DNA of 64,000 bases from an uncultured Candidatus Peribacteria bacterium (GTDB lineage: Bacteria > Patescibacteriota > Gracilibacteria > RBG-16-42-10): assembly GCA_964514565.1 (NCBI GenBank), contig CAZERA010000004.1, forward strand, positions 40,793 to 104,792, given 5' to 3'. This document shows, one piece after another, positions 1 to 64,000 of the stretch. The position numbers were made by a program, and so were the translations under genes. How positions within the stretch are numbered: the stretch's first letter is position 1; each line of letters starts with the position of its first letter. The notes under the pieces were generated by a model, which was given only the letters and a program-made list of their open reading frames with translations, had not been told where the DNA came from and made no database searches.

Positions 1-478
1 GGGACTCATTAGAAATTCTACCAGCCAATGGATCTGCTTCAGTAGAACCTACGATCGTGTAGGTCTCATCTTGGTTTGATTGAATATTGTGGATTGTAAT
101 GGTATGTCCTACCTGTACAGTTTTGACATGCTTATTGGTGCCAGAAATGACCTTGGCATTTTTCACTTGTTGTTCGAGTACTACGATACGGCCCTCTACA
201 GTTGCTTGTTCGTTGCGCGCTTCCTCGTATTCAGCGTTCTCAGATAAATCACCATAACTAATTGCTTCTTTGAGTCTCTGTGCTACTTCTTTACGGCGAG
301 TAGTTTTGAGCTCGTTGAGTTCTTTTTTGAGCGCATCAAGACCATCTTGAGTGATTAATACTTCTTCCTCATGAGCAGCTGTCTGAGTCTTAGTAGGTTT
401 TGCTACTTTTACTGGTTTCATGACCTTATTGGCTTTGATTGGAGCTGCTTTTTTGCTAGCGCTGCTTGATTTAACCAT
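1..478 (-). CDS. greA: Transcription elongation factor GreA (3' end runs off the window), with a K/A/P-rich N-terminal extension
   Basis: Manual translation from ATG at 478: ...LITQDGLDALKKELNELKTTRRKEVAQRLKEAISYGDLSENAEYEEARNEQ...TIVGSTEADPLAGRISNESP; GDLSENAEY and ISNESP signatures. Confidence 0.96.
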   Translation of the reverse strand, partial: MVKSSSASKKAAPIKANKVMKPVKVAKPTKTQTAAHEEEVLITQDGLDALKKELNELKTTRRKEVAQRLKEAISYGDLSENAEYEEARNEQATVEGRIVVLEQQVKNAKVISGTNKHVKTVQVGHTITIHNIQSNQDETYTIVGSTEADPLAGRISNES

Positions 479-560
479 AAAAAATTTTAAGAAGGAAAAT
501 AGTATACTGGCCTACACCTGCAATTGATATCTTAGGATACTCTTGCTGTCAATGTCGAGT

Positions 561-1796
561 TTACTGGGTGAAGATTTGAGTGACATACATTTCATCTGGA
601 CTTTCACCAACGATAATCCCGATCCCTACATGAGTATAGGGTATGTAGGTTCCTAGAATATTGAAAGCATGTGAGTAGAGATAGTTGCCATCGTCCCCTT
701 TTTCAAACATTTTATTGATAATGTCAGTGACGCGGTCTTCTGGAGTAGCATTGTCAAAGAAAGCATGAGCAATGTTTTGAGTAGCTTCACTGTAGCTAAT
801 GTCATATTTCTTACTTGCTAATGCAAACCATTGATCAAAAGTCTGACCATTGACGTTGCGGTGGGAGGTCCATGGTCGGCGTTTTTCTTGTTCGGTGAGG
901 TTAGCATGGCTAGTCTCGTATTCTTTCTTTTGTTGTTTATCCAAGAAATGCCATTGGTCATAAAGCTCTTGGCTTTGGTTTCTAGCAATACCAGAAAGTT
1001 TTTGATCAATTACCAGAGGAGCTTTTTTTTCAGTGGCCCGTTTCTCATTGATAGCAATTAGCATGCTTCTCTCTAGGTCAGTGATAGCAGGAAAAGTGGT
1101 GTCTTTGTCTTGGAGATAGTTGTCTAAAATCTTCACTGCCTCAGCGCGAGTGATTGGTGTATTGGGTAAAAATAAACCGTTGCTAGTCCCTTTGATATAG
1201 CCCAAAGCACGAGCGGAATAAATATAAGGGGCTAATTCATGGTTGGGAGACACATCGAGAAATGCCTCGCCAATATTATAGTCTTTGATCTCATTGTTGC
1301 TTGCAACAATAAAGATTTTCAAAAACTCGGCTCTACTGACTGACTTGGTAGGACGAAAAGTACGGTCACTATAACCTTTGACCATTTTTTTCTCGTAAGC
1401 ATACTTAATGAAAGGCAACAAAGTATCACTACTATCTACATCACCAAAAGGTACTGTCACTGATCCGCTTTGGGTGACAGGGCGATAGTTGCTGGTAGCC
1501 AAGGTGATTATTTTGGTTGTTTCTGCTCGAGTAAGTGGACGGTCTGGTCCAAAACTACCATCACTATAGCCATTGACGATTTTTTTCTTTACCACATTTT
1601 GAATAGCATCATAGGCCCAATATTGCTCATTGATGTCTCGGAAGATCACCTCCGGAGCACTAGTCACCGTACTAGTTGGTGTAGGGCTTGGTGTGCTGGT
1701 TGTTACACTAGTTGGTGTGGGTGTAGCCGTAGTAGCAGCCATTGCTGTGAATGGTGTAAACAACAGCAAGCTAATCAGAAGAAAGCGACGTAGCAT
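561..1796 (-). CDS. Secreted S-layer homology (SLH x3) protein with C-terminal CAP/SCP-like domain
   Basis: Signal peptide, T/P-rich linker, three SLH repeats (GYSDGSFGPDRPLTRAE, GYSDRTFRPTKSVSRAE, GTSNGLFLPNTPITRAE); CAP-like INEKR...PLVIDQKLSGIAR...NIA...HAFNILG..YTHVGIG. Confidence 0.85.
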   Translation of the reverse strand: MLRRFLLISLLLFTPFTAMAATTATPTPTSVTTSTPSPTPTSTVTSAPEVIFRDINEQYWAYDAIQNVVKKKIVNGYSDGSFGPDRPLTRAETTKIITLATSNYRPVTQSGSVTVPFGDVDSSDTLLPFIKYAYEKKMVKGYSDRTFRPTKSVSRAEFLKIFIVASNNEIKDYNIGEAFLDVSPNHELAPYIYSARALGYIKGTSNGLFLPNTPITRAEAVKILDNYLQDKDTTFPAITDLERSMLIAINEKRATEKKAPLVIDQKLSGIARNQSQELYDQWHFLDKQQKKEYETSHANLTEQEKRRPWTSHRNVNGQTFDQWFALASKKYDISYSEATQNIAHAFFDNATPEDRVTDIINKMFEKGDDGNYLYSHAFNILGTYIPYTHVGIGIIVGESPDEMYVTQIFTQ

Positions 1797-1976
1797 AATA
1801 AATGGACAAATTAAAAGATGATTTACTTAATCAAGTACGGTCAAGCTACATATTAGTTACTCTTACTTTGATCTGCAATCTCCTTGCTTAATTGGCCAAA
1901 CTTTGGCATTAATATACAGTGTATATCGCTATTACTAATAATAGCGTCTTCTCCTCTATTCTTTACTCCATACATT

Positions 1977-3326
1977 GTGGCTAAGAAAAAGCTTTTTTTC
2001 AGTCTACCTCGGGGCATGAGAGACATTTTACCTGCAGATCACAGTGTGGCTTCATATTTGAAAAAGATTATTCGGTATCGATGCCGTCAGGCTGGTATTC
2101 GGCGTATTAGTACACCAATATTTGAACGTACTGTGATTCTTGATAATCTTCCACCAGCACACTGGGGAGAAATAGTTCAGCTACAATATAAAAATGGTGA
2201 ACAAAATAATTTGCTTCTACGCAAAAACTTTTTGTTAAGCATTCTGCGTACATATATCACACACAAGATGTATGAAGGTCCTCAACCTGTTGAGCTATAT
2301 TCACTTGATATGTGCTTCCGCTCAGTTAAAAATTGGGGCGATAGTGATCAACCAGTGTTGCAACAGTTTTTAGGTTTTGATTTGCAAGTATTGGGTGAAA
2401 ATGATCCTGTTTTGGATGCTCAAGTTATTAAACTTTGGTATACAATTTGTACTGATATTGGTTTAGAACAATTTATTTCTATTCGTTTGGCTAAAATCGG
2501 TACAGTTGCTTCTCGTGAGCAGTTTTTAGTAGATTTTGCGCATTATTATAGTGGCAAAGAGAGATCGCTCTGTCCTAATTGTGCCAAGGCTTTGGCTACT
2601 GATCCCCTCCAACTGCTTACTTGTCAGGAAGAAGACTGTCAGATTTTGTTGAAGTTAGCTCCCAAGTTGGAAACCTATTTGGATGCTGAGACCAAGGTGT
2701 TTTATCAAAACCTTGAAGAGTATCTACATATTTTGAAAGTGCCATTCGTCTGGCAAGAGTATTTGTATCCTGAAGATATGAATATCTATGAGCCGCTCTA
2801 TGGTGAGATTTTCTTAGATGATAAAAAACTGGGTACTATTCATCATTTCTCAGAGCTTTTGACTGATGAGAGTTTCCCTGGGGTCTCTGGTCGTTCACTT
2901 TTTGTCAATTTGGAAGAAGTGATCATGTCTATGCAGAAACATGATGTGTTTGTGCCTTACAAAGATAATATCCATGTATATATAGCTCAGCTCGGTGTAG
3001 ATGCCAAGAAATACGGCTTAGAATTGCTTTATAGTCTTCGTCAAAAAGGCATCAAGGCTATTGCCAGTATGGGCAAAGGTAGTATGCAAGAACAAGTGGA
3101 TACTGCTTATAAATTCCGCATTCCTTATGCACTTCTAGTGGGACGGATGGAAGTGAATGAGAATATTGTGATTGTGCGTGATATGACTACTGGTAAGCGG
3201 GAGACTGTGCCCAGAGATGAGATTGCTACCTTCTTGCTCAACAAAATCCCAGAATGTGAATTGGATCAAGTAAGCTACGACAAGATGACTCGTAGTCACT
3301 ATGAGGCTAAGCAAAAAGAAATTTAA
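1977..3326 (+). CDS. Histidyl-tRNA synthetase-like protein, catalytic motifs degenerate, anticodon-binding domain retained
   Basis: LPRGMRDILP, ISTPIFE, LCPNC..DPLQLLTC...DC insertion, C-terminal HGTP-type anticodon domain. Probable GTG start at 1977 (ORF track opens at 1884). Confidence 0.85.
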   Translation: MAKKKLFFSLPRGMRDILPADHSVASYLKKIIRYRCRQAGIRRISTPIFERTVILDNLPPAHWGEIVQLQYKNGEQNNLLLRKNFLLSILRTYITHKMYEGPQPVELYSLDMCFRSVKNWGDSDQPVLQQFLGFDLQVLGENDPVLDAQVIKLWYTICTDIGLEQFISIRLAKIGTVASREQFLVDFAHYYSGKERSLCPNCAKALATDPLQLLTCQEEDCQILLKLAPKLETYLDAETKVFYQNLEEYLHILKVPFVWQEYLYPEDMNIYEPLYGEIFLDDKKLGTIHHFSELLTDESFPGVSGRSLFVNLEEVIMSMQKHDVFVPYKDNIHVYIAQLGVDAKKYGLELLYSLRQKGIKAIASMGKGSMQEQVDTAYKFRIPYALLVGRMEVNENIVIVRDMTTGKRETVPRDEIATFLLNKIPECELDQVSYDKMTRSHYEAKQKEI

Positions 3327-3553
3327 GGTTTTATTGGTTTTAGTAAGCTACTAATAGTAGGAATAGGTGTGGGTAAAGTATCTCTGATTAAGCGAAAAGG
3401 ATCACAGGACTGATGACTGAGGTTTTCTGTCCTACCGATCCAAAAGCTGGTGATACTAAAGATGAGACTGATCAGTAGAGCCAAGCCGTGGTAAAAGTAA
3501 TATTTTCTTTTTTTAGCAAGTTGTGACATTGGTTGTGATTGAGTAGACAGCAT
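3323..3553 (-). CDS. Small single-pass membrane hypothetical protein
   Basis: Basic KKRK patch followed by one hydrophobic helix; fills the gap between two + strand genes. Confidence 0.5.
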   Translation of the reverse strand: MLSTQSQPMSQLAKKRKYYFYHGLALLISLIFSITSFWIGRTENLSHQSCDPFRLIRDTLPTPIPTISSLLKPIKP

Positions 3554-3603
3554 TGTAGTGTTATTTCCAGAAAAAAGTCTGAAATTTTCATGTTTTACAT
3601 CTT

Positions 3604-4719
3604 ATGTATCTTTTCTATCTAGGTAATAATTTGGAGCTTTCTCGTTGGGAATTGCGTAATCTCCTACCAGTGACGCCTGCGGGAGAATCAACCTACGGTA
3701 TTTCTTATGCTGATGAAGCTGTTCAACCATTTGATCTACCGACAATTCAAAAGCGAGCTGGTGGTTTGCGTGAAATTATTCACCATACTGACCAGTCTTT
3801 TGCAGAGTGGGAAAAAGCAATTATGAGTTTGCGTGATGAGTGGATTGGTGGCGAAAAAGAAATCACTTTGCAAGCGCCAAGTTGTGATGAGAAGCAACGT
3901 GAACATATGCTACTAGCCTTGAAGCGATATTGGCATGAACGTACTGGTAAATCTTTGCGTTTCCGACTCAATAAAACCTATTTGGTAGGTAATGGTGGCA
4001 ATGTATTGTGGTGGTTACCTGTTCCAGATCAAGCTGGTCAATTTTGGTTGGGCCATAGCATTACCCAACAAACTATTAGTGCCTATGCCCAGAGAGATTA
4101 TGATAAGCCAGCTCGCTCGATGCAGCGAGGAATGCTACCTCCCAAACTCGCTCAGATTATGATCAATGGTGCTGGCATTGGATCTGACCAAGTCCTATGG
4201 GATCCATTTTGTGGTACTGGTACTGTGTTGGTAGAGGCTGCTCTGATGAACATTCCCTCGATCGGTAGTGACAATGAAACTGCCGCCATTCGAGAGACTC
4301 AGAACAATATCGCTAGTGTATTGGATTTTGATCACCAAAAGTTTATTCAACAGTTGTGGCAACAAAATATTATGCAGACCTGGCATCTGCCCTGTGATGA
4401 TGAGAATCTAGTAATTGTGGCTGAAGGCTACCTTGGTCCTATTCAAAATAAAGCGATGACCGTGGGGGACGGATTGCGTGCTTTTTGGCAAAAAGTAGAA
4501 CCACTCTACCAAAAGTTTTTTACTGAGCTAGCTAGGAGTAAAATTAAAAAGATGGTTTTGGCTACACCAATTGTTTTAATGGCTGAAAATAATTCACGTT
4601 TGGCTAAAAGAAGCTGGGATATTCTGCTCAAACAAGGCTGGGAAATAAGCTTTAGTGCTGATTATACTCGTTCGAATCAATTTATTGGTCGGCATATCGC
4701 TTGCTTGCAAAGAAACTAA
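3604..4719 (+). CDS. SAM-dependent RNA methyltransferase (Trm11/UPF0020-like)
   Basis: RDYDKPARSMQRGMLPPKLAQIMIN, WDPFCGTGTVLVEA, IGSD, EGYLGP. Confidence 0.85.
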   Translation: MYLFYLGNNLELSRWELRNLLPVTPAGESTYGISYADEAVQPFDLPTIQKRAGGLREIIHHTDQSFAEWEKAIMSLRDEWIGGEKEITLQAPSCDEKQREHMLLALKRYWHERTGKSLRFRLNKTYLVGNGGNVLWWLPVPDQAGQFWLGHSITQQTISAYAQRDYDKPARSMQRGMLPPKLAQIMINGAGIGSDQVLWDPFCGTGTVLVEAALMNIPSIGSDNETAAIRETQNNIASVLDFDHQKFIQQLWQQNIMQTWHLPCDDENLVIVAEGYLGPIQNKAMTVGDGLRAFWQKVEPLYQKFFTELARSKIKKMVLATPIVLMAENNSRLAKRSWDILLKQGWEISFSADYTRSNQFIGRHIACLQRN

Positions 4720-4728
4720 TGCTATAAT
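4701..4728 (+). promoter_or_regulatory. Sigma70-type promoter for rpmA (extended -10)
   Basis: TTGCTT-N16-TATAAT with TG-N immediately before TATAAT (4723-4728), 29 nt upstream of the ATG. Confidence 0.6.
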
Positions 4729-4757
4729 CCCCTCGCAATATTTAAGGATAATTTACT

Positions 4758-5039
4758 ATGTCAACGAAAAAAGCTGGTGGTACGACGGATAACGGCCGTG
4801 ATTCGAACTCGAAACGTCGTGGTGTGAAACTTTTTGCGGGTCAGACAACTCGTGCTGGGGGTATTATTGTACGTCAAAAAGGTAGCAAATATTTTGCTGG
4901 TACAAATGTCGGTCAAGGAAAAGACTTTACTTTGTTTGCTTTGATTGATGGTGTAGTTTCTTTTCAACAAAAGCGTCGCAAACGTTTTGATGGCAATATT
5001 TATGCTCGCACATTTGTTAATATTTCTCCGGTTGTTTAG
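4758..5039 (+). CDS. rpmA: 50S ribosomal protein L27
   Basis: [53 protein letters not shown]. Confidence 0.98.
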
Positions 5040-6615
5040 TAGGAGCAAGATCAAGTACCTTGGTGAGATAGTTGCCTAGTAAATATTGAGAGATCAAATA
5101 AGTAGCGGTAGCAAAGATTAGTACAAAACTAATTTTGCCCGCTACTTTTAGTACACTATCTAGCGGATCAAATATGAGTGCAGAAGTGAATTTGCTGGCT
5201 TGGGCTACGATCGTAGTAATGATCGTGGCGATAATGGTTTTGGTAATAAAAGTCCAGTTGGCATACTGCCAAAGCGGTAAGTTGTGCTTCTTTGCTAAAC
5301 GGTAAAGTTGCATTGAGAGTTCAAAGATACTGGCGATACTAAATGACAAACCAAGCATAATCACTGAACCATGCAAAACAAATACTAGAATCACACTACC
5401 AATGATATTGATCACGATACTATAGAGTGAAATCAATAATGGATCTCGGGTGTTTTTATAAGCATAGAACGTGCGGGTGATGATGGGCTGGATGCTCTCG
5501 CTAATGAAGCTAAGAGCAAACAATCCTAGTGTGTCGGCAGTAGTAATAGTATCAGTCCAATTGAATCTGCCACTACCAAAAAGCAGTCGCACAATCTCAG
5601 TGCGCAAAAGAATCGTGACTAAAGTGACCGGCAACAGAATATAAAGCATCTTTTCGATTTTTCGGTTCACAAATGAACCCAATTCTTGATGCTTCTGGTC
5701 ACTCACGAGCTCACTAATGAAAGGAAAACTGGCTACTGCTACTGATACCCCGATAATGCCCAATGGGAGGCTTTGAATATTTTGAGCTAGATTGAGAATA
5801 GTGATGCTACCAGCTACAAGCATTGAAGCTAGTGTTGTATCTACTAGAATATTGATACGGCCGACTGTCATTGAAAGAATACGAGGAAAACTGCTCTTTA
5901 CCATCGCCAAGAATACTTTGTCTTTCCAATCAATAAAAGGTTGGAAGCGAAAGCCACCGCGCCAAGCTGATATTGCTTGAATGCCAGCATGAAATACCGC
6001 GCCAATCACTACGCCAATGCTGACGCCGTAGATGCCGTAGCGTGGTGCCAAAAAGACTAAACCTACAATGATACTTAGGTTGTAGAGAATAGGAGCCAAG
6101 GCAAAAGCAGCAAAACGCTTGAGGCTATGTGATATCGCTCCTGTGACACCGCTTAGACTAAAAAGTAAGGGAGATAGCAACATGATGTGGGTTAGCTGCA
6201 GTGTCAGCTGTTGCCCATCAGCAGCCATGCCTACGGTAAATAAACTGATTAGTTGTTTGCTAAACATAAAACAACCACTCACCAGGATTAGCATTACGAT
6301 CACTAGGCTAGATAACGTATTGTTGGATAGTTTCCATGCTTGATCATGATTTTTTTTGTACAAATCAGTGAAGTATGGCACGAAACAAGCTGAAATTGTG
6401 CCCATGATTAAGATCTGATACAGCAAATCTGGTAGTTGGAAAGCTGCATAATAGGCATCAAGCTCACTGACACTCCCTACCAATCTAGTGGCACCAAAGG
6501 TATGGGTAAGTAACCTATCTCTAATCAGTCCTAGTGCCCTACTTAGCAATGAAGCTCCTGCCAAGAAGAGACTAGTAGAAGTCAGTACGCGTTTCAGCAG
6601 AGGTTTTAGCTCCAT
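5017..6615 (-). CDS. murJ: Lipid II flippase MurJ (MviN)
   Basis: [43 protein letters not shown] motifs; about 14 TM helices. Confidence 0.95.
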
Positions 6616-6618
6616 AGT

Positions 6619-7545
6619 TTATTCGTCAGGTTCACTTTGTAAAATCTTGTGTTCTTTCTTCTTCTCTAATTCCATGAAACTGATAGTCCAAACTGCAGTA
6701 GTGAATACGGTTAAGGTACCAGAGATTATCACGGACCAAATGAATAGAATCACAATAAATGTAAGTGCTACTGCTAGAGCAATAGTGGCTGGTAAAATGA
6801 GCTGGGTAAAACTAATGATATAGACGGCTATAGCTGGTAGAGCAAAGATCAAGAGCATGTTAAGTAGAGCTCGCACTACCATTAGAAGTAATAGCACACT
6901 AATAAGAAGTGTCTCCTGGAAATGAAACAGCACTAAAGTGGTGCTTTTTTTAATTGAATCAATCACCGGAGCTTTGTGAATTACTAGGTGATAATCAGCA
7001 TAGGTGAGGAAGATTGTAGTAATAGTGATTAGGATGCCAATGATAATAATCACAGGCATGAAGTCGCCGATCAAAGTGCTATCAGGAAAATAAATCCTGA
7101 GGTAGAAACGGGCTAGTAGTACCCAAGTAATGAATGAACCAATATGGAAAGCATTGGTCAAAACGCGATATTCAGTCAGTGACAAGAAACTTTGAATACC
7201 AAAAGAGATTGTTTTACTGAGGTTGAGCTCTACATGCTGATCATACATCTTGGCAATAGCACTGATGATACCTCCTTCACTAATTACCCCAAAAACAAAA
7301 GCTAACAAATAAGTAAGGCCCAAGGCTAATACCAATAAAATGGCGTACGTAATTGGTGAGTTGGTATTGGTCACTAAATAGTGCCAGACATCACTTCCAG
7401 TCCCCACCGGTGTAGGTAAGATGTAGCGAATGCGCCAGACGCCAATCAAAGTAGCAAATAGTGAAGCGATAGTGCCCAGTATTCGCAGATACCGATTCTC
7501 ACTAGTCATCGCCCACGCTCGTTTGAATATCTCTGGATAGTTCAT
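6619..7545 (-). CDS. Multi-pass membrane protein of unknown function
   Basis: About 6 hydrophobic segments; N-terminal IFKRAW; ATGA overlap with the upstream gene. Confidence 0.8.
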   Translation of the reverse strand: MNYPEIFKRAWAMTSENRYLRILGTIASLFATLIGVWRIRYILPTPVGTGSDVWHYLVTNTNSPITYAILLVLALGLTYLLAFVFGVISEGGIISAIAKMYDQHVELNLSKTISFGIQSFLSLTEYRVLTNAFHIGSFITWVLLARFYLRIYFPDSTLIGDFMPVIIIIGILITITTIFLTYADYHLVIHKAPVIDSIKKSTTLVLFHFQETLLISVLLLLMVVRALLNMLLIFALPAIAVYIISFTQLILPATIALAVALTFIVILFIWSVIISGTLTVFTTAVWTISFMELEKKKEHKILQSEPDE

Positions 7546-8309
7546 TGCGTGGTTAGTTTAAGCATATTACTGATTGAGTGTACCCAAAGTATCTTTCGGA
7601 TCAACCAAAGTTTAGCGAGACCAGCTATCAGCAGCAACGCTAAGAGACAAAAAAGAATCAATGGGAGATAAGTGAAGCACGCTAGTACTAAGCCTAGTAC
7701 ACAAAAGCTAATCAATCCTACCCCTATATCAATAGCATGCAGAAACAATACCTCTGGTAAGTGGTGATACCAGGCAGCGGATAGTGCTTTGATATGATCC
7801 TGTGGTTTCTCAATGAAAAAGGCTATTTGGATATAGTACACGATTGAGAAAACAAAAATACTGACTACCAAAATGCCAGCACTGAGTAGTGGATAATTCA
7901 AAATAGTGTTCTTTTCGATGGAGTACACAAGCACAGTCAACAACACTTTTATTAAATCAAATACAAAGATGAAGCCGCTTTTTGCTAAGTATTGTGACCA
8001 TGGTTTTTGTTCGATAGCATGAATACTTACTGGCAATAATAAACGCCAGAATACTAACCAGAGTGGGACAAAAAGTAATAGTTGGCTAGCAATGTGCTTG
8101 ATCTTCTCAGTCAGTAATTTGACTGTCTCCCCGTTGACAGCGGTGGCTGTCAGATTGGTTTTGACTAAGTCAAAGAAATCATGCCACAAAAGCTGCCAAC
8201 CAATAATAGTGAGGATAATTACTGCTATCCAAGCCAAGTTACTAATCAAGTACAGCTTCAGTTTTTTGCTGTCATCAATACTTTGAATGAGTAGGGGGTA
8301 AAAGTTCAT
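7542..8309 (-). CDS. Multi-pass membrane protein of unknown function
   Basis: About 6 hydrophobic segments; lies 11 bp after ftsH in a same-strand operon. Confidence 0.75.
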   Translation of the reverse strand: MNFYPLLIQSIDDSKKLKLYLISNLAWIAVIILTIIGWQLLWHDFFDLVKTNLTATAVNGETVKLLTEKIKHIASQLLLFVPLWLVFWRLLLPVSIHAIEQKPWSQYLAKSGFIFVFDLIKVLLTVLVYSIEKNTILNYPLLSAGILVVSIFVFSIVYYIQIAFFIEKPQDHIKALSAAWYHHLPEVLFLHAIDIGVGLISFCVLGLVLACFTYLPLILFCLLALLLIAGLAKLWLIRKILWVHSISNMLKLTTQ

Positions 8310-8320
8310 ATATATACCGC

Positions 8321-10159
8321 CTAGACTTGAGGAAGGGTTTTCTTGGCTGGCACTGTAATATCAGTAAAGAATTGATCAAATTCAACATTGTCTAGTGTTT
8401 CTTTTTCAATCAAAGCGACAGCAATGATTTCCAATGTTTTGCGGTTGGTAGTAAGGATCTTAAGTGCTTTGCTATATGCTTGTTCGATAATGTTTTTGAT
8501 TTCTTGGTCAATGGCAAAAGCAATGTTTTCTGAATAGTTTCTTTGCTCACCCAGGTCTCGACCCAAAAATACTGAAGAGTGAGGATTGCTATAGTTTACT
8601 GTCCCTACCGCTTCACTCATACCAAAACGAGTCACCATATTACGCGCAAGGGAAGTTGCTTTCTCAATATCATTGCTTGCGCCGGTAGTAATATATTCTT
8701 TACCAAAGATTAATTCCTCAGCAGCTCTACCGCCCAAAGAAGCAGCGAGTTCATCTAAGAAATGTGCTTTTGACTCTAGTGCTTTGTCGTTCTCAGGTAA
8801 GAACCAAGTCACGCCCAGTGCTCTACCACGAGATACAATAGAAATCTTGTGTACTGGATCTGTATGCATCAACATCTTTGCTACCAAAGCATGTCCGACC
8901 TCATGATAAGCTGTTAGCGTCCTCTCTTCATCAGTAATTACTTTTGATTTGCGTTCAGGGCCTAGTAGTACTTTTTCAATTGATGATTCTAGATCATGCT
9001 GATTGATTTTTTCGCGATTTTCTCGAGCGGCTTGAATAGCTGCTTCATTGAGTAAATTAGCCAAATCAGCACCACTAAATCCTGGAGTTTGTTTAGCAAT
9101 CTTATCGAGCAAGATGCCATCCTCCATTGGTTTGTTTCGTGAATGCACAGCAAGAATTGCAATACGGTCTTCTAGACTTGGATTATCGATAATAACACGA
9201 CGATCAAATCGACCTGGACGGAGTAAAGCTGGATCTAGTACATCGGGACGGTTTGTGGCTGCAATGACGATTACATTGGCATTGGTATCGAAACCATCCA
9301 TCTCTACCAAGATTTGGTTGAGAGTTTGCTCACGCTCATCATTGCCACCGCCCAATCCAGCACCACGCTGACGACCGACTGCATCAATCTCATCGATAAA
9401 AACAATAGCAGGTGAATTCTTTTTGGCTTTAGTAAATAGATCTCGTACGCGACTAGCACCGACACCGACAAACATTTCTACGAATTCACTACCAGAGATA
9501 TTGAAGAAAGGTACATTTGCTTCACCAGCTACAGCTCGAGCAAGCAAGGTTTTACCAGTACCCGGAGGACCAAACAAAATGACACCATGAGGGATCTTGG
9601 CGCCAATTTTGAGATATTTCTTGGGGTTTTTGAGGAAGTCTACTATTTCAGTCAGTTCCTCTTTGGCTTCTTTGGCACCAGCTACATCAGCAAATACTAC
9701 TTTATTATTCTCTTTGTTGTAGAGTCTCGCTCTTGATTTACCGAAAGAAAGAGCAGAATTATTGCTGCTTTGGGCTTGTCTGAAAATAATGAAAATGAAG
9801 AATACTAATGCTACTATTGGGAGTAAGTTGCCTAGTATACTCAAAATGAATTCACTATTGCTACCATCATGGACAAAGATTTTGATATCTTTGTCGAAGT
9901 GATTGCGTACAATATCAGTACTTTCTTTGATGGCATGAAGTACGGTGCCATCTCGAAGAGTAGCGACGACATTATCGCCTTCTACTTCGATTTTATCGAT
10001 TTTATCAGCATTGAGATTGTAGACCTCATTGATACTGACATCTTTACTAGGGGCGGTGAAAAATTCGTTGTTTACAAATACAGCAAAAAAGGCAAGAACT
10101 AAGGCGATGACAATGATAGTAAAAAAACTACGACTCGTGGTCTTTTTGGGGCGTTCCAT
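8321..10159 (-). CDS. ftsH: ATP-dependent zinc metalloprotease FtsH
   Basis: Two TM helices, [43 protein letters not shown] zinc motif. Confidence 0.98.
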
Positions 10160-10222
10160 GCAAAAGAATTAAGAATTACGCAGGCCTAATTCTACGGAAG
10201 AGTACCTGACTGCGCAAGCTGA

Positions 10223-11179
10223 CTAAGCTTGACCTGAAAAATCGTTAGAAAAGCAGAATCTCTGGGCTTCGTAGCGACACAATTCTTTACCTTTGTAGGA
10301 TAGCTTGCTACCACTTCTTGCTGTTTCAAACCAATGATAAACATGACCGAGCCACGCTGAGCTGACGTCCTCAATTTTGCACTTTTTGCTTAACCAATCA
10401 TGTAACCAGATCAGGCGAAGATAAAGAGAAAGTTTTCGCCACTCATGTCTGGTCATTTTGCTATCTTTTGTGAAGCTTTCTTGTTGCCATGCTGCAATAG
10501 CGACCGTGCTTTCAGTACTAATAGCTTGTGCCAATGATCCGATTGATTGAAATAGTGTTAGTGGCAATAAAGGCTCCCAATCATGGCGGATATGGTTGCG
10601 CAAATAACTTGTATCTTGATTGGTCTCATCTTCGTGCCAGGAGATCTTGTTTGTCTGTGCATATGTTATTAACTCCGCTTTATTTTTTTTGAGCAAGGGT
10701 CTGAAGAGTGTTTGACCACTCAAAGTTGCCATTCCAATCAGACCAGGGATATCGCAGCCTCGAATCAAATGCATCAGCTGAGTCTCATATTGATCTTGGG
10801 CATGATGAGCTGTCACAACTGCACAGGCTTTGTAGGCCACTCTTTTTGCTTCCAAGATGCGATAGCGCTCATGTCTAGCGGTTTCTTCTAAGCCAATATT
10901 GGCAGGAGAGAGTCTAGGCATATCGATATGTTCTACAATGCACTCAATCTGTTTGGTCTTACAGTAGCCCACTACTAGTTGGGTATCTTCTTGGCTGGTG
11001 GCTCGGATATGATGGTCAATGGTGACCACCGTACAATGTTTAGGAAATAGTTTGGTCATGATATCCAACAGCACCATCGAATCTACACCTCCTGAAATTG
11101 CCAAGATGAAATGATCTGTTGGTGCGAAGTACTGCTTACACTGTTTTTCTACCTCACTACTCAAAGTATTTGCTTCCAT
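10223..11179 (-). CDS. tilS: tRNA(Ile)-lysidine synthetase (short form)
   Basis: AISGGVDSM PP-loop, DHHIR, EETARHERY, TAHH, RPLL, DETN...RN.IR; conserved tilS-ftsH adjacency. Confidence 0.95.
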   Translation of the reverse strand: MEANTLSSEVEKQCKQYFAPTDHFILAISGGVDSMVLLDIMTKLFPKHCTVVTIDHHIRATSQEDTQLVVGYCKTKQIECIVEHIDMPRLSPANIGLEETARHERYRILEAKRVAYKACAVVTAHHAQDQYETQLMHLIRGCDIPGLIGMATLSGQTLFRPLLKKNKAELITYAQTNKISWHEDETNQDTSYLRNHIRHDWEPLLPLTLFQSIGSLAQAISTESTVAIAAWQQESFTKDSKMTRHEWRKLSLYLRLIWLHDWLSKKCKIEDVSSAWLGHVYHWFETARSGSKLSYKGKELCRYEAQRFCFSNDFSGQA

Positions 11180-11187
11180 AACCAGCT

Positions 11188-12277
11188 TTAGTCTTTATTA
11201 CGCAGATACCCCTCGATAAAAGGAAGGATCTCACCATCGAGTACTTTATTGACATCAGTCATCTCTACATTGGTTCGATGATCTTTAACCATAGTATAGG
11301 GATGCATGACATATGAGCGGATCTGATGTCCCCAGCTATTTTGATGTGAACCTTTGAGTTCTTTTAGCTCTAATTGTTTTTCAGCTAATTGAATAGCCAT
11401 CAATCGGTTCCGCAAGGTCTTCATCGCCAAGTCTTTATTCTGTAGCTGTGACCGTTCATTTTGACATTGCACCACTATACCTGATGGTATGTGAGTGATA
11501 CGGACAGCTGAGTCTGTGGTATTTACACCTTGTCCGCCATGTCCGCCAGCTCTGAAGACGTCTATCCTCAGATCATCAGGATTGATTTCAATACCGCTAG
11601 TGTCATCTAATACTGGAATTACTTCTAATAGCGCAAAGGATGTCTCGCGCGAGTGTTTGGCATTGTATGGTGAGATACGTACTAGTCTATGCACTCCGGA
11701 CTCCCCTTTGAGCATGCCGTAGGCATAGTCCCCTTTTACTTCGATAGTTACAGTCTTGATGCCAGCTTCTTCTGCTGGTGATAGGTCTAGTAGTTGGATT
11801 TTGAAATGATTGTTTTCGGCAAAACGGGAATACATTCTAAACAAAATATTGGCCCAGTCCTGGGCATCCACTCCTCCTGTGCCAGCGTGAATTGTGAGCA
11901 AGGCATTGTTGAGATCATAACGGCCGCTAAGCAGAGTCATCGTTTCGAACTGCAGAAAGTCTTGAACCAAGGCTGGTACTTGTTGGTGTAGTTCTTTGGC
12001 TAATTCGGGGTCGGTTTCGGTGGAAGTGATTTCTACTAATTGTTGTAGTTCAGTAAACTTCTCAGTCAAGCTTTCAATTGTGCTGATCAGTTTCTCTAGA
12101 TGATGAATCTTTTGGGTTGTGCTACGTGCAGCATTGGGATCAGACCAGAAAGTCTCTTTCTCGGTGGTCTGTACTAGCTCTGCATGTTGTTTTTGTAAGG
12201 TTGGGACGTCAAAGATATTCTCTCAGACGAGAGATCTTAGTGGATAGGTCGGTGAGTTGTTGTTTTAATTCGTGCAT
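11188..12277 (-). CDS. prfB: Peptide chain release factor 2, expressed by programmed +1 frameshift (22 codons + 340 codons)
   Basis: ATG at 12277 opens MHELKQQLTDLSTKISRLREYL then CTT TGA C; +1 shift to GAC at 12210 is in frame with the 11188-12069 ORF carrying GESGVHRLVRISPY, GGHGGQGVN, WGHQIRSY. Confidence 0.96.
12208..12223 (-). other. prfB programmed +1 frameshift site
   Basis: Minus strand AGAGAA TAT CTT TGA C; canonical CTTTGAC at 12214-12208. Confidence 0.93.
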
Positions 12278-12306
12278 AAAATAACTAGTGTCTACTTGCA
12301 GTATAC

Positions 12307-12343
12307 AAAAAAGCCCCGGGAGAGGAAATCTCCCGAGGCCTTT
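12307..12343 (-). terminator. Rho-independent terminator after the PKD gene
   Basis: Minus strand GGCCTCGGGAGA-TTTCC-TCTCCCGGGGCT followed by a T run. Confidence 0.85.
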
Positions 12344-12373
12344 AAGGTCATTTGAATTTGACGAATGGCAGGA

Positions 12374-15300
12374 TTAACGAACAGTGACGAAGAGATCAGG
12401 ACAATCGGTGCGATTGCCGAAACGATCTTGTAATGCACTATTGATACGGTATGTTCCTGGTACTGAGTAGTAGGCAGTACGTTGGAGTACATTGAATCCT
12501 TGGCTAGTATAGCCATTGTTAAAATTGATAGCACCCCAGAATGGACCATTCTCAGGATGTTCGGGTACAAACTCTACTGTAAATTGTACAGTTGCAGTAG
12601 GATTTGGTGTCACTACACGGAGGGCACGACATACCTGCCCACTCGTATTAGGAGCCTGAACACGTACTTCACCATTGGCACAGTTGGTAATACCACCGCG
12701 GCCATCATTGATTTGGATTTGGCTGATATACACACCATTATTGATATAAGCATGACTGCCAGTGCCTGTCGTGTTGCTTACACTCTCTCCGTCTCCGAAG
12801 AAATAAGTATATGTAAGAACATCATTATCACTGTCTCGTCCTACTACATGGAAATTGACAGCAGTTCCGACTGTGACTGGATTTGGGGTAATCTCAGTAC
12901 TGAGACAAATTGGTGCTGTATTGGCAACAGGGCTCACGGTCAAAGTAGCTGTATTTGCACAATTGACTGTGACATTCGCTGTGTCTCGTACTTGAGCAGT
13001 GATGGTGTAAATACCGGCATTGCTATAAGTATGATAGACAGGACTAATTCCAGAACTTTGATTTGTCGTGTCACCAAAGTTTACTATATAAGTCAAAGCT
13101 TGGTTGTCTGCATCAGTAGCATTTATAGTGATTCCAACTGGAGATCCCGCTACAGCAGTAGTAGGTACGCTGACAGTAGTACATACTGGAGCACGGTTAG
13201 TCGGGTTGCTGGTTACTGGAGGAACTGTAGGCGGTACTGCTGCACTGACGGTGAAGGTGACTTCAGCACAGTTGGTGCTACGGTTGCCATCACTAATACT
13301 AGTGCGGAGTACATAGGTACCTGGATTGGTATAGGTATGACGGATGACGTTGTTGGTACCAATGCTATCTGCTGTGCCGTCATTGAAGCGAGCAGTATAA
13401 CTAAGCGCGCTATTTTCTGGATCACGGGCGGTGATAGTGAGGACCATGTCTGTATTAACTGTCAGTGTAGTTCCTGGTGCGATATTCAAATTTTGACAAA
13501 GAGGAGCTTGATTAGTGGGAGAAGCAGGGGTGATACTAATAGTAATTGTGGTAACTGTAGGATTGCCTGGATTAGTTGGATTGGTCACACCACTGTTGGT
13601 GTTTGTACAACTAGTACTGAGACCACGACTATCTCGTACATTTACTGAAGCACTGAATGCACCATTGGCTGGATAACGATAAGTAGTAGTGTTTGTGGTC
13701 AAATCCCGACTATTGCCGTCACCGAAGTTGTAGGTATAAGTCAAAGCGTCATTGTCTGGGTCACTAGCTGCGACAGTAAATACAATGTCGGTAGTATTTG
13801 AACCAGTAATTGTGCTCACTACGAAAGTACATACTGGAGCACGGTTGGTTGTGTTAGGAGTAGTAATAACTACAGTGATATTTGTAGGAGTTGTGCCACC
13901 AGGAGGAGTAACTGAGCCTGTGTTGGTGTTGGTACAGTTTGTCCTGAGTCCCCGACTATCAGAAGCTGATACAGTAGCTACAAATGAACCTGCTGTAGTG
14001 TAGCGATGGGTAGTGGTATTGGTAGTAAGCGTACTACTGCTACCGTCACCGAAGTTGTAAGTATAAGTCAAAGCATCATTGTCTGGATCACTAGCACTGA
14101 TGGTGAAAAGTACATCAGTTGCTGTAGTGCTGGCTGTTGCATTGAGTACAAAACTACAAACTGGAGCACGGTTAGTTGGTGCTGGTGTAGTAGGTACTTG
14201 TACTACCACAGTGATAGTAGGATTGATGGTACCAGTCGCTACACATTGTCCGACTAAGCCACCTGGATCACGGACACTTGCTGTGATTGGATAGGTACTA
14301 GCTACTAAATAACGATGAGTTGTAGTAGCACTTGTTGTTTCTTGATTATTGCCGTCACCGAAAATATAGCTATATACTAAGGCATCACTGTCAGGATCGG
14401 TCGCATTTACTGTGTAAGTAACGACGTCATTGGTAGTTGGATTACTTGGAGCGATACTCATAGTACAGCTAGGAGCATGGTTGTTGGTACGTACTGTGAG
14501 TTGGATATCATTACAATTGCTGAGATTGATACCATCTGAAATACGAGCATGAATTAAACGGTTGCCAGCAGTGGTATAGGTACGAGAGCTTACGGGCCCT
14601 GTACTGATATAGCTATTGCCGTCACCGAAATCTACAGCATAAGTAAGTGCTTGATTCTCAGGATCAGTTGCTTGAATAGTAAAGGTAACGATGGCTCCAG
14701 TATAAGGACTAGTGTTGTCAGTAGTAATAGTACAAGTAGGTGCTAAATTGGGCCCAGTTGTAGGATTAGTAGTAGGTATACTAGTAGCTGTTGCTGTATT
14801 AGTAGGAGTAGCGGTAACTGTTGGAGTGCTGCTTGCGGTAGGAGTACTAGTTGCTGTTGGTGTGCTCGTAGCAGTGGGAGTGCTGGTAGGAGTTGCTGTA
14901 CTTGTTGGCGTACTAGTCGCAGTAGGAGTGCTAGTAGCGGTTGGTGTACTGGTTGCTGTAGGCGTACTAGTAGGACCAAAACGACTGACATTCAAAGTAA
15001 GAGCTGGACAGTTGGCTGTGAGGCCAGCACGGTCACTTACTTGGGCTGTGATGCTATAGGTACCAGGGGCGATATAATCATGAGCAGCTTGCGCTTGTAC
15101 ACTAGTAGCACGCATAGCACCATCACCGAAGTTGTAGCTATAGCTTAATCTATCTCCACTATCAGTGTCAGTTGCTTGTGCTTGGAATGTCACTACTACA
15201 CCTTCTTGAGGCATAGCATTGGACACAGTAATAGCAGTACAAACTGGTGCATGATTGGTAGGGGTACTAGTAGCAGTTGGTGTAGCGGTTGGGGTGCTAG

Positions 15301-16225
15301 TCACAGTAGGTGTGCTTGTTGCGGTGGGAGTAGAAGTCACAGTAGGTGTAGCAGTTGGAGTTGCTGTACTACCGGCGCCGACTGTAATTGTGCTATCACA
15401 ACGAACATAACCACCAGCTGTATCAGTGACACGAATACCAACGCCGTAGCTACCTGCTGCAGTATAAGTAAATTGAGCACTATTGGTTTGACCTACGCTA
15501 TCAAATGAACCGTTGTCTGTGAAGTCGAAAGCATAAGTAAATGGAGCACTACCACCGACTGCAGTGACCGTAAATGTAGTTGGTTGATTGACTTGAGCAG
15601 CTGAAGTAGCAAGTGTACATGCACTTAGTACTGGATTGCTGTTTGTCTCACTTGATTGACCAACGATACGGAAACCTCCGAATTCCACTTCGCCTTCGCC
15701 TGTACCAGCAATTTGCAGGCTAGTAACTGGGCTGGTGAGCGTGAAACCAGAGAAGTGATACATATCAAAAATCGCACTATCACCTTGGTCAGGAATATTG
15801 AAAGTACTGCTACCTGCACGGATGACAAGGTTCTCGTTTGCTTCAGCATTGGATTGGTTACCATAGCGGGCATTGAGATCAACATCATATTGACCAGCGG
15901 GAAGATTGATATTGAGAGTGATTGGAGCAGTCAGACTGCTGACACCACGAGCGTCGTTTGAGCGGTTGTAACCACCAAAGCTAGGATCGTAGGTACGGAT
16001 ATTGCCACCACTGACAGACAATGGAAACAAACTATCGATAGTTGTAGCTTCTGAAGCTAGACTCTTTGATCCATCGAGGAGGTTGATAAAGCCAGTGTTG
16101 TAGAAAGCAGCTTGGGTAGTCGGTACTACTGAGCTAATCCATTGATCTAGTCCGAGTACTTGGAAAGTAACAATCAGAGCCAGGCTCAATCCCACTATCT
16201 TTTTCCACAGGTTATTTTTTTGCAT
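12374..16225 (-). CDS. Large secreted PKD-repeat surface protein/adhesin (N-terminal beta-sandwich + 10 PKD/Ig-like domains + T/P-rich linkers)
   Basis: Signal/anchor helix; repeated NxAPxC...D.D.D.L.Y.Y.FGDG...H.Y...G.Y......D...C units; TPTATS linkers. Confidence 0.9.
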   Translation of the reverse strand: MQKNNLWKKIVGLSLALIVTFQVLGLDQWISSVVPTTQAAFYNTGFINLLDGSKSLASEATTIDSLFPLSVSGGNIRTYDPSFGGYNRSNDARGVSSLTAPITLNINLPAGQYDVDLNARYGNQSNAEANENLVIRAGSSTFNIPDQGDSAIFDMYHFSGFTLTSPVTSLQIAGTGEGEVEFGGFRIVGQSSETNSNPVLSACTLATSAAQVNQPTTFTVTAVGGSAPFTYAFDFTDNGSFDSVGQTNSAQFTYTAAGSYGVGIRVTDTAGGYVRCDSTITVGAGSTATPTATPTVTSTPTATSTPTVTSTPTATPTATSTPTNHAPVCTAITVSNAMPQEGVVVTFQAQATDTDSGDRLSYSYNFGDGAMRATSVQAQAAHDYIAPGTYSITAQVSDRAGLTANCPALTLNVSRFGPTSTPTATSTPTATSTPTATSTPTSTATPTSTPTATSTPTATSTPTASSTPTVTATPTNTATATSIPTTNPTTGPNLAPTCTITTDNTSPYTGAIVTFTIQATDPENQALTYAVDFGDGNSYISTGPVSSRTYTTAGNRLIHARISDGINLSNCNDIQLTVRTNNHAPSCTMSIAPSNPTTNDVVTYTVNATDPDSDALVYSYIFGDGNNQETTSATTTHRYLVASTYPITASVRDPGGLVGQCVATGTINPTITVVVQVPTTPAPTNRAPVCSFVLNATASTTATDVLFTISASDPDNDALTYTYNFGDGSSSTLTTNTTTHRYTTAGSFVATVSASDSRGLRTNCTNTNTGSVTPPGGTTPTNITVVITTPNTTNRAPVCTFVVSTITGSNTTDIVFTVAASDPDNDALTYTYNFGDGNSRDLTTNTTTYRYPANGAFSASVNVRDSRGLSTSCTNTNSGVTNPTNPGNPTVTTITISITPASPTNQAPLCQNLNIAPGTTLTVNTDMVLTITARDPENSALSYTARFNDGTADSIGTNNVIRHTYTNPGTYVLRTSISDGNRSTNCAEVTFTVSAAVPPTVPPVTSNPTNRAPVCTTVSVPTTAVAGSPVGITINATDADNQALTYIVNFGDTTNQSSGISPVYHTYSNAGIYTITAQVRDTANVTVNCANTATLTVSPVANTAPICLSTEITPNPVTVGTAVNFHVVGRDSDNDVLTYTYFFGDGESVSNTTGTGSHAYINNGVYISQIQINDGRGGITNCANGEVRVQAPNTSGQVCRALRVVTPNPTATVQFTVEFVPEHPENGPFWGAINFNNGYTSQGFNVLQRTAYYSVPGTYRINSALQDRFGNRTDCPDLFVTVR
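14760..14975 (-). repeat. Degenerate 18-bp coding tandem repeat (TPTATS linker)
   Basis: About 10-12 TPTA(T/S)S-like units; a shorter second block lies at about 15258-15370. Confidence 0.8.
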
Positions 16226-16258
16226 AGATTGAGTATGAAGTGAATAAGTAAAGAGGGA

Positions 16259-17488
16259 TTAGCGAACAAGTAAACCTGCGCCTACGCTACCGATGAAATT
16301 GGTAGTAGCACCATCAGTTGGTACTGATGCACCAGCTGAGATTTCGAAGAAACCTGCTGCACGGCGAGGGTTGCCATTGGTCAAAATGCGACCTGTTAGT
16401 TCAAATGGAACAGCTGTACGGTTTGTAGATCCTTCGATCACAAATGCATCGACACCAGTTCTGAAGCCAGCGCGGAGGATACTACCCCGGCCACCTTGAT
16501 ATTCAGCACCAATGCGACCACCAACATACCAAAGATCTGGACGGTTCAAAGTAACACCTGATCCCAATCTAGCGCTCATGAGCATGCTCCAGTGTTGACC
16601 AAAATGTCTACCAAGATGTGCTTCAATTGCTGGGATCACAGTAACGCGTACTGGACTTTCTGGTGCATTAGTTTCACCGACTTGAGCTGAACTAAATGTG
16701 CGATTCATACCTTCTGGACGAGTGGTAACATTGAATGTACGACTAACACCATTGCTAGTAACTTGCAGTGTGCTCAAGCTGTTGCCTGGGATAGCCACAG
16801 TAGCATTGCGTCCCATTCCTGGAGCGGCAGTGACCTCAGCTCCATTACTAGGAGTAATAGTATATTGATTGTTGCCGCCAGTGAATGTTAATGAACAAAT
16901 ATAACGACCACCAGCATTACCAGTAGCGCTACGTTCAGGTAGACAGTTGCCAGCTGAGACACCGAGATTGTTTTGTTGTGCCTCAGGATCGCGGAATAAA
17001 TTTGGTACAAATACTGTAGTAAGACCTACACCACCGAACCAACCAGTTTCTCTACCTCCACTAGTACTTTCTGCAATAGGAGCAGCTGGAGTTGCTTGTA
17101 GGTAGTTAATACTGTCTGATGGAGCTACATAAGTAGGAGTAGCAGCAACTGTTGGTTGAGCAACTACTGCTGGTGCAGCTGGTTGCTGAACTAGTGCTGT
17201 ACGGCTACCAGAAAAATCCATGTTGCCATTGTTAGTGGTAGGAGTTGCTGGTGTCGCAGTTACTATTGCTGTGACTGCATTACCTGCTGTTGAATCAACT
17301 GGAACAACATACACTGGGCGCAAGCGACCATGTGTTGGAGTTTGTGCGTGAGCCGTATTTGGCTTTGCAATAACTGCTGCACTCAAACCGGCTACGAGAG
17401 CTGCTATAGCTAATCTACTATCTGTACTGGTGGGGGTATGACGAGGTGAAACGCGGAGGGAATGTGCTGTGCTGATCTTACTTGCCAT
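16259..17488 (-). CDS. Secreted protein with low-complexity stalk and predicted beta-barrel-like C-terminal region
   Basis: Signal peptide ending AHA-Q; A/P/T-rich linker; series of Gly/aromatic amphipathic strands ending FIGSVGAGLLVR. The CDS is solid; the fold is inferred. Confidence 0.75.
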   Translation of the reverse strand: MASKISTAHSLRVSPRHTPTSTDSRLAIAALVAGLSAAVIAKPNTAHAQTPTHGRLRPVYVVPVDSTAGNAVTAIVTATPATPTTNNGNMDFSGSRTALVQQPAAPAVVAQPTVAATPTYVAPSDSINYLQATPAAPIAESTSGGRETGWFGGVGLTTVFVPNLFRDPEAQQNNLGVSAGNCLPERSATGNAGGRYICSLTFTGGNNQYTITPSNGAEVTAAPGMGRNATVAIPGNSLSTLQVTSNGVSRTFNVTTRPEGMNRTFSSAQVGETNAPESPVRVTVIPAIEAHLGRHFGQHWSMLMSARLGSGVTLNRPDLWYVGGRIGAEYQGGRGSILRAGFRTGVDAFVIEGSTNRTAVPFELTGRILTNGNPRRAAGFFEISAGASVPTDGATTNFIGSVGAGLLVR

Positions 17489-17514
17489 AAATATGGTTTA
17501 AAAGTAAAGGTGAG

Positions 17515-17543
17515 AATTTAACTGCTTTATCTGTTTTTGTCAA
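17515..17543 (-). promoter_or_regulatory. Sigma70-type promoter for the 17488/16225 operon
   Basis: Minus strand TTGACA-N17-TAAATT, 26 nt upstream of the ATG at 17488. Confidence 0.7.
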
Positions 17544-17633
17544 TGCCTAGTGGGGTATTTATAGCCAAATGAGTGAATTAGGGATGGGTAAAGGCATGCT
17601 TGTTGTGTTAGAATAATTCGATAGCAACTTTCT

Positions 17634-18296
17634 ATGCCACCACTTACCCCTACCTCCTCAGATACAGATGTGTCCCCCGTTCGTTTTCAACTCGCGGCTA
17701 CTGCCAGCGATTTCTACTTTCCGCTGCAGTCTCCTGCGGAGGATACGTATTTACCAACACAATATACTGCCCGAAACATTGTGCAAAGAAAAAAGAACCA
17801 AACGTCTTTGCGTGAAGCACTCAAGCTCGATACTACATTACCAATAGTAGGTGTGATCGTGAGTGGATTTAGCAAAAAACAATTAAAACTGTTGGAACAA
17901 ATTGTAGAAGCTAGTTTGGCACTGCCTTTGCAGCTGGTGTTGATCGGGGCAGATAAAGAGTTGGTGGTGGCAAAAAACAGCAAAGTTAAGAAAATGGTGA
18001 ATACGCCTGACCATATCCATTTATTTTTTGGTGCTGCTGATGTACTCGTCTTACCAGCGCAATCCAATGATGCATTGGTAGCTGCTTGTTTTCGCTATGG
18101 TTTGATACCAGTAGTACAGGACGATCAAACTTTGGTCCGTGATTATGATCCTGTATCAGAAGAAGGAAATGCTTTTTCTTACCAAGAAAATACAATTTGG
18201 TCTATCTATGCAGCTCTTATCCGAGCTATGGAGACCCATCGTTTGTCATATGATTGGCAAAGGATACAGCGGAATGGGTTGGATATGAGTGCCTGA
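17634..18296 (+). CDS. Stand-alone glycogen synthase (GlgA, GT5)-like C-terminal domain, degenerate
   Basis: KKNQTSLREALKL..LPIVGV, HLFFGAADVLVLP, RYGLIPVV, YDPVSEEGNAFSY, WQRIQRNGL match the GlgA C-lobe; the N-lobe and PSRFEPCGL motif are absent. Confidence 0.75.
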   Translation: MPPLTPTSSDTDVSPVRFQLAATASDFYFPLQSPAEDTYLPTQYTARNIVQRKKNQTSLREALKLDTTLPIVGVIVSGFSKKQLKLLEQIVEASLALPLQLVLIGADKELVVAKNSKVKKMVNTPDHIHLFFGAADVLVLPAQSNDALVAACFRYGLIPVVQDDQTLVRDYDPVSEEGNAFSYQENTIWSIYAALIRAMETHRLSYDWQRIQRNGLDMSA

Positions 18297-18299
18297 AAA

Positions 18300-18337
18300 T
18301 TAGGTCAGAGATACGAGATTAGAGGTCAGAGGTTTTA
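18300..18337 (+). repeat. 7-bp-period AGAG(R)TY-type intergenic repeat, copy 1
   Basis: TTAGGTC AGAGATA CGAGATT AGAGGTC AGAGGTT TTA; similar to 45776 and 50081. Confidence 0.75.
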
Positions 18338-18433
18338 ATCGGATAGTGCTCTTTAGCTTATTTGTGTGCACAAAACTTGACGAACAATCGTGTCCCTATT
18401 AGTCTGAATCGTAACAAATAACCTATTTTTGCT

Positions 18434-21304
18434 GTGGCTTCAGATAAAATAGTGATACACGGTGCACGTGTACACAATCTTAAAAATATAGATTTGGAAT
18501 TGCCTCGGGAGAAGCTGATAGTCATGACTGGACTATCAGGCTCAGGTAAGTCTTCTTTGGCGTTTGATACTATTTATGCAGAGGGCCAAAGACGCTATGT
18601 GGAGAGTCTTTCTACCTATGCCCGTCAGTTTTTGGAGTTGATGGAAAAGCCGGATGTGGATCAAATCGATGGTCTCTCACCTGCTATTTCAATTGACCAA
18701 AAGAGTACTTCTCGTAATCCCCGCTCTACAGTAGGAACTGTGACTGAGATTTATGATTATTTACGTTTGTTGTTTGCCAAAGTAGGTCAACCACATTGTC
18801 CTAATTGTGGTCGCCCTGTTACTAAGCAAACAATTCAACAAATTACTGATCAGGTCGCTTCTATGCCAGTAGGCAATAAGCTCATGCTGCTGGCTCCGCT
18901 GGTCAAAGATCGCAAGGGTGAACACATGAAAGTATTCGATCAGATTCGTAAAGGTGGCTTTATTCGTATGCGTGTGGATGGTCAGATTTATAATATTTCT
19001 GATGCAGTTTCACTGGATAAAAATCAAACGCACTCTATTGATGTGGTCGTAGATCGTTTGGTGGCCAAAGAGAAATACGAGGCTGAGGACATGACTCGTC
19101 TTTCTGACTCTGTTGAATTAGCTCTTGGCCTGGGTGAAGGCATGATGTCGGTCGTCGATATGACTGTTGATGATGAAAAGATCTATAGTGAGCATTTTGC
19201 GTGTGTGTACTGTAATATCAGCCTTCCTGAGATCTCTCCTCGAAGCTTTTCGTTCAATAGTCCTCATGGTGCTTGTAATATCTGTCATGGTCTGGGAACT
19301 AAACTAGAGGTAGATACTGCTTTGATTATTCCCAATCCCCGACTCACTTTAGCTGAGGGAGCAATCGTGCCTTGGGCTAAAACTGCATCTAGACTGAGTT
19401 GGTACAATCGTATTTTGAAAGAGGTTGGGCAGCTGCATGACTTTGATCTCAATACTCCTTATAAAGATCTCAATGAAGAGGTCCGCAAAATTGTACTTTA
19501 TGGTACTGGTACTGAGTCTTATCATCTCAAGGGAGTGAAAGATTACAACTTTGAAGGCAATCTCAAGGTCACTTATGAAGGTGTCATTCCTAACTTGGAG
19601 CGTCGCTACAATGAGACTGATTCGGATTATGTCCGCAAAGAAATTGAGAAGTACATGCAGATTTTGACTTGTCCAGATTGTCGCGGTATGCGGCTCAAAA
19701 AAGAAATCTTGGCCGTAAAAATTGCTGATCAGTCGATTATTGATGTAACTCAATTGTCTGTTGCTCGTGCTGATACTTTTTTCCGTACCTTACCTTTCAG
19801 CGATTTTCAGAAAAAAGTAGCAGAAAGAATCATCAAAGAAATTACTGATCGTTTGTCTTTCCTCCAAAATGTGGGACTCAACTACCTGACCCTTTCTCGT
19901 TCGGCTAGTACCCTTTCTGGTGGAGAGGCGCAACGTATTCGTTTGGCTACTCAGATTGGTTCACAGTTGCTTGGGGTCCTGTATGTCTTGGATGAACCAT
20001 CAATTGGTCTCCATCAAAGAGACAATGATCGTTTGATCGCTACTCTAAAACGCCTAAGAGATCTTGGTAATACTGTGATTGTAGTGGAGCATGATACCGA
20101 TACTATGTTGGCTTCAGATTATATTGTGGATATTGGTCCAGGCGCTGGTAAACATGGAGGTCGAGTAATTTCACAAGGCACACCTGATGAAGTGATGAAT
20201 GATCCCAATTCGATTACAGGTCAATATTTGTCTGGTAGGAAGCTGATTACTTCACCCAAGCATCGTCGTGAAGGAAACAATAAGCATATTCATATCAAAG
20301 GTGCGATAGAACATAATCTCAAGGATGTCTCAGTGTCTTTGCCTCTTGGTAAGTTCATCGCCGTTACTGGTGTGTCAGGATCAGGTAAGTCTACTTTGAT
20401 CAATGAGATTTTAGTGAAAGCGATTACAAACCATATCAATGGTTCTAGTAAACCTACTGGTGCTTATGGGCAGATCACTGGTTTTGAAAACATTGATAAG
20501 ATCATCAGTATCGATCAGAAACCAATCGGTCGTACTCCTCGTTCCAATCCTGCTACCTACACTGGTGTATTTACAGACATTCGTGAATTATTTGCTGCTA
20601 CACCTGAAGCACGTACGCGTGGTTACAAGTCTGGTCGTTTTAGTTTTAATGTCAAAGGTGGCCGTTGTGAGACATGTCATGGAGACGGTATCGTCAGAAT
20701 TGAAATGCACTTTTTGCCTGATCTCTATGTGCCATGTGAAGTATGTAAAGGCCAACGCTACAACCGTGAAGCTCTAGAGATCCATTACAAAGCAAAGAAT
20801 ATTGCGCAGGTATTGGATATGACAGTCGAAGATGCGGTTACTTTCTTTGCAGCAGTCCCTAGAATCAAAGAGATCCTAGATACTTTGCTCGAAGTCGGTT
20901 TGGGCTATATCAAACTAGGCCAACAAGCGAATACTCTCTCAGGTGGTGAAGCTCAACGTATCAAGCTGGCAACAGAATTAGCTCGTCGAAGCACGGGGCG
21001 AACATTGTATGTACTTGATGAACCCACTACTGGTCTTCATTTCGCTGACGTAGAGAGACTACTCAATGTCCTCAACAAACTAGTCGAAGGCGGCAACACA
21101 GTACTGACGATTGAACACAATCTAGACGTGATCAAATCAGTAGACTGGGTGATCGATCTAGGTCCAGAAGGTGGTGAAGGTGGTGGAGAAATATTAGCTG
21201 AAGGAACCCCAGAAGAAGTGATGAAGGTCAAAGGCTCATACACAGGCAAATACCTCAAGATCCTAGTAGAAAGAGAAAAAGAATTGCAAGCAAAACTAAA
21301 GTAA
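18434..21304 (+). CDS. uvrA: Excinuclease ABC subunit A
   Basis: GARVHNLKN, two Walker A motifs (GLSGSGKS, GVSGSGKS), two LSGGEAQRI, CxxC zinc fingers. Confidence 0.99.
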   Translation: MASDKIVIHGARVHNLKNIDLELPREKLIVMTGLSGSGKSSLAFDTIYAEGQRRYVESLSTYARQFLELMEKPDVDQIDGLSPAISIDQKSTSRNPRSTVGTVTEIYDYLRLLFAKVGQPHCPNCGRPVTKQTIQQITDQVASMPVGNKLMLLAPLVKDRKGEHMKVFDQIRKGGFIRMRVDGQIYNISDAVSLDKNQTHSIDVVVDRLVAKEKYEAEDMTRLSDSVELALGLGEGMMSVVDMTVDDEKIYSEHFACVYCNISLPEISPRSFSFNSPHGACNICHGLGTKLEVDTALIIPNPRLTLAEGAIVPWAKTASRLSWYNRILKEVGQLHDFDLNTPYKDLNEEVRKIVLYGTGTESYHLKGVKDYNFEGNLKVTYEGVIPNLERRYNETDSDYVRKEIEKYMQILTCPDCRGMRLKKEILAVKIADQSIIDVTQLSVARADTFFRTLPFSDFQKKVAERIIKEITDRLSFLQNVGLNYLTLSRSASTLSGGEAQRIRLATQIGSQLLGVLYVLDEPSIGLHQRDNDRLIATLKRLRDLGNTVIVVEHDTDTMLASDYIVDIGPGAGKHGGRVISQGTPDEVMNDPNSITGQYLSGRKLITSPKHRREGNNKHIHIKGAIEHNLKDVSVSLPLGKFIAVTGVSGSGKSTLINEILVKAITNHINGSSKPTGAYGQITGFENIDKIISIDQKPIGRTPRSNPATYTGVFTDIRELFAATPEARTRGYKSGRFSFNVKGGRCETCHGDGIVRIEMHFLPDLYVPCEVCKGQRYNREALEIHYKAKNIAQVLDMTVEDAVTFFAAVPRIKEILDTLLEVGLGYIKLGQQANTLSGGEAQRIKLATELARRSTGRTLYVLDEPTTGLHFADVERLLNVLNKLVEGGNTVLTIEHNLDVIKSVDWVIDLGPEGGEGGGEILAEGTPEEVMKVKGSYTGKYLKILVEREKELQAKLK

Positions 21305-21318
21305 TAAGCAAAGAATTT

Positions 21319-21359
21319 AAAAGACTACAGTAAGGGCAAATGCCACCTGTAGTCTTTTT
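21319..21359. terminator. Bidirectional intrinsic terminator (uvrA / tRNA side)
   Basis: AAAAGACTACAG ... CTGTAGTCTTTTT, 12-bp inverted repeat with A and T tails. Confidence 0.8.
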
Positions 21360-21484
21360 CATATATCACCAAAAATTATTCTTATTCTAATCTTTATCCT
21401 TAGATCGCGTTTAGATTGTCATATCAAAAAAAGCAGATTTTCTTAAGAGATAGCTGCGATAAAAGCTGTCAGTATACGCGATCT

Positions 21485-21559
21485 TGGTGCCCCCAGAAGG
21501 AATCGAACCTTCATAACCGGTTCCGAAGACCGGGACTCTATCCATTAAGCTATGGAGGC
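21485..21559 (-). tRNA. tRNA-Arg (anticodon UCG)
   Basis: GCCTCCATAGCTTAATGGATAGAGTCCCGGTCTTCGGAACCGGTTATGAAGGTTCGATTCCTTCTGGGGGCACCA; anticodon arm CCGGT-CT TCG GA-ACCGG, TTCGA T-loop, encoded CCA. Confidence 0.95.
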
Positions 21560-21621
21560 AGGTACAAGACTTATAGCACATGCTGCCATAAAAATTAAGT
21601 AGATCTGTGATATTGGTCTAC

Positions 21622-22530
21622 TTAATATTCACCTCTGATCATGGCAAGAGCAATTTTCTCTCGGACTGGATAATCAGTAGCGTTGGCTTTTTGGGGATTG
21701 TTGAGAATATCAACTCCCAATAAACCAATACATCGTAAAGCCCATACTGCTTGAACAGCTGCTTCCCCGTGCTGTGTTTTCAACAGTTTTAGTTCTTTGA
21801 TAATCAATGGCAAAGCTGCTTCTGGATCTGGATGTTCTAGTAAGGCAAAATCAAGGGCTCTGAGTACATCATAGAATGCTGCGCCAGGTCTTGGCTCAAC
21901 AGTGAGATCTAGTAGATGAGGTTGTTGCTGACGATCCAAAATAATATGTTCGCCATGAATATTGCCATGCACGAAACCAAAAAATTTTTGGGGATCTTGT
22001 CTGGCTAGTGCAAATAAAGTGTTTGAGAGTTGAAACGCTTCTGTGGGACTGAGTAATCCTTTTGCCATAATCTTTTCGATCCAAGCATGAAATACTCTTC
22101 CCATCCATCCATACGCTTGTTCTGTGTCGATATGTGATGGGAGGGTGTGATCTTTTTGGCATTCTTGCACAAAATTTTGATAGTCAGTACAAACTGCTTT
22201 ACTAATGCTAATCGTCCGAGCTAGATCAGTTCGATACAGTTTTTTTAGTTCCTGACCCTCAATATACTCCAGTAGTAAATATTCTGGATTAGTAATTGCA
22301 CTAGTGGGGTAAAATAGTTTTTGAGTTTTGAAACTAGTGCTACCTTTCCTTAAAGCGGCAACAAGTAACAATCGTAATTGATATCGTTCAATTTTGGCAC
22401 TTTTAAGGACCATTAAGCTTCCATCTGGGCCAATCACTTTGCGATTGTGTGATCGACCGTTCAGTACTTCACCTGTATCAGTGAGTTTATGATGAGCTAT
22501 CGCTTGTTGTACTGGAGATAGGTTTCTCAA
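21622..22530 (-). CDS. APH/choline-kinase-like phosphotransferase-fold protein (catalytic-loop Asp replaced: HGN)
   Basis: MVLK, YLLLEYIEG, FVHGNIHGEHII, LLDL, FYD motifs. Confidence 0.75.
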   Translation of the reverse strand: MRNLSPVQQAIAHHKLTDTGEVLNGRSHNRKVIGPDGSLMVLKSAKIERYQLRLLLVAALRKGSTSFKTQKLFYPTSAITNPEYLLLEYIEGQELKKLYRTDLARTISISKAVCTDYQNFVQECQKDHTLPSHIDTEQAYGWMGRVFHAWIEKIMAKGLLSPTEAFQLSNTLFALARQDPQKFFGFVHGNIHGEHIILDRQQQPHLLDLTVEPRPGAAFYDVLRALDFALLEHPDPEAALPLIIKELKLLKTQHGEAAVQAVWALRCIGLLGVDILNNPQKANATDYPVREKIALAMIRGEY

Positions 22531-22532
22531 GA

Positions 22533-23543
22533 TTAGTAGGTTGCTTCTATGAGGGCTTTACGAATTCTATTTCTAGCTTCTCTTTTGTATATATCTTCTG
22601 GCGGATCTTTTTGAATATCAGTACCAATTGCCAACATTCTTGCTCTGAGCACTGGCATTAGTAATGTGGGATCAAATTCCTCTTTGAGCCTTCTTACTGC
22701 GACCGATAAGCTTTCTCCAAGTTGAGCTGGTGTATGGCTATGTGCCACAATTGAATCTAACCCTCTGACTTTATCATAAAAACCTCTACCAGGTTTTACT
22801 TGAGCGTTGAGATCAAGCAAGTAAGGTTTTACTTCTTTGCGTTTGTTTTCAGGTAATACTTTTAAATCTGGTGTTAGAATATGTTTAGCATGAATGTCTC
22901 CATGGGCAAATCCAATATATTCTTTCCCGTACTTTCTATAATTGTTGCTTAAATCAAGCACAATTTGGGTGATCGCTCGAGCTGAAGCAGGTGTGGTTCT
23001 CATCATTTTTGCTTCCCATACAGCTACTGCGGCTAAAAAACGGGCCATTCCTCTAGCAGCAACAACTGCAGAAATTGTAGTTGTTGGTATATATGCTTTT
23101 AAAACAGATTGATAATCATTTGCTGTTGCAAGTAGAATACCTACCGCTTCTTCATTTCCACCAAAAAACATGCCCTCAGTCCTTTTGTTTACTTTAGTTA
23201 CTTCTGAAAGAGGGGCTTGTTCGATTAGATCAGTGATATAATAACTAGGTTCGCCTGGTCTGCTAATATAATGAAGTTGAGGTACTTGAAAACTAAGGTT
23301 TAATTCCGCAGCAGCTTTCATCAATCCGATTTCATGAGTATTGATAGCGCTGCCGTATTTTACTACTACAGTTCTATTGTTATTTGCTTCTAAGTATCCT
23401 AGTCCTTCATCAGGTCGCATGCCTTTTCTTAATTCCTCTCTAATTGTTGCTTTTACAACATCATGCTTTCCCATTTTTTCTCTAAACTCAAGTCCATGTT
23501 TGGCAGCGATAAAATTCAATGTTGCTGAAGGTGATTTGTTCAT
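22533..23543 (-). CDS. APH/choline-kinase-like phosphotransferase-fold protein
   Basis: VVVK, HE, VPQL, YYITDLIE, FAHGDIHAKHIL, LLDL, FYD motifs. Confidence 0.75.
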   Translation of the reverse strand: MNKSPSATLNFIAAKHGLEFREKMGKHDVVKATIREELRKGMRPDEGLGYLEANNNRTVVVKYGSAINTHEIGLMKAAAELNLSFQVPQLHYISRPGEPSYYITDLIEQAPLSEVTKVNKRTEGMFFGGNEEAVGILLATANDYQSVLKAYIPTTTISAVVAARGMARFLAAVAVWEAKMMRTTPASARAITQIVLDLSNNYRKYGKEYIGFAHGDIHAKHILTPDLKVLPENKRKEVKPYLLDLNAQVKPGRGFYDKVRGLDSIVAHSHTPAQLGESLSVAVRRLKEEFDPTLLMPVLRARMLAIGTDIQKDPPEDIYKREARNRIRKALIEATY

Positions 23544-23566
23544 CTGATTAAAATAAGTTAGGTGCC

Positions 23567-23661
23567 ACTTTATCTTTTGCTATCAACCTAGTCAATTTGT
23601 TTTTATCTGACTGATCCCCTGCTTCTCTCAAATTGACAGTAATTTTCCGCCATTCTAGACT
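23567..23661. promoter_or_regulatory. Back-to-back divergent sigma70 promoters
   Basis: Minus: TTGACT-N17-TAAAGT (23595-23567). Plus: TTGACA-N17-TAGACT (23633-23661). Confidence 0.6.
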
Positions 23662-23681
23662 ACCACTTCAAATATAAAGCA

Positions 23682-24362
23682 ATGGCAGAAAGATATACAC
23701 GCTGGTTGGATTGGGAAAGACATGCATCGAAGCCGACAATGTATCCGCCCCATTTAGATTTCTCTCCACAAGACGCCCAGGCATTTCTGACTGCTTTGTA
23801 TTTTATGAATATGAAGGATGTGTACCAGCACTCTTCTGCTCAGGATGCTCATATGCAGCGTCTGGCTGATGTATTTGCTGGACTAGATGCTCAGACAAAT
23901 TTTCCACTTGGCGATGCTATGGATTTTTATGGCCAAGAAAACCGTGTGCATGATCGTGTGCGAGCTAATTTAAGGAGAGTATTAGTAAATGTGACCGAAC
24001 AGCAAAAGCTAGGTGAATTGTTGCCGATTGATGTATTGAGACAATTACTAAAACTAGCAGGTAAAGACTGGTTGGTCGCTAGCCAAGGCAATGGTTGGGT
24101 GTTTTTTGACCAGCAAGATATGAATGCTTTATCTGAAGCTGATACATATATTCAGCAAGACATACATGTCCTCCCCTACTGGTTAATTGAAAGTGATGAT
24201 TACAATCACCATTGTTATCTGTGGGATCTCTATCGCAAATTAACGGTGATTGTTCACCATGCTACTTATCGGGCCAAATATACTCAACATGTTGGTAAGA
24301 TCAGAGGTGCTTTGCGACAAAGATGGAACAATCGTCATTTAGCTACTGTTTCTTTGTCATAA
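23682..24362 (+). CDS. Hypothetical protein
   Basis: 226-aa ORF with its own promoter and terminator; no recognised motif. Confidence 0.7.
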   Translation: MAERYTRWLDWERHASKPTMYPPHLDFSPQDAQAFLTALYFMNMKDVYQHSSAQDAHMQRLADVFAGLDAQTNFPLGDAMDFYGQENRVHDRVRANLRRVLVNVTEQQKLGELLPIDVLRQLLKLAGKDWLVASQGNGWVFFDQQDMNALSEADTYIQQDIHVLPYWLIESDDYNHHCYLWDLYRKLTVIVHHATYRAKYTQHVGKIRGALRQRWNNRHLATVSLS

Positions 24363-24364
24363 TA

Positions 24365-24396
24365 AAAGAGCCCCATCTGGTGAGATGAAGCTCTTT
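24365..24396. terminator. Bidirectional terminator between convergent genes
   Basis: AAAGAGC-cc-CATCT-ggtg-AGATG-aa-GCTCTTT. Confidence 0.65.
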
Positions 24397-24414
24397 GTCA
24401 TTTATCGCATCTCC

Positions 24415-24753
24415 TTATTTAGGGGGGAGGATCTCGTCAAAATTACCTTTGAAGTCTTTCAAAAATTGATGGACGTCCATGACATCGTCTGAACTAACGA
24501 TCTCTTTGGTTTCCATTGATTGGACCGTGGTATTGATATTTTGAGGCACACTAGAGTCTGGATTGGCTTGGCTGAGATTAGCGGTAATCAAAATTGAGGT
24601 TTTACAATAATCACACTGAGCGACGATCATACACTTTTCGCCCACAGCGCTGATTACATTGATATCATCGTTGGAATAACTATTGTCACATTGTGGACAA
24701 TTGACGTGGCTCTTGATATTTCGAATGACCGCACGGAGGGATGTGAAGTTCAT
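24415..24753 (-). CDS. Small zinc-ribbon protein of unknown function
   Basis: CPQC ... CDYC; acidic C-terminal helix VSSDDVMDVHQFLKDF. Confidence 0.8.
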   Translation of the reverse strand: MNFTSLRAVIRNIKSHVNCPQCDNSYSNDDINVISAVGEKCMIVAQCDYCKTSILITANLSQANPDSSVPQNINTTVQSMETKEIVSSDDVMDVHQFLKDFKGNFDEILPPK

Positions 24754-24795
24754 TGTGTTTTCTTATGCAACTTAAATTATACACGCACTTTTTCT

Positions 24796-25707
24796 CTATT
24801 GCCAGTGGTAATGTTTATTGACCCACTCATACAGCACTTTAGTTTCTTGAAAGCGGTCAGGACTATTGAGTACCACCGTAATAAGCTGATGGCCATGATA
24901 GGTTCCTAGTGAAACAAAGGACTCGCCTGCATCAGGTGTCGTACCAGTTTTCAGCCCTTGCATATTGATATAACTATTGAGCAAGAGATTGGTTGGCCTT
25001 ACGCTATAGGTATTGCCTAGTTTTGAAGTAATGGTGAGCGGGCCTTGTTTGACGATATCCAAAATGGTGGGGTATTGGTTGTAAATTGTATAGGCGGCCT
25101 TGGCTACTTCAAAAGCAGTAGAGTAATTTTCTTGATCATCGAAACCCAAAGGATGAGCTATATGTGTATTAATTAAACCAAGCTCATGTACTTTTTTGTT
25201 GACTAATTCGATCGCATTTTCTGGTCCATTGAGGGCACCCTGCACTATGGCCATAGTCGCATCATTTGCAGAAGCAATTAAGCTTGCTTGAAGCAGACTA
25301 TGTAAGGTCAGACGGTCTCCTCTTTTGAGATAGAGTTTTGAGGCTGGCATATCTGCTGCATACTGATCGATAGTTATTACGGTATCTAGTGGTAATTTTT
25401 GATCAAGCAGTGTCATCAAGGTAAATAGCTTGGTGATACTGGCTATCGGTAAGCGCTCGTACGCATTTTTCTGGTACAAGATAGCTTTTGTATTCACATC
25501 CATTACCAAAGCGGCTCTAGCTTGAATTACAGGTGCCAAGGCATCTGCATCTTTGGTAATACCAAAACGAAGCGGATTGTAGAGATAATTCTCATTCAGC
25601 GTCTCCACATTATTACTGACTACAGATGCTTGAGGAATGCTCAGCAAAGTAGAGTTCTGTAGCGTCTGATAGAAAAGAAATGTACTTAGGAGGAAGGCTT
25701 GAGACAT
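24796..25707 (-). CDS. D-alanyl-D-alanine carboxypeptidase (peptidase S11)
   Basis: ASITKL (SxxK), SAN (SxN), GLKTGTT (KTG). Confidence 0.92.
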   Translation of the reverse strand: MSQAFLLSTFLFYQTLQNSTLLSIPQASVVSNNVETLNENYLYNPLRFGITKDADALAPVIQARAALVMDVNTKAILYQKNAYERLPIASITKLFTLMTLLDQKLPLDTVITIDQYAADMPASKLYLKRGDRLTLHSLLQASLIASANDATMAIVQGALNGPENAIELVNKKVHELGLINTHIAHPLGFDDQENYSTAFEVAKAAYTIYNQYPTILDIVKQGPLTITSKLGNTYSVRPTNLLLNSYINMQGLKTGTTPDAGESFVSLGTYHGHQLITVVLNSPDRFQETKVLYEWVNKHYHWQ

Positions 25708-26408
25708 GTAGAGAGCAATTGATCAATCATAGTGTCAGTAAGAGCAAGATACGGACCTCCTCGTAAAGTGGCAAGCTTCAATGTGCCTATCTCAGTACGG
25801 ATCAGCCTGGTGACTCTATAGTCCAAGCTAGACAACATTCTCCGGATATGGCGTTTCTTGCCATGATGGAGGGTAATGCGCAGTTCATTGGGGTACTCAG
25901 TTTGCTCAATCTTATCCGCAGTGAGAAATTCACCATCGTCGTTGATTCCTTCTTCTAAAAACCGTAGATCACTAGGATTAAACTCTTGATCTAGTACCAC
26001 ATGATAGATTTTTTCTATTTGATAACTAGGATGAGTCATTTTATTAGCCAATTCACCATCATTGGTGAGAATGATTAGTCCCTCAGAGTCTTTATCCAAC
26101 CTTCCTACTGGGAAAATGCGTGCTTTGGTAGGGATGAGGTCAGTGACTAGTTGTTCGGCAAAGCGATCTGAGACCGTACTGGTGTAGCCTCTTGGTTTGT
26201 AGACCAGGTAGGTTTCATGAGGATGATCTAAAACAGTGATTGGTTTGCCATTAATGGTCACTTTATCTGTCTCAGTAACACTCATTCCAAGCGTTGCTTT
26301 TTGACCATTCACCATCACTTGGCCTGCTTCAATCAACAGTTCAGCTTTTCTTCTTGAGCATATTCCACAACCAGCGATGTATTTTTGCAATCTTTGAGGT
26401 TTGACCAT
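25686..26408 (-). CDS. rRNA pseudouridine synthase, RsuA/RluB family
   Basis: S4 domain RLQKYIA..G.CSRRKAE, YKPRGY, PVGRLDKDSEGL. Confidence 0.93.
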   Translation of the reverse strand: MVKPQRLQKYIAGCGICSRRKAELLIEAGQVMVNGQKATLGMSVTETDKVTINGKPITVLDHPHETYLVYKPRGYTSTVSDRFAEQLVTDLIPTKARIFPVGRLDKDSEGLIILTNDGELANKMTHPSYQIEKIYHVVLDQEFNPSDLRFLEEGINDDGEFLTADKIEQTEYPNELRITLHHGKKRHIRRMLSSLDYRVTRLIRTEIGTLKLATLRGGPYLALTDTMIDQLLSTCLKPSS

Positions 26409-26456
26409 AGGTGTGCAGTCGTATAGGTTTACAATAGATTTTTATACATATCATTT

Positions 26457-26942
26457 ATGCTTCAAGCCTTCGCGCGAGTCAAACCCGTATCAGTGGGAAA
26501 ACTCTATGCAGTCTATGTGGGGTTGGTAGTTTTTATCATGGGTTTAGCTTCTAATTTTGTTGCATTGGTGCTTGGCCGTGGTTCTCTTGCCATCACTTTT
26601 GATTCCATGATGGGTAGTACTCCGATGAAGCAAGAAATCATGCTCAATGTATGGCAAATCCTTTTAGTGACCTGCTTACTCACTTTGTTGGTTATGGTGC
26701 TGGGTTTTTTCTATGGCATCATTTTATCTTTGATCTATAACTTAGCAGCAAATATTACTGGTGGTGTTGTGATTGATACCGTTGCGGTTGGTACGCCGGT
26801 TAAACAACCTGTTGCTGAGGTAAGTCAGAAAACTGTGACACCTCCAGTCGTCAGTCATGCTGCGCCAAAAGTAACTAAGCCAGTAGTGGTTGCACGCAAA
26901 CCTGCTGCCCGTACTCCCGCTCGTAAAAAACGTAAGGCTTAA
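26457..26942 (+). CDS. Two-TM membrane protein (DUF3566-like) with basic K/A/P/R tail
   Basis: RVKPVSVGKL start, two TM helices, IYNLAANITGGV, tail RKPAARTPARKKRKA. Confidence 0.7.
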   Translation: MLQAFARVKPVSVGKLYAVYVGLVVFIMGLASNFVALVLGRGSLAITFDSMMGSTPMKQEIMLNVWQILLVTCLLTLLVMVLGFFYGIILSLIYNLAANITGGVVIDTVAVGTPVKQPVAEVSQKTVTPPVVSHAAPKVTKPVVVARKPAARTPARKKRKA

Positions 26943-28855
26943 ATTTGTTCGCGGATCTTTTCTGCTGTATGTTCGTCTACCACTTCTAGTAATTTTTCCC
27001 AAGAAGCTTCTTTAATACCTAGCACACTGCCAAAGGTAGCCAGAAGCTTCTTTTTTGTTTTGGGGCCGATACCTGGGATAGTATCTAATACGGATTGTAC
27101 CATTTTCTTGCCGCGCATTTTGCGATGACCTTGAATGGCAAAGCGATGAGCCTCATCTCGAATACGTTGAATCAAGAAAAACTCTGGGCTGTCTTTGGGC
27201 AGTAGAATAGGCAAGCGTTGTTTGGGGACAAATATTTCTTCTTCTTGTTTGGCCAAGCTGACTACTTTGGGGAGGACAACCTTGCTGCCACTTTTGACTA
27301 CGGCTCGAAGTGCAGTCATTACACTGCTAAGCTGACCTTTTCCTCCATCGATAATAATCAAATCTGGTTGTTCTGGTAGTGAGACAGTATCAATTTTCTC
27401 CTTACGTCTTTTTTTCTTGTCTCGATAGACGCTGTCCAGATATTGGATACGGCGTGAAAGTACTTCTTGCAGTGAAGCAAAATCGTTATTGACACCTTCT
27501 TCGAGGTCTTTGATCGTAAAGCGGCGATAATGACTATTGAGTGGTTTGCCATCGACGAATACGATCATGGATCCTACTTTGTTTGTACCTTGAATATGCG
27601 AAATGTCGTAGCATTCAATTCTCCTCGGCAATGTTTTCATTTTCAGAGCTTGCTGCAATGACTCTAATGCTCCACTGGTATGTTGACGTTCGCGCTCCCA
27701 TGCTTGTTTATTTGCCTCTAGCTGAAGGGCGGCATTTTCTTCCACCATACTAATCAACTGTCGCTTTTCACCTCGTTCTGGAGCAAGCAATGTGACTTTC
27801 TTTCCTTTCAGATCAGTAAGGAACTGCGCTAGTAGTTTGTCTTCTGCTAAGGCCACACTTGTCATTATCTCTTCAGGAATAGAGCTGGCATCAGTGTAGT
27901 ACTGTTGGATAAATGACTCCAAAATATTGTCGACTGTCTCTTCTTTACTTTGGTCGGTGAGATTGAAATGTTCGGTGCGGATAATGTGGCCATTACGGAT
28001 CATGAAAAGGGCGATCACCGCATTGGCAGCATCTTTGGCTACTGCGATCACATCTTGATTGTGACCAGAGGTAAGGATGGCGTACTGTTTTTCATTGAGT
28101 ACAGACAATGCGTACAGTCTATCTCGATATTTTGCCGCTTGCTCAAAAGCTTTTTTTGCGACTGCCTCTTTCATCGCTGATTCCCATTGTTTTTCTAAAT
28201 CTTGATAATCCCCTCCTAGAATAGCGCAAATATTGGCTATATTTGTTTGATATTCTTCCTTGGTCACTTTTCCAATACAAGGTGCTTGGCAACGTTTAAT
28301 ATAATAATCCAAACAAGGCGCTTGGCGGCTTAAATTATGGGTGACAGTTTGTCCTGGCGTAATTTCATTGATGTCACCGTGACAGCTTCGGTAAGGAAAA
28401 AGCTTTTGTAGGCCTTTTAGGGTTTTAAAGATACTATCAGTAGAGGTATATGGTCCGAAGTAATGGTGTTTGGTATCTTTTTTGAAATGTCTCACTATTT
28501 CTATTTCTGGGAAGTCGACATCTTTGGCTATTTTGGCATAGACATAGTTTTTGTCATCCTTCATCAAAATATTGTATTTGGGACGAATACTTTTGATCAG
28601 GTTGGTTTCTAGGACCAGAGCTTCGAGCTCAGTTCTGGTGATAGTAAACTCAATATTAACGATTCGCTCCCGCATCACTGCTACTTTGGGAGCGATCGTT
28701 TTATTTTGCTGGAAATAAGATTTTACTCGTTTTCGTAAGTTTTTCGCTTTACCGACATAGATAATTTGATTGTCTTTGTCGAGCATCTTGTAGACTCCAG
28801 GCTGAGTACTACATTTTTTGAGTAAATCTTTGATAGTGTCACTGACTGCAAACAT
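26939..28855 (-). CDS. uvrC: Excinuclease ABC subunit C
   Basis: PGVY...IYVGKAKNLRKRV, PKYN, FEQAAKYRD, RIECYDISH, DGGKGQ, RDEAHRFA, IPGIG. Confidence 0.98.
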   Translation of the reverse strand: MFAVSDTIKDLLKKCSTQPGVYKMLDKDNQIIYVGKAKNLRKRVKSYFQQNKTIAPKVAVMRERIVNIEFTITRTELEALVLETNLIKSIRPKYNILMKDDKNYVYAKIAKDVDFPEIEIVRHFKKDTKHHYFGPYTSTDSIFKTLKGLQKLFPYRSCHGDINEITPGQTVTHNLSRQAPCLDYYIKRCQAPCIGKVTKEEYQTNIANICAILGGDYQDLEKQWESAMKEAVAKKAFEQAAKYRDRLYALSVLNEKQYAILTSGHNQDVIAVAKDAANAVIALFMIRNGHIIRTEHFNLTDQSKEETVDNILESFIQQYYTDASSIPEEIMTSVALAEDKLLAQFLTDLKGKKVTLLAPERGEKRQLISMVEENAALQLEANKQAWERERQHTSGALESLQQALKMKTLPRRIECYDISHIQGTNKVGSMIVFVDGKPLNSHYRRFTIKDLEEGVNNDFASLQEVLSRRIQYLDSVYRDKKKRRKEKIDTVSLPEQPDLIIIDGGKGQLSSVMTALRAVVKSGSKVVLPKVVSLAKQEEEIFVPKQRLPILLPKDSPEFFLIQRIRDEAHRFAIQGHRKMRGKKMVQSVLDTIPGIGPKTKKKLLATFGSVLGIKEASWEKLLEVVDEHTAEKIREQI

Positions 28856-28901
28856 AGATAGAAGTAATCTTTTTATGTTATACTACTAGGAAACAAAATT
28901 T

Positions 28902-30176
28902 ATGGATATTTTTTCTCCTTTATTAACTTCGCTGGGATTATCAATTGGTATTGGTGTCCTAGTGGGGATTGAGCGCGAATCTTATCGTCAGCAGGGGGCT
29001 AATACCATTGCTGGTTTACGCACATTCATTTTTATCAGTGTTTGGGGATTCTTGACTGGTGTGATTGCACAAACATGGTTAATGGCATTTTTGCCTATTT
29101 CCTTTTTTTGTTTAGTAATGACACTTATTTCAGTATATTACAGTCGTGTAAGTCAAGGTGAAAAGCATGGTTTAACCACTGAGATGGCTGCAATTGTTAC
29201 TTTTCTTCTAGCAGCATTATCTCTACAATTAGATCATAGCATTATCTTAGCATTAGGAGTATTAGTGGCGTTGGCACTGTCTACTAAAAATATTTTCACT
29301 CACTGGTTGACTGTTTTCCCTCGGGAAGCAGTACTTGCTACTGTACAGTTTGCTGTACTTAGTGCTGTGGTTCTACCTTTCTTGCCGAATCAGTATATGG
29401 GACCTTGGCATTTTTTTAATCCTTATGTTGCTTGGTGGATGGTAGTTTTAGTATCTGGTATTAGTTTTGTCGGATATGTTCTCAACTTATTGTTTACTAG
29501 TCGCAAGAGTATATTAGTTAGTTCTGCAATCGGTGGTTTAGTTTCTTCTACTGCAGTGACTACATCGATGTCACAATTATCAAAGCATGCTACTGGTTCG
29601 GTTAGTTTGTTTGTAACTGGCTGTATAGTGGCTAGTTCGATTGCATCTTTACGGGTATTAGCTACAGCCTCTATCATATACACGCCAATCTTTTTTGTGC
29701 TCTTTTTACCGATGTTTTTGCTGACTATTATCGGTGGCATATTTATTGGGCGGATTTATAGTAAGCCGGTGATCACAGAAGAAAAAGTAAGTTTGGATAA
29801 TCCATTTCAAATTGGATCAGCAATTACTTTTGCTGTTTTATTTGTCATAATTTCTTTTTTAGCTCGTACTAGTACTGGTTTTTTTGGTATTCAAGGCTTA
29901 TATGTGACTAGTCTTTTTGCTGGTGTTGCTGATGTAGATGCAATGACTATTTCTGCTAGCCAGTTAGCTAATTTAGGAACGATTAGTGCAAACCAAGCTA
30001 GTATCACGGTTCTTCTGGTATTTCTCAGCAATATGGTAGTCAAGTGTGTGATCACTTTGGTTTTTGGTCATCGTAATATGCGCAAATTGATCTTAAGTTA
30101 CACAGCAATTGTTTTGATCATCATTCTTTTAGCTGTCTTGTTTTTGCACTGGAGTAATTTTAATGTTCAATTCTAG
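28902..30176 (+). CDS. MgtC/SapB-family membrane protein with DUF4010-like region
   Basis: GIERE, AGLRTF, GLTTE, GGLVSSTAVT, GVADVDA. Confidence 0.88.
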   Translation: MDIFSPLLTSLGLSIGIGVLVGIERESYRQQGANTIAGLRTFIFISVWGFLTGVIAQTWLMAFLPISFFCLVMTLISVYYSRVSQGEKHGLTTEMAAIVTFLLAALSLQLDHSIILALGVLVALALSTKNIFTHWLTVFPREAVLATVQFAVLSAVVLPFLPNQYMGPWHFFNPYVAWWMVVLVSGISFVGYVLNLLFTSRKSILVSSAIGGLVSSTAVTTSMSQLSKHATGSVSLFVTGCIVASSIASLRVLATASIIYTPIFFVLFLPMFLLTIIGGIFIGRIYSKPVITEEKVSLDNPFQIGSAITFAVLFVIISFLARTSTGFFGIQGLYVTSLFAGVADVDAMTISASQLANLGTISANQASITVLLVFLSNMVVKCVITLVFGHRNMRKLILSYTAIVLIIILLAVLFLHWSNFNVQF

Positions 30177-33100
30177 TTTATCAATAGTTACTTTTTCTTC
30201 ACGGTCAGCTAGCATGTTTGGTGTACTGATGCTGTCAGCAAGGGTTTCACGGGCGATATATGATCCACAAGTAGTAAGTACTTTGTGAGCAAGCTCGGTC
30301 TCACTCAGAACTTCGATATTGATGACAATGCGGCCATCTACTTGGTAGCTGGCAGCTTTGCGCATTTCTTGAATGTGTCTGACGATCTCTCGCGCATACC
30401 CCTCAGCAATCAGTTCTTCGCTAAGATTAGTATCCAAGGCTACTACGATATTACCTTCACTGAGCACACTCATGCCTGGTTCTGTCTTGTATACCACTTC
30501 AAATTCCTCAGGACTCAATGTGAATTTATCTGCGACAGTTACTGAACCATTGTCTTCAAATACAATATTTTGATCCCGCGCTGCTTGCATAATAGTTTGT
30601 ACATCATTGCCAAACTTTGGCCCAACAATTGCTGCGCGAGGTTTGATCCCTTTTTGAATAGTAGCTTGATCAGGGCTAGTCATAAACACATTTTTGACAT
30701 TGAGTTCTTCAGCAATTACTTGTAGTTCTTCGGCTTGGAGACGCATAGGAGCAATTACGGTCGCTGATGGTAGTGGTTGCCGAGTTTTTAACTTTTGATT
30801 GGCGCGAATAGCGTGACCTAGATTGACTATATTACGCATGAATGCCATCTCTTCATTGAGAGCTGGACGGACAAAACTAGTAATGCTGCGGGGGAAGCTA
30901 GCCATGTGCACAGATTTTTTGCCTACTAAGTTTCGATACATATGTTCACTGACAAAAGGGACAAAAGGAGCGATTACTTTTACTAGTGTTGTAAGGACAT
31001 GATAAAGTGTTTGATAGGCGCTGTTTTTGTCTTGATCATTTTCAGCTTTCCAGAAACGACGGCGAGATCTACGCACGTACCAGTTGGAGAGATTATCTAC
31101 AAATTGCTCGATCTTATTGGTGGCCTCCCAAATTTGGTAACCATCAAGTTGTTGTTCCACTTCTGCCACCATAGTGTGCAGCTCTGATAGAATCCAGCGA
31201 TCCAGTTTGTGTTCGCTCCATGGCATCACATAGCGATCAATGCTTCCGAGAGCGAATTTGCTTGTAAGTACTTGGTCTGATGGTGTGTGGTTGAAGTATT
31301 TATCGATCATTTTTTTGACCATGCCATTGGCAATGATCATCACTGTTTCACCTGCACATTTTTCTTTTACTTCATCTAGGAAAGAGAAGACACGTTCTTC
31401 CAGATCCAGGTATGATTCCCCTTCTGGAAATTTCTGAGAATACTGGTTGGTAAGACTGTTCAAATAGCTTTCTACATCAGCTGCTAGCTTGCCATCAAAG
31501 GTACCAAGATTGAGCTCTCTCAGTCGATCATCTTCACTGATTGTTACTTGATGAAATTGGGCAATAATGTCTGCTACCTCACGAGTGCGGGTAATTGGTG
31601 CTGCAAAGATCTTGTCGATCTTACTGTGTTTAAATTCTTGGCCAATAGCTTCAGCATCGCGATGTCCTTTTTCTGTGAGGTGATAGGTCTGGTCTTTGTC
31701 ACTTGCCACTACTCCCAGTGGGACGTTTTCTGATTCGGTGTGTTGGACACTGATTACTTTGGTAAATTTCTGTGGCTGAAATTGATCAATATTGGCGTAA
31801 GTGACAAAGAATGAATAGACATTCCATAGTGTCAGCAAAAACTTACGCAAAGATTGTTCTACTAGATTGACTGAGAAATTACGTGGTTGGCTAGGAGGTG
31901 AAGCGTGGAACATATACCAACGAAGTGCATCAGCTCCATGCTTTTCAGTCACCTCCATTGGCTCGACAATATTGCCTAGTGATTTACTCATTTTTAGTCC
32001 TTTCTCGTCCAAGATATGACCTAAACAAATGACGTTTTTATAGGGAGTTTTGTCCCAAATAGCGGTACTGACTGCGAGGAGTGTATAGAACCAGCCACGA
32101 GTTTGATCAATTGCTTCGCAAATATAATCAGCTGGGAAGTAGTTGTCATTGAAATCTTGGTCCTTGATATCAAATGGGTAGTGAACTTGAGCAATTGGCA
32201 TAGCTCCAGAATCAAACCAACAATCAATCACTTCCTCTACACGATGACTGACTCCACCACATTCACAAGGAATGGTGACAGCATCGATGTATGGCCTGTG
32301 GAGATCTCTTTCGCCTTTGTCATTGATTGGGAGATCTTGGCCACTTTTCTTTTGCAACTCGATCATCGATCCCACACACAAGGTTTTGTGACAAGAGTTG
32401 CATTCCCAGACTGGTAATGGTGTACCCCAATAACGATTGCGGGATAATGCCCAATCTTTGATTTCACTCAGCCAGTTGCCAAAGCGCCCTTCTTTGATGT
32501 GTTCAGGATGCCAGTTGATTGCTTGATTGTTTTTGATCAGTTCATCTCTCAGCTGAGACATTCGAATAAACCAAGACGTAATTGCAAAGTAAATCAGTGG
32601 TGTCTTACAACGCCAACAGTGTGGATAATTGTGTTCGTATTTTTCTTTCTTGAGCAACATATTTCTACTAGCAAGATCCTTGAGAATTTCTACATCTAGG
32701 CCTTCTTCTTTGAAATAGCGGCCACTATAGACGCCACTACCATCAATAAATTTACCTTCTTTGTTGACGTGCTGCAGTCTTGGTAAGTCATATTTTTGAA
32801 TCACCTGATAATCCTCCTCACCATAGAGAGCAATATGAACAATGCCAGTACCATCTGTAGTAGTGACAAATGGTTCAGCTACTACGTACCAGCCTTTTTT
32901 CTCGCTAGGATAATAATTCCAGGGCGCTTCATAACCTGTACCCACCAAATCTGATCCCTGGTAGGTGTTTTCTACTGTATACTGAGGTTTTCCTTCAGCA
33001 TCTTTGGGCAATACATCGCTATAAGCAGCCAAACGATCAGTGGCAATAATAATTGCTGTATTTTGGTCGATCCTGATCTGGCTATATTCAATTTCTGCTC

Positions 33101-33872
33101 CTACACAAAGAGCGAGATTTCCCAGTAATGTCCAAGGAGTAGTAGTCCAAGCAGCTAAATAAACTGTCTCACTATCCTTGCTAAATTTCGCTTGGTCGGT
33201 AATTTTAAACAAAGCAGTGAGGGACATATCTTTGACGGTCTGATATTCCTGCGCTACTTCGTGACTAGAGAGCGGTGTACCACAACGACAACAATACGGT
33301 ACTATTTTGAGATCACGGTACAACAATCCTTTTTCCCAGATTTGTTTGAGACACCACCAGACTGACTCGATATAGTCTGGTGAATAAGTGACATAAGGAT
33401 TTTTCATATCTACCCAATAACCAATTCGCTCGGTCATTTCCTCGAAAGCATGTGTGAATTTGTGTACTGAATCTTTACACTTATTATTGAAGGCCTCGAT
33501 GCCGTATTCTTCAATTTGTTTTTTACCAGAAATACCCAGTTCTTTTTCTACTTGTAACTCAACTGGTAGACCATGCGTATCCCAACCTGCTTTGCGTTCA
33601 ATATAAAAACCTTGCATTGTTTTGTAGCGCAAGATGACATCTTTGAAAACGCGTGCTAGTACGTGATGTACACCTGGTTTGCCATTGGCAGTGGGAGGAC
33701 CCTCGTAGAATACAAAGTGTTTGCCATCTTCACGCAAAGTTTGTACTTTTTGAAAAATATTTTCTTGTTGCCAGAAAGCGAGGATGTCTTTTTCTAGTTC
33801 AGGAAATGACTGTTTGACTTGTACAGGAATAAAGGTAGTACTGGCTGGATCTTGTTTCTCGGGGGTATCCAT
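30129..33872 (-). CDS. ileS: Isoleucyl-tRNA synthetase (type 2) with an inserted histidine-phosphatase-like domain
   Basis: YEGPPTANGKPGVHH, GWDTHGLPVE, AWTTTPWTL, DGTGIVH, DWALSRNRYWGTP, DQTRGWFY, KMSKS, NWYVRRSRRRFW. Confidence 0.97.
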   Translation of the reverse strand: MDTPEKQDPASTTFIPVQVKQSFPELEKDILAFWQQENIFQKVQTLREDGKHFVFYEGPPTANGKPGVHHVLARVFKDVILRYKTMQGFYIERKAGWDTHGLPVELQVEKELGISGKKQIEEYGIEAFNNKCKDSVHKFTHAFEEMTERIGYWVDMKNPYVTYSPDYIESVWWCLKQIWEKGLLYRDLKIVPYCCRCGTPLSSHEVAQEYQTVKDMSLTALFKITDQAKFSKDSETVYLAAWTTTPWTLLGNLALCVGAEIEYSQIRIDQNTAIIIATDRLAAYSDVLPKDAEGKPQYTVENTYQGSDLVGTGYEAPWNYYPSEKKGWYVVAEPFVTTTDGTGIVHIALYGEEDYQVIQKYDLPRLQHVNKEGKFIDGSGVYSGRYFKEEGLDVEILKDLASRNMLLKKEKYEHNYPHCWRCKTPLIYFAITSWFIRMSQLRDELIKNNQAINWHPEHIKEGRFGNWLSEIKDWALSRNRYWGTPLPVWECNSCHKTLCVGSMIELQKKSGQDLPINDKGERDLHRPYIDAVTIPCECGGVSHRVEEVIDCWFDSGAMPIAQVHYPFDIKDQDFNDNYFPADYICEAIDQTRGWFYTLLAVSTAIWDKTPYKNVICLGHILDEKGLKMSKSLGNIVEPMEVTEKHGADALRWYMFHASPPSQPRNFSVNLVEQSLRKFLLTLWNVYSFFVTYANIDQFQPQKFTKVISVQHTESENVPLGVVASDKDQTYHLTEKGHRDAEAIGQEFKHSKIDKIFAAPITRTREVADIIAQFHQVTISEDDRLRELNLGTFDGKLAADVESYLNSLTNQYSQKFPEGESYLDLEERVFSFLDEVKEKCAGETVMIIANGMVKKMIDKYFNHTPSDQVLTSKFALGSIDRYVMPWSEHKLDRWILSELHTMVAEVEQQLDGYQIWEATNKIEQFVDNLSNWYVRRSRRRFWKAENDQDKNSAYQTLYHVLTTLVKVIAPFVPFVSEHMYRNLVGKKSVHMASFPRSITSFVRPALNEEMAFMRNIVNLGHAIRANQKLKTRQPLPSATVIAPMRLQAEELQVIAEELNVKNVFMTSPDQATIQKGIKPRAAIVGPKFGNDVQTIMQAARDQNIVFEDNGSVTVADKFTLSPEEFEVVYKTEPGMSVLSEGNIVVALDTNLSEELIAEGYAREIVRHIQEMRKAASYQVDGRIVINIEVLSETELAHKVLTTCGSYIARETLADSISTPNMLADREEKVTIDKLELNIKITPVQKQDS

Positions 33873-34126
33873 ACAATGGTTTAATGGGGTTGTAAGGGGA
33901 AATTTCGTGCGGCAACTCTACCAGCTTTTCTGGGAAATAAAAAGTAAGAGGTATTAAGTAAAAACTTAGGTATTCTTAGCAGAAAGCGATTATTTTCTAT
34001 TGGTCAGGAATATCTTTGTTAAGCCCTTATCTTGTATGTTTGTTTCTGTGTCATTTTTTTGCTTTTGGGTTCTTTGCTCTTTGCTGTAGCCTCTGTTACT
34101 ATCACTCAAAATTACGTTCTTTTGTC

Positions 34127-36109
34127 ATGGAAAATAAACCTTTTAGGCTTGTAGCTCCGTATTCTCCCACAGGTGATCAACCCAAGGCTTTAGCTGCTTT
34201 GATCAAGGGTATTGATGAGGGGAAAGTGCATCAGACTTTGCTCGGTGCTACTGGTACCGGAAAGACGTTTATTATGGCCAATATTATCAGTCAAATTCAA
34301 AAGCCTACTTTGATTTTGGCTCATAATAAGACTTTAGCTGCACAGCTTTATTCAGAGTTCAAAGAGTTTTTTCCAGACAATGCCGTCAATTACTTTGTCT
34401 CATATTACGATTATTACCAACCAGAAGCGTACATCGCCCGGTCAGATACTTATATTGAGAAAGATGCTTCAATCAATGAAGAAATCGACAAGTACCGTCA
34501 TGCTGCTACTCGCAATCTTCTGACTCGTAGAGATGTGATTATTGTGGCTTCAGTGTCATGTATTTATGGTTTAGGCTCGGTAGAAGAATATGGCAATGTA
34601 GCGGAGAAATTGAGTGTGGGTATGAGTTACAAACGTGAAAAACTTTTGCGACATTTGGCTGATCTGCAGTACAAGCGCAATGAAGTAGCGTTCGTGCGTG
34701 GTACCTTTCGGGCTCGAGGTGACGTGGTAGAGATTTATCCTACCTATAGTGATACTGCTCTCAGAGTAGCTTTCTTTGGTGATGAGATTGAGACTTTAGA
34801 TGAGTTTGATACTTTGACTGGAGAGATTGTCGGTAGTTTGCAGTCAATTGAGGTCTTTCCTGCTAAACATGCTGTCACTTCACGTGAAGCAGTTGTTCGG
34901 GCTGTAGAGCAGATCAAGTTGGATTTGGAAGAGCGTCTCAAGGAACTCAATATGATGGGGAAGATTGTGGAGGCCCAGCGTCTCAAGCAACGTACGGAGT
35001 ACGATATCGAGATGATGATAGAGACCGGATATTGTAGTGGTATAGAAAACTATACTCGTTACCTCGGGAATCGTTCGCCTGGAGAACAACCAGCAACGCT
35101 ACTCGATTATTTCCCTGATGACTACATGATGTTTATCGATGAGTCACATATCTCAGTGCCTCAGATTGGGGGAATGTTTAATGGTAATCTCGCTCGCAAG
35201 AAAAGCTTGATTGACTATGGTTTCCGTCTACCATCAGCTTATGATAATCGTCCGCTGACATTTACTGAGTTTGAAGGTCAGATCAATAAAGTAGTTTATG
35301 TTTCTGCTACTCCTCGTGAATATGAATTGGCAAAGTCTGATCATATTGTGGTTGAGCAATTGATTCGTCCTACTGGCTTGCTTGATCCGGTGATTTCAGT
35401 CCGTCCTACTCAGAACCAAGTAGATGATTTGCTCAATGAAATCAGAATGCGAATCAAGGCCGATGAGCGTGTATTGGTTACTACTCTCACTAAGCGCATG
35501 GCCGAAGATTTGACGGAATATTTGCAAGAAGCTGGGATCCGCGTGAAGTATTTGCATTCAGATATTGAAACATTAGTACGTTTGGATATTTTGCGTGATT
35601 TGCGTTTGGGTGTAATTGAAGTGGTAGTTGGTATTAACCTTTTACGTGAAGGTCTCGATTTACCTGAGGTGAGTCTAGTAGCAATCTTGGATGCTGATAA
35701 AGAAGGTTTTTTACGTTCAGAAATGGCCTTGATCCAGACTATCGGTCGTGCTGCTCGTAATGCCAATGGTCAAGTGATTATGTACGGAGATAAGATGACG
35801 GACTCGATGAAAAAAGCGATCAAAGAAACCGATCGTCGTCGTACTATTCAGGCAGCATACAACAAAGAGCATGGCATCACACCAAAGACCATTATTAAAG
35901 AGATCCGAGATATCATGCCTCATGGCGAAATTAAACAAGATGGTGAAGCTCTTCATTCTCTACCACAAGAAGAAATCGCCAAGGTCATCGCTGAGCTTGA
36001 ACTACAAATGGACATTGCTGCTGGCAAAATGGAGTTTGAAAAAGCAGCTGAGATCCGCGATCAAATTGATGAGCTGGAAAAGCAACTCAAGAAAGGAAAG
36101 AAGAAGTAG
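34127..36109 (+). CDS. uvrB: Excinuclease ABC subunit B
   Basis: [44 protein letters not shown] at 34127 (MENKPF) preferred over the 34016 TTG. Confidence 0.98.
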
Positions 36110-36271
36110 TTATTCTTTCTTTCCCTGATCGGGATTGATACATTCTAGCTCGCGCATGAGCTGTTCAGTGGCAAGACAAGTAGATACATCAGCTCTTGTT
36201 TCTTGAACTGTAGGAGCTGGTAGTTGCCGGCGTAATTGTTCCTGTGCCTTTTTGGGCAGTGATTCAACCAT
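36110..36271 (-). CDS. Possible 53-aa small protein
   Basis: MVESLPKKAQEQLRRQLPAPTVQETRADVSTCLATEQLMRELECINPDQGKKE; its stop abuts the uvrB stop and it is preceded by an A-rich leader. Confidence 0.4.
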   Translation of the reverse strand: MVESLPKKAQEQLRRQLPAPTVQETRADVSTCLATEQLMRELECINPDQGKKE

Positions 36272-36381
36272 ATGCTTTTTTTGATAAAAACCAAGGTCAA
36301 AATGTAATTGGGGATAAAAGATTTTGCAAGTGAACTGATTTCATTTGTGTAGGTCTAAAATTGCTTTGCTTAACTAAAGCA

Positions 36382-36915
36382 ATGAGACGATTGTCGAGTT
36401 GGGATTACTCTGCTCCGGCTGGGTATTTTATTACTATTGTTACCCACAAAAGGAGAAAGGTTTCTGGTAAACTCGTGAATGGTAAGTTGGAATGGATACC
36501 GCAAGCTTTTATCTGTCACTATTACTGGAAAAAATTGCAAAGAAATAACCACTCGTGTGCACTCGATGCGTTCGTGATTATGCCAGACCATTTTCACGGC
36601 ATCATCTGGGTGAAGTATGTGCCGAAAGAGCCTTTCGGTGGGGTAATTCATGAATTACCGCACGAGGCGGAGCAGTTCGTGGCACATCAACGGAGAACTA
36701 TGATGCTCGTGAAGTTAGTTGGTAAGTTTAAGATGCAGTCAGCGAAACATGTGAATCTTTTTCAGAATAGTTCTGGTAAAGCTTTGTGAAAGCGTGGCTA
36801 TCATGAACGTATTATTCGTAACCAGCGAGCATTGTCTAATATTCGTTTTTACATTGCTCAGAATCCTCGCAAATGGGAAATGCGTTATCGACCTTCACAG
36901 TGGTGGGTTAGTTGA
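36382..36915 (+). pseudogene. REP-associated tyrosine transposase (RAYT, Y1/IS200-like HUH fold) interrupted by an in-frame TGA
   Basis: RLSSWDYSAPAGYFITIVT, FVIMPDHFHGII (HUH), then AL*KRGYHERIIRN...IRFYIAQNP..W; TGA at 36787-36789 sits where the conserved Trp of LWQRGY is expected. Confidence 0.85.
36638..36663. repeat. REP-like palindrome inside the RAYT coding sequence
   Basis: GTG-G-GGTAATTCATGAATTACC-G-CAC; perfect 18-bp palindrome at 36642-36659. Confidence 0.7.
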
Positions 36916-36950
36916 GTAAGATATTTCTGTCTACTTTATTTTTGTGATTT

Positions 36951-38726
36951 ATGCTTACAGCTAAAGAAATTCGTGCCAAATATCTTGCTTTCTTTCAAAA
37001 GAATGGCCATGCCATTATTCCTAGTGCCTCTCTAGTACCCGAGAATGATCCAAGTGTTTTGTTTACCACCGCCGGCATGCATCCGTTAGTTCCTTATTTG
37101 ATGGGTGAAAAGCATCCTCAAGGTACTCGACTAGTGGATGTGCAAAAGTGTGTGCGCACCGATGATATTGATGAGGTTGGTGATAATACTCACTGTACTT
37201 TTTTTGAGATGTTGGGCAACTGGTCACTGGGTGACTATTTCAAAGAAGAATCGATTGGGTTTAGTTTTAGATTTTTGGTTGAAGAGCTACAAATTCCTTT
37301 GGATCGTTTGGCGGTGACTTGTTTTGCTGGTGATGAGACTGCTCCCAAGGATACTGTTTCATATGAACAGTGGCTGAAGCTGGGCGTACCAGAATCACGT
37401 ATTGCTTTCTTGGGTAAGAAAGACAACTGGTGGCCGAGTGGTGGTAAGCATCCGGGGCCTCAGGGACCAGATACTGAGATTTTTTATTGGACAGGCAAAG
37501 AGTCTGCTCCAGTTGCTTTCGATCCTCAGAACAATCTTTGGGTGGAGATTTGGAACAATGTGTTTATGGAATTCAATCGTACGACTGATGGAGCATATCA
37601 ACCATTGAAGCAAAAGAATGTGGATACTGGTATGGGGCTAGAGCGTACAGCCGCAGTGCTTCAGGGCAAGGCTACTATTTATGAGACAGATTTGTTTATT
37701 CCATTGATTGAAAAAATTCGTTCGCTCGCTACCGAGCAAAACACTGCTTCAGAGCGTATTATTGCTGATCATATCCGTGCTGCCATGTTTTTATTGGTAG
37801 ATCATGTACGTCCTAGCAATGTCGACCAAGGCTATATTTTGCGTCGTCTCATTCGCCGCGCTGTCCGTCACGGTCGCAAGATTGGCATCAAAGGGAACTT
37901 CTTGGAGCCGCTTGGTGCTTTGGTATTAGCTCAATACCAAGATGCTTATCCAGAGATGATGAAGCAACCAATTGTTTTGTTGCAAGCACTCCAAGATGAG
38001 GAGAACCAGTTCAACAAAACTTTAGAAAATGGTTTGAAACAATTTAGGAAATTGGAGGTACAGCTGACTGAACAAGACAGTAAGCAGATTTCTGGGGATC
38101 AAGCTTTTCATCTCTATGATACCTTTGGTTTTCCGATTGAGATTACCAAGGAATTAGCGACTGAGATTGGACTGTCTGTCGATGAACAGGGTTTTGCTGA
38201 TGCTTTCAAGAAACATCAAGATCTTTCTCGTCAGGGTAGTGAACAAAAATTTGCTGGTGGTTTAGCTGATCATTCAGCTGAGAGCCGCATGCTTCATACT
38301 GCTACTCACTTATTGCATCAGGCTTTACGTACAGTATTGGGAGCACATGTAGAACAACGTGGTAGCAACATCACTAGTGAGCGTTTACGTTTTGATTTTC
38401 CACATGAGAGACCGATGACTCCTGAAGAAAAGGCGCAAGTAGAAGTGATTGTGAATGAACAAATTAAGCGTGATTTGCCGGTGAGTTGGAGAGAGATGAC
38501 TGTGGATGAAGCAAAACAAGATGGCGCGATTGGTATCTTTGAAGATCGTTATGGTGACAAAGTCAAAGTCTATACTATGGGTGACTTTTCTAAAGAGATT
38601 TGTGGTGGGCCTCATGTAGAACACACTGGTGAATTGAAAGGATTCAAGATCATCAAAGAAGAGAGTTCTAGTAAAGGTATCCGTCGCATCAAAGCGGTAA
38701 TCGGTAATTCTGCACTCAGTAGCTAG
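36951..38726 (+). CDS. alaS: Alanyl-tRNA synthetase (short form lacking C-Ala)
   Basis: LFTTAGM, QKCVR, HCTFFEMLGNWS, EIWNNVFM, DTGMGLER, HTATHLL, CGGPHV, GIRRIKA. Confidence 0.97.
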   Translation: MLTAKEIRAKYLAFFQKNGHAIIPSASLVPENDPSVLFTTAGMHPLVPYLMGEKHPQGTRLVDVQKCVRTDDIDEVGDNTHCTFFEMLGNWSLGDYFKEESIGFSFRFLVEELQIPLDRLAVTCFAGDETAPKDTVSYEQWLKLGVPESRIAFLGKKDNWWPSGGKHPGPQGPDTEIFYWTGKESAPVAFDPQNNLWVEIWNNVFMEFNRTTDGAYQPLKQKNVDTGMGLERTAAVLQGKATIYETDLFIPLIEKIRSLATEQNTASERIIADHIRAAMFLLVDHVRPSNVDQGYILRRLIRRAVRHGRKIGIKGNFLEPLGALVLAQYQDAYPEMMKQPIVLLQALQDEENQFNKTLENGLKQFRKLEVQLTEQDSKQISGDQAFHLYDTFGFPIEITKELATEIGLSVDEQGFADAFKKHQDLSRQGSEQKFAGGLADHSAESRMLHTATHLLHQALRTVLGAHVEQRGSNITSERLRFDFPHERPMTPEEKAQVEVIVNEQIKRDLPVSWREMTVDEAKQDGAIGIFEDRYGDKVKVYTMGDFSKEICGGPHVEHTGELKGFKIIKEESSSKGIRRIKAVIGNSALSS

Positions 38727-38757
38727 GTGTCGTTCGAGAAGTACTAAAGATTTCCCT

Positions 38758-40068
38758 GTGACTAATAATTATGTGCCAGTTGCATTGCTCCATAGTCGCA
38801 GGGAAGCTTTACTAAAGCTTCTGCCCAATAGCTCTCTTTGTTGCATTCTTTCCAATACTGCCCAATTTCGTAATCATGATGTGGAATATCCTTTTCGGCA
38901 GGATAGTAATTTCTGGTATTTTACTGGCCTCGATCAAAAGGATTTGCTTCTACTGCTTTACAAAAGTAGTACTGGTGCTATGGAGGAGAAGATTTATCTG
39001 ATGCCCCAGTCCGCTCACCAAGCGATGTGGGTTGGTGAACAAATGGATGTCAGTCGTATACAACAATTGTCAGGAGTCCATGCTTGTGAAGAGCTGCCGA
39101 GATTGGCTAAGGATATTTCTGGTTATTTGTCTGATAGTAAGCATGTTTATGTTGATCTAAAGCTTTATCCTGCTCATCCAATCGTTACAATTTTGTCCAC
39201 TGCTTTACTAAACAAAGAACCTTTGCCATTACGTCCTTTGGTTCAACAATTGCGTATGTATAAAGACGCGTGGGAAATTGAGCAAATGCAGAAAGCAGCC
39301 GATATTAGCATTGCGGCTCACTCCTATGCACTGAGACATCTGTCTGATGCACATCGGTATGAGTATCACGTCGCTGCTGATATTGAACATGTTTATAGTC
39401 AACACAACTGTACTTGGGCTTATCCTAGCATCGTTGCCGGAGGTGACAATGCCTGTACTTTGCATTATGTCACTAACAATCAAAGACTTCATGGTGGTGA
39501 TCTTTGTTTGATCGATGCGGGTTGTGAATATAGTTACTATGCCTCTGATATCACCAGAACATATCCTATCTCCGGTCGTTATTCTGAAGCTCAAAGAAAG
39601 GTGTATGAGATTGTATTGGCAGCTCAAGTGGCTGCTATTGAGAACTTACAGCAACCTGACGCTACTATGGCTTCTTATCACCAAAGTGCCGTTGCGGTTT
39701 TAGTTGGTGGTCTAATTAATTTAGGTATTTTGCAAGGATCTATTGCCGAGAATATTGAGAAACGTAGTTACCGTCCGTACTACAATCATGGTACCGGTCA
39801 CTTTTTGGGTTTAGATGTTCATGATCAAGGTATCTATAAAGATGCCAATGGTGTTGCTAACAAAGTACAAAAAGGCATGGCTGTCACTGTTGAGCCTGGT
39901 TTATATTTTGCTCACGATGATCAGACTATTCCAGCTGCATTTCGGGGAATCGGGATCAGAATCGAAGATGATATTGTTAAAACAGAATCAGGCATACTCA
40001 ACCTTACCCAAGCACTGCCCAAGCAAGTCGATGAGCTTGAGCAATGGATGGCAACTATGAAGGGCTAA
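38758..40068 (+). CDS. pepP: Xaa-Pro aminopeptidase (M24B)
   Basis: YPFRQDSNFWYFTG, LHY, IDAG, YASDITRTYP, HGTGHFLGLDVHD, TVEPGLY, GIRIEDD. Confidence 0.94.
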   Translation: MTNNYVPVALLHSRREALLKLLPNSSLCCILSNTAQFRNHDVEYPFRQDSNFWYFTGLDQKDLLLLLYKSSTGAMEEKIYLMPQSAHQAMWVGEQMDVSRIQQLSGVHACEELPRLAKDISGYLSDSKHVYVDLKLYPAHPIVTILSTALLNKEPLPLRPLVQQLRMYKDAWEIEQMQKAADISIAAHSYALRHLSDAHRYEYHVAADIEHVYSQHNCTWAYPSIVAGGDNACTLHYVTNNQRLHGGDLCLIDAGCEYSYYASDITRTYPISGRYSEAQRKVYEIVLAAQVAAIENLQQPDATMASYHQSAVAVLVGGLINLGILQGSIAENIEKRSYRPYYNHGTGHFLGLDVHDQGIYKDANGVANKVQKGMAVTVEPGLYFAHDDQTIPAAFRGIGIRIEDDIVKTESGILNLTQALPKQVDELEQWMATMKG

Positions 40069-40347
40069 TCATTTTTGATTAGGTTCAATATCTTTGATCA
40101 CAGGTTTCGTTTGCTCTTTTGTTTTTGGTTGGAACAAATTTCTATATTTAGGATCGGCGCCTTTTTGAAACATGAGCAAATAGACTATCTCTAGGATGCC
40201 CAATGTTTGAAAAATAAGCAGCGCAATAAACCAACCAACTTGATCTTTCTTGGAAGCGTGCCATAGCGCAATTCCTTTCATAACTAGGGCAAAAATAATG
40301 AATGGAATAAAGAGAATATCGCCGATTAAAGTAAAAGGATTAAACAT
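40069..40347 (-). CDS. Small membrane protein (DUF5652-like)
   Basis: KGIALWHASK..Q.GWFIALL..QTLGILEIVYL pattern. Confidence 0.8.
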   Translation of the reverse strand: MFNPFTLIGDILFIPFIIFALVMKGIALWHASKKDQVGWFIALLIFQTLGILEIVYLLMFQKGADPKYRNLFQPKTKEQTKPVIKDIEPNQK

Positions 40348-40378
40348 AAAGATAAAAAGTATTTTTTGTCAGTTAACT

Positions 40379-42088
40379 TTAATTGCTGCTACAGCTTGTG
40401 GCGGTTACTGCTGAGCTAGTATTGCCTGAATTATTGCTGATAGCAATATTAGAGGTAGCATGACTAGAGATGAGACAAAGCCCATCTGAGCTTAGGCTAT
40501 TATTATTGAATCGATTGGCACTAATCGTGATATCGTCGCTGCTTGCTTTTGGCGCGTTGCCAGCTCTGAATTCAATCAAGACACCGTGGTTGTTATTGAA
40601 GGTATTGTTTTGGATCTTTACATTGCTAGCATCATAGATTCCTAGAGCGCCATATTGATTGTTGGTCAAAGTGTTTTGTTCAAATCGGACATTGATTGCT
40701 TCGTACTGTCTACCACGTAGTAGTTCACTGTCAGTCCAGCCACCAATACCCCAGGCTGGGTCCCCTGCTCCGCTGCGTTGGCCACTGATAGTGTTGCCAG
40801 TAATTACTACATTTGTACTGCCGCCTTTGACATAACCAGCTAGATTGCCAAAGTCGGTCATCATATTGTCTCTGATCGCACTATCATCTGTATCGACAAA
40901 GTCGATCAATTCTTGCCAACAGTTTTCTTCTGGACAGCCTGGTCGAGCTCCTGAGCGAGCGAGTTCGTTGTTTTGGACGATGATGTGATTGGATTGGTTT
41001 ACTTTAATCACATCGCCATCGCTACCAGCATCATGGGACTTGATATTTTGGAGGGTAATATTGTTGGCATTTTGGACATGGATATTATTGTCTCCCATGC
41101 CGTATACTTCTAATCCGTCTATCACGATATATGCAGCATTGTCTCCTATGTTGATACCTTCCTCAGGGGAGCCCGTTAGTTTTGCACTATATTTGTCACC
41201 CGCGGAACGGATAATGATAGGATTATTGGCTGTGCCTTGTTTGTCTATCCAGAGCTGATGTGACAGTCGATAGATACCTGCTGCCAAGATAATTTCGTCT
41301 CCTGGCTCAGCATTGCCGATTGCCGCTCGTAGGTCAGCTTCAGTACTCACTGCTACTTGATGTGAGCCATGAGGTGAATTGATAGTAGGCAGGGTGAAGC
41401 TGCCTGTGTCCCCTACTGTTTGTGTCTGTTGTGGGGTAGGCGTCGGTATAGTAGATGGTAATGAGCTGGCTGTATCCATGATGTGACTGATCACCTTGCT
41501 CATCTCTGCTCTGGTCAATAAACCATTGGGACGGAATGTTCCATCTGAATACCCATTTACTAGTTCTAATCTAGTCGCTGTGGCTACATAACTGCTATAC
41601 CACGCTGCTTTGTCCACATCTTTGAAATTGCTGATGCCACTAACATTGATACTGTAAACTAGAAAAAGTATTTTCAAAGCTTCAGCTCTAGTTACTGGTT
41701 GATTTGGTAAGAACTTTTTACCTTGCGCACAGCTATCACTGATACCATTGATTCCTTTGCTTGCCAGCAAGGCGGCAAATTCATGGGCCCAGTCGCTAGT
41801 AGGGATATCACAAAATACTTTGTCAGTACTGACCATTGCAACGGGCAATTTGCCTTTGTACTGAGCTGACTTTATCGCCATCTTTGCTAGCTCAGCTCGA
41901 GTGATCGAACGATTGGGATAGAAGTTGCTTACTTGAGTATTGATGATGTCTCCAGCATCCAGCTGATCAACATATTCCGCAAACCAATCTTGATTGCGCA
42001 CATCTTGGAAATTGTGTGCTTGTACCAGGGCTACTGGCAAGCTCAAAAAGACCAACAAACCACTCAGTAGTTTTTTAGGTAGCTTCAT
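40379..42088 (-). CDS. Secreted SLH x3 protein with right-handed parallel beta-helix (pectin-lyase-like) domain
   Basis: SLH repeats (ITRAELAK, VTRAEALK, GYSDGTFRPNGLLTRAE); AAIGNAEPGDEIILAAGIY, G..NNPIII, repeated I..N Asn-ladder coils. Confidence 0.88.
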   Translation of the reverse strand: MKLPKKLLSGLLVFLSLPVALVQAHNFQDVRNQDWFAEYVDQLDAGDIINTQVSNFYPNRSITRAELAKMAIKSAQYKGKLPVAMVSTDKVFCDIPTSDWAHEFAALLASKGINGISDSCAQGKKFLPNQPVTRAEALKILFLVYSINVSGISNFKDVDKAAWYSSYVATATRLELVNGYSDGTFRPNGLLTRAEMSKVISHIMDTASSLPSTIPTPTPQQTQTVGDTGSFTLPTINSPHGSHQVAVSTEADLRAAIGNAEPGDEIILAAGIYRLSHQLWIDKQGTANNPIIIRSAGDKYSAKLTGSPEEGINIGDNAAYIVIDGLEVYGMGDNNIHVQNANNITLQNIKSHDAGSDGDVIKVNQSNHIIVQNNELARSGARPGCPEENCWQELIDFVDTDDSAIRDNMMTDFGNLAGYVKGGSTNVVITGNTISGQRSGAGDPAWGIGGWTDSELLRGRQYEAINVRFEQNTLTNNQYGALGIYDASNVKIQNNTFNNNHGVLIEFRAGNAPKASSDDITISANRFNNNSLSSDGLCLISSHATSNIAISNNSGNTSSAVTATSCSSN

Positions 42089-42197
42089 AAATAGAATAGG
42101 TTACATCAGATCGATTGTACCTATTAGTTTGGATCTTGAGAATATATTGGTCTTCACAAAAAATACTCATACTATTTTGCCATATAAAGTATGAGAT

Positions 42198-42271
42198 TGG
42201 TTCGGGGATAGGGACTCGAACCCCAACTCACAGCTCCAAAGGCTGTTGTCCTACCATTAGACGATCCCCGA
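42198..42271 (-). tRNA. tRNA-Gln (anticodon UUG)
   Basis: TCGGGGATCGTCTAATGGTAGGACAACAGCCTTTGGAGCTGTGAGTTGGGGTTCGAGTCCCTATCCCCGAACCA; ACAGC-CT TTG GA-GCTGT, U1-A72, CCA. Confidence 0.95.
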
Positions 42272-42409
42272 TTGGAAATTGCACGCGCATTTTATAGCAT
42301 GGTTATTGGAAAGTGGAAAGCTGTCGGTGCTAAGTTGTCACTTTTTGGGTCAGATGTTGGCTGGTTTTATTTAAAATCTGTTACATTGTAGGCGTTGTAA
42401 AGTGTCGCT

Positions 42410-43090
42410 ATGTATTCTCAGACTTGGACCGGTATTGTTTTGAAAGTTATGAATTATGGTGAAGCAGATAAGATTGTGACTGTCTTTACCAAAGAAGCGG
42501 GTAAAGTGAACTTTATGGCTCGTGGTGTGCGAAAAGCTACTAGCAAGTATGGTGGCATTATTGACCACTTTGTGGAAGGCCAATTTGAAGTCACTCGGAA
42601 GGTACAGCTACCTACCTTGATTCAAGCCAATACTTTGACTTGGTTTCCTTACCTTCGTCACTCCCTCACGCATTGGCAATATGCTGAGCGTGTAGCCAAG
42701 GCAGTCCTGCGGGCGACGTCAGACAATGATGAAAATTTAGAAGTATATTATCTGCTGCAGCAATTCCTTGTGTCGGCTGAGCACTATGCCAATCCCCAAA
42801 GTCTCTGGCTATGGTTTTTATACAAATTACTTTTCCTGACTGGTTTCGGTATCTCTACTGAAATTTGTCAGTCTTGTAAGGAGGAGCTGGAGGATGTGGC
42901 TGAGCATGCAACCAATTATGAAGGCTTTCTGTGTACCAATTGTTCTTCGAATCGCAATGCCGATGATCAATTGGTCTATCAATATTTACATGCTCTTACT
43001 CTTGCTAATTCACCTCTGCAAGATGCTGCTCACGGCGAATTAGTGCAGAGCTTTTTAGAGCTTGCTTTCAAATACCATCTACTTGGATAA
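42410..43090 (+). CDS. recO: DNA repair protein RecO
   Basis: GIVLKVMNYGEADKIVTVFTKEAGKV...ARGVRK..SK; CQSC...CTNC zinc finger. Confidence 0.93.
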   Translation: MYSQTWTGIVLKVMNYGEADKIVTVFTKEAGKVNFMARGVRKATSKYGGIIDHFVEGQFEVTRKVQLPTLIQANTLTWFPYLRHSLTHWQYAERVAKAVLRATSDNDENLEVYYLLQQFLVSAEHYANPQSLWLWFLYKLLFLTGFGISTEICQSCKEELEDVAEHATNYEGFLCTNCSSNRNADDQLVYQYLHALTLANSPLQDAAHGELVQSFLELAFKYHLLG

Positions 43091-43693
43091 GTTTAATGGT
43101 TCTTGATTATAGGTGCGAAGCCAAGTATGTAGTGCAGTTTCAATTCTTTCTCTTTGAGAATTACGAATTGCTACTGATGAAACTTCAAAACAAACAGCAA
43201 CAAGCGCTTTAAGGGCAACTGCGACTTCGTTGCTATCATGCCCATTTTTCGCAATAAGGTAAACTATAATAGCGGTAGTAAAAGGTATTAGTAAGCTGCT
43301 TTCAGGTGCGATACTAGTATCATTAACATCTAAGTTATTTTTTCTAAGAAAGTCTTGTGATTTTGAAAAAGTCTCAATCAAGTTGCGGGTTCCAGCTATC
43401 TCTCGATGGAAAATAAAATTAGACACTAGCCGCGACATGACTAAAAAAGCGCTTGGTTGTAGTATTTCTGTAGTGTAGCGTAATTCTTGATATAAATATG
43501 GACCGTACCAAGCTAGGGAGGTAACAAGTAATGCTATATTTGAACGCTTACATGTAGATAGCAAGTTCTTACAGGTCTCCCATCGTTCACGAGCGATTTG
43601 GCCTGGTATTTGGCGTGCTGCCTTCTCAGGAGGCGGTAGGTCAATTTCAATATTCAATCCGTTGTGATGATTTAGCGCTAGGTCAGAAGGCAT
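43079..43693 (-). CDS. Hypothetical protein with hydrophobic helices
   Basis: 204-aa ORF filling the recO-gyrB gap; no recognised motif. Confidence 0.65.
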   Translation of the reverse strand: MPSDLALNHHNGLNIEIDLPPPEKAARQIPGQIARERWETCKNLLSTCKRSNIALLVTSLAWYGPYLYQELRYTTEILQPSAFLVMSRLVSNFIFHREIAGTRNLIETFSKSQDFLRKNNLDVNDTSIAPESSLLIPFTTAIIVYLIAKNGHDSNEVAVALKALVAVCFEVSSVAIRNSQRERIETALHTWLRTYNQEPLNLSK

Positions 43694-43829
43694 ATCTTTT
43701 TTGTGAATAATTATCTAACCAGTTTATTGTTTATTAGTCAATTGATGCCATTTTGTAATGAATTACTATTATGCAATTTAGTGCTTCATTATAGTTCTGT
43801 TTTATGCTAGATTCCTTTCGTATAAATAG

Positions 43830-45773
<1,944 letters not shown>

Positions 45774-45775
45774 GG

Positions 45776-45823
45776 TTAGGTCATCCCGCGCATGCGGGAC
45801 GAGATCAGAGAGCAGAGGTTTTA
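45776..45823 (+). repeat. 7-bp-period repeat, copy 2, carrying an inserted GC-rich hairpin
   Basis: TTAGGTC A[TCCCGC GCAT GCGGGA] CGAGATC AGAGAGC AGAGGTT TTA. Confidence 0.75.
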
Positions 45824-45828
45824 TTTGG

Positions 45829-45868
45829 TTCCCTCATTCTACCTAATAGTGGAATGAGGGACTTTTTT
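45829..45868 (+). terminator. Intrinsic terminator after gyrB
   Basis: TCCCTCATTCTAC ... GTGGAATGAGGGA-C-TTTTTT. Confidence 0.8.
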
Positions 45869-45890
45869 CTTGTTCACCGGTGATGGTTGG

Positions 45891-46574
45891 CTAGTCTGTT
45901 AAGGCTGCTTTGATTAGTGCTTGGACTTCTTGGTCTGGAATACCGGAGAGATTGAAGCGATTTTTTAGTAGATCATCCACATTTCGATAGCACCTTCTGA
46001 GGTATTTTAGCGCTGCTATTAATCCTTCTTTATCTGTAGTTTGTTTTCTTAGATATGGTTTGAGCAGGTCGTAAACAACATGCGGTTCACAGACTGTTTG
46101 TAATATGTCAGGAATTTTTCCCACATAAGCTTCAATAGTTTCTTTAGCATCTCTAATTGCGGCAATAGTACGATGCATACCGTCGAATACTTTTAGTTTG
46201 TGGTCATGGTTTTGAATCAAAATAGGATGATCATGCCACTTTGCTTGTTTGAAAAGTACTTTAGCATTGGGGTCTGACTGGAAAAACTGGCGTAATTTTT
46301 GTGGTGATCGCTGGCACCCGTCAATCACGATTTTGTTCCAAGCAGTACTGGTACCTGTTAAGTACAAATCATCGACTTTAACTATTTCTTTTGTCCATTG
46401 GACGCTAGGATCAGTAATGAAATCAGCTACCCAGTTTAGCTCTGCTCCACTGTAAGTGATCAATTGGTCTAATGCTTGATGTGTACGTTTAAATCTCGCT
46501 TCTTCGTGATGGAGTAAATCTAACAAATAGGCTTGGTCAGGAAAATTGGTAGTCAGTGGATACTGGTAGGACAT
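45891..46574 (-). CDS. ParB/Sulfiredoxin N-terminal-fold protein, paralog B
   Basis: HPILI.....KLKVFDGMHRTIAAIRDAKETIEAYVGK. Confidence 0.75.
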   Translation of the reverse strand: MSYQYPLTTNFPDQAYLLDLLHHEEARFKRTHQALDQLITYSGAELNWVADFITDPSVQWTKEIVKVDDLYLTGTSTAWNKIVIDGCQRSPQKLRQFFQSDPNAKVLFKQAKWHDHPILIQNHDHKLKVFDGMHRTIAAIRDAKETIEAYVGKIPDILQTVCEPHVVYDLLKPYLRKQTTDKEGLIAALKYLRRCYRNVDDLLKNRFNLSGIPDQEVQALIKAALTD

Positions 46575-47378
46575 TTACAAAGATTTTAGTTGGTCACTTA
46601 CTTTTGACCGCAATTCTTCATCCAGATCTGAAGTGACTCGATTGAAAAATTCATATTGTCCTGGTTCTGAGGTTTTGATTAAGCGGCCAATAGTTTGTGA
46701 GATTGCATCTAAACTAGCCGGGCTTGGGTCTATCCGTTTTACGAAGCTGACTAAGTCCATCAAGATCGGGGTGGGGAGCCATATATTAAATATTGCTGGT
46801 TCTTTGACTACTTTGCCTACTGCAGCATAAATAGTTGATTTCCCAAGTAGTAAGGCTGTCCAGCTGCGACGGTTGCCATCGATGATTTCAAATCTTTGTT
46901 CTTTTCCAGCAATAATAATTGCTTCTTCGTCGCGCATCACCATAGTGCTTGCCATGGTATGTAAGGTTTCTAGGTCGTTTATCTTTTGTACTTTGCCTTT
47001 CTCAGTGTCCTCATAAAATCTTCTTACAGTTACCATACTTGGATGTTTTCCCAGCTGTTCAAGCTCTTTAAATGTAGCAGTAACAACCAATGAGTCTAAA
47101 GGGATCTCTTGATAAGACCACTCTATGTTTTGTGATGTTAGACGGGCAACAATATTTTTCAGTTTAAACCCTCTAGATATGCCATCTACTCCATTCCAAA
47201 AATCTCTAACTGGAAATAGATTGGGACTTTTATCAAACCAGTTTTCTATATCATTGTTAATTAAATTCCACGTTTTAGGATCTTGGATGCTGGGAAAGAG
47301 TTTATGAAACTCATGGTTCAAATAACTTTGCGCAATTTCTACCCTTATTTTCTCGTAGATATGCGGTGGGTAAATCAT
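46575..47378 (-). CDS. ParB/Sulfiredoxin N-terminal-fold protein, paralog A
   Basis: EAIII.....RFEIIDGNRRSWTALLLGKSTIYAAVGK. Confidence 0.75.
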   Translation of the reverse strand: MIYPPHIYEKIRVEIAQSYLNHEFHKLFPSIQDPKTWNLINNDIENWFDKSPNLFPVRDFWNGVDGISRGFKLKNIVARLTSQNIEWSYQEIPLDSLVVTATFKELEQLGKHPSMVTVRRFYEDTEKGKVQKINDLETLHTMASTMVMRDEEAIIIAGKEQRFEIIDGNRRSWTALLLGKSTIYAAVGKVVKEPAIFNIWLPTPILMDLVSFVKRIDPSPASLDAISQTIGRLIKTSEPGQYEFFNRVTSDLDEELRSKVSDQLKSL

Positions 47379-47399
47379 GGCAAAGTTATTGAATAATGA

Positions 47400-48776
47400 T
47401 TAGAAGCCTAATTTTTCTTTTAAGTAGTTACCAACTTGATCGAGTGCGATACGTTCTTGCACCATGCTGTCACGTTCGCGGATAGTTACTTTATTGTCTG
47501 TTGCTGTTTCGAAGTCCACAGTCACACAGTATGGTGTACCAATCTCATCTTGGCGACGATAGCGTTTACCAATTGATTGGGTCTCATCATAGTCAGTGCG
47601 ATAGAGTTTGCGTAGTTCTGCTGCCAAAGGTTCAGCATACTTAGTAATTTCCTCTTTTTTAGAAAGTGGCAATACTGCTACTTTGACTGGTGCTAGGCGA
47701 GGATGAAATTTGAGCACCACTCTGACTTCACCATTTACCTCTTCTTCATTGTAAGCATCAGTAAGCACTGCAAGAACAGTACGGTCAACTCCAACCGCTG
47801 TTTCTACAATATGTGGTAGATAACGTTCGTTGGTGATTGGATCAAGATAAGAAAGATCCTTACCTGAATGAGTGCTGTGTTGTGTCAGGTCATAGTTTCC
47901 CCGAGCGTGAATACCTTCTAGTTCTTTGAAACCAAAAGGATAGCGATATTCGATGTCATAAGCTTCCTTGGCATAGAATACTAAGTTCTCATGCTTGTGC
48001 CACTGTAGATTTTCTTCTTTGATACCAAGATCGAGATAATACTGCCAACGAATCCCCTTCCATTTATTGTATTGCTCCATCGCATCATCAGGATGGACAA
48101 AGAATTGCATTTCCATTTGCTCAAACTCACGTTTACGGAAGATGAACTGACGCGCTGTAATTTCATTACGAAAAGCTTTACCAACTTGGGCAATACCAAA
48201 TGGTACACGCATACGAGAGCTATCGAGTACGTTTTTGAAATTTACATAAATACCCTGACATGTTTCACCACGGAGGTAAGTTGGCTCTTTATCCCAATCT
48301 CCAGTGAAATTACCGAGGTTGCTTTTTACTAACAAATTGAATTTCTTTACTTCACTAAATTGATGCTTGCCACATTTGGGACAGCTAATCTTGCTCATAT
48401 AGTCCATGAAGAGCTGATTGATTGCTTCCTCACTCATTTTTTCATCAGCAAATACTCCTGCTTCTTCTAATAAGTGATCAACACGAGAGCGCACATGACA
48501 ATTTTTACATTCAGTCAGCGGATCAGCAAATCCCTTGACGTGACCACTAGCCTCCCAAATCTTTGGATGCATAAAGATACTAGAGTCGAGTCCCACCATA
48601 TCAGCACGATATTGCACCATGCTACGCCACCAAGCTGCCTTGACGTTATTAGCAAGCTCTACCCCATATGGACCGTAATCATAAACGGCAGCGAACCCAC
48701 CGTAAATTTCAGATGAAGGAAAAATAAAACCACGGCGTTTGCAGAGGGAGACCAGTTGTTCCAGAGTAAGAGTCAT
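47400..48776 (-). CDS. glyQS: Glycyl-tRNA synthetase, homodimeric (alpha2) type
   Basis: KRRGFIFPSSEIYGG, YLRGETCQG, GKAFRNEI, FIFRKREFEQME, SIGKRYRRQDEIGTP. Confidence 0.97.
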   Translation of the reverse strand: MTLTLEQLVSLCKRRGFIFPSSEIYGGFAAVYDYGPYGVELANNVKAAWWRSMVQYRADMVGLDSSIFMHPKIWEASGHVKGFADPLTECKNCHVRSRVDHLLEEAGVFADEKMSEEAINQLFMDYMSKISCPKCGKHQFSEVKKFNLLVKSNLGNFTGDWDKEPTYLRGETCQGIYVNFKNVLDSSRMRVPFGIAQVGKAFRNEITARQFIFRKREFEQMEMQFFVHPDDAMEQYNKWKGIRWQYYLDLGIKEENLQWHKHENLVFYAKEAYDIEYRYPFGFKELEGIHARGNYDLTQHSTHSGKDLSYLDPITNERYLPHIVETAVGVDRTVLAVLTDAYNEEEVNGEVRVVLKFHPRLAPVKVAVLPLSKKEEITKYAEPLAAELRKLYRTDYDETQSIGKRYRRQDEIGTPYCVTVDFETATDNKVTIRERDSMVQERIALDQVGNYLKEKLGF

Positions 48777-48803
48777 AAAATGGAAGGAATTGAAATCAAT
48801 TTG

Positions 48804-48832
48804 AGTGTACTAGAAACAGCTTTTTCAGGCAA
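48804..48832 (-). promoter_or_regulatory. Sigma70-type promoter for glyQS
   Basis: Minus strand TTGCCT-N17-TACACT, 27 nt upstream of the ATG. Confidence 0.55.
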
Positions 48833-48929
48833 AATTGTTTTTGACGATATCTGAAAGCCATTGATATTGTTTATACACAGTCAATCTCCCTATGGTGAGA
48901 GCGATATTGGTGGTAGTGTGTAAAACTTT

Positions 48930-48971
48930 AATTTTAAATCTAAAATCTAGAATTTAAAACTCTAAATTAAA
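48930..48971. repeat. AT-rich 7-bp-period repeat, copy 1
   Basis: AATTTTA AATCTAA AATCTAG AATTTAA AACTCTA AATTAAA. Confidence 0.65.
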
Positions 48972-48974
48972 TGC

Positions 48975-49014
48975 AAAAAAAAGAAGCACCACCTTTGCAA
49001 GTAGTACTTCTTTT
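48975..49014 (-). terminator. Intrinsic terminator after the rplY operon (possibly bidirectional)
   Basis: Minus strand AAAAGAAGTACTAC-loop-GTGGTGCTTCTTTTTTTT. Confidence 0.75.
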
Positions 49015-49032
49015 AAACTGGTCGTTGGAATA

Positions 49033-49320
49033 TTAATTCTTTTCTTCCTTGTTGCGATTACGGAAATCTAGTAAAGCATTTTGGAATACTCCCAAAAATT
49101 GTTCCGCTGTGACATGACTCATGTTTACACGAGCTTGTACTTTGATCGTGGTTGGATTTACACCAGGAAGGATAAAGCCAAAATCTATTAGTACGTCATT
49201 TTCTTTGACACTGACTGAAGCTGCATTTGCGTATACACCAGCTTGCATTTCATCTTTGATTTGTACATTGATGACGTTTTGGTTCTGATTGTTTTGTGCT
49301 TGAGTATTTTGGTCAGCCAT
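49033..49320 (-). CDS. DUF3467-like small protein
   Basis: From MADQN (ATG 49320): INVQI.DE..AGVYANAASV....DVLIDF......V.ARV.MS...A. Confidence 0.8.
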   Translation of the reverse strand: MADQNTQAQNNQNQNVINVQIKDEMQAGVYANAASVSVKENDVLIDFGFILPGVNPTTIKVQARVNMSHVTAEQFLGVFQNALLDFRNRNKEEKN

Positions 49321-49345
49321 AGCAATAGTGTTAGTAAAACTACAA

Positions 49346-50020
49346 TTATTCTGCTTTCTTTTCTTCTTTACCCGCTTCAGCACCTTCAGCAGGAGCAGCA
49401 CCATCAGCAGGTGTTTCACCAGCGACTGCAGCAGCTGCTACTGGAGCAGTATCAATCTTCATTTCACGAGGCAAAATAGACTGAGCGATCATTGTTTCAG
49501 GATCTTCTTTGAGTTCTACATTTGCAGGGATCACTAGATCACGAGCATGTACCATATCATCAATTTCTACCAATTTAGATAGATCTACATCGATAGCATG
49601 TGGCAAGTCACCAGGGAGACAACTTACTTCTACATCTTCTTTACCATGAACCACGATAGCTGAGAGTGAACGTACAGCTGGAGATTCACCGACAAAGTTG
49701 AGCGGTACAAGTGTAGTAAGTTTTTCATTCATACGTACCTTGTAGAAATCAGCATGACGAGGAGCATCTGTGACTGGATCATAATCTACGTGGTAGATAA
49801 TGGTTTTGATGGTTTTGCCATCAACTTCCAAATCAATAATTGTGTTTGTACCAGCATCACGGAAAATGCGAGTAAAATCCTTTGTATTGACCTGAATATG
49901 ATCGGTTTTGCTACCGTGACCATAAACTACGCCAGGGATGATGCCCTGTGCGCGGAGGCGTTTTACATTCTTACCAAAAGTTGTGCGTCCTTCTGACGCG
50001 AGTGAAATAGTAGTACCCAT
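49346..50020 (-). CDS. rplY: 50S ribosomal protein L25/CTC
   Basis: R...GK..KRLRAQGIIPGVVYG, DPVTDAPRHADFY, VPLNFVGESPAV, CLPGDLP..I.VDLS. Confidence 0.96.
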   Translation of the reverse strand: MGTTISLASEGRTTFGKNVKRLRAQGIIPGVVYGHGSKTDHIQVNTKDFTRIFRDAGTNTIIDLEVDGKTIKTIIYHVDYDPVTDAPRHADFYKVRMNEKLTTLVPLNFVGESPAVRSLSAIVVHGKEDVEVSCLPGDLPHAIDVDLSKLVEIDDMVHARDLVIPANVELKEDPETMIAQSILPREMKIDTAPVAAAAVAGETPADGAAPAEGAEAGKEEKKAE

Positions 50021-50044
50021 ATTTTCTCAAAAATAAGCGATGGC

Positions 50045-50073
50045 ATACTACTGTATAAGTTTGCAAACTGCAA
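50045..50073 (-). promoter_or_regulatory. Sigma70-type promoter for rplY
   Basis: Minus strand TTGCAG-N17-TAGTAT, 24 nt upstream of the ATG. Confidence 0.55.
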
Positions 50074-50080
50074 ATCCACA

Positions 50081-50115
50081 TGAGAGCAGAGGTCAGAGAG
50101 CAGAGGTCAGAGATT
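50081..50115 (+). repeat. 7-bp-period AGAG-type repeat, copy 3
   Basis: TGAGAGC AGAGGTC AGAGAGC AGAGGTC AGAGATT. Confidence 0.8.
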
Positions 50116-50135
50116 TTTGAATTAATCCAGCTGCT

Positions 50136-50948
50136 CTATTTATTTTTGATGAGTGCTTTTTTTATCAACCATTGCAGTAGGTTTTCTCCTAGGATTTTTC
50201 TTGCCCAGATCATCATTTTTGCATCTTTTCCGACTGGGTATCTTAGCTTTGATTTTTGGTCGGTGGCAGCTTGGTAGATTATTTGTGCTACTTGTTCTGG
50301 TTCTATCCCCTTTCCTGTACCCATGTGACTATCTGTGTATTGATAGAGCTCAGTGTATTCGGGTGAACTGCTCATGTCGGTAGTCTTGAGTGAAGGACCG
50401 AAGAAGTTTGTTTCTACTACACCTGGCTCTACTAGTTTTACTTTGATATTGAAAGGAGCTACTTCGTATTGGAGAGCCTCACTGAAACCTTCTACCGCCC
50501 ACTTGGTAGCGTTGTAGCAGCTATAAAAAGGAAAGCTTACTTTTCCAGCTACGGAAGAAATATTTACAATCGTGCCTATTTTATTGTTTCTCATATGAGG
50601 TAGGACCTCTTTGGTTAGTGCCATTAGGCCAGTTACGTTGGTGTTCATTTGGGTGCTGATTTGTTCAGTGGTAGCACATTCAAATGCGCCTATTAGTCCG
50701 TATCCTGCGTTATTTACTAATACATCAATAGTGCCATATTGCTTAATTAACTGATTGATAGTTTCTGGTATCTTATCGAGTGCAGTTACATCCAATGCTA
50801 CACAATCAACATGTGCTAGCGTGCTCAACTCCGTGTCGTTCTTTGGATCTCTCATGGTAGCAATTACTTGCCATCCTTTTGCTTGGAACAGTTTAACAGT
50901 TGCTTTGCCAATACCACTTGAACTGCCGGTTACTAGTACAGTTTTCAT
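50136..50948 (-). CDS. Short-chain dehydrogenase/reductase
   Basis: TGSSSGIG, NNAG, NISS, YNATK (YxxxK), EPG. Confidence 0.95.
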   Translation of the reverse strand: MKTVLVTGSSSGIGKATVKLFQAKGWQVIATMRDPKNDTELSTLAHVDCVALDVTALDKIPETINQLIKQYGTIDVLVNNAGYGLIGAFECATTEQISTQMNTNVTGLMALTKEVLPHMRNNKIGTIVNISSVAGKVSFPFYSCYNATKWAVEGFSEALQYEVAPFNIKVKLVEPGVVETNFFGPSLKTTDMSSSPEYTELYQYTDSHMGTGKGIEPEQVAQIIYQAATDQKSKLRYPVGKDAKMMIWARKILGENLLQWLIKKALIKNK

Positions 50949-50969
50949 AAAGTTTTAATTTAATAAAAG

Positions 50970-51530
50970 TTAACTCACTTGTTTAAAATCTATTGCGTGC
51001 AGTTCTTTGCGGAGGGATTGATAATGGGGAAATGATTTCGCTACTAAATTCCAGAATCTTGATGAATGATTGAGCTCAGCTAAATGACAAAGTTCATGGA
51101 CTACTAGATAGGCTGCCAAGTGAGCTGGAAGAGCAATAATGCGATAGTTAAAGTTGAGGTTTCTTTTTACTGAGCAGCTCCCCCATTTACTCTGGAGATC
51201 TTTAATTGTAATCCGCTTGTACTGGTAAGGATAGAGATAGCTGTATTGTTCGATCAGGCTAAGTACCAGTATTTTCGCTGCTCTTTTGGTGTCATCGCTA
51301 AAAGGTAGCTCCGGTAAAATGAATTTATCTTTTTGGTCTGCCAGTCGTTTACTGATCCACTTCTTTTGGGATTCTACGAAGTCAGTAATGTCTCGAATGG
51401 ATATACCGACTGGAGCAGTGACTACAAAATCATGCGTGCGATACTGAAGCTTGATACTTCGGCGGTAAGCTTGGCGCTTGATAAGAATAGTGATTGATTG
51501 ATTGTCGACCGTAAGCTCAATCTGACTCAT
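50970..51530 (-). CDS. YgjP/DUF45-like (M48-type) metallohydrolase
   Basis: SKWGSCS, LNFN, YLVVHELCHL.ELNHS.RFW; start MSQIEL overlaps the upstream stop (ATGA). Confidence 0.88.
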   Translation of the reverse strand: MSQIELTVDNQSITILIKRQAYRRSIKLQYRTHDFVVTAPVGISIRDITDFVESQKKWISKRLADQKDKFILPELPFSDDTKRAAKILVLSLIEQYSYLYPYQYKRITIKDLQSKWGSCSVKRNLNFNYRIIALPAHLAAYLVVHELCHLAELNHSSRFWNLVAKSFPHYQSLRKELHAIDFKQVS

Positions 51531-52615
51531 AGTTGAATTTCTGACCATATCATATGGTGATCTGAACCTAATTTATCATCCACAATATGGGACTTTTGCA
51601 GACTGATATTGGGGGATATTAGCATATGATCGATAATAGTATGGAAAACGCCGGTGTTCCATGTAGAGGTTAACCCCTGTCCCCTATTGGTATCTCTTAG
51701 CCAAGCTAAGCCTGGTGCAATATTTTTTGTGATATCTCCCTGAGGCTGCAAGAAGTTTTTATATGACCATGACCAGCTTGCAGTATTGAAGTCTCCCATT
51801 ACCACTACCTGTCTATTGTCATAGATTTTTAATTTTTGGCTCAATTGATCGAGGCTACTGTTCCTTTGCAGCAGATCAGCACTGCTAGTTGGAGCATAGG
51901 GGTGAATTACGATTACATTGAGCACTTTGTTTTGAATAGTGATATCTGCTTGAATCATTGGCATCTTTTCAATGCTATTTGCTTGAATATTGCTCAGTGG
52001 ATAACGACTAAAAAGAGCAACTTGCGATCCTTCACTGCCCTGACATTGGCAAGTGGTAAAATAACTATTGGAAAATGGTAATTGGGTTTTTAGTGAATTG
52101 TAATCAGCCTGAGTGATTTCAGCTATGCCAAGAATGTCTAGAGAAAGCAATCTTGCTTCATCACTTACTTTGCCGGTCGCATGATTATAATAAGCCTTAT
52201 TAAAGAAGCCAATATTTACATTGATCGTAGTATCTTTAGGGTTTATGTCTTTATCCCATGTCGCACTATAAAGGTTCTGGGGGTAGGCATAATCCCAGAT
52301 GTTGGTAATGTTAAATGCCCATCCAACTGAGATAATAGTGAGCAGAAAGCCAGCAAATACTCGAATAGGATTGGCTGTTCTGAAAAATAAAATAGTCCAC
52401 AAGAAGGCAATGCCTAATGCAATAGTTTGTAAAATAGTCGCTAGTGGCAAAAAACTAATAATCATTTCAGTGATCAATACATTAGCTGTGCTATGACTCA
52501 GATAAATTATCAGGGAACCAACTGTCACAATTACTAAATAGCCATAGTATAATTGGGCTATTTGTGACCATTGATAGATTCGTTTGAGGATCAGACTAAG
52601 TATTTTCATGATCAA
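51527..52615 (-). CDS. Membrane-anchored endonuclease/exonuclease/phosphatase (EEP) family protein
   Basis: N-terminal TM helices; GIAE, FSRYP, IHP, MGDFN, IDH, GSDH. Confidence 0.88.
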   Translation of the reverse strand: MIMKILSLILKRIYQWSQIAQLYYGYLVIVTVGSLIIYLSHSTANVLITEMIISFLPLATILQTIALGIAFLWTILFFRTANPIRVFAGFLLTIISVGWAFNITNIWDYAYPQNLYSATWDKDINPKDTTINVNIGFFNKAYYNHATGKVSDEARLLSLDILGIAEITQADYNSLKTQLPFSNSYFTTCQCQGSEGSQVALFSRYPLSNIQANSIEKMPMIQADITIQNKVLNVIVIHPYAPTSSADLLQRNSSLDQLSQKLKIYDNRQVVVMGDFNTASWSWSYKNFLQPQGDITKNIAPGLAWLRDTNRGQGLTSTWNTGVFHTIIDHMLISPNISLQKSHIVDDKLGSDHHMIWSEIQL

Positions 52616-52675
52616 GTTTAAGCTTTCCTATCCTAAGAATAGATTGAGTATTTGTCTAACAATTACCAATCAAGT

Positions 52676-53476
52676 TTAGACACGCACTTGAAACATATTG
52701 CCTGATTCATAGCGCTTTAAGCCTCTACGGAAAAATAAGATGGCAATAATATTGAGCCCTATACTAATTGCGAGCAAAATGAACAGGTCTGACCAAGAAA
52801 ATGAGCTCAGTAGCCTTTGAGGGATCGTGTCAATAAAAAAGGCAGGTATCACGGTCATTATCAGTATCTTCAAGAAACCATTGAAGGCTGTCTGAGGGTA
52901 CATACTGGTACTAAGAATAGCTTCTTGGCCTTGAGCTGCTGCTTCTTCAAATTTACCGACATAAAATGTAATGGTGTGATAAATCAATAGGGTCGCGAAT
53001 AGTATCGCGCTTGAGCAAGTGATTGCCAAAGCTAGTAAACCAAGGTTGGTAAATGTAAAAGGAATATAAAGCACAATCAAAATAATACTAAAGATCAAAT
53101 CGCCAATTGCTGATAGATTGATTCCCATTACAACACTATGCCAGAGCACATCTTGAGGAAACGCCAAGTAATAATCTAAATCACCTTTAGTGATAATCTC
53201 AGATAATTTATTAAGACCACTTGCCATTATATGTACTATGCTGAAACTAGCTGTGCTAATTATGAGAACTTGGATTGTATCTTGATATGTCCACCCATTG
53301 ACCGAAGGAAATCTAGCAAAAAATATTCCCCAAATGGGCACAAGTAGAATATCATTGATTACCATGCCCAAAATCTGACTAAAGAAGCTGAATTTATATT
53401 CCATTGCTCCCAGTAAGCTATGTTTTTTGATCAAAAATGTTAGCCTAATATATTTAGCCGCCGTTGTGAGATACAT
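52676..53476 (-). CDS. ABC-2 type transporter permease
   Basis: Six TM helices, MEYKFSF, GWT, I.KGDLDYYL..P, YP, GLKRYESG; start uncertain (53518 or 53476). Confidence 0.85.
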   Translation of the reverse strand: MYLTTAAKYIRLTFLIKKHSLLGAMEYKFSFFSQILGMVINDILLVPIWGIFFARFPSVNGWTYQDTIQVLIISTASFSIVHIMASGLNKLSEIITKGDLDYYLAFPQDVLWHSVVMGINLSAIGDLIFSIILIVLYIPFTFTNLGLLALAITCSSAILFATLLIYHTITFYVGKFEEAAAQGQEAILSTSMYPQTAFNGFLKILIMTVIPAFFIDTIPQRLLSSFSWSDLFILLAISIGLNIIAILFFRRGLKRYESGNMFQVRV

Positions 53477-54284
53477 AGCGAATGGCATAAGAAAATAGAA
53501 GTTTGCTAAACAGAGCAAAGATTGCTAACCAAATAAGCTGGGTAATGAAAAATTGGATAAATATGTCTGCTTGAAAGTGCACAATTTGTTGGGCTGCCCC
53601 AGCAAACAGATATGGGAATGGCGAAAGCTCGACTATGTGTTTAAGTTGGTCAGGGAAAAGACTAATCGGAATAATTAGCCCTCCAAGCATCAGTTGGCCT
53701 TTACTATACATCCAATTGATTGCCCTAATGTCCTCTAACCAAAATGCTAGTATGCCAATAATCATATTGATATAAAAGTCTAGCAAAAAGCCTCCGAGCA
53801 AAAGAGCTAAACCAGCTGCTAACCCTGCTACGGTCAGATGTGTTGGTGCGCCAACCATCAGTAAAGTGATGATGGTCACTACAACAATATTCATTGAAGC
53901 ATTGAGTAGGAATGTACCAAATCGACTGAAAAGTTGAAAAAGAATGAATGAATATGGTCGATTGATGCTGTAAGACAACGCTCCACTTTGTACTTCTTCT
54001 TGAATAGCGTTGGAGATTGGTGGTCGCGATGCGCTCTGAAGACTTTGGGCAAATACTAAGCTCCAGATGACCATGTTTACATCCAGACCATTAACAGTAG
54101 TGAGATTGTTTGTTGCAAATGTAACACTATAGACTTGGTAAAATATTCCTACTCTCAATACAACAATAAAACTTCTAGTGAGAGTATTGATCAAAAAGGC
54201 CTGTGTGTTTTTCCAGCTGACTCGTGCGATGGCGAAATACTTGATCAGTCTTTTGGGTGCAAATAATTGTAGTGTTGTAGTCAT
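53454..54284 (-). CDS. ABC-2 type transporter permease
   Basis: Six TM helices, SG.LSY...RP, AFW.ED, GGLIIPISLFP, LSPF, C-terminal NGG. Confidence 0.88.
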   Translation of the reverse strand: MTTTLQLFAPKRLIKYFAIARVSWKNTQAFLINTLTRSFIVVLRVGIFYQVYSVTFATNNLTTVNGLDVNMVIWSLVFAQSLQSASRPPISNAIQEEVQSGALSYSINRPYSFILFQLFSRFGTFLLNASMNIVVVTIITLLMVGAPTHLTVAGLAAGLALLLGGFLLDFYINMIIGILAFWLEDIRAINWMYSKGQLMLGGLIIPISLFPDQLKHIVELSPFPYLFAGAAQQIVHFQADIFIQFFITQLIWLAIFALFSKLLFSYAIRYVSHNGG

Positions 54285-54289
54285 AAAGG

Positions 54290-55282
54290 CTAGTCAGACT
54301 TTTTGTGCGTGTAGATATCAGCAATGATCTCTTCCATGGGTGGATCGAAGATATTAACATCTTGGACAGCGCCGAGCTGAAATACATATTGCATGACTTT
54401 TTCTAGGCTATTTTCCAGGATATCTACAGCAATAGTGACGCTAAACTTACTTTGTTTGATGACCTCCCCATAAGGGCAGCTAAACGTCTCAAGACCTTCA
54501 CTAAAGACAATTTCTAACAATTTTTTCTTGATGTAGTTTTTTTTGAGAGCTTGGGTACTATCATCAAAAATAATAGTGCCATGATTGATCACGATCGTTC
54601 TCTTGGCCAGACTCTCAATATCTCCCGCATCATGTGACGTCAGGAAAATCGTCACCTTCTCTGTTTCATTGAGATATCTAATCACCTCTCGAATTTGCTG
54701 TTTAGCAATGACATCAAGGCCAATAGTTGGTTCATCCAAGAAAACAATTTGTGGTTGATGAATCAAGGACGCTACTAATTCACAGCGCATTCGCTGTCCT
54801 AGAGATAGTTTTCTGACTGGAGTATTGAGTAAATCGCCAATCGCAAAGGCGTCTACTAAAAACTTTTTGCGTTTCTCATATTTATCCCGATCGAGTTCAT
54901 AGATATGGGAAAGTAGCTCATAGGTATCTTGAGCTGGAAGATGATACCAAAGCTGTGGTTTCTGGCCGAATACTAATCCGATATGGTAAGCAAGCTCCCT
55001 CCTTTTCTTGGTGGGATCAAAACCTAATACCTTGATATCGCCACTGGTAGGAAATAAGATCCCACTGAGCATTTTGATCGTAGTAGATTTTCCAGCCCCA
55101 TTGGGACCGATGAATGCCAATATCTCACCTTGATCGACAGAAAAGTTGATATCGTCTACAGCACATACTTCTTTAAACTCAGGTTTGAAGAAACTTTTGA
55201 GACTGTTTTTAAAGCCAACTTGTTTTTGCTTTAAACGAAATTTTTTAGCCAGGTGTCGGACCTGTATGATAGGAGCAGGCAT
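54290..55282 (-). CDS. ABC transporter ATP-binding protein
   Basis: GPNGAGKST, LSLGQRMR, FLDEPTIGLD, TSH. Confidence 0.95.
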   Translation of the reverse strand: MPAPIIQVRHLAKKFRLKQKQVGFKNSLKSFFKPEFKEVCAVDDINFSVDQGEILAFIGPNGAGKSTTIKMLSGILFPTSGDIKVLGFDPTKKRRELAYHIGLVFGQKPQLWYHLPAQDTYELLSHIYELDRDKYEKRKKFLVDAFAIGDLLNTPVRKLSLGQRMRCELVASLIHQPQIVFLDEPTIGLDVIAKQQIREVIRYLNETEKVTIFLTSHDAGDIESLAKRTIVINHGTIIFDDSTQALKKNYIKKKLLEIVFSEGLETFSCPYGEVIKQSKFSVTIAVDILENSLEKVMQYVFQLGAVQDVNIFDPPMEEIIADIYTHKKSD

Positions 55283-55366
55283 AGGCGTGATGTGCTGATC
55301 GCATATATAACATAGTTTTATTCGTTTTCAAAGTAATCACAAACGAGCTCATGGCAGCGAGTCAAT

Positions 55367-55408
55367 GTTTTAAAATTCAAGATTTAGAATTTAAAATTTC
55401 AAATTCAC
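55367..55408. repeat. AT-rich 7-bp-period repeat, copy 2
   Basis: GTTTTAA AATTCAA GATTTAG AATTTAA AATTTCA AATTCAC; shares TAGAATTTAAAA with the 48930 copy. Confidence 0.65.
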
Positions 55409-55448
55409 CATCTCTTTGCGTATATTGAGCATGTTCTTAATCCCTCTT

Positions 55449-57236
55449 ATGAAAAAGTTTGTCGGCTTTCTCCTAGCTGTTTTAGTTTTATTTACCTCTG
55501 CTGGAGTGACTCAAGCATCAGTGTTTAGTGATGTTTCTGATTCACATCCCAACTTTACAGCGATCCAGTTCCTTCGTAGTCGCGGTATCATCAATGGCTA
55601 TGAGGACGGTACATTCAAACCCGACCGTGCTGTAAGCCGAGCCGAGTTTTTGAAGATTGTGCTCCTTTCTTCTGGTAACCCCATCTTAACTGGTGATTTA
55701 GATCGTTCCGGGTTTAGTGACGTATTACTCAGTGCTTGGTATGCGGGGTATGTAAATAGAGCATTAGCACTCGGTGTTGCTAGTGGTTACCCTGATGGTT
55801 TATTTAGACCAGATCGAACTGTGAGCCGTATCGAAGCTGTAAAGATGATGCTGCGATCAAATCGTATTACTGAGGCTAGTCTCAGCACTGACGCAAGCTT
55901 CAGTGATATTGAGTCTGGTAGTTGGGCTATCCCTTACGCTCGTTTTGCCCAAGTTGCGCATTTGTTTGATGCTTTGCCAGGTAACTTGATGCATCCTAAT
56001 GAAGCAATGACTCGCGCGCAGGTTGCTGAAATGGTTTATCGTTTTTATCAATATCGTCCAGATTTGTTGCCTGCGGCTCCTCTTCCCACTACACCAGCAA
56101 CAACTACACCTACTGCATCTCCTTCAGCCAGTCCTACAGTAGCTCCAACCACTCCAACTAGTGAGTCCTTGCGTATTTCTAGTCTGACTGTGACTCCAGA
56201 AGCTCCTAACGTCAGTGCTGGATGTGCTAGTACAGTCTATTACACCTTTATCGGAAGAATAGTGACCAATGGTAGTGTAGGTACGTTTGCCTATCACTGG
56301 GAAGGTGAGAACAGCTATCGTAGTGCTGATCAAAGCTTTACTACTACTGCCGGTGTATCTGATTACAATTTTCGTCATGATGCTGGTTCACCAGGTACTG
56401 GTGTCTACAATGCTTGGAGACGCCTTTATGTTGGTGCCCCTTACAACAATGTTTCTTCTGCTGCTACCATTAGTATTGATTGTTCACACTCTACAGTCAC
56501 ATCTCCTACTCCTCCGGCAAGTTCTTCAATGTTAGTCACCAGTGTGGGTTTGAGCGCAAGTGGTCCTACTGAGGCTAGAGCTTTATGTTCAGCTACTACT
56601 AATGTAGCTGTGAAAGGTGGTTTGAGCACCAATGGTCAACCAGGAACAATTCGTTATTATTATGATCTAGGGGACGGACGTCGCTCACCAGAAAGGACTT
56701 ATACCTTTGCAGTAGGTGAGAGTAGTATTGGTACTTCAGTGATTAATTACTCAGCATCTTATGATACCAATCATGTTGCTCGCAGTGGATCTATTCGTTT
56801 AGTTGTTACTTCACCAAATAACATGAGTAGCGGCGGTGTGAGCTACAATCTACGTTGTGCTGATAGTGATTTACCTACTAGCCATCGTGTGACTGCTGCT
56901 AGCTTTACTGCTCAGCAACCGGGCGTCCGCGATGGTACTTGGGTTTGTGGTGCGACTAACAATTTTACATTGCGTGGCCGTTTGACCTTAGCGACTCCAC
57001 CAGCTGGTGGTCGCATCGCTTACAATTGGTTGTTTAATACTGGTGCTACATCACCCACTCAAACAATCGACGTAAGTACAACATTGACCAACCCGATAGT
57101 TTTACCAGACTACATCTGGAGTATCCCCGCTTCAGCCAGTGAGGGAGCCTATATTGCTTGGCTCAATGTACTCACTCCAAACGCTTTAGTCTCTGACTCA
57201 TGGAGTATCACAAAACCAAGATGTTTTAGTTTGTAG
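55449..57236 (+). CDS. Secreted SLH x3 protein with three Cys-paired Ig-like domains
   Basis: MKKF signal peptide; GYEDGTFKPDRAVSRAE, GYPDGLFRPDRTVSRIE, MTRAQVA; P/T linker; three roughly 110-aa beta-rich repeats each bounded by Cys. Confidence 0.88.
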   Translation: MKKFVGFLLAVLVLFTSAGVTQASVFSDVSDSHPNFTAIQFLRSRGIINGYEDGTFKPDRAVSRAEFLKIVLLSSGNPILTGDLDRSGFSDVLLSAWYAGYVNRALALGVASGYPDGLFRPDRTVSRIEAVKMMLRSNRITEASLSTDASFSDIESGSWAIPYARFAQVAHLFDALPGNLMHPNEAMTRAQVAEMVYRFYQYRPDLLPAAPLPTTPATTTPTASPSASPTVAPTTPTSESLRISSLTVTPEAPNVSAGCASTVYYTFIGRIVTNGSVGTFAYHWEGENSYRSADQSFTTTAGVSDYNFRHDAGSPGTGVYNAWRRLYVGAPYNNVSSAATISIDCSHSTVTSPTPPASSSMLVTSVGLSASGPTEARALCSATTNVAVKGGLSTNGQPGTIRYYYDLGDGRRSPERTYTFAVGESSIGTSVINYSASYDTNHVARSGSIRLVVTSPNNMSSGGVSYNLRCADSDLPTSHRVTAASFTAQQPGVRDGTWVCGATNNFTLRGRLTLATPPAGGRIAYNWLFNTGATSPTQTIDVSTTLTNPIVLPDYIWSIPASASEGAYIAWLNVLTPNALVSDSWSITKPRCFSL

Positions 57237-57260
57237 TTTTTTGAAAAAAGTAAGAATTAT

Positions 57261-57303
57261 GTAGCGGCAATTCCCTCCACGAATGTGGAGAAAAAGCCGC
57301 TAC
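57261..57303. repeat. Nested hairpin between convergent genes (REP-like or terminator)
   Basis: GTAGCGGC ... CTCCAC gaat GTGGAG ... GCCGCTAC. Confidence 0.55.
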
Positions 57304-57322
57304 GCTTCTTACCTTTTATCTC

Positions 57323-60300
57323 TTACTTCTTACCTTCTCTGTAGTAAAACCCCATCCCAATAATATACAATGGGAAAAGTGGGAAAAATAAGATCTTGTG
57401 CCACCAAGGTAATAATTGAAAGCTGCGTGACAACCAACGGAAGAAGATGAATAAAATTGGAGTAGTAATCAGTGAAGTGAAGCCAGATGTGATCAAACCA
57501 AAAATAATTACCAAGGAAATAGAACGATAAAATTCACTTAGCAATGCCAATGGCGCTAAAGAAGCAATGGCTGTGAGTTTAGTGAGAATTACCGGACGGA
57601 AGCGAATGCCGGAGGCAAAACTGATTGCCCGTTTTTCTTCCCAGCCATCATTGTTGATTTTTTGGCGTGCTGCATCAATCAAAAATATCGCTACATTTTC
57701 CACGATACCAACTAAAATAATTAACCCAATGATTTCCAAGAAACCAAATTCGCCAGTGCTAAAGGTAGCTAGAGCAGGAAAGACACCAATAAATGTCAGT
57801 GGCACAGTAAACAAAATTACCAATGGTTGCCCAAGTGAACCAAAGAATACTGCCAGTACAAAGTAACTGAGTACAATTGCTAGTAGCAATGCTAGCAATA
57901 GCTCTTGGAATGATTTAGCAAAGCCAGCACTGCTACCTTCACTATATTGTTCAATGCTATTGTCACTCAGTCCTAGTTTTTCACTTTCAGCGAAGTTATT
58001 ATCATTGTAATACTTCGTTATAGCTTGAGTGATCTGAGCTGAAACACTTTCATTGTCATCTTGCTCACGGATTCTTCCTTGCACCACACCGACAATCTGA
58101 CCTTTGACCCCTTGGATAGTATCTTTTGGTAGGTTTGGTACTAGGGCTGCAATAGCACTAATATTATATGGATCTCCTACACTGTTTTTGACGATAGCCA
58201 TGCTCAGATCCTGAGCCTGAGCAGGGTCAAGTGTTTGTTTGTCTAGGAATACCTCAGTATCTTTGCCTGCCACTTTGATCGAACCTACTTTTTTCTCGTC
58301 TGCTACATTGAAAAGACGTTTTACTTGTTGATTGAGTAGTCCAGTCAGTGGGCCACTAGGGGCCACAAACTGATTGTTATAAAGATCACTACGATCGATG
58401 GTGATATCTAATGCTTTGTTTTCTTTACCATTGTAGCCGTCATCTACTCGAGAGATGAGTTTGTTGGCATCTGCACATTGGAGATTTACTGTGATCTTGT
58501 CGTTTTCTTTACACACCATAGCCAAGGTCGTACCCACTGATTTTGCTGCTTTTTCTAAGACAGTCAGATCATCTGTTTTTACAGCAAGTGAAACTTTAAA
58601 TGCGGTTGCTGGTGGTGCATTGCCTCGTACACTTATTTGAAAGTCAAAAAAGTAAGGTCCAAATTTGTTGATGATTTCGGTTTGTAGTTTTTTCGCGATA
58701 TCAACTGAAATAGTACCAGGGCGTTCTTCAGCAGGTAGCAGCTCTACCTGGAGGTTCAAGCCTTTGCCTAAAGGAAATATTTGTTTAACCTCGGGATCAC
58801 TAGCTACAATTTCGCTGATTTGTCTTCGGATGGCTTGGGTCTCTGTGCTGTTTTTAGTAGGTAAAAAAGTACCGATTACTGATAAATACTTGCTGTTTTG
58901 ACTGCTGGCAAATTGCACAAATTTAATTTTGCCACTACTGATCAAAGATCCAGTAATCATGAATGGCGTGACCAAAGCAACCACAATAATCAAAAGCCTG
59001 ACCCATACTTTGCTATGCAAAATACGGTAGTTGAGCTTGATCAGTTGTTGGGCAATCCCCCATAAGTTTTTCTCTTCATCATGACCTTTACCTTTCGTAG
59101 GACGTAAGAAACTACTACCAATCCAAGCTAAGATTACTAATGGTACGATATAAGACCCAATAGTTGATGGAATAATTGTGAGTGGAATATAGCCGAAGAT
59201 TTGGCCTAGTACTCCTGAAATAATACCAAATGGTGCGAATACAATAATATTTGTTAGAGCCGCTAAAAATAAGCCACCACCCACATCTTTGACTGCCAGC
59301 AATGCTGCATCTTTGCCTCGATGTCCCAGATCTATTTGTCTTTGAATACTTTCCAAGATTACCAAGGCAGGATCTACTACTAGACCCAATACCAGTACTA
59401 GAGAAAACAATACCAAAGTATTGAGACTCTCTCCGATGAAGAAGACATAGATCAGGGAGAATAGCAGACTGAGTGGAATCGCTAAGGCTGATACGATAGC
59501 TGCTCGCCATGATACAAAGATCAACATGGCCAAGAATACTAATTGGATACCACCAAGTAGCCAACCCAGATCGGCGAATGGGCTTTTGGTTTTTAATTTG
59601 CTACCAATCAATCCACCGACCACCTCATCTACTTGTTCTTTGGTGCTATCATTGGCAGATAGATTGTTGATAAGGAATACAGGCTTACTAGTATCTAATG
59701 TCCCAGCATGATCAAGTACAGCAATATCTGGTAAATTGGCTATCTTGCTCAACATCGTTTGAGCATACGCATTTTTATCTGCTCCATCGGCAGTACGAAT
59801 AGTGACTACCAAAGCTGGAAGTACTTGTTCCGTGCCTTTAGTATGGATACCTACATAACTAATAGTATTGTTTTCAAAGTAATAGTCTAGCTTTACTTCT
59901 GCCAAATCACTCAAAGGGATACTGCTACTGGTTGTCCCTTTGGCAGGATTGGCGCTGGTATAGATTTTGAGCTGTTGGAGGCTATTCAAATCATCACCTG
60001 CAAGTTTAGTAGAAATAGTCTGGCTCTCACCGTCCAATGTTGTATTACTGATTACTGGTAGGGTCTCACCGACACTACTGATTTGTCTTTGAACTTCATC
60101 TACCGTCAGGCCAGCGTTGCTGATGGCATCGAGATTTAAGTTGATCAATACGCGTTGTTTGAGATCAGCTAGTGGTGCAATACTACTGGTCTCGGCAATT
60201 TCGTTGAGACTGTTTCTAAATTTATCCCAGTTTTGGTAAAGTTTTTGTTTGTTGTTTGAGGCAAGTGAAAGAATAAAATCTGGGCTGCCAATAGTAGGCA

Positions 60301-60706
60301 CTGTGATTGAAGGTTCTTCTGCCGAGGTCGGTAGTTTTATGCTACGAACTGCTGAACTGATTTTGCTTTGCACTGTGTCGGCATTAGCATTGCTAGCGAT
60401 GGTGACGCTTACTACTGAGGTAGAGTTGCGGCTCACTGAAGTATAGGTCTCTATGCCACTGACACTTTTTAGTGCTCCTTCTATTGGTTTGGTGACATCA
60501 CGTGAGATCACCTCGGATGATGCACCAGGATAAATAGTAGTGACTATAGCTATATTTACTTTCGGACTAGGAAACCCAGTAGTTTTGAGACCAAATAGCG
60601 CAACAAAACTAATCATCAGAAAGAGCAAAACACATAAAATCGTGAACCGTGAGTTGTTAAGAAAAAACTCAGTAATGCGGTAATTAAAATCTTTTTTGGT
60701 TTCCAT
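57323..60706 (-). CDS. RND-family (AcrB-like) transporter
   Basis: YPGASSE.I..DVTKPIE, AIPLS, GLVVDPALVILESI, GIVENVAI, R.RP.I.T; two TM bundles separated by large extracytoplasmic loops. Confidence 0.92.
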   Translation of the reverse strand: METKKDFNYRITEFFLNNSRFTILCVLLFLMISFVALFGLKTTGFPSPKVNIAIVTTIYPGASSEVISRDVTKPIEGALKSVSGIETYTSVSRNSTSVVSVTIASNANADTVQSKISSAVRSIKLPTSAEEPSITVPTIGSPDFILSLASNNKQKLYQNWDKFRNSLNEIAETSSIAPLADLKQRVLINLNLDAISNAGLTVDEVQRQISSVGETLPVISNTTLDGESQTISTKLAGDDLNSLQQLKIYTSANPAKGTTSSSIPLSDLAEVKLDYYFENNTISYVGIHTKGTEQVLPALVVTIRTADGADKNAYAQTMLSKIANLPDIAVLDHAGTLDTSKPVFLINNLSANDSTKEQVDEVVGGLIGSKLKTKSPFADLGWLLGGIQLVFLAMLIFVSWRAAIVSALAIPLSLLFSLIYVFFIGESLNTLVLFSLVLVLGLVVDPALVILESIQRQIDLGHRGKDAALLAVKDVGGGLFLAALTNIIVFAPFGIISGVLGQIFGYIPLTIIPSTIGSYIVPLVILAWIGSSFLRPTKGKGHDEEKNLWGIAQQLIKLNYRILHSKVWVRLLIIVVALVTPFMITGSLISSGKIKFVQFASSQNSKYLSVIGTFLPTKNSTETQAIRRQISEIVASDPEVKQIFPLGKGLNLQVELLPAEERPGTISVDIAKKLQTEIINKFGPYFFDFQISVRGNAPPATAFKVSLAVKTDDLTVLEKAAKSVGTTLAMVCKENDKITVNLQCADANKLISRVDDGYNGKENKALDITIDRSDLYNNQFVAPSGPLTGLLNQQVKRLFNVADEKKVGSIKVAGKDTEVFLDKQTLDPAQAQDLSMAIVKNSVGDPYNISAIAALVPNLPKDTIQGVKGQIVGVVQGRIREQDDNESVSAQITQAITKYYNDNNFAESEKLGLSDNSIEQYSEGSSAGFAKSFQELLLALLLAIVLSYFVLAVFFGSLGQPLVILFTVPLTFIGVFPALATFSTGEFGFLEIIGLIILVGIVENVAIFLIDAARQKINNDGWEEKRAISFASGIRFRPVILTKLTAIASLAPLALLSEFYRSISLVIIFGLITSGFTSLITTPILFIFFRWLSRSFQLLPWWHKILFFPLFPLYIIGMGFYYREGKK

Positions 60707-60710
60707 AAGC

Positions 60711-62630
60711 TTAGTTGCTGATTGTTACCATTTGCCCTTCTTGAAGAGATGCAGTGGGATTGATTACTACATTCTTCCAGTCTAATTGGTCTAAAATGCT
60801 TACCTGATCATTTTGACTAGGTCCTAGTTTTACTACTTGTTTGCTTAGCTTGCCTTGTTTGTAGATCCAGACAAATGTTTGACCATTGTCGATCACAATC
60901 GCACTGACTGGCACAAAGTTGTTGTGATCTGTAGGGGTTACCGTGGTGGTTTTAGTGGTGGTAGTTCTTGCCTGTACGTTGCTACCTGGTACGAAGCCAA
61001 TTGGTAGTGTTTGGTCAGCTTCAAATGAACAATCTACAGGAATAGTACCTGTGGCATCACTAATAACAGCTATCTTGTCGATTGTGGCAGCAATCTCAGT
61101 TGTGTCGTTATTTAAGCTAATCATCAGCTTGTCACCTACTTTGATTTGTTCACGATCACTAGGGTTGATGCTTAAACGGATAAATTCAGGCTGGCTACCA
61201 TAAATGGTCAGTAGTTCTCTTCCCACAGTCACATCTTCATTTACATTGACGGGGACATCTACAACATAACCATCCATACTTGCTAAAATATTGAGTTGGC
61301 TGAGCTGGATCTTTGCTTGTTCTAATTGTTTATTAGCGATGGCAAGTTGCCCCTCCAAGCTATCTTTTTGGCTCTTTGCTGCTGCTTTTGCCGCTTCAAT
61401 GCCCAAGCTCGCGGAAAGTTTTTGTTGCTCAATACTTTGTAATTGGCTATTGATACCTTGTTCTTGAAGTGCTGCGGCATTTTGCGCTTGCGCAATCGAC
61501 ATTTCTAATACTTGTTGTTGATCCTGGCTGGCCTTGATTTGATTGTCTGGAGTGGAGAGCTGAATGTCTTTGTTGGTTGGGCCATTCTGAATTTGATTGC
61601 GGGTGGTTGATAGCTGGGTAATAGATACGGCTACTGAGCTATTGATTGTGCCACTGAGCTGTTTCCATGCATCTACCAATGGTTTTGCTGCTGCTGCGTC
61701 TACTTTGGTTACATCAACACTGATGTTTTCAATACTATCCATCAAGTCATACAGGATACCAGTAATATCGTTGATGTCACTGGGAATATGATTGTCTGAG
61801 ACATCTTTGAATTCATCGAGATTATCGATAATATCTTTGATATCACTAAGGTCAGTTCTGATGGAGGTATTAGTACTAGTGCTTTTGATGCCTTCAAGCA
61901 GTGGAACTACTGTTCCTTGTAAGCTCACTAAGAGTGATCTAGCAGTGTTTTGAATCGACAACTGCGCTAATTGTTGAGCTTGGTCGAGTGTGATATCAGC
62001 CAGGTTGCCAGATAAGTCTCGCACACTTTGCGTGCGGGTAATTGTATTTTGTAAATTATTCAAAGCTAAGTTGGCACCTTGGACTGCGTAGTTTCCTGCA
62101 TTTCTCGTGAGTTCTAAGCTTTTTTGTAATTGGGTACCTGAAGCGGCTAAGGTATTGCGTTGTTGTTCAGCTTGGCGGATCGCAATATTGGTAGAGGTGG
62201 TGGCATTTTGTAAGCTAGTCTCTACATTATTTTTGCTTAGTGCTGCCTGTTCGAAAGCGATTTCTAGTGCGTGTTTACCGTCTTTACTGCCGCCCAACGT
62301 CATCAGTGGATCACCTTTTTTTACTGTCTGACCACGGTTTACAAGTATTTCTTTTACAGTAGCAGAGGTTGTGGCACTGATTTTGATGTTGCCTTCAGAT
62401 ACTATTTTCCCGCGCAAATTGAGTTGAATTGGTTTGGTGGAAGTAGCACTATCTTCTGTTGCTTTCAATAATTTTACACTAGGGGGAGTCGTACTACTGC
62501 CACTAGCAGTAGTTTGGTCTCGTATTGTGCTCACGGGTGTTTGAGAAGAAGCAAAATTGGGCACAATTATGATGCCTCCGACAATAATCATGGCAATCAG
62601 AACACCGATAGCGAGAGTCATTTTTTTCAT
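60711..62630 (-). CDS. Membrane fusion (adaptor) protein with a very long coiled coil
   Basis: N-terminal TM; lipoyl halves V.EILV.RGQTVKKGDPL and I.A.MDG.V; about 350-aa Q/A/L-rich helical middle; VPVSAIV. Start MKKM at 62630 preferred. Confidence 0.88.
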   Translation of the reverse strand: MKKMTLAIGVLIAMIIVGGIIIVPNFASSQTPVSTIRDQTTASGSSTTPPSVKLLKATEDSATSTKPIQLNLRGKIVSEGNIKISATTSATVKEILVNRGQTVKKGDPLMTLGGSKDGKHALEIAFEQAALSKNNVETSLQNATTSTNIAIRQAEQQRNTLAASGTQLQKSLELTRNAGNYAVQGANLALNNLQNTITRTQSVRDLSGNLADITLDQAQQLAQLSIQNTARSLLVSLQGTVVPLLEGIKSTSTNTSIRTDLSDIKDIIDNLDEFKDVSDNHIPSDINDITGILYDLMDSIENISVDVTKVDAAAAKPLVDAWKQLSGTINSSVAVSITQLSTTRNQIQNGPTNKDIQLSTPDNQIKASQDQQQVLEMSIAQAQNAAALQEQGINSQLQSIEQQKLSASLGIEAAKAAAKSQKDSLEGQLAIANKQLEQAKIQLSQLNILASMDGYVVDVPVNVNEDVTVGRELLTIYGSQPEFIRLSINPSDREQIKVGDKLMISLNNDTTEIAATIDKIAVISDATGTIPVDCSFEADQTLPIGFVPGSNVQARTTTTKTTTVTPTDHNNFVPVSAIVIDNGQTFVWIYKQGKLSKQVVKLGPSQNDQVSILDQLDWKNVVINPTASLQEGQMVTISN

Positions 62631-62724
62631 AGTACGATAGATCAAGAGATTAGATTCGGAGCGGGATTGGACGTTTTTGGTTTTAATGTTTAAATATACG
62701 CTCACTACCTTAAAAGTCAATATG

Positions 62725-62747
62725 TTAAGTATCTTAATTATACTTAA
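62725..62747 (-). promoter_or_regulatory. Inverted repeat (candidate operator) overlapping a -10 box upstream of the MFP-RND operon
   Basis: TTAAGTAT-N7-ATACTTAA; minus-strand TATAAT at 62742-62737. Confidence 0.5.
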
Positions 62748-62782
62748 ATGAAGCTGAATTTGAAGCGCTAGTATAATTACTG

Positions 62783-63148
62783 CTAAATCTTTTGTTCAAT
62801 GAGAAATTCGTTGCCATCCAAATCACTAAAGATCGCTTCTTGCCATCCCCATGGTTTATTTTCTGGTTGATGAACGATTGTCGCTCCGTTATTGATAGCT
62901 AAAACCAAGAAAGATGCTAGATCATCAGTCTCAAAAGAAATGCTTTTTCTACCACCAATATACAGTTTGTTCCAATTAGCAGCACGAGTTGGTGCATCTT
63001 CTTCCAGGTTGAATTCCAAACTACCAAGCACAAAAGAAGCAAATGGCGGTCTGAATTCATCAAATGTGATGCCAAATACGTTCTGATAAAAAGGTTTAGC
63101 TCTTTCCAATGACACTACTCCAATCAGTACTGAGGATACTTTCAACAT
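62783..63148 (-). CDS. VOC/glyoxalase-family protein
   Basis: V.SLERAK.FY..VFG, ISFETDD, GATIV..P...PWG...A.F.DLDGN. Confidence 0.9.
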   Translation of the reverse strand: MLKVSSVLIGVVSLERAKPFYQNVFGITFDEFRPPFASFVLGSLEFNLEEDAPTRAANWNKLYIGGRKSISFETDDLASFLVLAINNGATIVHQPENKPWGWQEAIFSDLDGNEFLIEQKI

Positions 63149-63271
63149 GTGTTATTTAAATGAAGATATTTTCAATATATCTGAAAGTTTCATATCTAGT
63201 AAACTAACTAATCTAGTAAATTTCTAACTTGGTTCCAATATTGCTATTGTTATTTTGCTTAATCTTTTTGT

Positions 63272-63829
63272 ATGTTTGAGGTAGAAGTAAAGGCGCGAAT
63301 TCATAGTTCTTATCAAGATCTATTGGTGCGACTAGAGAAACTAGGAGCTGATCAAGAAAAAGCAGTCCACCAAGTTGATACCTTGTATTTATCCCGTGGC
63401 CTTACTTACGGAGACATTGTTTGGGGTATGCCAGTGATTAGGATGCGTGATCAAGATGGTACGATATTTTTTTGTGTTAAACAAAAGCCAGCTAGCGAAT
63501 CAATTGCTATAGAGCATGAGACCGTGGTACAGAATGGTACTGAGCTTAGTAAAATTCTTGAAACACTTAACTTTGCTCCTGTTTTAGTAGTTAAGAAAAA
63601 ACGCCAGGTTTATCGGCTCGGTCAGTTGAGTATTTGCGCTGATGAAGTGGAGAAGTTGGGTGTGTTTATTGAGGTTGAGCAGCTGATCACTGACGAATCA
63701 CAAACAACCCAAGTGTTGGCAAATTTGTGGCAATTTCTACAACAATTAGGTGTAAGTGACGCTGATAGAGTGACAAAAGGATACGATAGCCTCATCTACA
63801 AACTTCAGCAGGAACAAAGCAAACTATAA
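63272..63829 (+). CDS. CYTH-domain protein (class IV adenylate cyclase CyaB-like)
   Basis: EVEVK, QVDTLY, IRMR, EHET, V.KKR, DEVEKLG.FIEVE, GY. Confidence 0.9.
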   Translation: MFEVEVKARIHSSYQDLLVRLEKLGADQEKAVHQVDTLYLSRGLTYGDIVWGMPVIRMRDQDGTIFFCVKQKPASESIAIEHETVVQNGTELSKILETLNFAPVLVVKKKRQVYRLGQLSICADEVEKLGVFIEVEQLITDESQTTQVLANLWQFLQQLGVSDADRVTKGYDSLIYKLQQEQSKL

Positions 63830-63837
63830 CAACGGAC

Positions 63838-64000
63838 CTATTTGCCGTTCTTAGCATCCTGTCCTTTGTTGCCAGATGGTCTGCGTCCGATTTTTCTAGC
63901 TTGCTTGTGTGCATTGAGTTTTACTTGCTCATCTCGATTGCCCTGAGCAGCTTGACTAGCATGATTGCTTTTATTGATCTCCGTTTTTGAATCTTTTTGA
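63838..64000 (-). CDS. 3' end of a hypothetical protein starting outside the window
   Basis: Open frame QKDSKTEINKSNHASQAAQGNRDEQVKLNAHKQARKIGRRPSGNKGQDAKNGK* ending 8 bp from the CYTH gene stop. Confidence 0.5.
   Translation of the reverse strand, partial: QKDSKTEINKSNHASQAAQGNRDEQVKLNAHKQARKIGRRPSGNKGQDAKNGK

Follow-up and report, generated by a model that had tools for sequence, protein, structure and literature searches.

A gene at positions 1977..3326 of the window (the whole stretch of DNA that was analysed, 64,000 nucleotides) encodes a HisRS-like protein, referred to here as pseudo-HisRS, in which the complete HisRS fold is retained according to structure modelling and from which, as read from alignments, the residues binding ATP, histidine and the tRNA acceptor end have been lost. 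Purifying selection on this gene is as strong as on neighbouring housekeeping genes. The lineage in which the gene is fixed is Abawacabacteria-like and belongs to the Peregrinibacteria/Gracilibacteria group of the CPR bacteria. An earlier note, made from the letters of this DNA, had described a maintained pseudo-synthetase, and this description was borne out by the loss of the catalytic residues, a dN/dS ratio of 0.03 and the intact fold. The gene and the parts of its product that were compared are the following:

1977..3326, + strand: pseudo-HisRS gene (protein P0001), 449 aa, GTG start, assigned by open reading frame and HisRS homology/fold
2016..2129, + strand: N-terminal segment, aa 14-51 (MRDILP ... 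RRISTPIFE), as in canonical HisRS; core of the modelled dimer interface
2313..2396, + strand: remnant of class II motif 2, aa 113-140, about 5 residues longer than in canonical relatives
2502..2762, + strand: insertion domain, aa 176-262, fold kept, acceptor-stem clamp residues lost
2571..2639, + strand: four-Cys cluster, C199-x2-C202 ... C216-x4-C221, common with canonical type-1 relatives
2763..2942, + strand: remnants of the HisA loop, GGRYD and motif 3, aa 263-322, the most eroded part
2973..3242, + strand: anticodon-binding domain, aa 333-422, the best-kept part of the protein

The reading frame contains no internal stop codon. Alternative starts are a TTG at 1884, which would lengthen the frame, and an inner ATG at 2016, which is taken as the start by some database models; since the residues before the inner ATG are conserved among relatives (KK..F[FY]S.PRGMRD), the start at 1977 is supported. 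The NCBIfam profile TIGR00442 (hisS) was matched over positions 2-405 of 406 with 159.3 bits, which falls below the curated cut-off of 286.75 bits, and the Pfam profile tRNA-synt_His was matched with 19.2 bits, under its cut-off of 25, while Pfam HGTP_anticodon was matched at 1.1e-12. The closest solved relative was the HisRS of S. aureus (PDB 1qe0; E 4.8e-43, aa 9-419 against 3-417). The AF2 model of the protein reached a pLDDT of 85.8, and both the HisRS fold and the C-terminal class IIa anticodon-binding domain are present. The top Foldseek matches to this model were HisRS throughout, with 1qe0 at E 5e-33 and a TM-score of 0.84 (normalised by target length). The full-length hisS profile match, the alignment with 1qe0 and the lack of internal stops agree with the earlier description of a colinear and uninterrupted HisRS scaffold.

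Residue counts were obtained from 15 eroded rows and 158 rows of canonical relatives, and every motif reading of the earlier note was reproduced on alignment with canonical relatives. RPEGT is replaced by RKNFL, motif 2 reads FRSVKNWGDSDQPVLQQFLGFDLQ, the HisA motif RGLDYY has become PEDMNIY, GGGRY of the GGRYD motif has become GTIHHF, and G.ER of motif 3 has become NLEE. The protein retains 5 of 17 catalytic positions; 16-17 of the 17 are retained by 96 of 117 full-length homology matches. In class II synthetases of this kind the arginines of motif 2, motif 3, HisA and GGRYD are required for adenylate formation, which is an established mechanism. The motif-3 Arg is present in 158/158 canonical rows and is replaced by E, D or A in 15/15 eroded rows (E in pseudo-HisRS), the HisA Arg is gone from all 15 eroded rows, and H replaces the GGRYD Arg in at least 90% of them. 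The motif-2 Arg, also found in 158/158 canonical rows, is kept in 8 of the 15 eroded rows and is present in pseudo-HisRS. Moreover, the net charge of motif 2 is -2.4 in the eroded versus +2.9 in the canonical proteins, that of the region from HisA to motif 3 is -5.4 versus -1.1, and the mean pI of the whole protein is 6.0 versus 7.25, the eroded proteins being more acidic. Clade-conserved replacements in the region from HisA to motif 3 are PLYGEI, G.[IVL].H[FY] and S[LF]..N[LI][DE]..V. The replacement motifs recur at 5 genome loci and in 9 further protein clusters of 54-94% identity, so they are due neither to chance nor to sequencing error.

The extent of erosion differed between the parts of the protein. 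With a kept column defined as one that is conserved in at least 90% of canonical rows and retained in the eroded clade, 4 of 15 columns were kept in motif 2 and 4 of 36 from HisA to motif 3, as compared to 19 of 30 in the insertion domain and 22 of 28 in the anticodon-binding domain. In the N-terminal segment the columns D16, L18, P19, R43, I44, T46, P47 and E50 are invariant. The accessible text on the HisRS of T. thermophilus describes R197, R204 and K209 as clamping the acceptor stem (PMC4357726). The corresponding positions of the pseudo-HisRS insertion domain are now A205, Q212 and Q217; the clamp residues R, R and K are found in 156, 158 and 156 of the 158 canonical rows and in 0, 0 and 2 of the 15 eroded rows. 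The four cysteines of the cluster, which may form a metal site, are present in 14-15 of 15 eroded and 144-145 of 158 canonical rows. Of the residues that contact the anticodon, E392 and R401 (contacts to G34 and G36) are found in 15/15 eroded and 158/158 canonical rows, and the contact to U35 is Q in 158/158 canonical rows and Arg in 14/15 eroded rows (R408 in pseudo-HisRS), so that tRNA-His may have ceased to be the RNA bound. The retention of the four cysteines, E392 and R401 across eroded and canonical rows confirms that the Cys-rich insertion and the anticodon-binding domain are kept, as had been noticed before.

Pseudo-HisRS was found in the same gene order in 5 species genomes, and the arrangement of genes between GreA and RF2 is the same in 5/5 loci. 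Besides the genome of the window, the carrier assemblies are CAZDKI01, CAZXKW01, JAGNZB01, CAZGLA01 and MEWR01. For the related loci L001 and L002, the one pair on which the dN/dS estimate is based as most pairs were saturated (dS >1 or undefined), dN was 0.027 and dS was 0.911 (ratio 0.030), and the ratios of the neighbouring genes in the same pair were 0.031 for FtsH, 0.046 for MurJ and 0.047 for the methyltransferase gene downstream. In the tree, pseudo-HisRS has a long stem (1.28-1.83) and short tips.

The bacterial HisRS of canonical form, exemplified by the S. aureus enzyme (PDB 1qe0), is here termed type 1. In the trees pseudo-HisRS nests within the type-1 HisRS of its own group, and by this placement it is descended from the type-1 HisRS of that group, the Peregrinibacteria/Gracilibacteria. 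In a related genome (L013) an intact type-1 gene has as its immediate upstream neighbour an intact 417-aa type-2 HisRS at L013:5032-6285, which suggests that in carriers of pseudo-HisRS tRNA-His is probably charged by a type-2 enzyme predicted to be encoded elsewhere in the genome. The closest solved relative of this type-2 HisRS is 6nhi (E 1.7e-90), its relatives are named histidine--tRNA ligase of Peregrinibacteria, Gracilibacteria and Patescibacteria, and its identity to pseudo-HisRS is 19%. Neither the window nor the 10-kb flanks of 5 related loci contained a type-2 HisRS, and no tRNA-His gene was found in the window or flanks. The survey of loci used type-1 HisRS patterns, which are blind to type 2, and covered the best 80 of 331 relatives, representing 80 different assemblies; in none of these best 80 of 331 loci did a genome combine an intact with an eroded type-1 copy. 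For this reason the term paralog used in the earlier note is perhaps wrong: the gene looks like the lineage's own eroded type-1 hisS. Eroded full-length HisRS-like proteins recur in metagenomes (23 of 54 representatives examined). They formed separate clades in one tree and a single clade in another, so that one or several origins of eroded HisRS are inferred depending on the tree model.

Modelling of pseudo-HisRS as a homodimer yielded a score of 0.84, which may stem from likeness to solved HisRS dimers, and the best of 3 controls scored 0.00. In a benchmark the dimer mark was passed by 20 of 30 proteins whose solved structures are pairs of one chain and by 1 of 23 whose solved structures are single chains. 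The homodimer runs showed a contact agreement of at least 87% and a partner pLDDT of at least 85. The formation of a HisRS-like homodimer is thus supported by a model.

The immediate surroundings of the gene comprise the following features:

561..1796, - strand: secreted protein with SLH repeats and a CAP domain, the upstream divergent neighbour of pseudo-HisRS
1913..1942, + strand: weak sigma-70-like promoter match upstream of the start, a consensus match only
3604..4719, + strand: Trm11/Trm14-like N2-guanine RNA methyltransferase (UPF0020 domain), the downstream neighbour, adjacent in all 5 related loci

The scan for promoters and terminators gave fewer matches than shuffled sequence. The Rfam search over the whole window returned two tRNAs as its sole matches; riboswitches or leaders were not found near the pseudo-HisRS gene. 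Genes with SLH domains flank the canonical type-1 hisS in 63 of 75 related loci, where they come after it; next to the eroded gene the SLH-CAP gene is on the upstream side. Positional orthology based on an SLH gene next to hisS was considered and rejected, as the orientation differs, only the SLH repeats match and the window has three such genes.

Several other explanations of these data were weighed. Neutral decay of a pseudogene would account for the eroded catalytic motifs, but it is refuted by a reading frame that is open in 6 genomes together with the low dN/dS of 0.03, and conservation of the replacement motifs themselves extends to relatives of 54% identity; the probability of this explanation is negligible. 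Selection as strong as on essential genes, and the fact that no other hisS was found within the window or flanks, would fit a sole cellular HisRS whose unorthodox active site still charges tRNA-His. Such an enzyme would, however, have to work with the motif-3 and HisA arginines lost in 15/15 rows, the motif-2 Arg lost in 7/15 and the GGRYD Arg turned into H in at least 90%, and a second type of HisRS exists in the group, which makes this explanation very improbable. It is likewise highly unlikely that pseudo-HisRS is HisZ, the regulatory subunit of ATP phosphoribosyltransferase. Two relatives (P0005 and P0009) are named 'ATP phosphoribosyltransferase regulatory subunit' by NCBI, and a weak, partial match to TIGR00443 was obtained (38.8 bits, aa 15-177). 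The cut-off of that profile is far higher (271.65 bits), however, a full anticodon-binding domain is present, the gene nests inside the type-1 HisRS of its own group, and hisG was not found within the 64-kb window. In addition, no HisZ chain was found at E <0.01 in the sequence search or among the top-50 fold hits listed, whereas HisRS reaches 4.8e-43. The distinction from HisZ drawn in the earlier note was thus upheld by the profile scores, the anticodon domain and the nearness to HisRS in both sequence and fold. Automatic naming, which gives relatives the labels 'ATP phosphoribosyltransferase regulatory subunit' or 'HisS family protein', is misleading in this respect.

Three further explanations assign a non-catalytic task to the protein. 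As a regulatory or structural partner of a working HisRS, pseudo-HisRS would tune the charging of tRNA-His in a heterodimer or higher complex, and within the catalytic domain it is indeed the residues of the dimer interface (aa 14-51, motif 1) that active enzymes share most fully. This is nevertheless improbable, given that no intact type-1 copy was found in genomes with an eroded copy (best 80 of 331 loci), that the enzyme likely to be working, type 2, is merely 19% identical, and that a homodimer was modelled with high confidence. The heterodimer with a true HisRS proposed in the earlier note is doubtful if the working enzyme is of the distant type 2. Alternatively, the rebuilt active site could bind a new ligand, with the dimer or the anticodon-binding domain relaying the signal of this small-molecule sensor. 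W63, D135, Y275, H290, S307 and N311 of the former active site are invariant in the clade, at 24 sites the fixed residue differs from that of the canonical enzymes, many of these sites lying in the old pocket, and this region is as conserved in the clade as the rest of the protein (mean top-residue frequency 0.72). Against this, larger residues have taken the place of several pocket glycines (L280, S307, N311 and D135 for G), which suggests a filled pocket, and no ligand or partner is indicated, so that a sensor has a low probability. Finally, pseudo-HisRS could serve as the tRNA-recognition subunit of the adjacent Trm11/Trm14-like methyltransferase, as HisZ does for HisG. In the window as in 5/5 related loci the methyltransferase gene is the next one downstream, on the same strand, and its product matches only the catalytic UPF0020 domain (aa 175-222), a THUMP domain not being detected. 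The whole 12-kb region keeps its gene order, however, which renders the adjacency non-specific, the intergenic gaps measure 267-777 bp, and the methyltransferase evolves much faster (73% versus 88% identity between the window and L001); a shared task of the two proteins is therefore quite improbable.

The reading that we prefer, and to which we give an even chance, is that of a homodimeric, catalytically dead pseudo-synthetase that binds the anticodon arm of tRNA-His or an RNA mimicking it, with a type-2 HisRS charging tRNA-His elsewhere. An RNA- or tRNA-binding role is a reasonable proposal from the kept anticodon-binding domain and Cys cluster. The anticodon-binding domain, with its contacts to G34 and G36 unchanged, would bind the tRNA-His anticodon arm or a mimicking RNA element, and the protein would act as a non-catalytic RNA-binding factor, be it a regulator, a chaperone or a sequestering protein. 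Histidylation would be performed by the type-2 HisRS encoded elsewhere, and the redundancy provided by this enzyme may have let the type-1 gene lose catalysis. The protein would not sense whether the 3' end is charged or uncharged. Of the regulatory or tRNA-binding role suggested in the earlier note, the binding of tRNA or RNA hence remains reasonable in view of the kept domain, and a GCN2-like sensing of uncharged tRNA is less likely because the acceptor clamp residues are lost and the former active-site region is acidic. A bolder proposal, possible though on balance unlikely, is that full-length HisRS proteins without catalysis or acceptor binding and with dimer and anticodon domain form a recurrent, undescribed class of bacterial RNA-binding pseudo-enzymes. 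The member described here would read a GNG-type anticodon loop. With the fixed exchange of Gln for Arg at the U35 contact, its target may have moved from tRNA-His to a different tRNA or an mRNA stem-loop; translation or tRNA supply would be regulated by the protein in cells relying on a second HisRS of unrelated type.

Pseudo-HisRS offers a natural separation of dimerisation and anticodon reading from chemistry and acceptor binding. It persists in very small genomes, in which useless genes are not expected to last. If the recurrent erosion observed in metagenomes (23 of 54) holds, pseudo-HisRS may represent a wider class of RNA-binding factor. Furthermore, the data point to Peregrinibacteria-like bacteria having two HisRS, type 1 plus type 2, an arrangement that merits separate study. 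A search of the literature for eroded HisRS or HisRS paralogues in CPR bacteria returned nothing relevant among the results listed.

Compared to known systems, pseudo-HisRS has in common with the canonical type-1 HisRS (1qe0) the length, domain order, fold, dimer interface, Cys-bearing insertion and anticodon domain, and its identity to the enzymes of Peregrinibacteria/Gracilibacteria is 33-40%; it differs from type 1 in the 5/17 catalytic positions, the lost clamp, the longer and acidic motif 2 and the profile score below the cut-off. Like pseudo-HisRS, HisZ is derived from HisRS, has no aminoacylation chemistry and is kept for a non-catalytic role. HisZ keeps a histidine-binding site. In contrast to HisZ, pseudo-HisRS has a separate and recent origin inside type-1 HisRS, has kept the anticodon domain and has no hisG nearby. 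HisZ is the sole HisRS-like paralogue listed in the accessible portion of a 2022 review (PMC9437257). The HisRS-like domain of GCN2 is described in the available excerpts of two reports as HisRS-derived, non-charging, dimeric and tRNA-binding (PMC4335047, PMC11363354). GCN2 is a eukaryotic protein with its HisRS-like domain joined to a kinase, whereas pseudo-HisRS is a stand-alone ORF of 449 aa; the search for fusions found no relatives of 787-2245 aa at E <=0.001, which is weak evidence. Unlike GCN2, pseudo-HisRS has also lost the features that read the acceptor end. Among other families, POLG2 is a class IIa-like accessory subunit. SLIMP is a SerRS-like insect pseudo-enzyme according to the consulted part of the above review (PMC9437257). 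Both belong to families and organisms different from those of pseudo-HisRS and have no sequence link to it, but in both, a class II synthetase scaffold has been kept as a dimeric, nucleic-acid-associated factor.

The gene under study encodes P0001, a full-length protein of the HisRS fold that lacks the residues for adenylate formation and acceptor binding. The features of the window referred to here are listed below.

1977-3326, plus strand: pseudo-HisRS gene, an open frame of 449 codons with a GTG start
3198-3200, plus strand: codon of residue 408 of the pseudo-HisRS, the U35-contact residue by alignment with Q404 of T. thermophilus HisRS
3323-3553, minus strand: antisense ORF of 76 aa, located between the pseudo-HisRS and methyltransferase genes
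3604-4719, plus strand: Trm11/Trm14-like N2-guanine methyltransferase, with a family match over the SAM-binding core only (aa 174-232)
11188-12276, minus strand: prfB (RF2); 22 codons precede its classical site of programmed +1 frameshifting, CTT TGA C
30129-33872, minus strand: isoleucine--tRNA ligase, 1247 aa, with Pfam His_Phos_1 at aa 730-883 (1.8e-26)
36951-38726, plus strand: alanine--tRNA ligase, short form of 591 aa (NCBIfam PRK01584)

The frameshift site in prfB marks UGA as a stop codon, so that translation table 11 applies. The gene content of the window includes housekeeping genes typical of CPR (GreA, L27, MurJ, FtsH, TilS, UvrABC, IleRS, AlaRS, GlyRS and GyrB), and the nearest genome loci bear the labels Peribacteria, Gracilibacteria and Abawacabacteria, Abawacabacteria RBG_16_42_10 being a candidate-phylum MAG. 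Two of the synthetases deserve a remark of their own. The domain architecture of the IleRS is unusual: an inserted histidine-phosphatase-superfamily domain separates the catalytic core from the anticodon-binding domain, and DUF5915 lies at the C-terminus. The match of the AlaRS to the standard alaS profile (847 positions) falls mainly on positions 1-432.

The pseudo-HisRS frame could also begin further out, at a TTG at 1884, or further in, at an ATG at 2016; the start at 1977 was favoured because the residues ahead of the inner ATG are conserved among relatives. P0001 aligns end to end with the hisS profile TIGR00442 (positions 2-405 of 406) at 159.3 bits, below the cut-off of 286.75, and Pfam detected the anticodon-binding domain (1.1e-12) and, at sub-threshold level, the HisRS core. 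Among solved structures, S. aureus HisRS (1qe0, E 4.8e-43) is closest, and P0001 aligns to it without large gaps. Five of 17 scored catalytic positions are kept in P0001, and 16-17 are kept in 96 of 117 full-length hits. The reading of nearly every catalytic motif as eroded, made in the earlier note, was reproduced motif by motif in alignments with relatives.

For a comparison by region, 15 eroded rows (10 protein clusters and five genome loci, some of them near-duplicates such as P0006/L005) were set against 158 canonical rows (86 clusters and 72 loci, duplicates possible). The comparison excluded fragments and outgroup rows, as well as three rows on long branches and every partly eroded row.

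Columns conserved in at least 90% of the canonical rows and retained by the eroded clade (kept/conserved)
N-terminus and motif 1: 23/47
Motif 2: 4/15
Residues 141-175: 9/14
Insertion domain: 19/30
HisA to motif 3: 4/36
Anticodon domain: 22/28

The net charge of motif 2 changes from +2.9 in canonical to −2.4 in eroded rows and that of the HisA-motif 3 segment from −1.1 to −5.4, and the anticodon domain of the eroded clade is still positive (+3.6). The four cysteines of the insertion are retained by 14-15 of the 15 eroded rows.

Contacts to tRNA were taken from the paper on the T. thermophilus HisRS-tRNA complex (PMC4357726) and transferred via alignment to solved HisRS. There, R197, R204 and K209 are described as the acceptor-stem clamp, E388 (contacting G34) and K397 (G36) as the anticodon contacts with the worst mutation effect, and Q404 as contacting U35. 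Of the 158 canonical rows, 156 have R at the first clamp site, 158 have R at the second and 156 have K at the third; among the 15 eroded rows the counts are 0, 0 and 2. With the acceptor contacts gone, a reader of the uncharged 3′ end in the manner of GCN2, to which the earlier note had pointed, is less likely. On the anticodon side, E392 and R401 of P0001, the equivalents of E388 and K397, are invariant across eroded and canonical rows, and at the U35-contact site all 158 canonical rows have Q and 14 of the 15 eroded rows have R. The intact anticodon domain would be the part that binds RNA, its target possibly being the anticodon arm of tRNA-His or a mimic of it, and the Gln-to-Arg replacement at residue 408 may have changed that target.

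The AF2 model of P0001 (33-row alignment) had a mean pLDDT of 85.8 and a pTM of 0.73, and all matches listed by Foldseek were HisRS, the top one being 1qe0_A (E 5.2e-33, TM-score 0.84 by target length) and the third the tRNA complex 4rdx. The homodimer modelling proposed earlier gave a pass: the two-copy model scored 0.84 (runs 0.83-0.85), the best of three controls 0.00. Of the proteins solved as one-chain pairs, 20 of 30 reach the mark applied; of those known as single chains, 1 of 23 does. At least 87% of the contacts agree between runs, with a partner pLDDT of at least 85, and the interface draws on residues 14-51 and motif 1 and on the partner's anticodon domain, exactly the segments common to active enzymes. 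Since HisRS dimers are already solved, the pass denotes likeness to these and is no proof of binding; the model supports a homodimer of P0001. No HisZ chain was among the top 50 Foldseek matches listed, and an identity with HisZ was rejected on the tests available.

The replacement motifs of P0001 are common to nine further protein clusters (54-94% identity). In the genome scan, which covered one genome per species, five loci (L001-L005) carry the gene as an open frame with 62-88% identity and 5-7 of the 17 catalytic positions. All five share the gene order of the window: GreA and an SLH-CAP gene upstream on the opposite strand, then pseudo-HisRS, methyltransferase and L27 on the same strand, followed, as far as the contig ends, by MurJ, two membrane proteins, FtsH, TilS and RF2. 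For L001 and L002, the sole pair with unsaturated dS (0.91), dN/dS of the pseudo-HisRS is 0.030, next to 0.010 for GreA, 0.031 for FtsH, 0.046 for MurJ and 0.047 for the methyltransferase. At the amino acid level the pseudo-HisRS of the window is 88% identical to that of L001, a value equal to that of RF2 and above that of MurJ (81%). The eroded clade has a long stem in the trees (1.28 and 1.83 changes per site) and short tips, as would be expected if a burst of change gave way to constraint. Neutral decay was excluded by the open frames, the low dN/dS and the stable replacement motifs; the gene is, as had been supposed, a maintained one, under strong purifying selection and fixed in one order-level lineage. 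The 76-aa antisense ORF is present only in the two closest relatives (51-54% identity), has no family match and is probably not a gene.

In the phylogeny the eroded clade nests inside the type-1 HisRS of its own group, those of Peregrinibacteria, Gracilibacteria and Patescibacteria. Type 1 bears the Cys-containing insertion and is nearest to S. aureus HisRS. P0013 and P0021, two further eroded proteins that carry the name 'HisS family protein', form the sister group of the clade (97-98 SH-aLRT). Among the best 80 of 331 genome relatives, 72 keep 16-17 of 17 positions and count as intact, and eight are eroded to varying degrees, namely L001-L005 and three partly eroded genes; the tandem at L013 is listed with the latter.

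L019, 9947-11284: partly eroded type-1 HisRS, 9 of 17 catalytic positions
L052, 2103-3500: partly eroded type-1 HisRS, 8 of 17
L009, 88-1473: partly eroded type-1 HisRS, 13 of 17
L013, 5032-7670, plus strand: tandem intact HisRS genes of two kinds, a 417-aa type 2, a gap of 50 bp and a 444-aa type 1

These 80 loci belong to 80 different assemblies, and in none of them was an intact type-1 gene seen alongside an eroded one; a lack of coexistence is only suggested. The type-2 protein of L013, encoded directly upstream of the intact type-1 gene, shares 27% identity with type 1 and 19% with P0001, and its nearest solved relatives are Elizabethkingia HisRS (6nhi, 1.7e-90) and then human, Nostoc and archaeal HisRS. 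Its relatives are numerous (56-100% identity in the best 120 of 8000 scored candidates), those named being histidine--tRNA ligases of Peregrinibacteria, Gracilibacteria and Patescibacteria. The tandem points to a pairing of two HisRS types in Peregrinibacteria-like bacteria. No type-2 gene lies in the 64-kb window or in the flanks of L001-L005, and the patterns of the genome scan covered type 1 only, being blind to type 2. Carriers of the eroded gene would charge tRNA-His with a type-2 HisRS encoded elsewhere in the genome.

Erosion extends beyond the clade. When the clade profile was run against 1.84 billion representative proteins, the clade itself appeared as one 50%-identity representative (P0003, 852 bits), followed by P0013 (398 bits) and matches of at most 349 bits. 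From the first 58 of 150 representatives listed (P0242-P0299), four shorter than 400 aa were dropped; 23 of the remaining 54 keep at most 12 of the 17 positions, P0269 possibly being gapped rather than eroded. Twenty of these 23, together with P0013 and P0084, were scanned with profiles: all 22 matched hisS over essentially full length, 18 of them below its cut-off, and none came near the HisZ cut-off (best 118.5 bits vs 271.65). A quick tree (LG+G4) contained at least seven switches between intact and eroded state. It joined 12 eroded rows in one clade (98 SH-aLRT), and the site-heterogeneous model placed L019 and L052 (and L009) outside the clade of the window. As these two trees differ, a single or repeated origin of erosion is left to the tree model, with long-branch attraction as a risk.

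The methyltransferase, which adjoins the pseudo-HisRS in the window and all five related loci, is a candidate lead to function. Its greatest similarity, confined to the catalytic motif, is to archaeal Trm11 and Trm14, and no THUMP domain was detected in it. Canonical type-1 hisS forms a conserved gene pair of its own, with an SLH-domain gene nearby in 63 of 75 loci (L006-L080), mostly directly downstream on the same strand.

With subscription journals outside the coverage, no paper was found on HisRS paralogues in Patescibacteria or Peregrinibacteria, and nothing relevant on inactive HisRS-like bacterial paralogues was among the matches listed. HisZ is the sole HisRS-like paralogue given in the accessible part of a 2022 review (PMC9437257), and the accessible part of a 2016 survey describes it as a distant HisRS paralogue missed by motif methods (PMC5388404). 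P0001 belongs among the aaRS-derived pseudo-enzymes, a known kind of which it is a variant.

Follow-up and report, generated by a model that had tools for sequence, protein, structure and literature searches.

A conserved Peribacteria protein with a predicted outer-membrane-type eight-stranded β-barrel

Results

The barrel gene and its locus

The window, a stretch of 64,000 nucleotides from contig CAZERA010000004.1 of an uncultured Candidatus Peribacteria bacterium, carries on its reverse strand an open reading frame for a protein with a signal peptide, a stalk and a predicted β-barrel into which a further domain is inserted (Table 1). The frame is conserved over its full length in comparisons with its relatives, and the gene is real and conserved. 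A putative promoter matching ten of the 12 consensus positions, as judged from the consensus match only, sits 27 nt 5′ of the start codon. The stop codon is separated by 33 nt, without a terminator-like site, from the gene of a PKD-repeat protein, and the hairpin that follows this second gene, as a pattern match, is possibly the end of a two-gene unit. The order of the two genes is identical in all five of the genomes that hold the family. The PKD protein has neither an LPXTG motif nor a C-terminal hydrophobic anchor. A look for RNA data sets covering positions 12300-17700 gave none.

Table 1. Features of the barrel gene and its surroundings (nucleotide positions within the window; residues of the barrel protein).
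Feature	Residues	Position	Strand	Remarks
Sigma-70-like promoter		17515..17543	(-)	TTGACA, 17 nt, TAAATT; consensus match only
Whole open reading frame		16259..17488	(-)	409 aa + stop
Signal peptide	1-48	17345..17488	(-)	conserved A-x-A↓Q site
Conserved N-terminal motif of mature protein	54-72	17273..17329	(-)	GRLRPVYVVPVDSTAGNAV
A/T/P-rich stalk	73-145	17054..17272	(-)	pLDDT < 50, predicted disordered
Barrel strand 1	149-162	17003..17044	(-)	AlphaFold2; pLDDT 91 over residues 151-160
Loop-1 insert	163-281	16646..17002	(-)	predicted eight-stranded β-sandwich with C182 and C198
Barrel strands 2-8	282-409	16262..16645	(-)	AlphaFold2, fold comparison, language-model neighbours
Downstream PKD-repeat gene		12374..16225	(-)	1283 aa, secreted, conserved N-terminal domain, 9 PKD repeats
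Terminator-like hairpin after PKD gene		12219..12234	(-)	pattern match only

Distribution of the family

The searches recovered only 12 distinct relatives, every one of them from a single family of Peribacteria-like CPR genomes, and none outside that family among 1.84 billion representatives. The barrel family is present in five genomes from two genera with the frame intact in each, and the eight strand segments and the Gly, Arg and Glu positions are retained down to 20-25% identity. When a profile of the barrel only was run across the class, five of 301 genomes matched, all five being those used to build the profile. A pattern search with the target sequence alone returned 168 matches with no relative among them, and one with a four-sequence alignment returned a single locus (L008). 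The gene is single-copy in its genome: separate HMMs for the barrel, the insert and the N-terminal motif, searched against the 3,928 six-frame ORFs, each recovered the gene itself alone (next-best E-values of 0.34, 0.73 and 0.62, respectively), and no second copy of the motif was found.

No known family could be matched to the protein. Pfam gave none for the target at E ≤ 1 and no OMP family for any of ten members at E ≤ 10, NCBIfam held no relevant model, a profile search of the PDB gave no match at E ≤ 10 and PF13505 had no match in the genome at E ≤ 0.1. No link to any OMP family emerged at the sequence level.

That the gene is foreign to this genome, as a diderm contaminant from binning or assembly or as a recent, decaying transfer, might be suspected from its overall GC content, which at 0.475 exceeds the 0.413 of the window. 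The excess arises from codon positions 1 and 2, however, and at third positions the gene is AT-rich like the host genome (GC3 of 0.261; 0.353 for uvrA); it uses native codons. It is also located in the middle of the 105 kb contig, with uvrA and prfB-type housekeeping genes on either side, and occupies the same locus in all five genomes. These observations, the intact frames and the lack of relatives outside the family make a foreign origin scarcely credible, and by comparison of its homologues the gene appears to be native and under selection.

Signal peptide, stalk and inserted domain

The signal peptide opens with a long n-region, which is conserved, and continues with an h-region of 16 residues that leads to the sequence A-H-A↓Q; residues 22-44 form the single hydrophobic stretch in the N-terminal part. 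The predicted cleavage site, assigned by reading, is A46-H47-A48↓Q49, and the A-x-A↓Q pattern is kept in all ten aligned members (as V-x-A↓Q in P0008). Other routes of export or anchoring were considered and rejected: by reading, the protein has no lipobox cysteine and its signal peptide no twin arginine, and there is no LPXTG signal for a sortase. In the N-terminal motif of the mature protein L56, V59, V62, S66 and G69 are invariant among eight members. The stalk follows; per 100 residues, the region from 51 to 150 contains 17 Ala, 15 Thr, 12 Pro and 11 Val. Among close relatives the stalk is 50-63% identical, as against 92-98% for the barrel and insert together and 93-98% for the barrel by itself, and it appears to be fast-evolving. 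A preliminary description of this DNA had noted a signal peptide and an A/P/T stalk, and both are borne out, the former as a cleavable peptide and the latter at residues 73-145.

The same description had placed a β-rich domain of ~115 residues with two cysteines between strands 1 and 2, which corresponds to the 119-residue insert at residues 163-281. In the AlphaFold2 model, as analysed with DSSP, the insert comprises eight short strands; folded alone it gave a pLDDT of 73.3 and a pTM of 0.65. All eight closer members have C182 and C198, as do nine of the ten sequences of the wider alignment. In the fold comparison its best Z-score was 6.4, with no chain at Z ≥ 8, and its structural matches were a mixture of FN3, Ig, S-layer SbsC, intimin and leukocidin rim domains; Foldseek returned nothing at E ≤ 1e-3. 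The modelled fold would be a generic Ig/FN3-like one.

The C-terminal part is predicted to be a closed barrel

AlphaFold2, run with an alignment of eight sequences, models the C-terminal part of the protein as a closed eight-stranded barrel. DSSP assigns the strands to residues 149-162, 282-296, 300-313, 316-331, 338-351, 357-369, 378-390 and 397-408, with lengths of 12-16 residues (n = 8), and the eight segments of the preliminary description match them with ends differing by 1-4 residues. Across the barrel the pLDDT is 81-92 in blocks, except for two turn-spanning blocks at 65 and 78. The five models agree closely; their mean pLDDT is 58-64 because the disordered half of the chain lowers the mean, and the whole-chain pTM is 0.42. 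Both termini are on one face of the predicted barrel with the 119-residue insert on the opposite face. Apart from the insert the connections measure 3, 6 and 8 residues at the end of the barrel that carries the termini, and 2, 5 and 6 at the opposite end, so that the earlier impression of short turns alternating with longer loops was mistaken: all connections are short, the insert excepted. The terminal aromatic residue had also been thought to be missing. This is true of the target, which ends in GAGLLVR, but not of the family as a whole, in which four of the 12 distinct members end in Phe or Tyr and eight in Arg.

The model was compared with 48,161 chains using VIA. The ten best matches were all small outer-membrane barrels, one designed transmembrane barrel included, with Z-scores of 13.5-17.4: NspA (Z 17.4, rmsd 3.0, 147/155 residues), the Legionella Dot/Icm porin III (16.8), the N-terminal barrel of OprF (16.3, rmsd 2.0, 127/135 residues), OmpA (16.0, rmsd 2.3, 127/137 residues), Thermus TtoA (16.0), OmpW (15.8), the designed barrel 6x9z (14.8, rmsd 2.0, 116/120 residues), CarO (14.2), PagL (13.8) and OprH (13.5). 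All eight Foldseek matches at E ≤ 1e-3 were likewise outer-membrane barrels. Among the language-model neighbours of residues 278-409, the 30 with names were without exception outer-membrane barrel sets, at scores of 0.93-0.94; they comprised TraO (14), OMP_b-brl (8), YfaZ (3), one each of Tsx, DUF6646 and PagL, and two further clusters that bear the name OMP beta-barrel but share no Pfam family. An Atlas search with the whole protein gave scores of 0.85-0.88, under the 0.9 line.

AlphaFold2 might, on the basis of an OMP-like sequence, have closed what is really an open sheet or a sandwich, or one piece of a bigger oligomeric barrel. The small alignment, the whole-chain pTM, the modest amphipathicity described below and the Foldseek comparison with large porins (TM-scores of 0.10-0.31, rmsd > 20) are consistent with such an artefact. 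The agreement of the five models, the pLDDT of the barrel blocks, the superposition on real eight-stranded barrels at an rmsd of 2.0-2.4 over 127 residues and the retention of strand segments and Gly/Arg/Glu positions in distant members argue against it, and we consider it very improbable.

Membrane-type features of the barrel

Soluble eight-stranded barrels also match the model, at Z-scores from 8.5 to 12.7. The best three score 12.7, 11.8 and 11.3 over 101-111 residues; designed barrels account for 12.7 and 11.8, with DynF at 11.0, avidins at ~10 and YceI at 9.1. The protein could accordingly be a soluble barrel that binds ligands in the manner of lipocalins, avidins, YceI or DynF, with an inward pocket for scavenging the host lipids or isoprenoids needed by lipid-auxotrophic cells; the source of fatty acids in Peribacteria is called unclear in the portion of the genome paper available to us, where the term 'outer membrane' is not used (PMC4736985). 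The membrane barrels, however, are ahead by 3-5 Z units and align over 127-150 residues, and no lipocalin, avidin or YceI family occurs among the 30 named language-model neighbours.

The two faces of the strands point the same way. One is apolar (V12 A8 G7 F6 L5 I4; mean Kyte-Doolittle value +1.81), has aromatic residues at both strand ends and is variable, with one of its 55 positions invariant and the variation being among V, I, L, F and M. The other (G11 R6 S5 L5 E4; mean -0.49) is invariant at seven of 56 positions, namely G309, R325, G341, G345, G386, P390 and G405, five of which are glycines. A variable apolar face and a conserved polar and glycine-rich one fit a barrel whose outside faces lipid and whose polar core is packed, whereas the hydrophobic core of a soluble barrel predicts the opposite conservation. 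We infer that the outside of the barrel would be an apolar belt with aromatic girdles and the interior conserved and rich in Gly, Arg and Glu, and a soluble barrel seems improbable to us.

Strand alternation by itself cannot distinguish inside from outside, and a crude estimate of side-chain volume, asking which face fits inside an n = 8 barrel, left the faces unseparated at 75 and 65 cubic angstroms per residue with ~57 available. The mean dyad moment is 0.96 compared with 0.71 ± 0.12 in shuffled sequences (z 2.2), a value reached by 37 of 2000 shuffles, and 128-residue segments with a higher moment occur in six further ORFs of the window. The OMP-like strand pattern noted at the outset is therefore strong in structure prediction and fold comparison, but as raw alternation it is weakly above chance.

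Envelope genes

The genome is 1.12 Mb in size and 92.66% complete. No Omp85/BamA, LpxC, OEP/TolC or secretin was found in it, and no OMP_b-brl, FadL or OmpA_C; the controls for these searches were positive in 3-7 of 14 known genomes. Neither an insertion machine nor a periplasmic chaperone was found in the genome. Omp85 is also absent from the four other genomes that hold the family and from all 253 good-quality genomes of the class. The genome does encode two sortases, and three further proteins encoded in the window contain SLH domains. S-layer genes and sortase A are reported in the accessible text of the Peribacteria genome paper (PMC4736985). CPR bacteria are described as single-membraned; a review, in the part available, says this of the few CPR that have been described and stresses how poorly their walls are known (PMC8871954). 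Since neither a soluble sandwich or lipocalin-like barrel nor a diderm genome with BamA was found, the earlier interpretation is partly supported: the view that a CPR genome of monoderm type encodes an OMP-type barrel stands, and this barrel might insert into a host outer membrane, self-insert or mark an unrecognised envelope layer.

Discussion

A β-barrel of the outer membrane is usually read as the mark of a cell with two membranes, and such barrels depend for their assembly on Omp85/BamA in the BAM pathway. We know of no lipid layer outside the wall of CPR cells. Our literature search, with subscription journals and bioRxiv supplements outside its scope, found no published report of OMP-type barrels in CPR. 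A conserved, native OMP-type barrel in a CPR genome without BamA implies an unseen lipid layer, barrels planted in hosts or a use of the OMP fold away from membranes.

The reading that we favour, with a probability of roughly 0.45, is that this is a Sec-exported surface protein whose barrel is a membrane-type anchor. The C-terminal part would form a closed, monomeric, up-and-down barrel of the OmpA/NspA/OprF-N/OmpW type that folds by itself, without the BAM machine, into a lipid layer beyond the cell wall. This layer might belong to the cell itself, as an outer, lipid-containing part of its envelope, or be the membrane of a host at the contact zone. From the face with the termini, the ~75-residue A/T/P stalk and the short conserved motif would reach back to the cell, and on the opposite face the Ig/FN3-like loop-1 sandwich, of a disulfide type, may be the exposed binding end. 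In any arrangement that spans a bilayer the insert and the stalk end up on either side of it, and a barrel entering a host membrane from the outside would therefore have to bring a whole domain across.

An OMP-like barrel might instead lie outside any lipid, as a rigid piece that connects stalk and Ig-like tip, with its apolar belt taken up in protein contacts within a homo-oligomer, an S-layer lattice or a complex with the PKD neighbour. The absence of outer-membrane genes speaks for this, the linear order of stalk, barrel and sandwich suits a tip adhesin, and a PKD protein without any anchor lies adjacent in all five genomes; surface proteins of SLH or S-layer type also occur in the organism, in line with what could be consulted of the genome paper (PMC4736985). 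On the other hand, each strand carries 5-6 alternate apolar residues flanked by aromatics, and strands of this length span a bilayer, while the language-model neighbours are exclusively membrane barrels. Among solved eight-stranded barrels, none known to us has a belt of this kind hidden in protein contacts. A connector of this kind appears unlikely, though it deserves serious consideration.

The membrane-anchor reading can be set beside three known systems. The small outer-membrane barrels (NspA 1p4t, OmpA 3nb3/2ge4, OprF 4rlc, OmpW 2f1t, TtoA 3dzm and PagL 2erv) share the closed eight-stranded up-and-down fold (Z 13.8-17.4, rmsd 2.0-3.0 over 127-150 residues), the termini on one face, a Sec signal peptide and strands with an alternating apolar face with aromatic ends and an opposite face with conserved Gly, Arg and Glu. 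Unlike them, the target has a host without BamA, LPS or TolC, ends in Arg rather than an aromatic residue, has short loops except for loop 1, which is a whole domain, and carries its soluble extension as an N-terminal stalk instead of a C-terminal peptidoglycan-binding domain.

Tethers of the OmpM/SlpA type in diderm Terrabacteria have, according to the sections available, an N-terminal SLH wall-binding domain, a long linker and a C-terminal barrel (PMC10628300, PMC9388160). The target follows the same order, with an element near the cell at the N-terminus, then an extended linker and at the C-terminus a barrel of outer-membrane type, and its organism uses SLH domains on other surface proteins. 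It has no SLH domain itself, however, its linker is a disordered A/T/P stalk where that of the tethers is described as a coiled coil, and their hosts possess an outer membrane and BamA. The OmpM and SlpA barrels are also larger than eight strands.

The de novo transmembrane barrel 6x9z is, like the target, a minimal eight-stranded barrel with short loops; it is synthetic and has no stalk, insert or biological context. De novo designed transmembrane barrels fold into bilayers without BAM, and 6x9z shows that no family history is needed for a barrel of this kind to exist. What sets the present barrel family apart is its loop-1 sandwich, its A/T/P stalk and its PKD partner.

A wider and somewhat doubtful proposal is that in Peribacteria, and perhaps in many other lineages of the CPR, true transmembrane barrels enter a lipid layer beyond the wall without Omp85, as self-inserting anchors that hold a giant PKD adhesin. 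The layer might then be an outer one made from scavenged host lipid, or the host membrane at the contact site. If true, this would be the first BAM-independent system for β-barrel membrane proteins in bacteria and would offer a handle on how CPR dock to their hosts. Where the barrel resides bears on the attachment and feeding of episymbionts, and on the debate about gain and loss of the outer membrane.

In the anchor reading, one promoter would drive the barrel gene and the gene of the giant PKD protein, which lacks an anchor of its own, and the two proteins most likely form one attachment module. The Pam pilus of CPR, as presented in the part of its description available (PMC13278184), was considered and rejected, the target protein matching no Pam model; the NCBIfam model PamR weakly touches the PKD protein (E 1.2e-07, 30.9 bits against a cut-off of 300). 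Both proteins of the pair are poor in lysine, at 0.5% for the barrel protein and 0.3% for the PKD protein compared with a median of 6.4% in the window.

Fold of the barrel

The eight strand segments and inserted domain named in the preliminary description are also those of the AlphaFold2 model of the 409-residue target. The model, built with an eight-member family alignment, places the strands at residues 149-162, 282-296, 300-313, 316-331, 338-351, 357-369, 378-390 and 397-408; blocks of the barrel have pLDDT values of 81-92, save for two spanning turns at 65 and 78, and we consider it very unlikely that the barrel is an artefact of prediction. A separate eight-stranded domain lies between strands 1 and 2 (residues 163-281, pLDDT 72-83). 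Folded alone (pLDDT 73.3, pTM 0.65), this insert looks like a generic Ig/FN3-like sandwich, with a best Z of 6.4 in structural comparison, no chain reaching Z 8 and no Foldseek match at E ≤ 1e-3.

When the model was compared all-against-all with 48,161 solved chains, the first ten places were taken by small outer-membrane barrels.

Ten best structural matches to the target model
Chain	Z	rmsd	Aligned / chain length
NspA	17.4	3.0	147 / 155
Legionella Dot/Icm porin III	16.8	2.4	147 / 224
OprF N-domain	16.3	2.0	127 / 135
OmpA	16.0	2.3	127 / 137
Thermus TtoA	16.0	2.4	134 / 208
OmpW	15.8	2.8	150 / 183
Designed transmembrane barrel	14.8	2.0	116 / 120
CarO	14.2	3.5	137 / 213
PagL	13.8	2.9	131 / 146
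OprH	13.5	7.3	141 / 178

Soluble eight-stranded barrels had lower Z scores over fewer residues (two designed barrels 12.7 and 11.8, Cap15 11.3, DynF 11.0, avidins about 10, YceI 9.1), which argues against a soluble barrel for a ligand. AlphaFold followed by Foldseek, the check suggested earlier, returned an eight-stranded barrel with outer-membrane barrels as the best matches, all eight at E ≤ 1e-3 being of this kind; with TM-scores of 0.10-0.31 and rmsd above 20 the likeness to these larger porins is local only. All 30 named clusters found for residues 278-409 by a language-model search were likewise outer-membrane barrel sets (TraO 14, OMP_b-brl 8, YfaZ 3, "OMP beta-barrel" 2, Tsx 1, DUF6646 1 and PagL 1), and their scores (0.93-0.94, with 106-125 of 256 features in common) fit proteins of one kind rather than members of one family. 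As modelled, the target would be a small outer-membrane barrel by fold. The arrangement is that of OmpA, but the soluble extension is N-terminal and one 'extracellular' loop is enlarged to a domain.

Faces and C-terminus of the barrel

Two faces were defined by residue parity along each strand, with inside and outside assigned from the sequence. The apolar face (V12 A8 G7 F6 L5 I4) has a mean Kyte-Doolittle value of +1.81 and 1/55 positions invariant in 10 sequences; the polar face (G11 R6 S5 L5 E4) has a mean of -0.49 and 7/56 invariant, namely G309, R325, G341, G345, G386, P390 and G405. E289, R307 and E363 on the polar face are each kept in at least eight of 10 members, and D347 in seven of the eight closer ones. 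Aromatic residues of the apolar face lie at the rim on the side of the termini (W150/F151, F296, W300, Y330, F381) and at the opposite rim (F160, W320, F398). A variable apolar face with a conserved Gly/Arg/Glu face would be the pattern expected of a lipid-facing outside around a packed polar core. As read from the sequences, it is the opposite of what a soluble barrel built around a hydrophobic core would show, and on this count also a soluble ligand barrel is unlikely. Taken as raw alternation of hydrophobicity, the amphipathic pattern described previously is weak, at z 2.2 above shuffles (reached by 37 of 2000), with higher-scoring windows in six other ORFs of the stretch. By estimated side-chain volume the two faces could not be told apart.

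The target lacks a terminal aromatic residue, as had been pointed out, ending like seven other members in Arg (...LLVR in the target; also ...EVR, ...FQR, ...RFR), though this does not extend to the whole family, where four of 12 distinct members end in ...VEF, ...AEF or ...VQY. The OMP-like terminal aromatic thus occurs in the family and is not required, which fits a cell without BamA to read it.

Extent of the family

The target has no match in Pfam or NCBIfam, none of 10 members matched an OMP family even at E ≤ 10, and the family profile had no match among PDB sequences at E ≤ 10. We place it outside all curated OMP families: it has no sequence match to them and lacks the terminal aromatic, and neither BAM nor an outer membrane is encoded in the genome. 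An exhaustive phmmer search over 1,835,955,588 representatives gave four proteins; word-seeded searches gave five relatives, to which a profile added two identifiers. One of these two, P0011, matches P0010 in length and in its C-terminus; with a protein taken from locus L003, 12 distinct members were counted. In a set of 61 genomes of relatives, the family occurs in the source genome, where the suggested count of paralogues gave a single copy, and in four of the seven others of its taxonomic family, with none in the 53 from other taxonomic families. A barrel-only profile run against 301 genomes of the class matched only in the five genomes used to build it.

A monoderm-type genome

The source genome (1,117,677 bp in 7 contigs, 92.66% complete) has no Omp85, LpxC, OEP/TolC, secretin, OMP_b-brl, FadL/Toluene_X or OmpA_C, the controls being positive in 3-7 of 14 reference genomes. 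It has two sortases, for which the control was positive only in three Gram-positive references, and genes for MurJ, a D-Ala-D-Ala carboxypeptidase and three SLH-domain proteins lie within the window alone. The proposed search for bamA found no Omp85 here or in the other four family-bearing genomes. Across the class Omp85 was matched in 2/301 genomes and 0/253 of good quality; of the two matches, L014 (G008:C69) and L015 (G234:C97), one, on a 2.6-kb contig, has an internal TAA stop and comes from a bin with contamination of 6%, and the bin of the other is 72% complete. Contamination is a likely source of both. By gene content the cell looks monoderm-type. The available part of the Peribacteria genome paper describes genes for an S-layer, sortase A and large extracellular proteins, calls the origin of the fatty acids unclear, and does not use the term 'outer membrane' (PMC4736985). 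A review gives the few characterised CPR as monoderm and notes a lack of information on their walls (PMC8871954). We found no paper on outer-membrane-type barrels in CPR in the literature searched.

In the same genome, without OEP/TolC, an AcrB-type RND transporter (1127 aa) adjoins an HlyD-type adaptor (669 aa) at 57323..62720 (-) of the window. From sequence, the pair would make up a pump of two parts in a cell that lacks an outer membrane.

Location of the barrel

From strand order and the model, one side of the barrel holds the C-terminus together with the N-terminus and its stalk, and has turns of 3, 6 and 8 residues; the other has the 119-aa sandwich and connections of 2, 5 and 6 residues. 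On this model the cytoplasmic membrane is an unlikely home, because one side of the barrel would need to re-enter the cytoplasm. A layer outside the wall would present no topological difficulty, with the stalk directed inward and the sandwich outward, but neither such a layer nor its biogenesis genes are known here, and entry into a host membrane from outside would require the sandwich to traverse it. Because each membrane placement meets an obstacle, we do not assign the barrel to one layer. We give the reading that it is a membrane anchor a probability of roughly 45%; a structural role that does not involve lipid is a possible, rather doubtful, alternative.

Signal peptide and stalk

Features of the target and its surroundings
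Feature	Position	Strand	Remark
Target ORF, 409 codons	16259..17488	-	open frame
Signal peptide	residues 1-48	-	one hydrophobic stretch, residues 22-44, and conserved A-x-A↓Q site
Conserved motif, start of mature target	residues 54-72	-	L56, V59, V62, S66, G69 invariant in 8 members
Sigma-70-like site	17543..17515	-	TTGACA-17 nt-TAAATT, 10/12 matches to consensus
GlgA-like protein, 220 aa	17634..18296	+	C-terminal half of glycogen/starch synthase GlgA only, E 2.6e-17, far below family cut-off
SLH-domain surface proteins	561..1796, 40379..42088, 55416..57236	-, -, +	one with CAP domain, one with right-handed beta-helix, one with unassigned Cys-containing repeat region

The signal peptide has neither a lipobox nor a twin-arginine motif. 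By reading, its cleavage site is kept in all 10 aligned members, as V-x-A↓Q in P0008. The n-region (within 17345..17488 (-)) is unusually long, at about 24 residues with S-L-x-x-S-P-R-H-T-P-T-R-T, and is conserved across the family (alignments A2 and A3); by analogy with extended signal peptides elsewhere it may be a sorting cue.

An A/T/P/V-rich stretch, predicted to be disordered (AlphaFold2 pLDDT below 50), runs to about residue 145. This stalk is the fastest-evolving part, with 50-63% identity among relatives whose barrels are 93-98% identical. The most distant members, of 530 aa (L004:1453-3042 (-), genome G005) and 488 aa (L005:844-2307 (-), genome G003), have added sequence in the stalk region; P0009 has six Cys in total, and P0010 has two, both in the stalk, without the conserved Cys pair of the insert. 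From these sequences the stalk seems to be a site of module gain.

The gene and its neighbours

Overall GC is 0.475 for the target gene versus 0.413 for the window. As third-position GC is low (0.261, below the 0.353 of the adjoining uvrA), we attribute the excess to a Gly/Ala/Pro/Arg/Thr-rich protein and not to foreign codon usage; that the gene is foreign DNA is extremely unlikely. Gene order is the same in all five family-bearing genomes: uvrA, a protein like the C-terminal half of GlgA (219-255 aa, always on the strand opposite the target), the target and a giant secreted protein. The last starts 33 nt beyond the target stop on the same minus strand, and no terminator-like site was found in the gap.

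This neighbour has 1283 aa with nine PKD repeats and a conserved N-terminal domain (34 invariant columns in five sequences), and neither an LPXTG motif nor a C-terminal hydrophobic anchor. Lys makes up 0.5% of the target and 0.3% of the neighbour (4/1283 residues) versus 6.4% as the median over the window's 49 ORFs, of which these two and one SLH surface protein (55416..57236, 1.2%) are the three lowest, with normal Arg; members of the target family have 0-3 Lys each. The scarcity of lysine suggests that the target and its neighbour are exposed to a common environment. Giant surface proteins with PKD domains have been proposed to act in host recognition and attachment in a related CPR predator (PMC8080830).

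Further along, at 21622..23543 (-), are two neighbouring ORFs (302 and 336 aa) without a Pfam match. Their C-terminal H-G-D/N-I-H ... L-L-D-L motifs look alike by eye and suggest two divergent kinase-like proteins in tandem.
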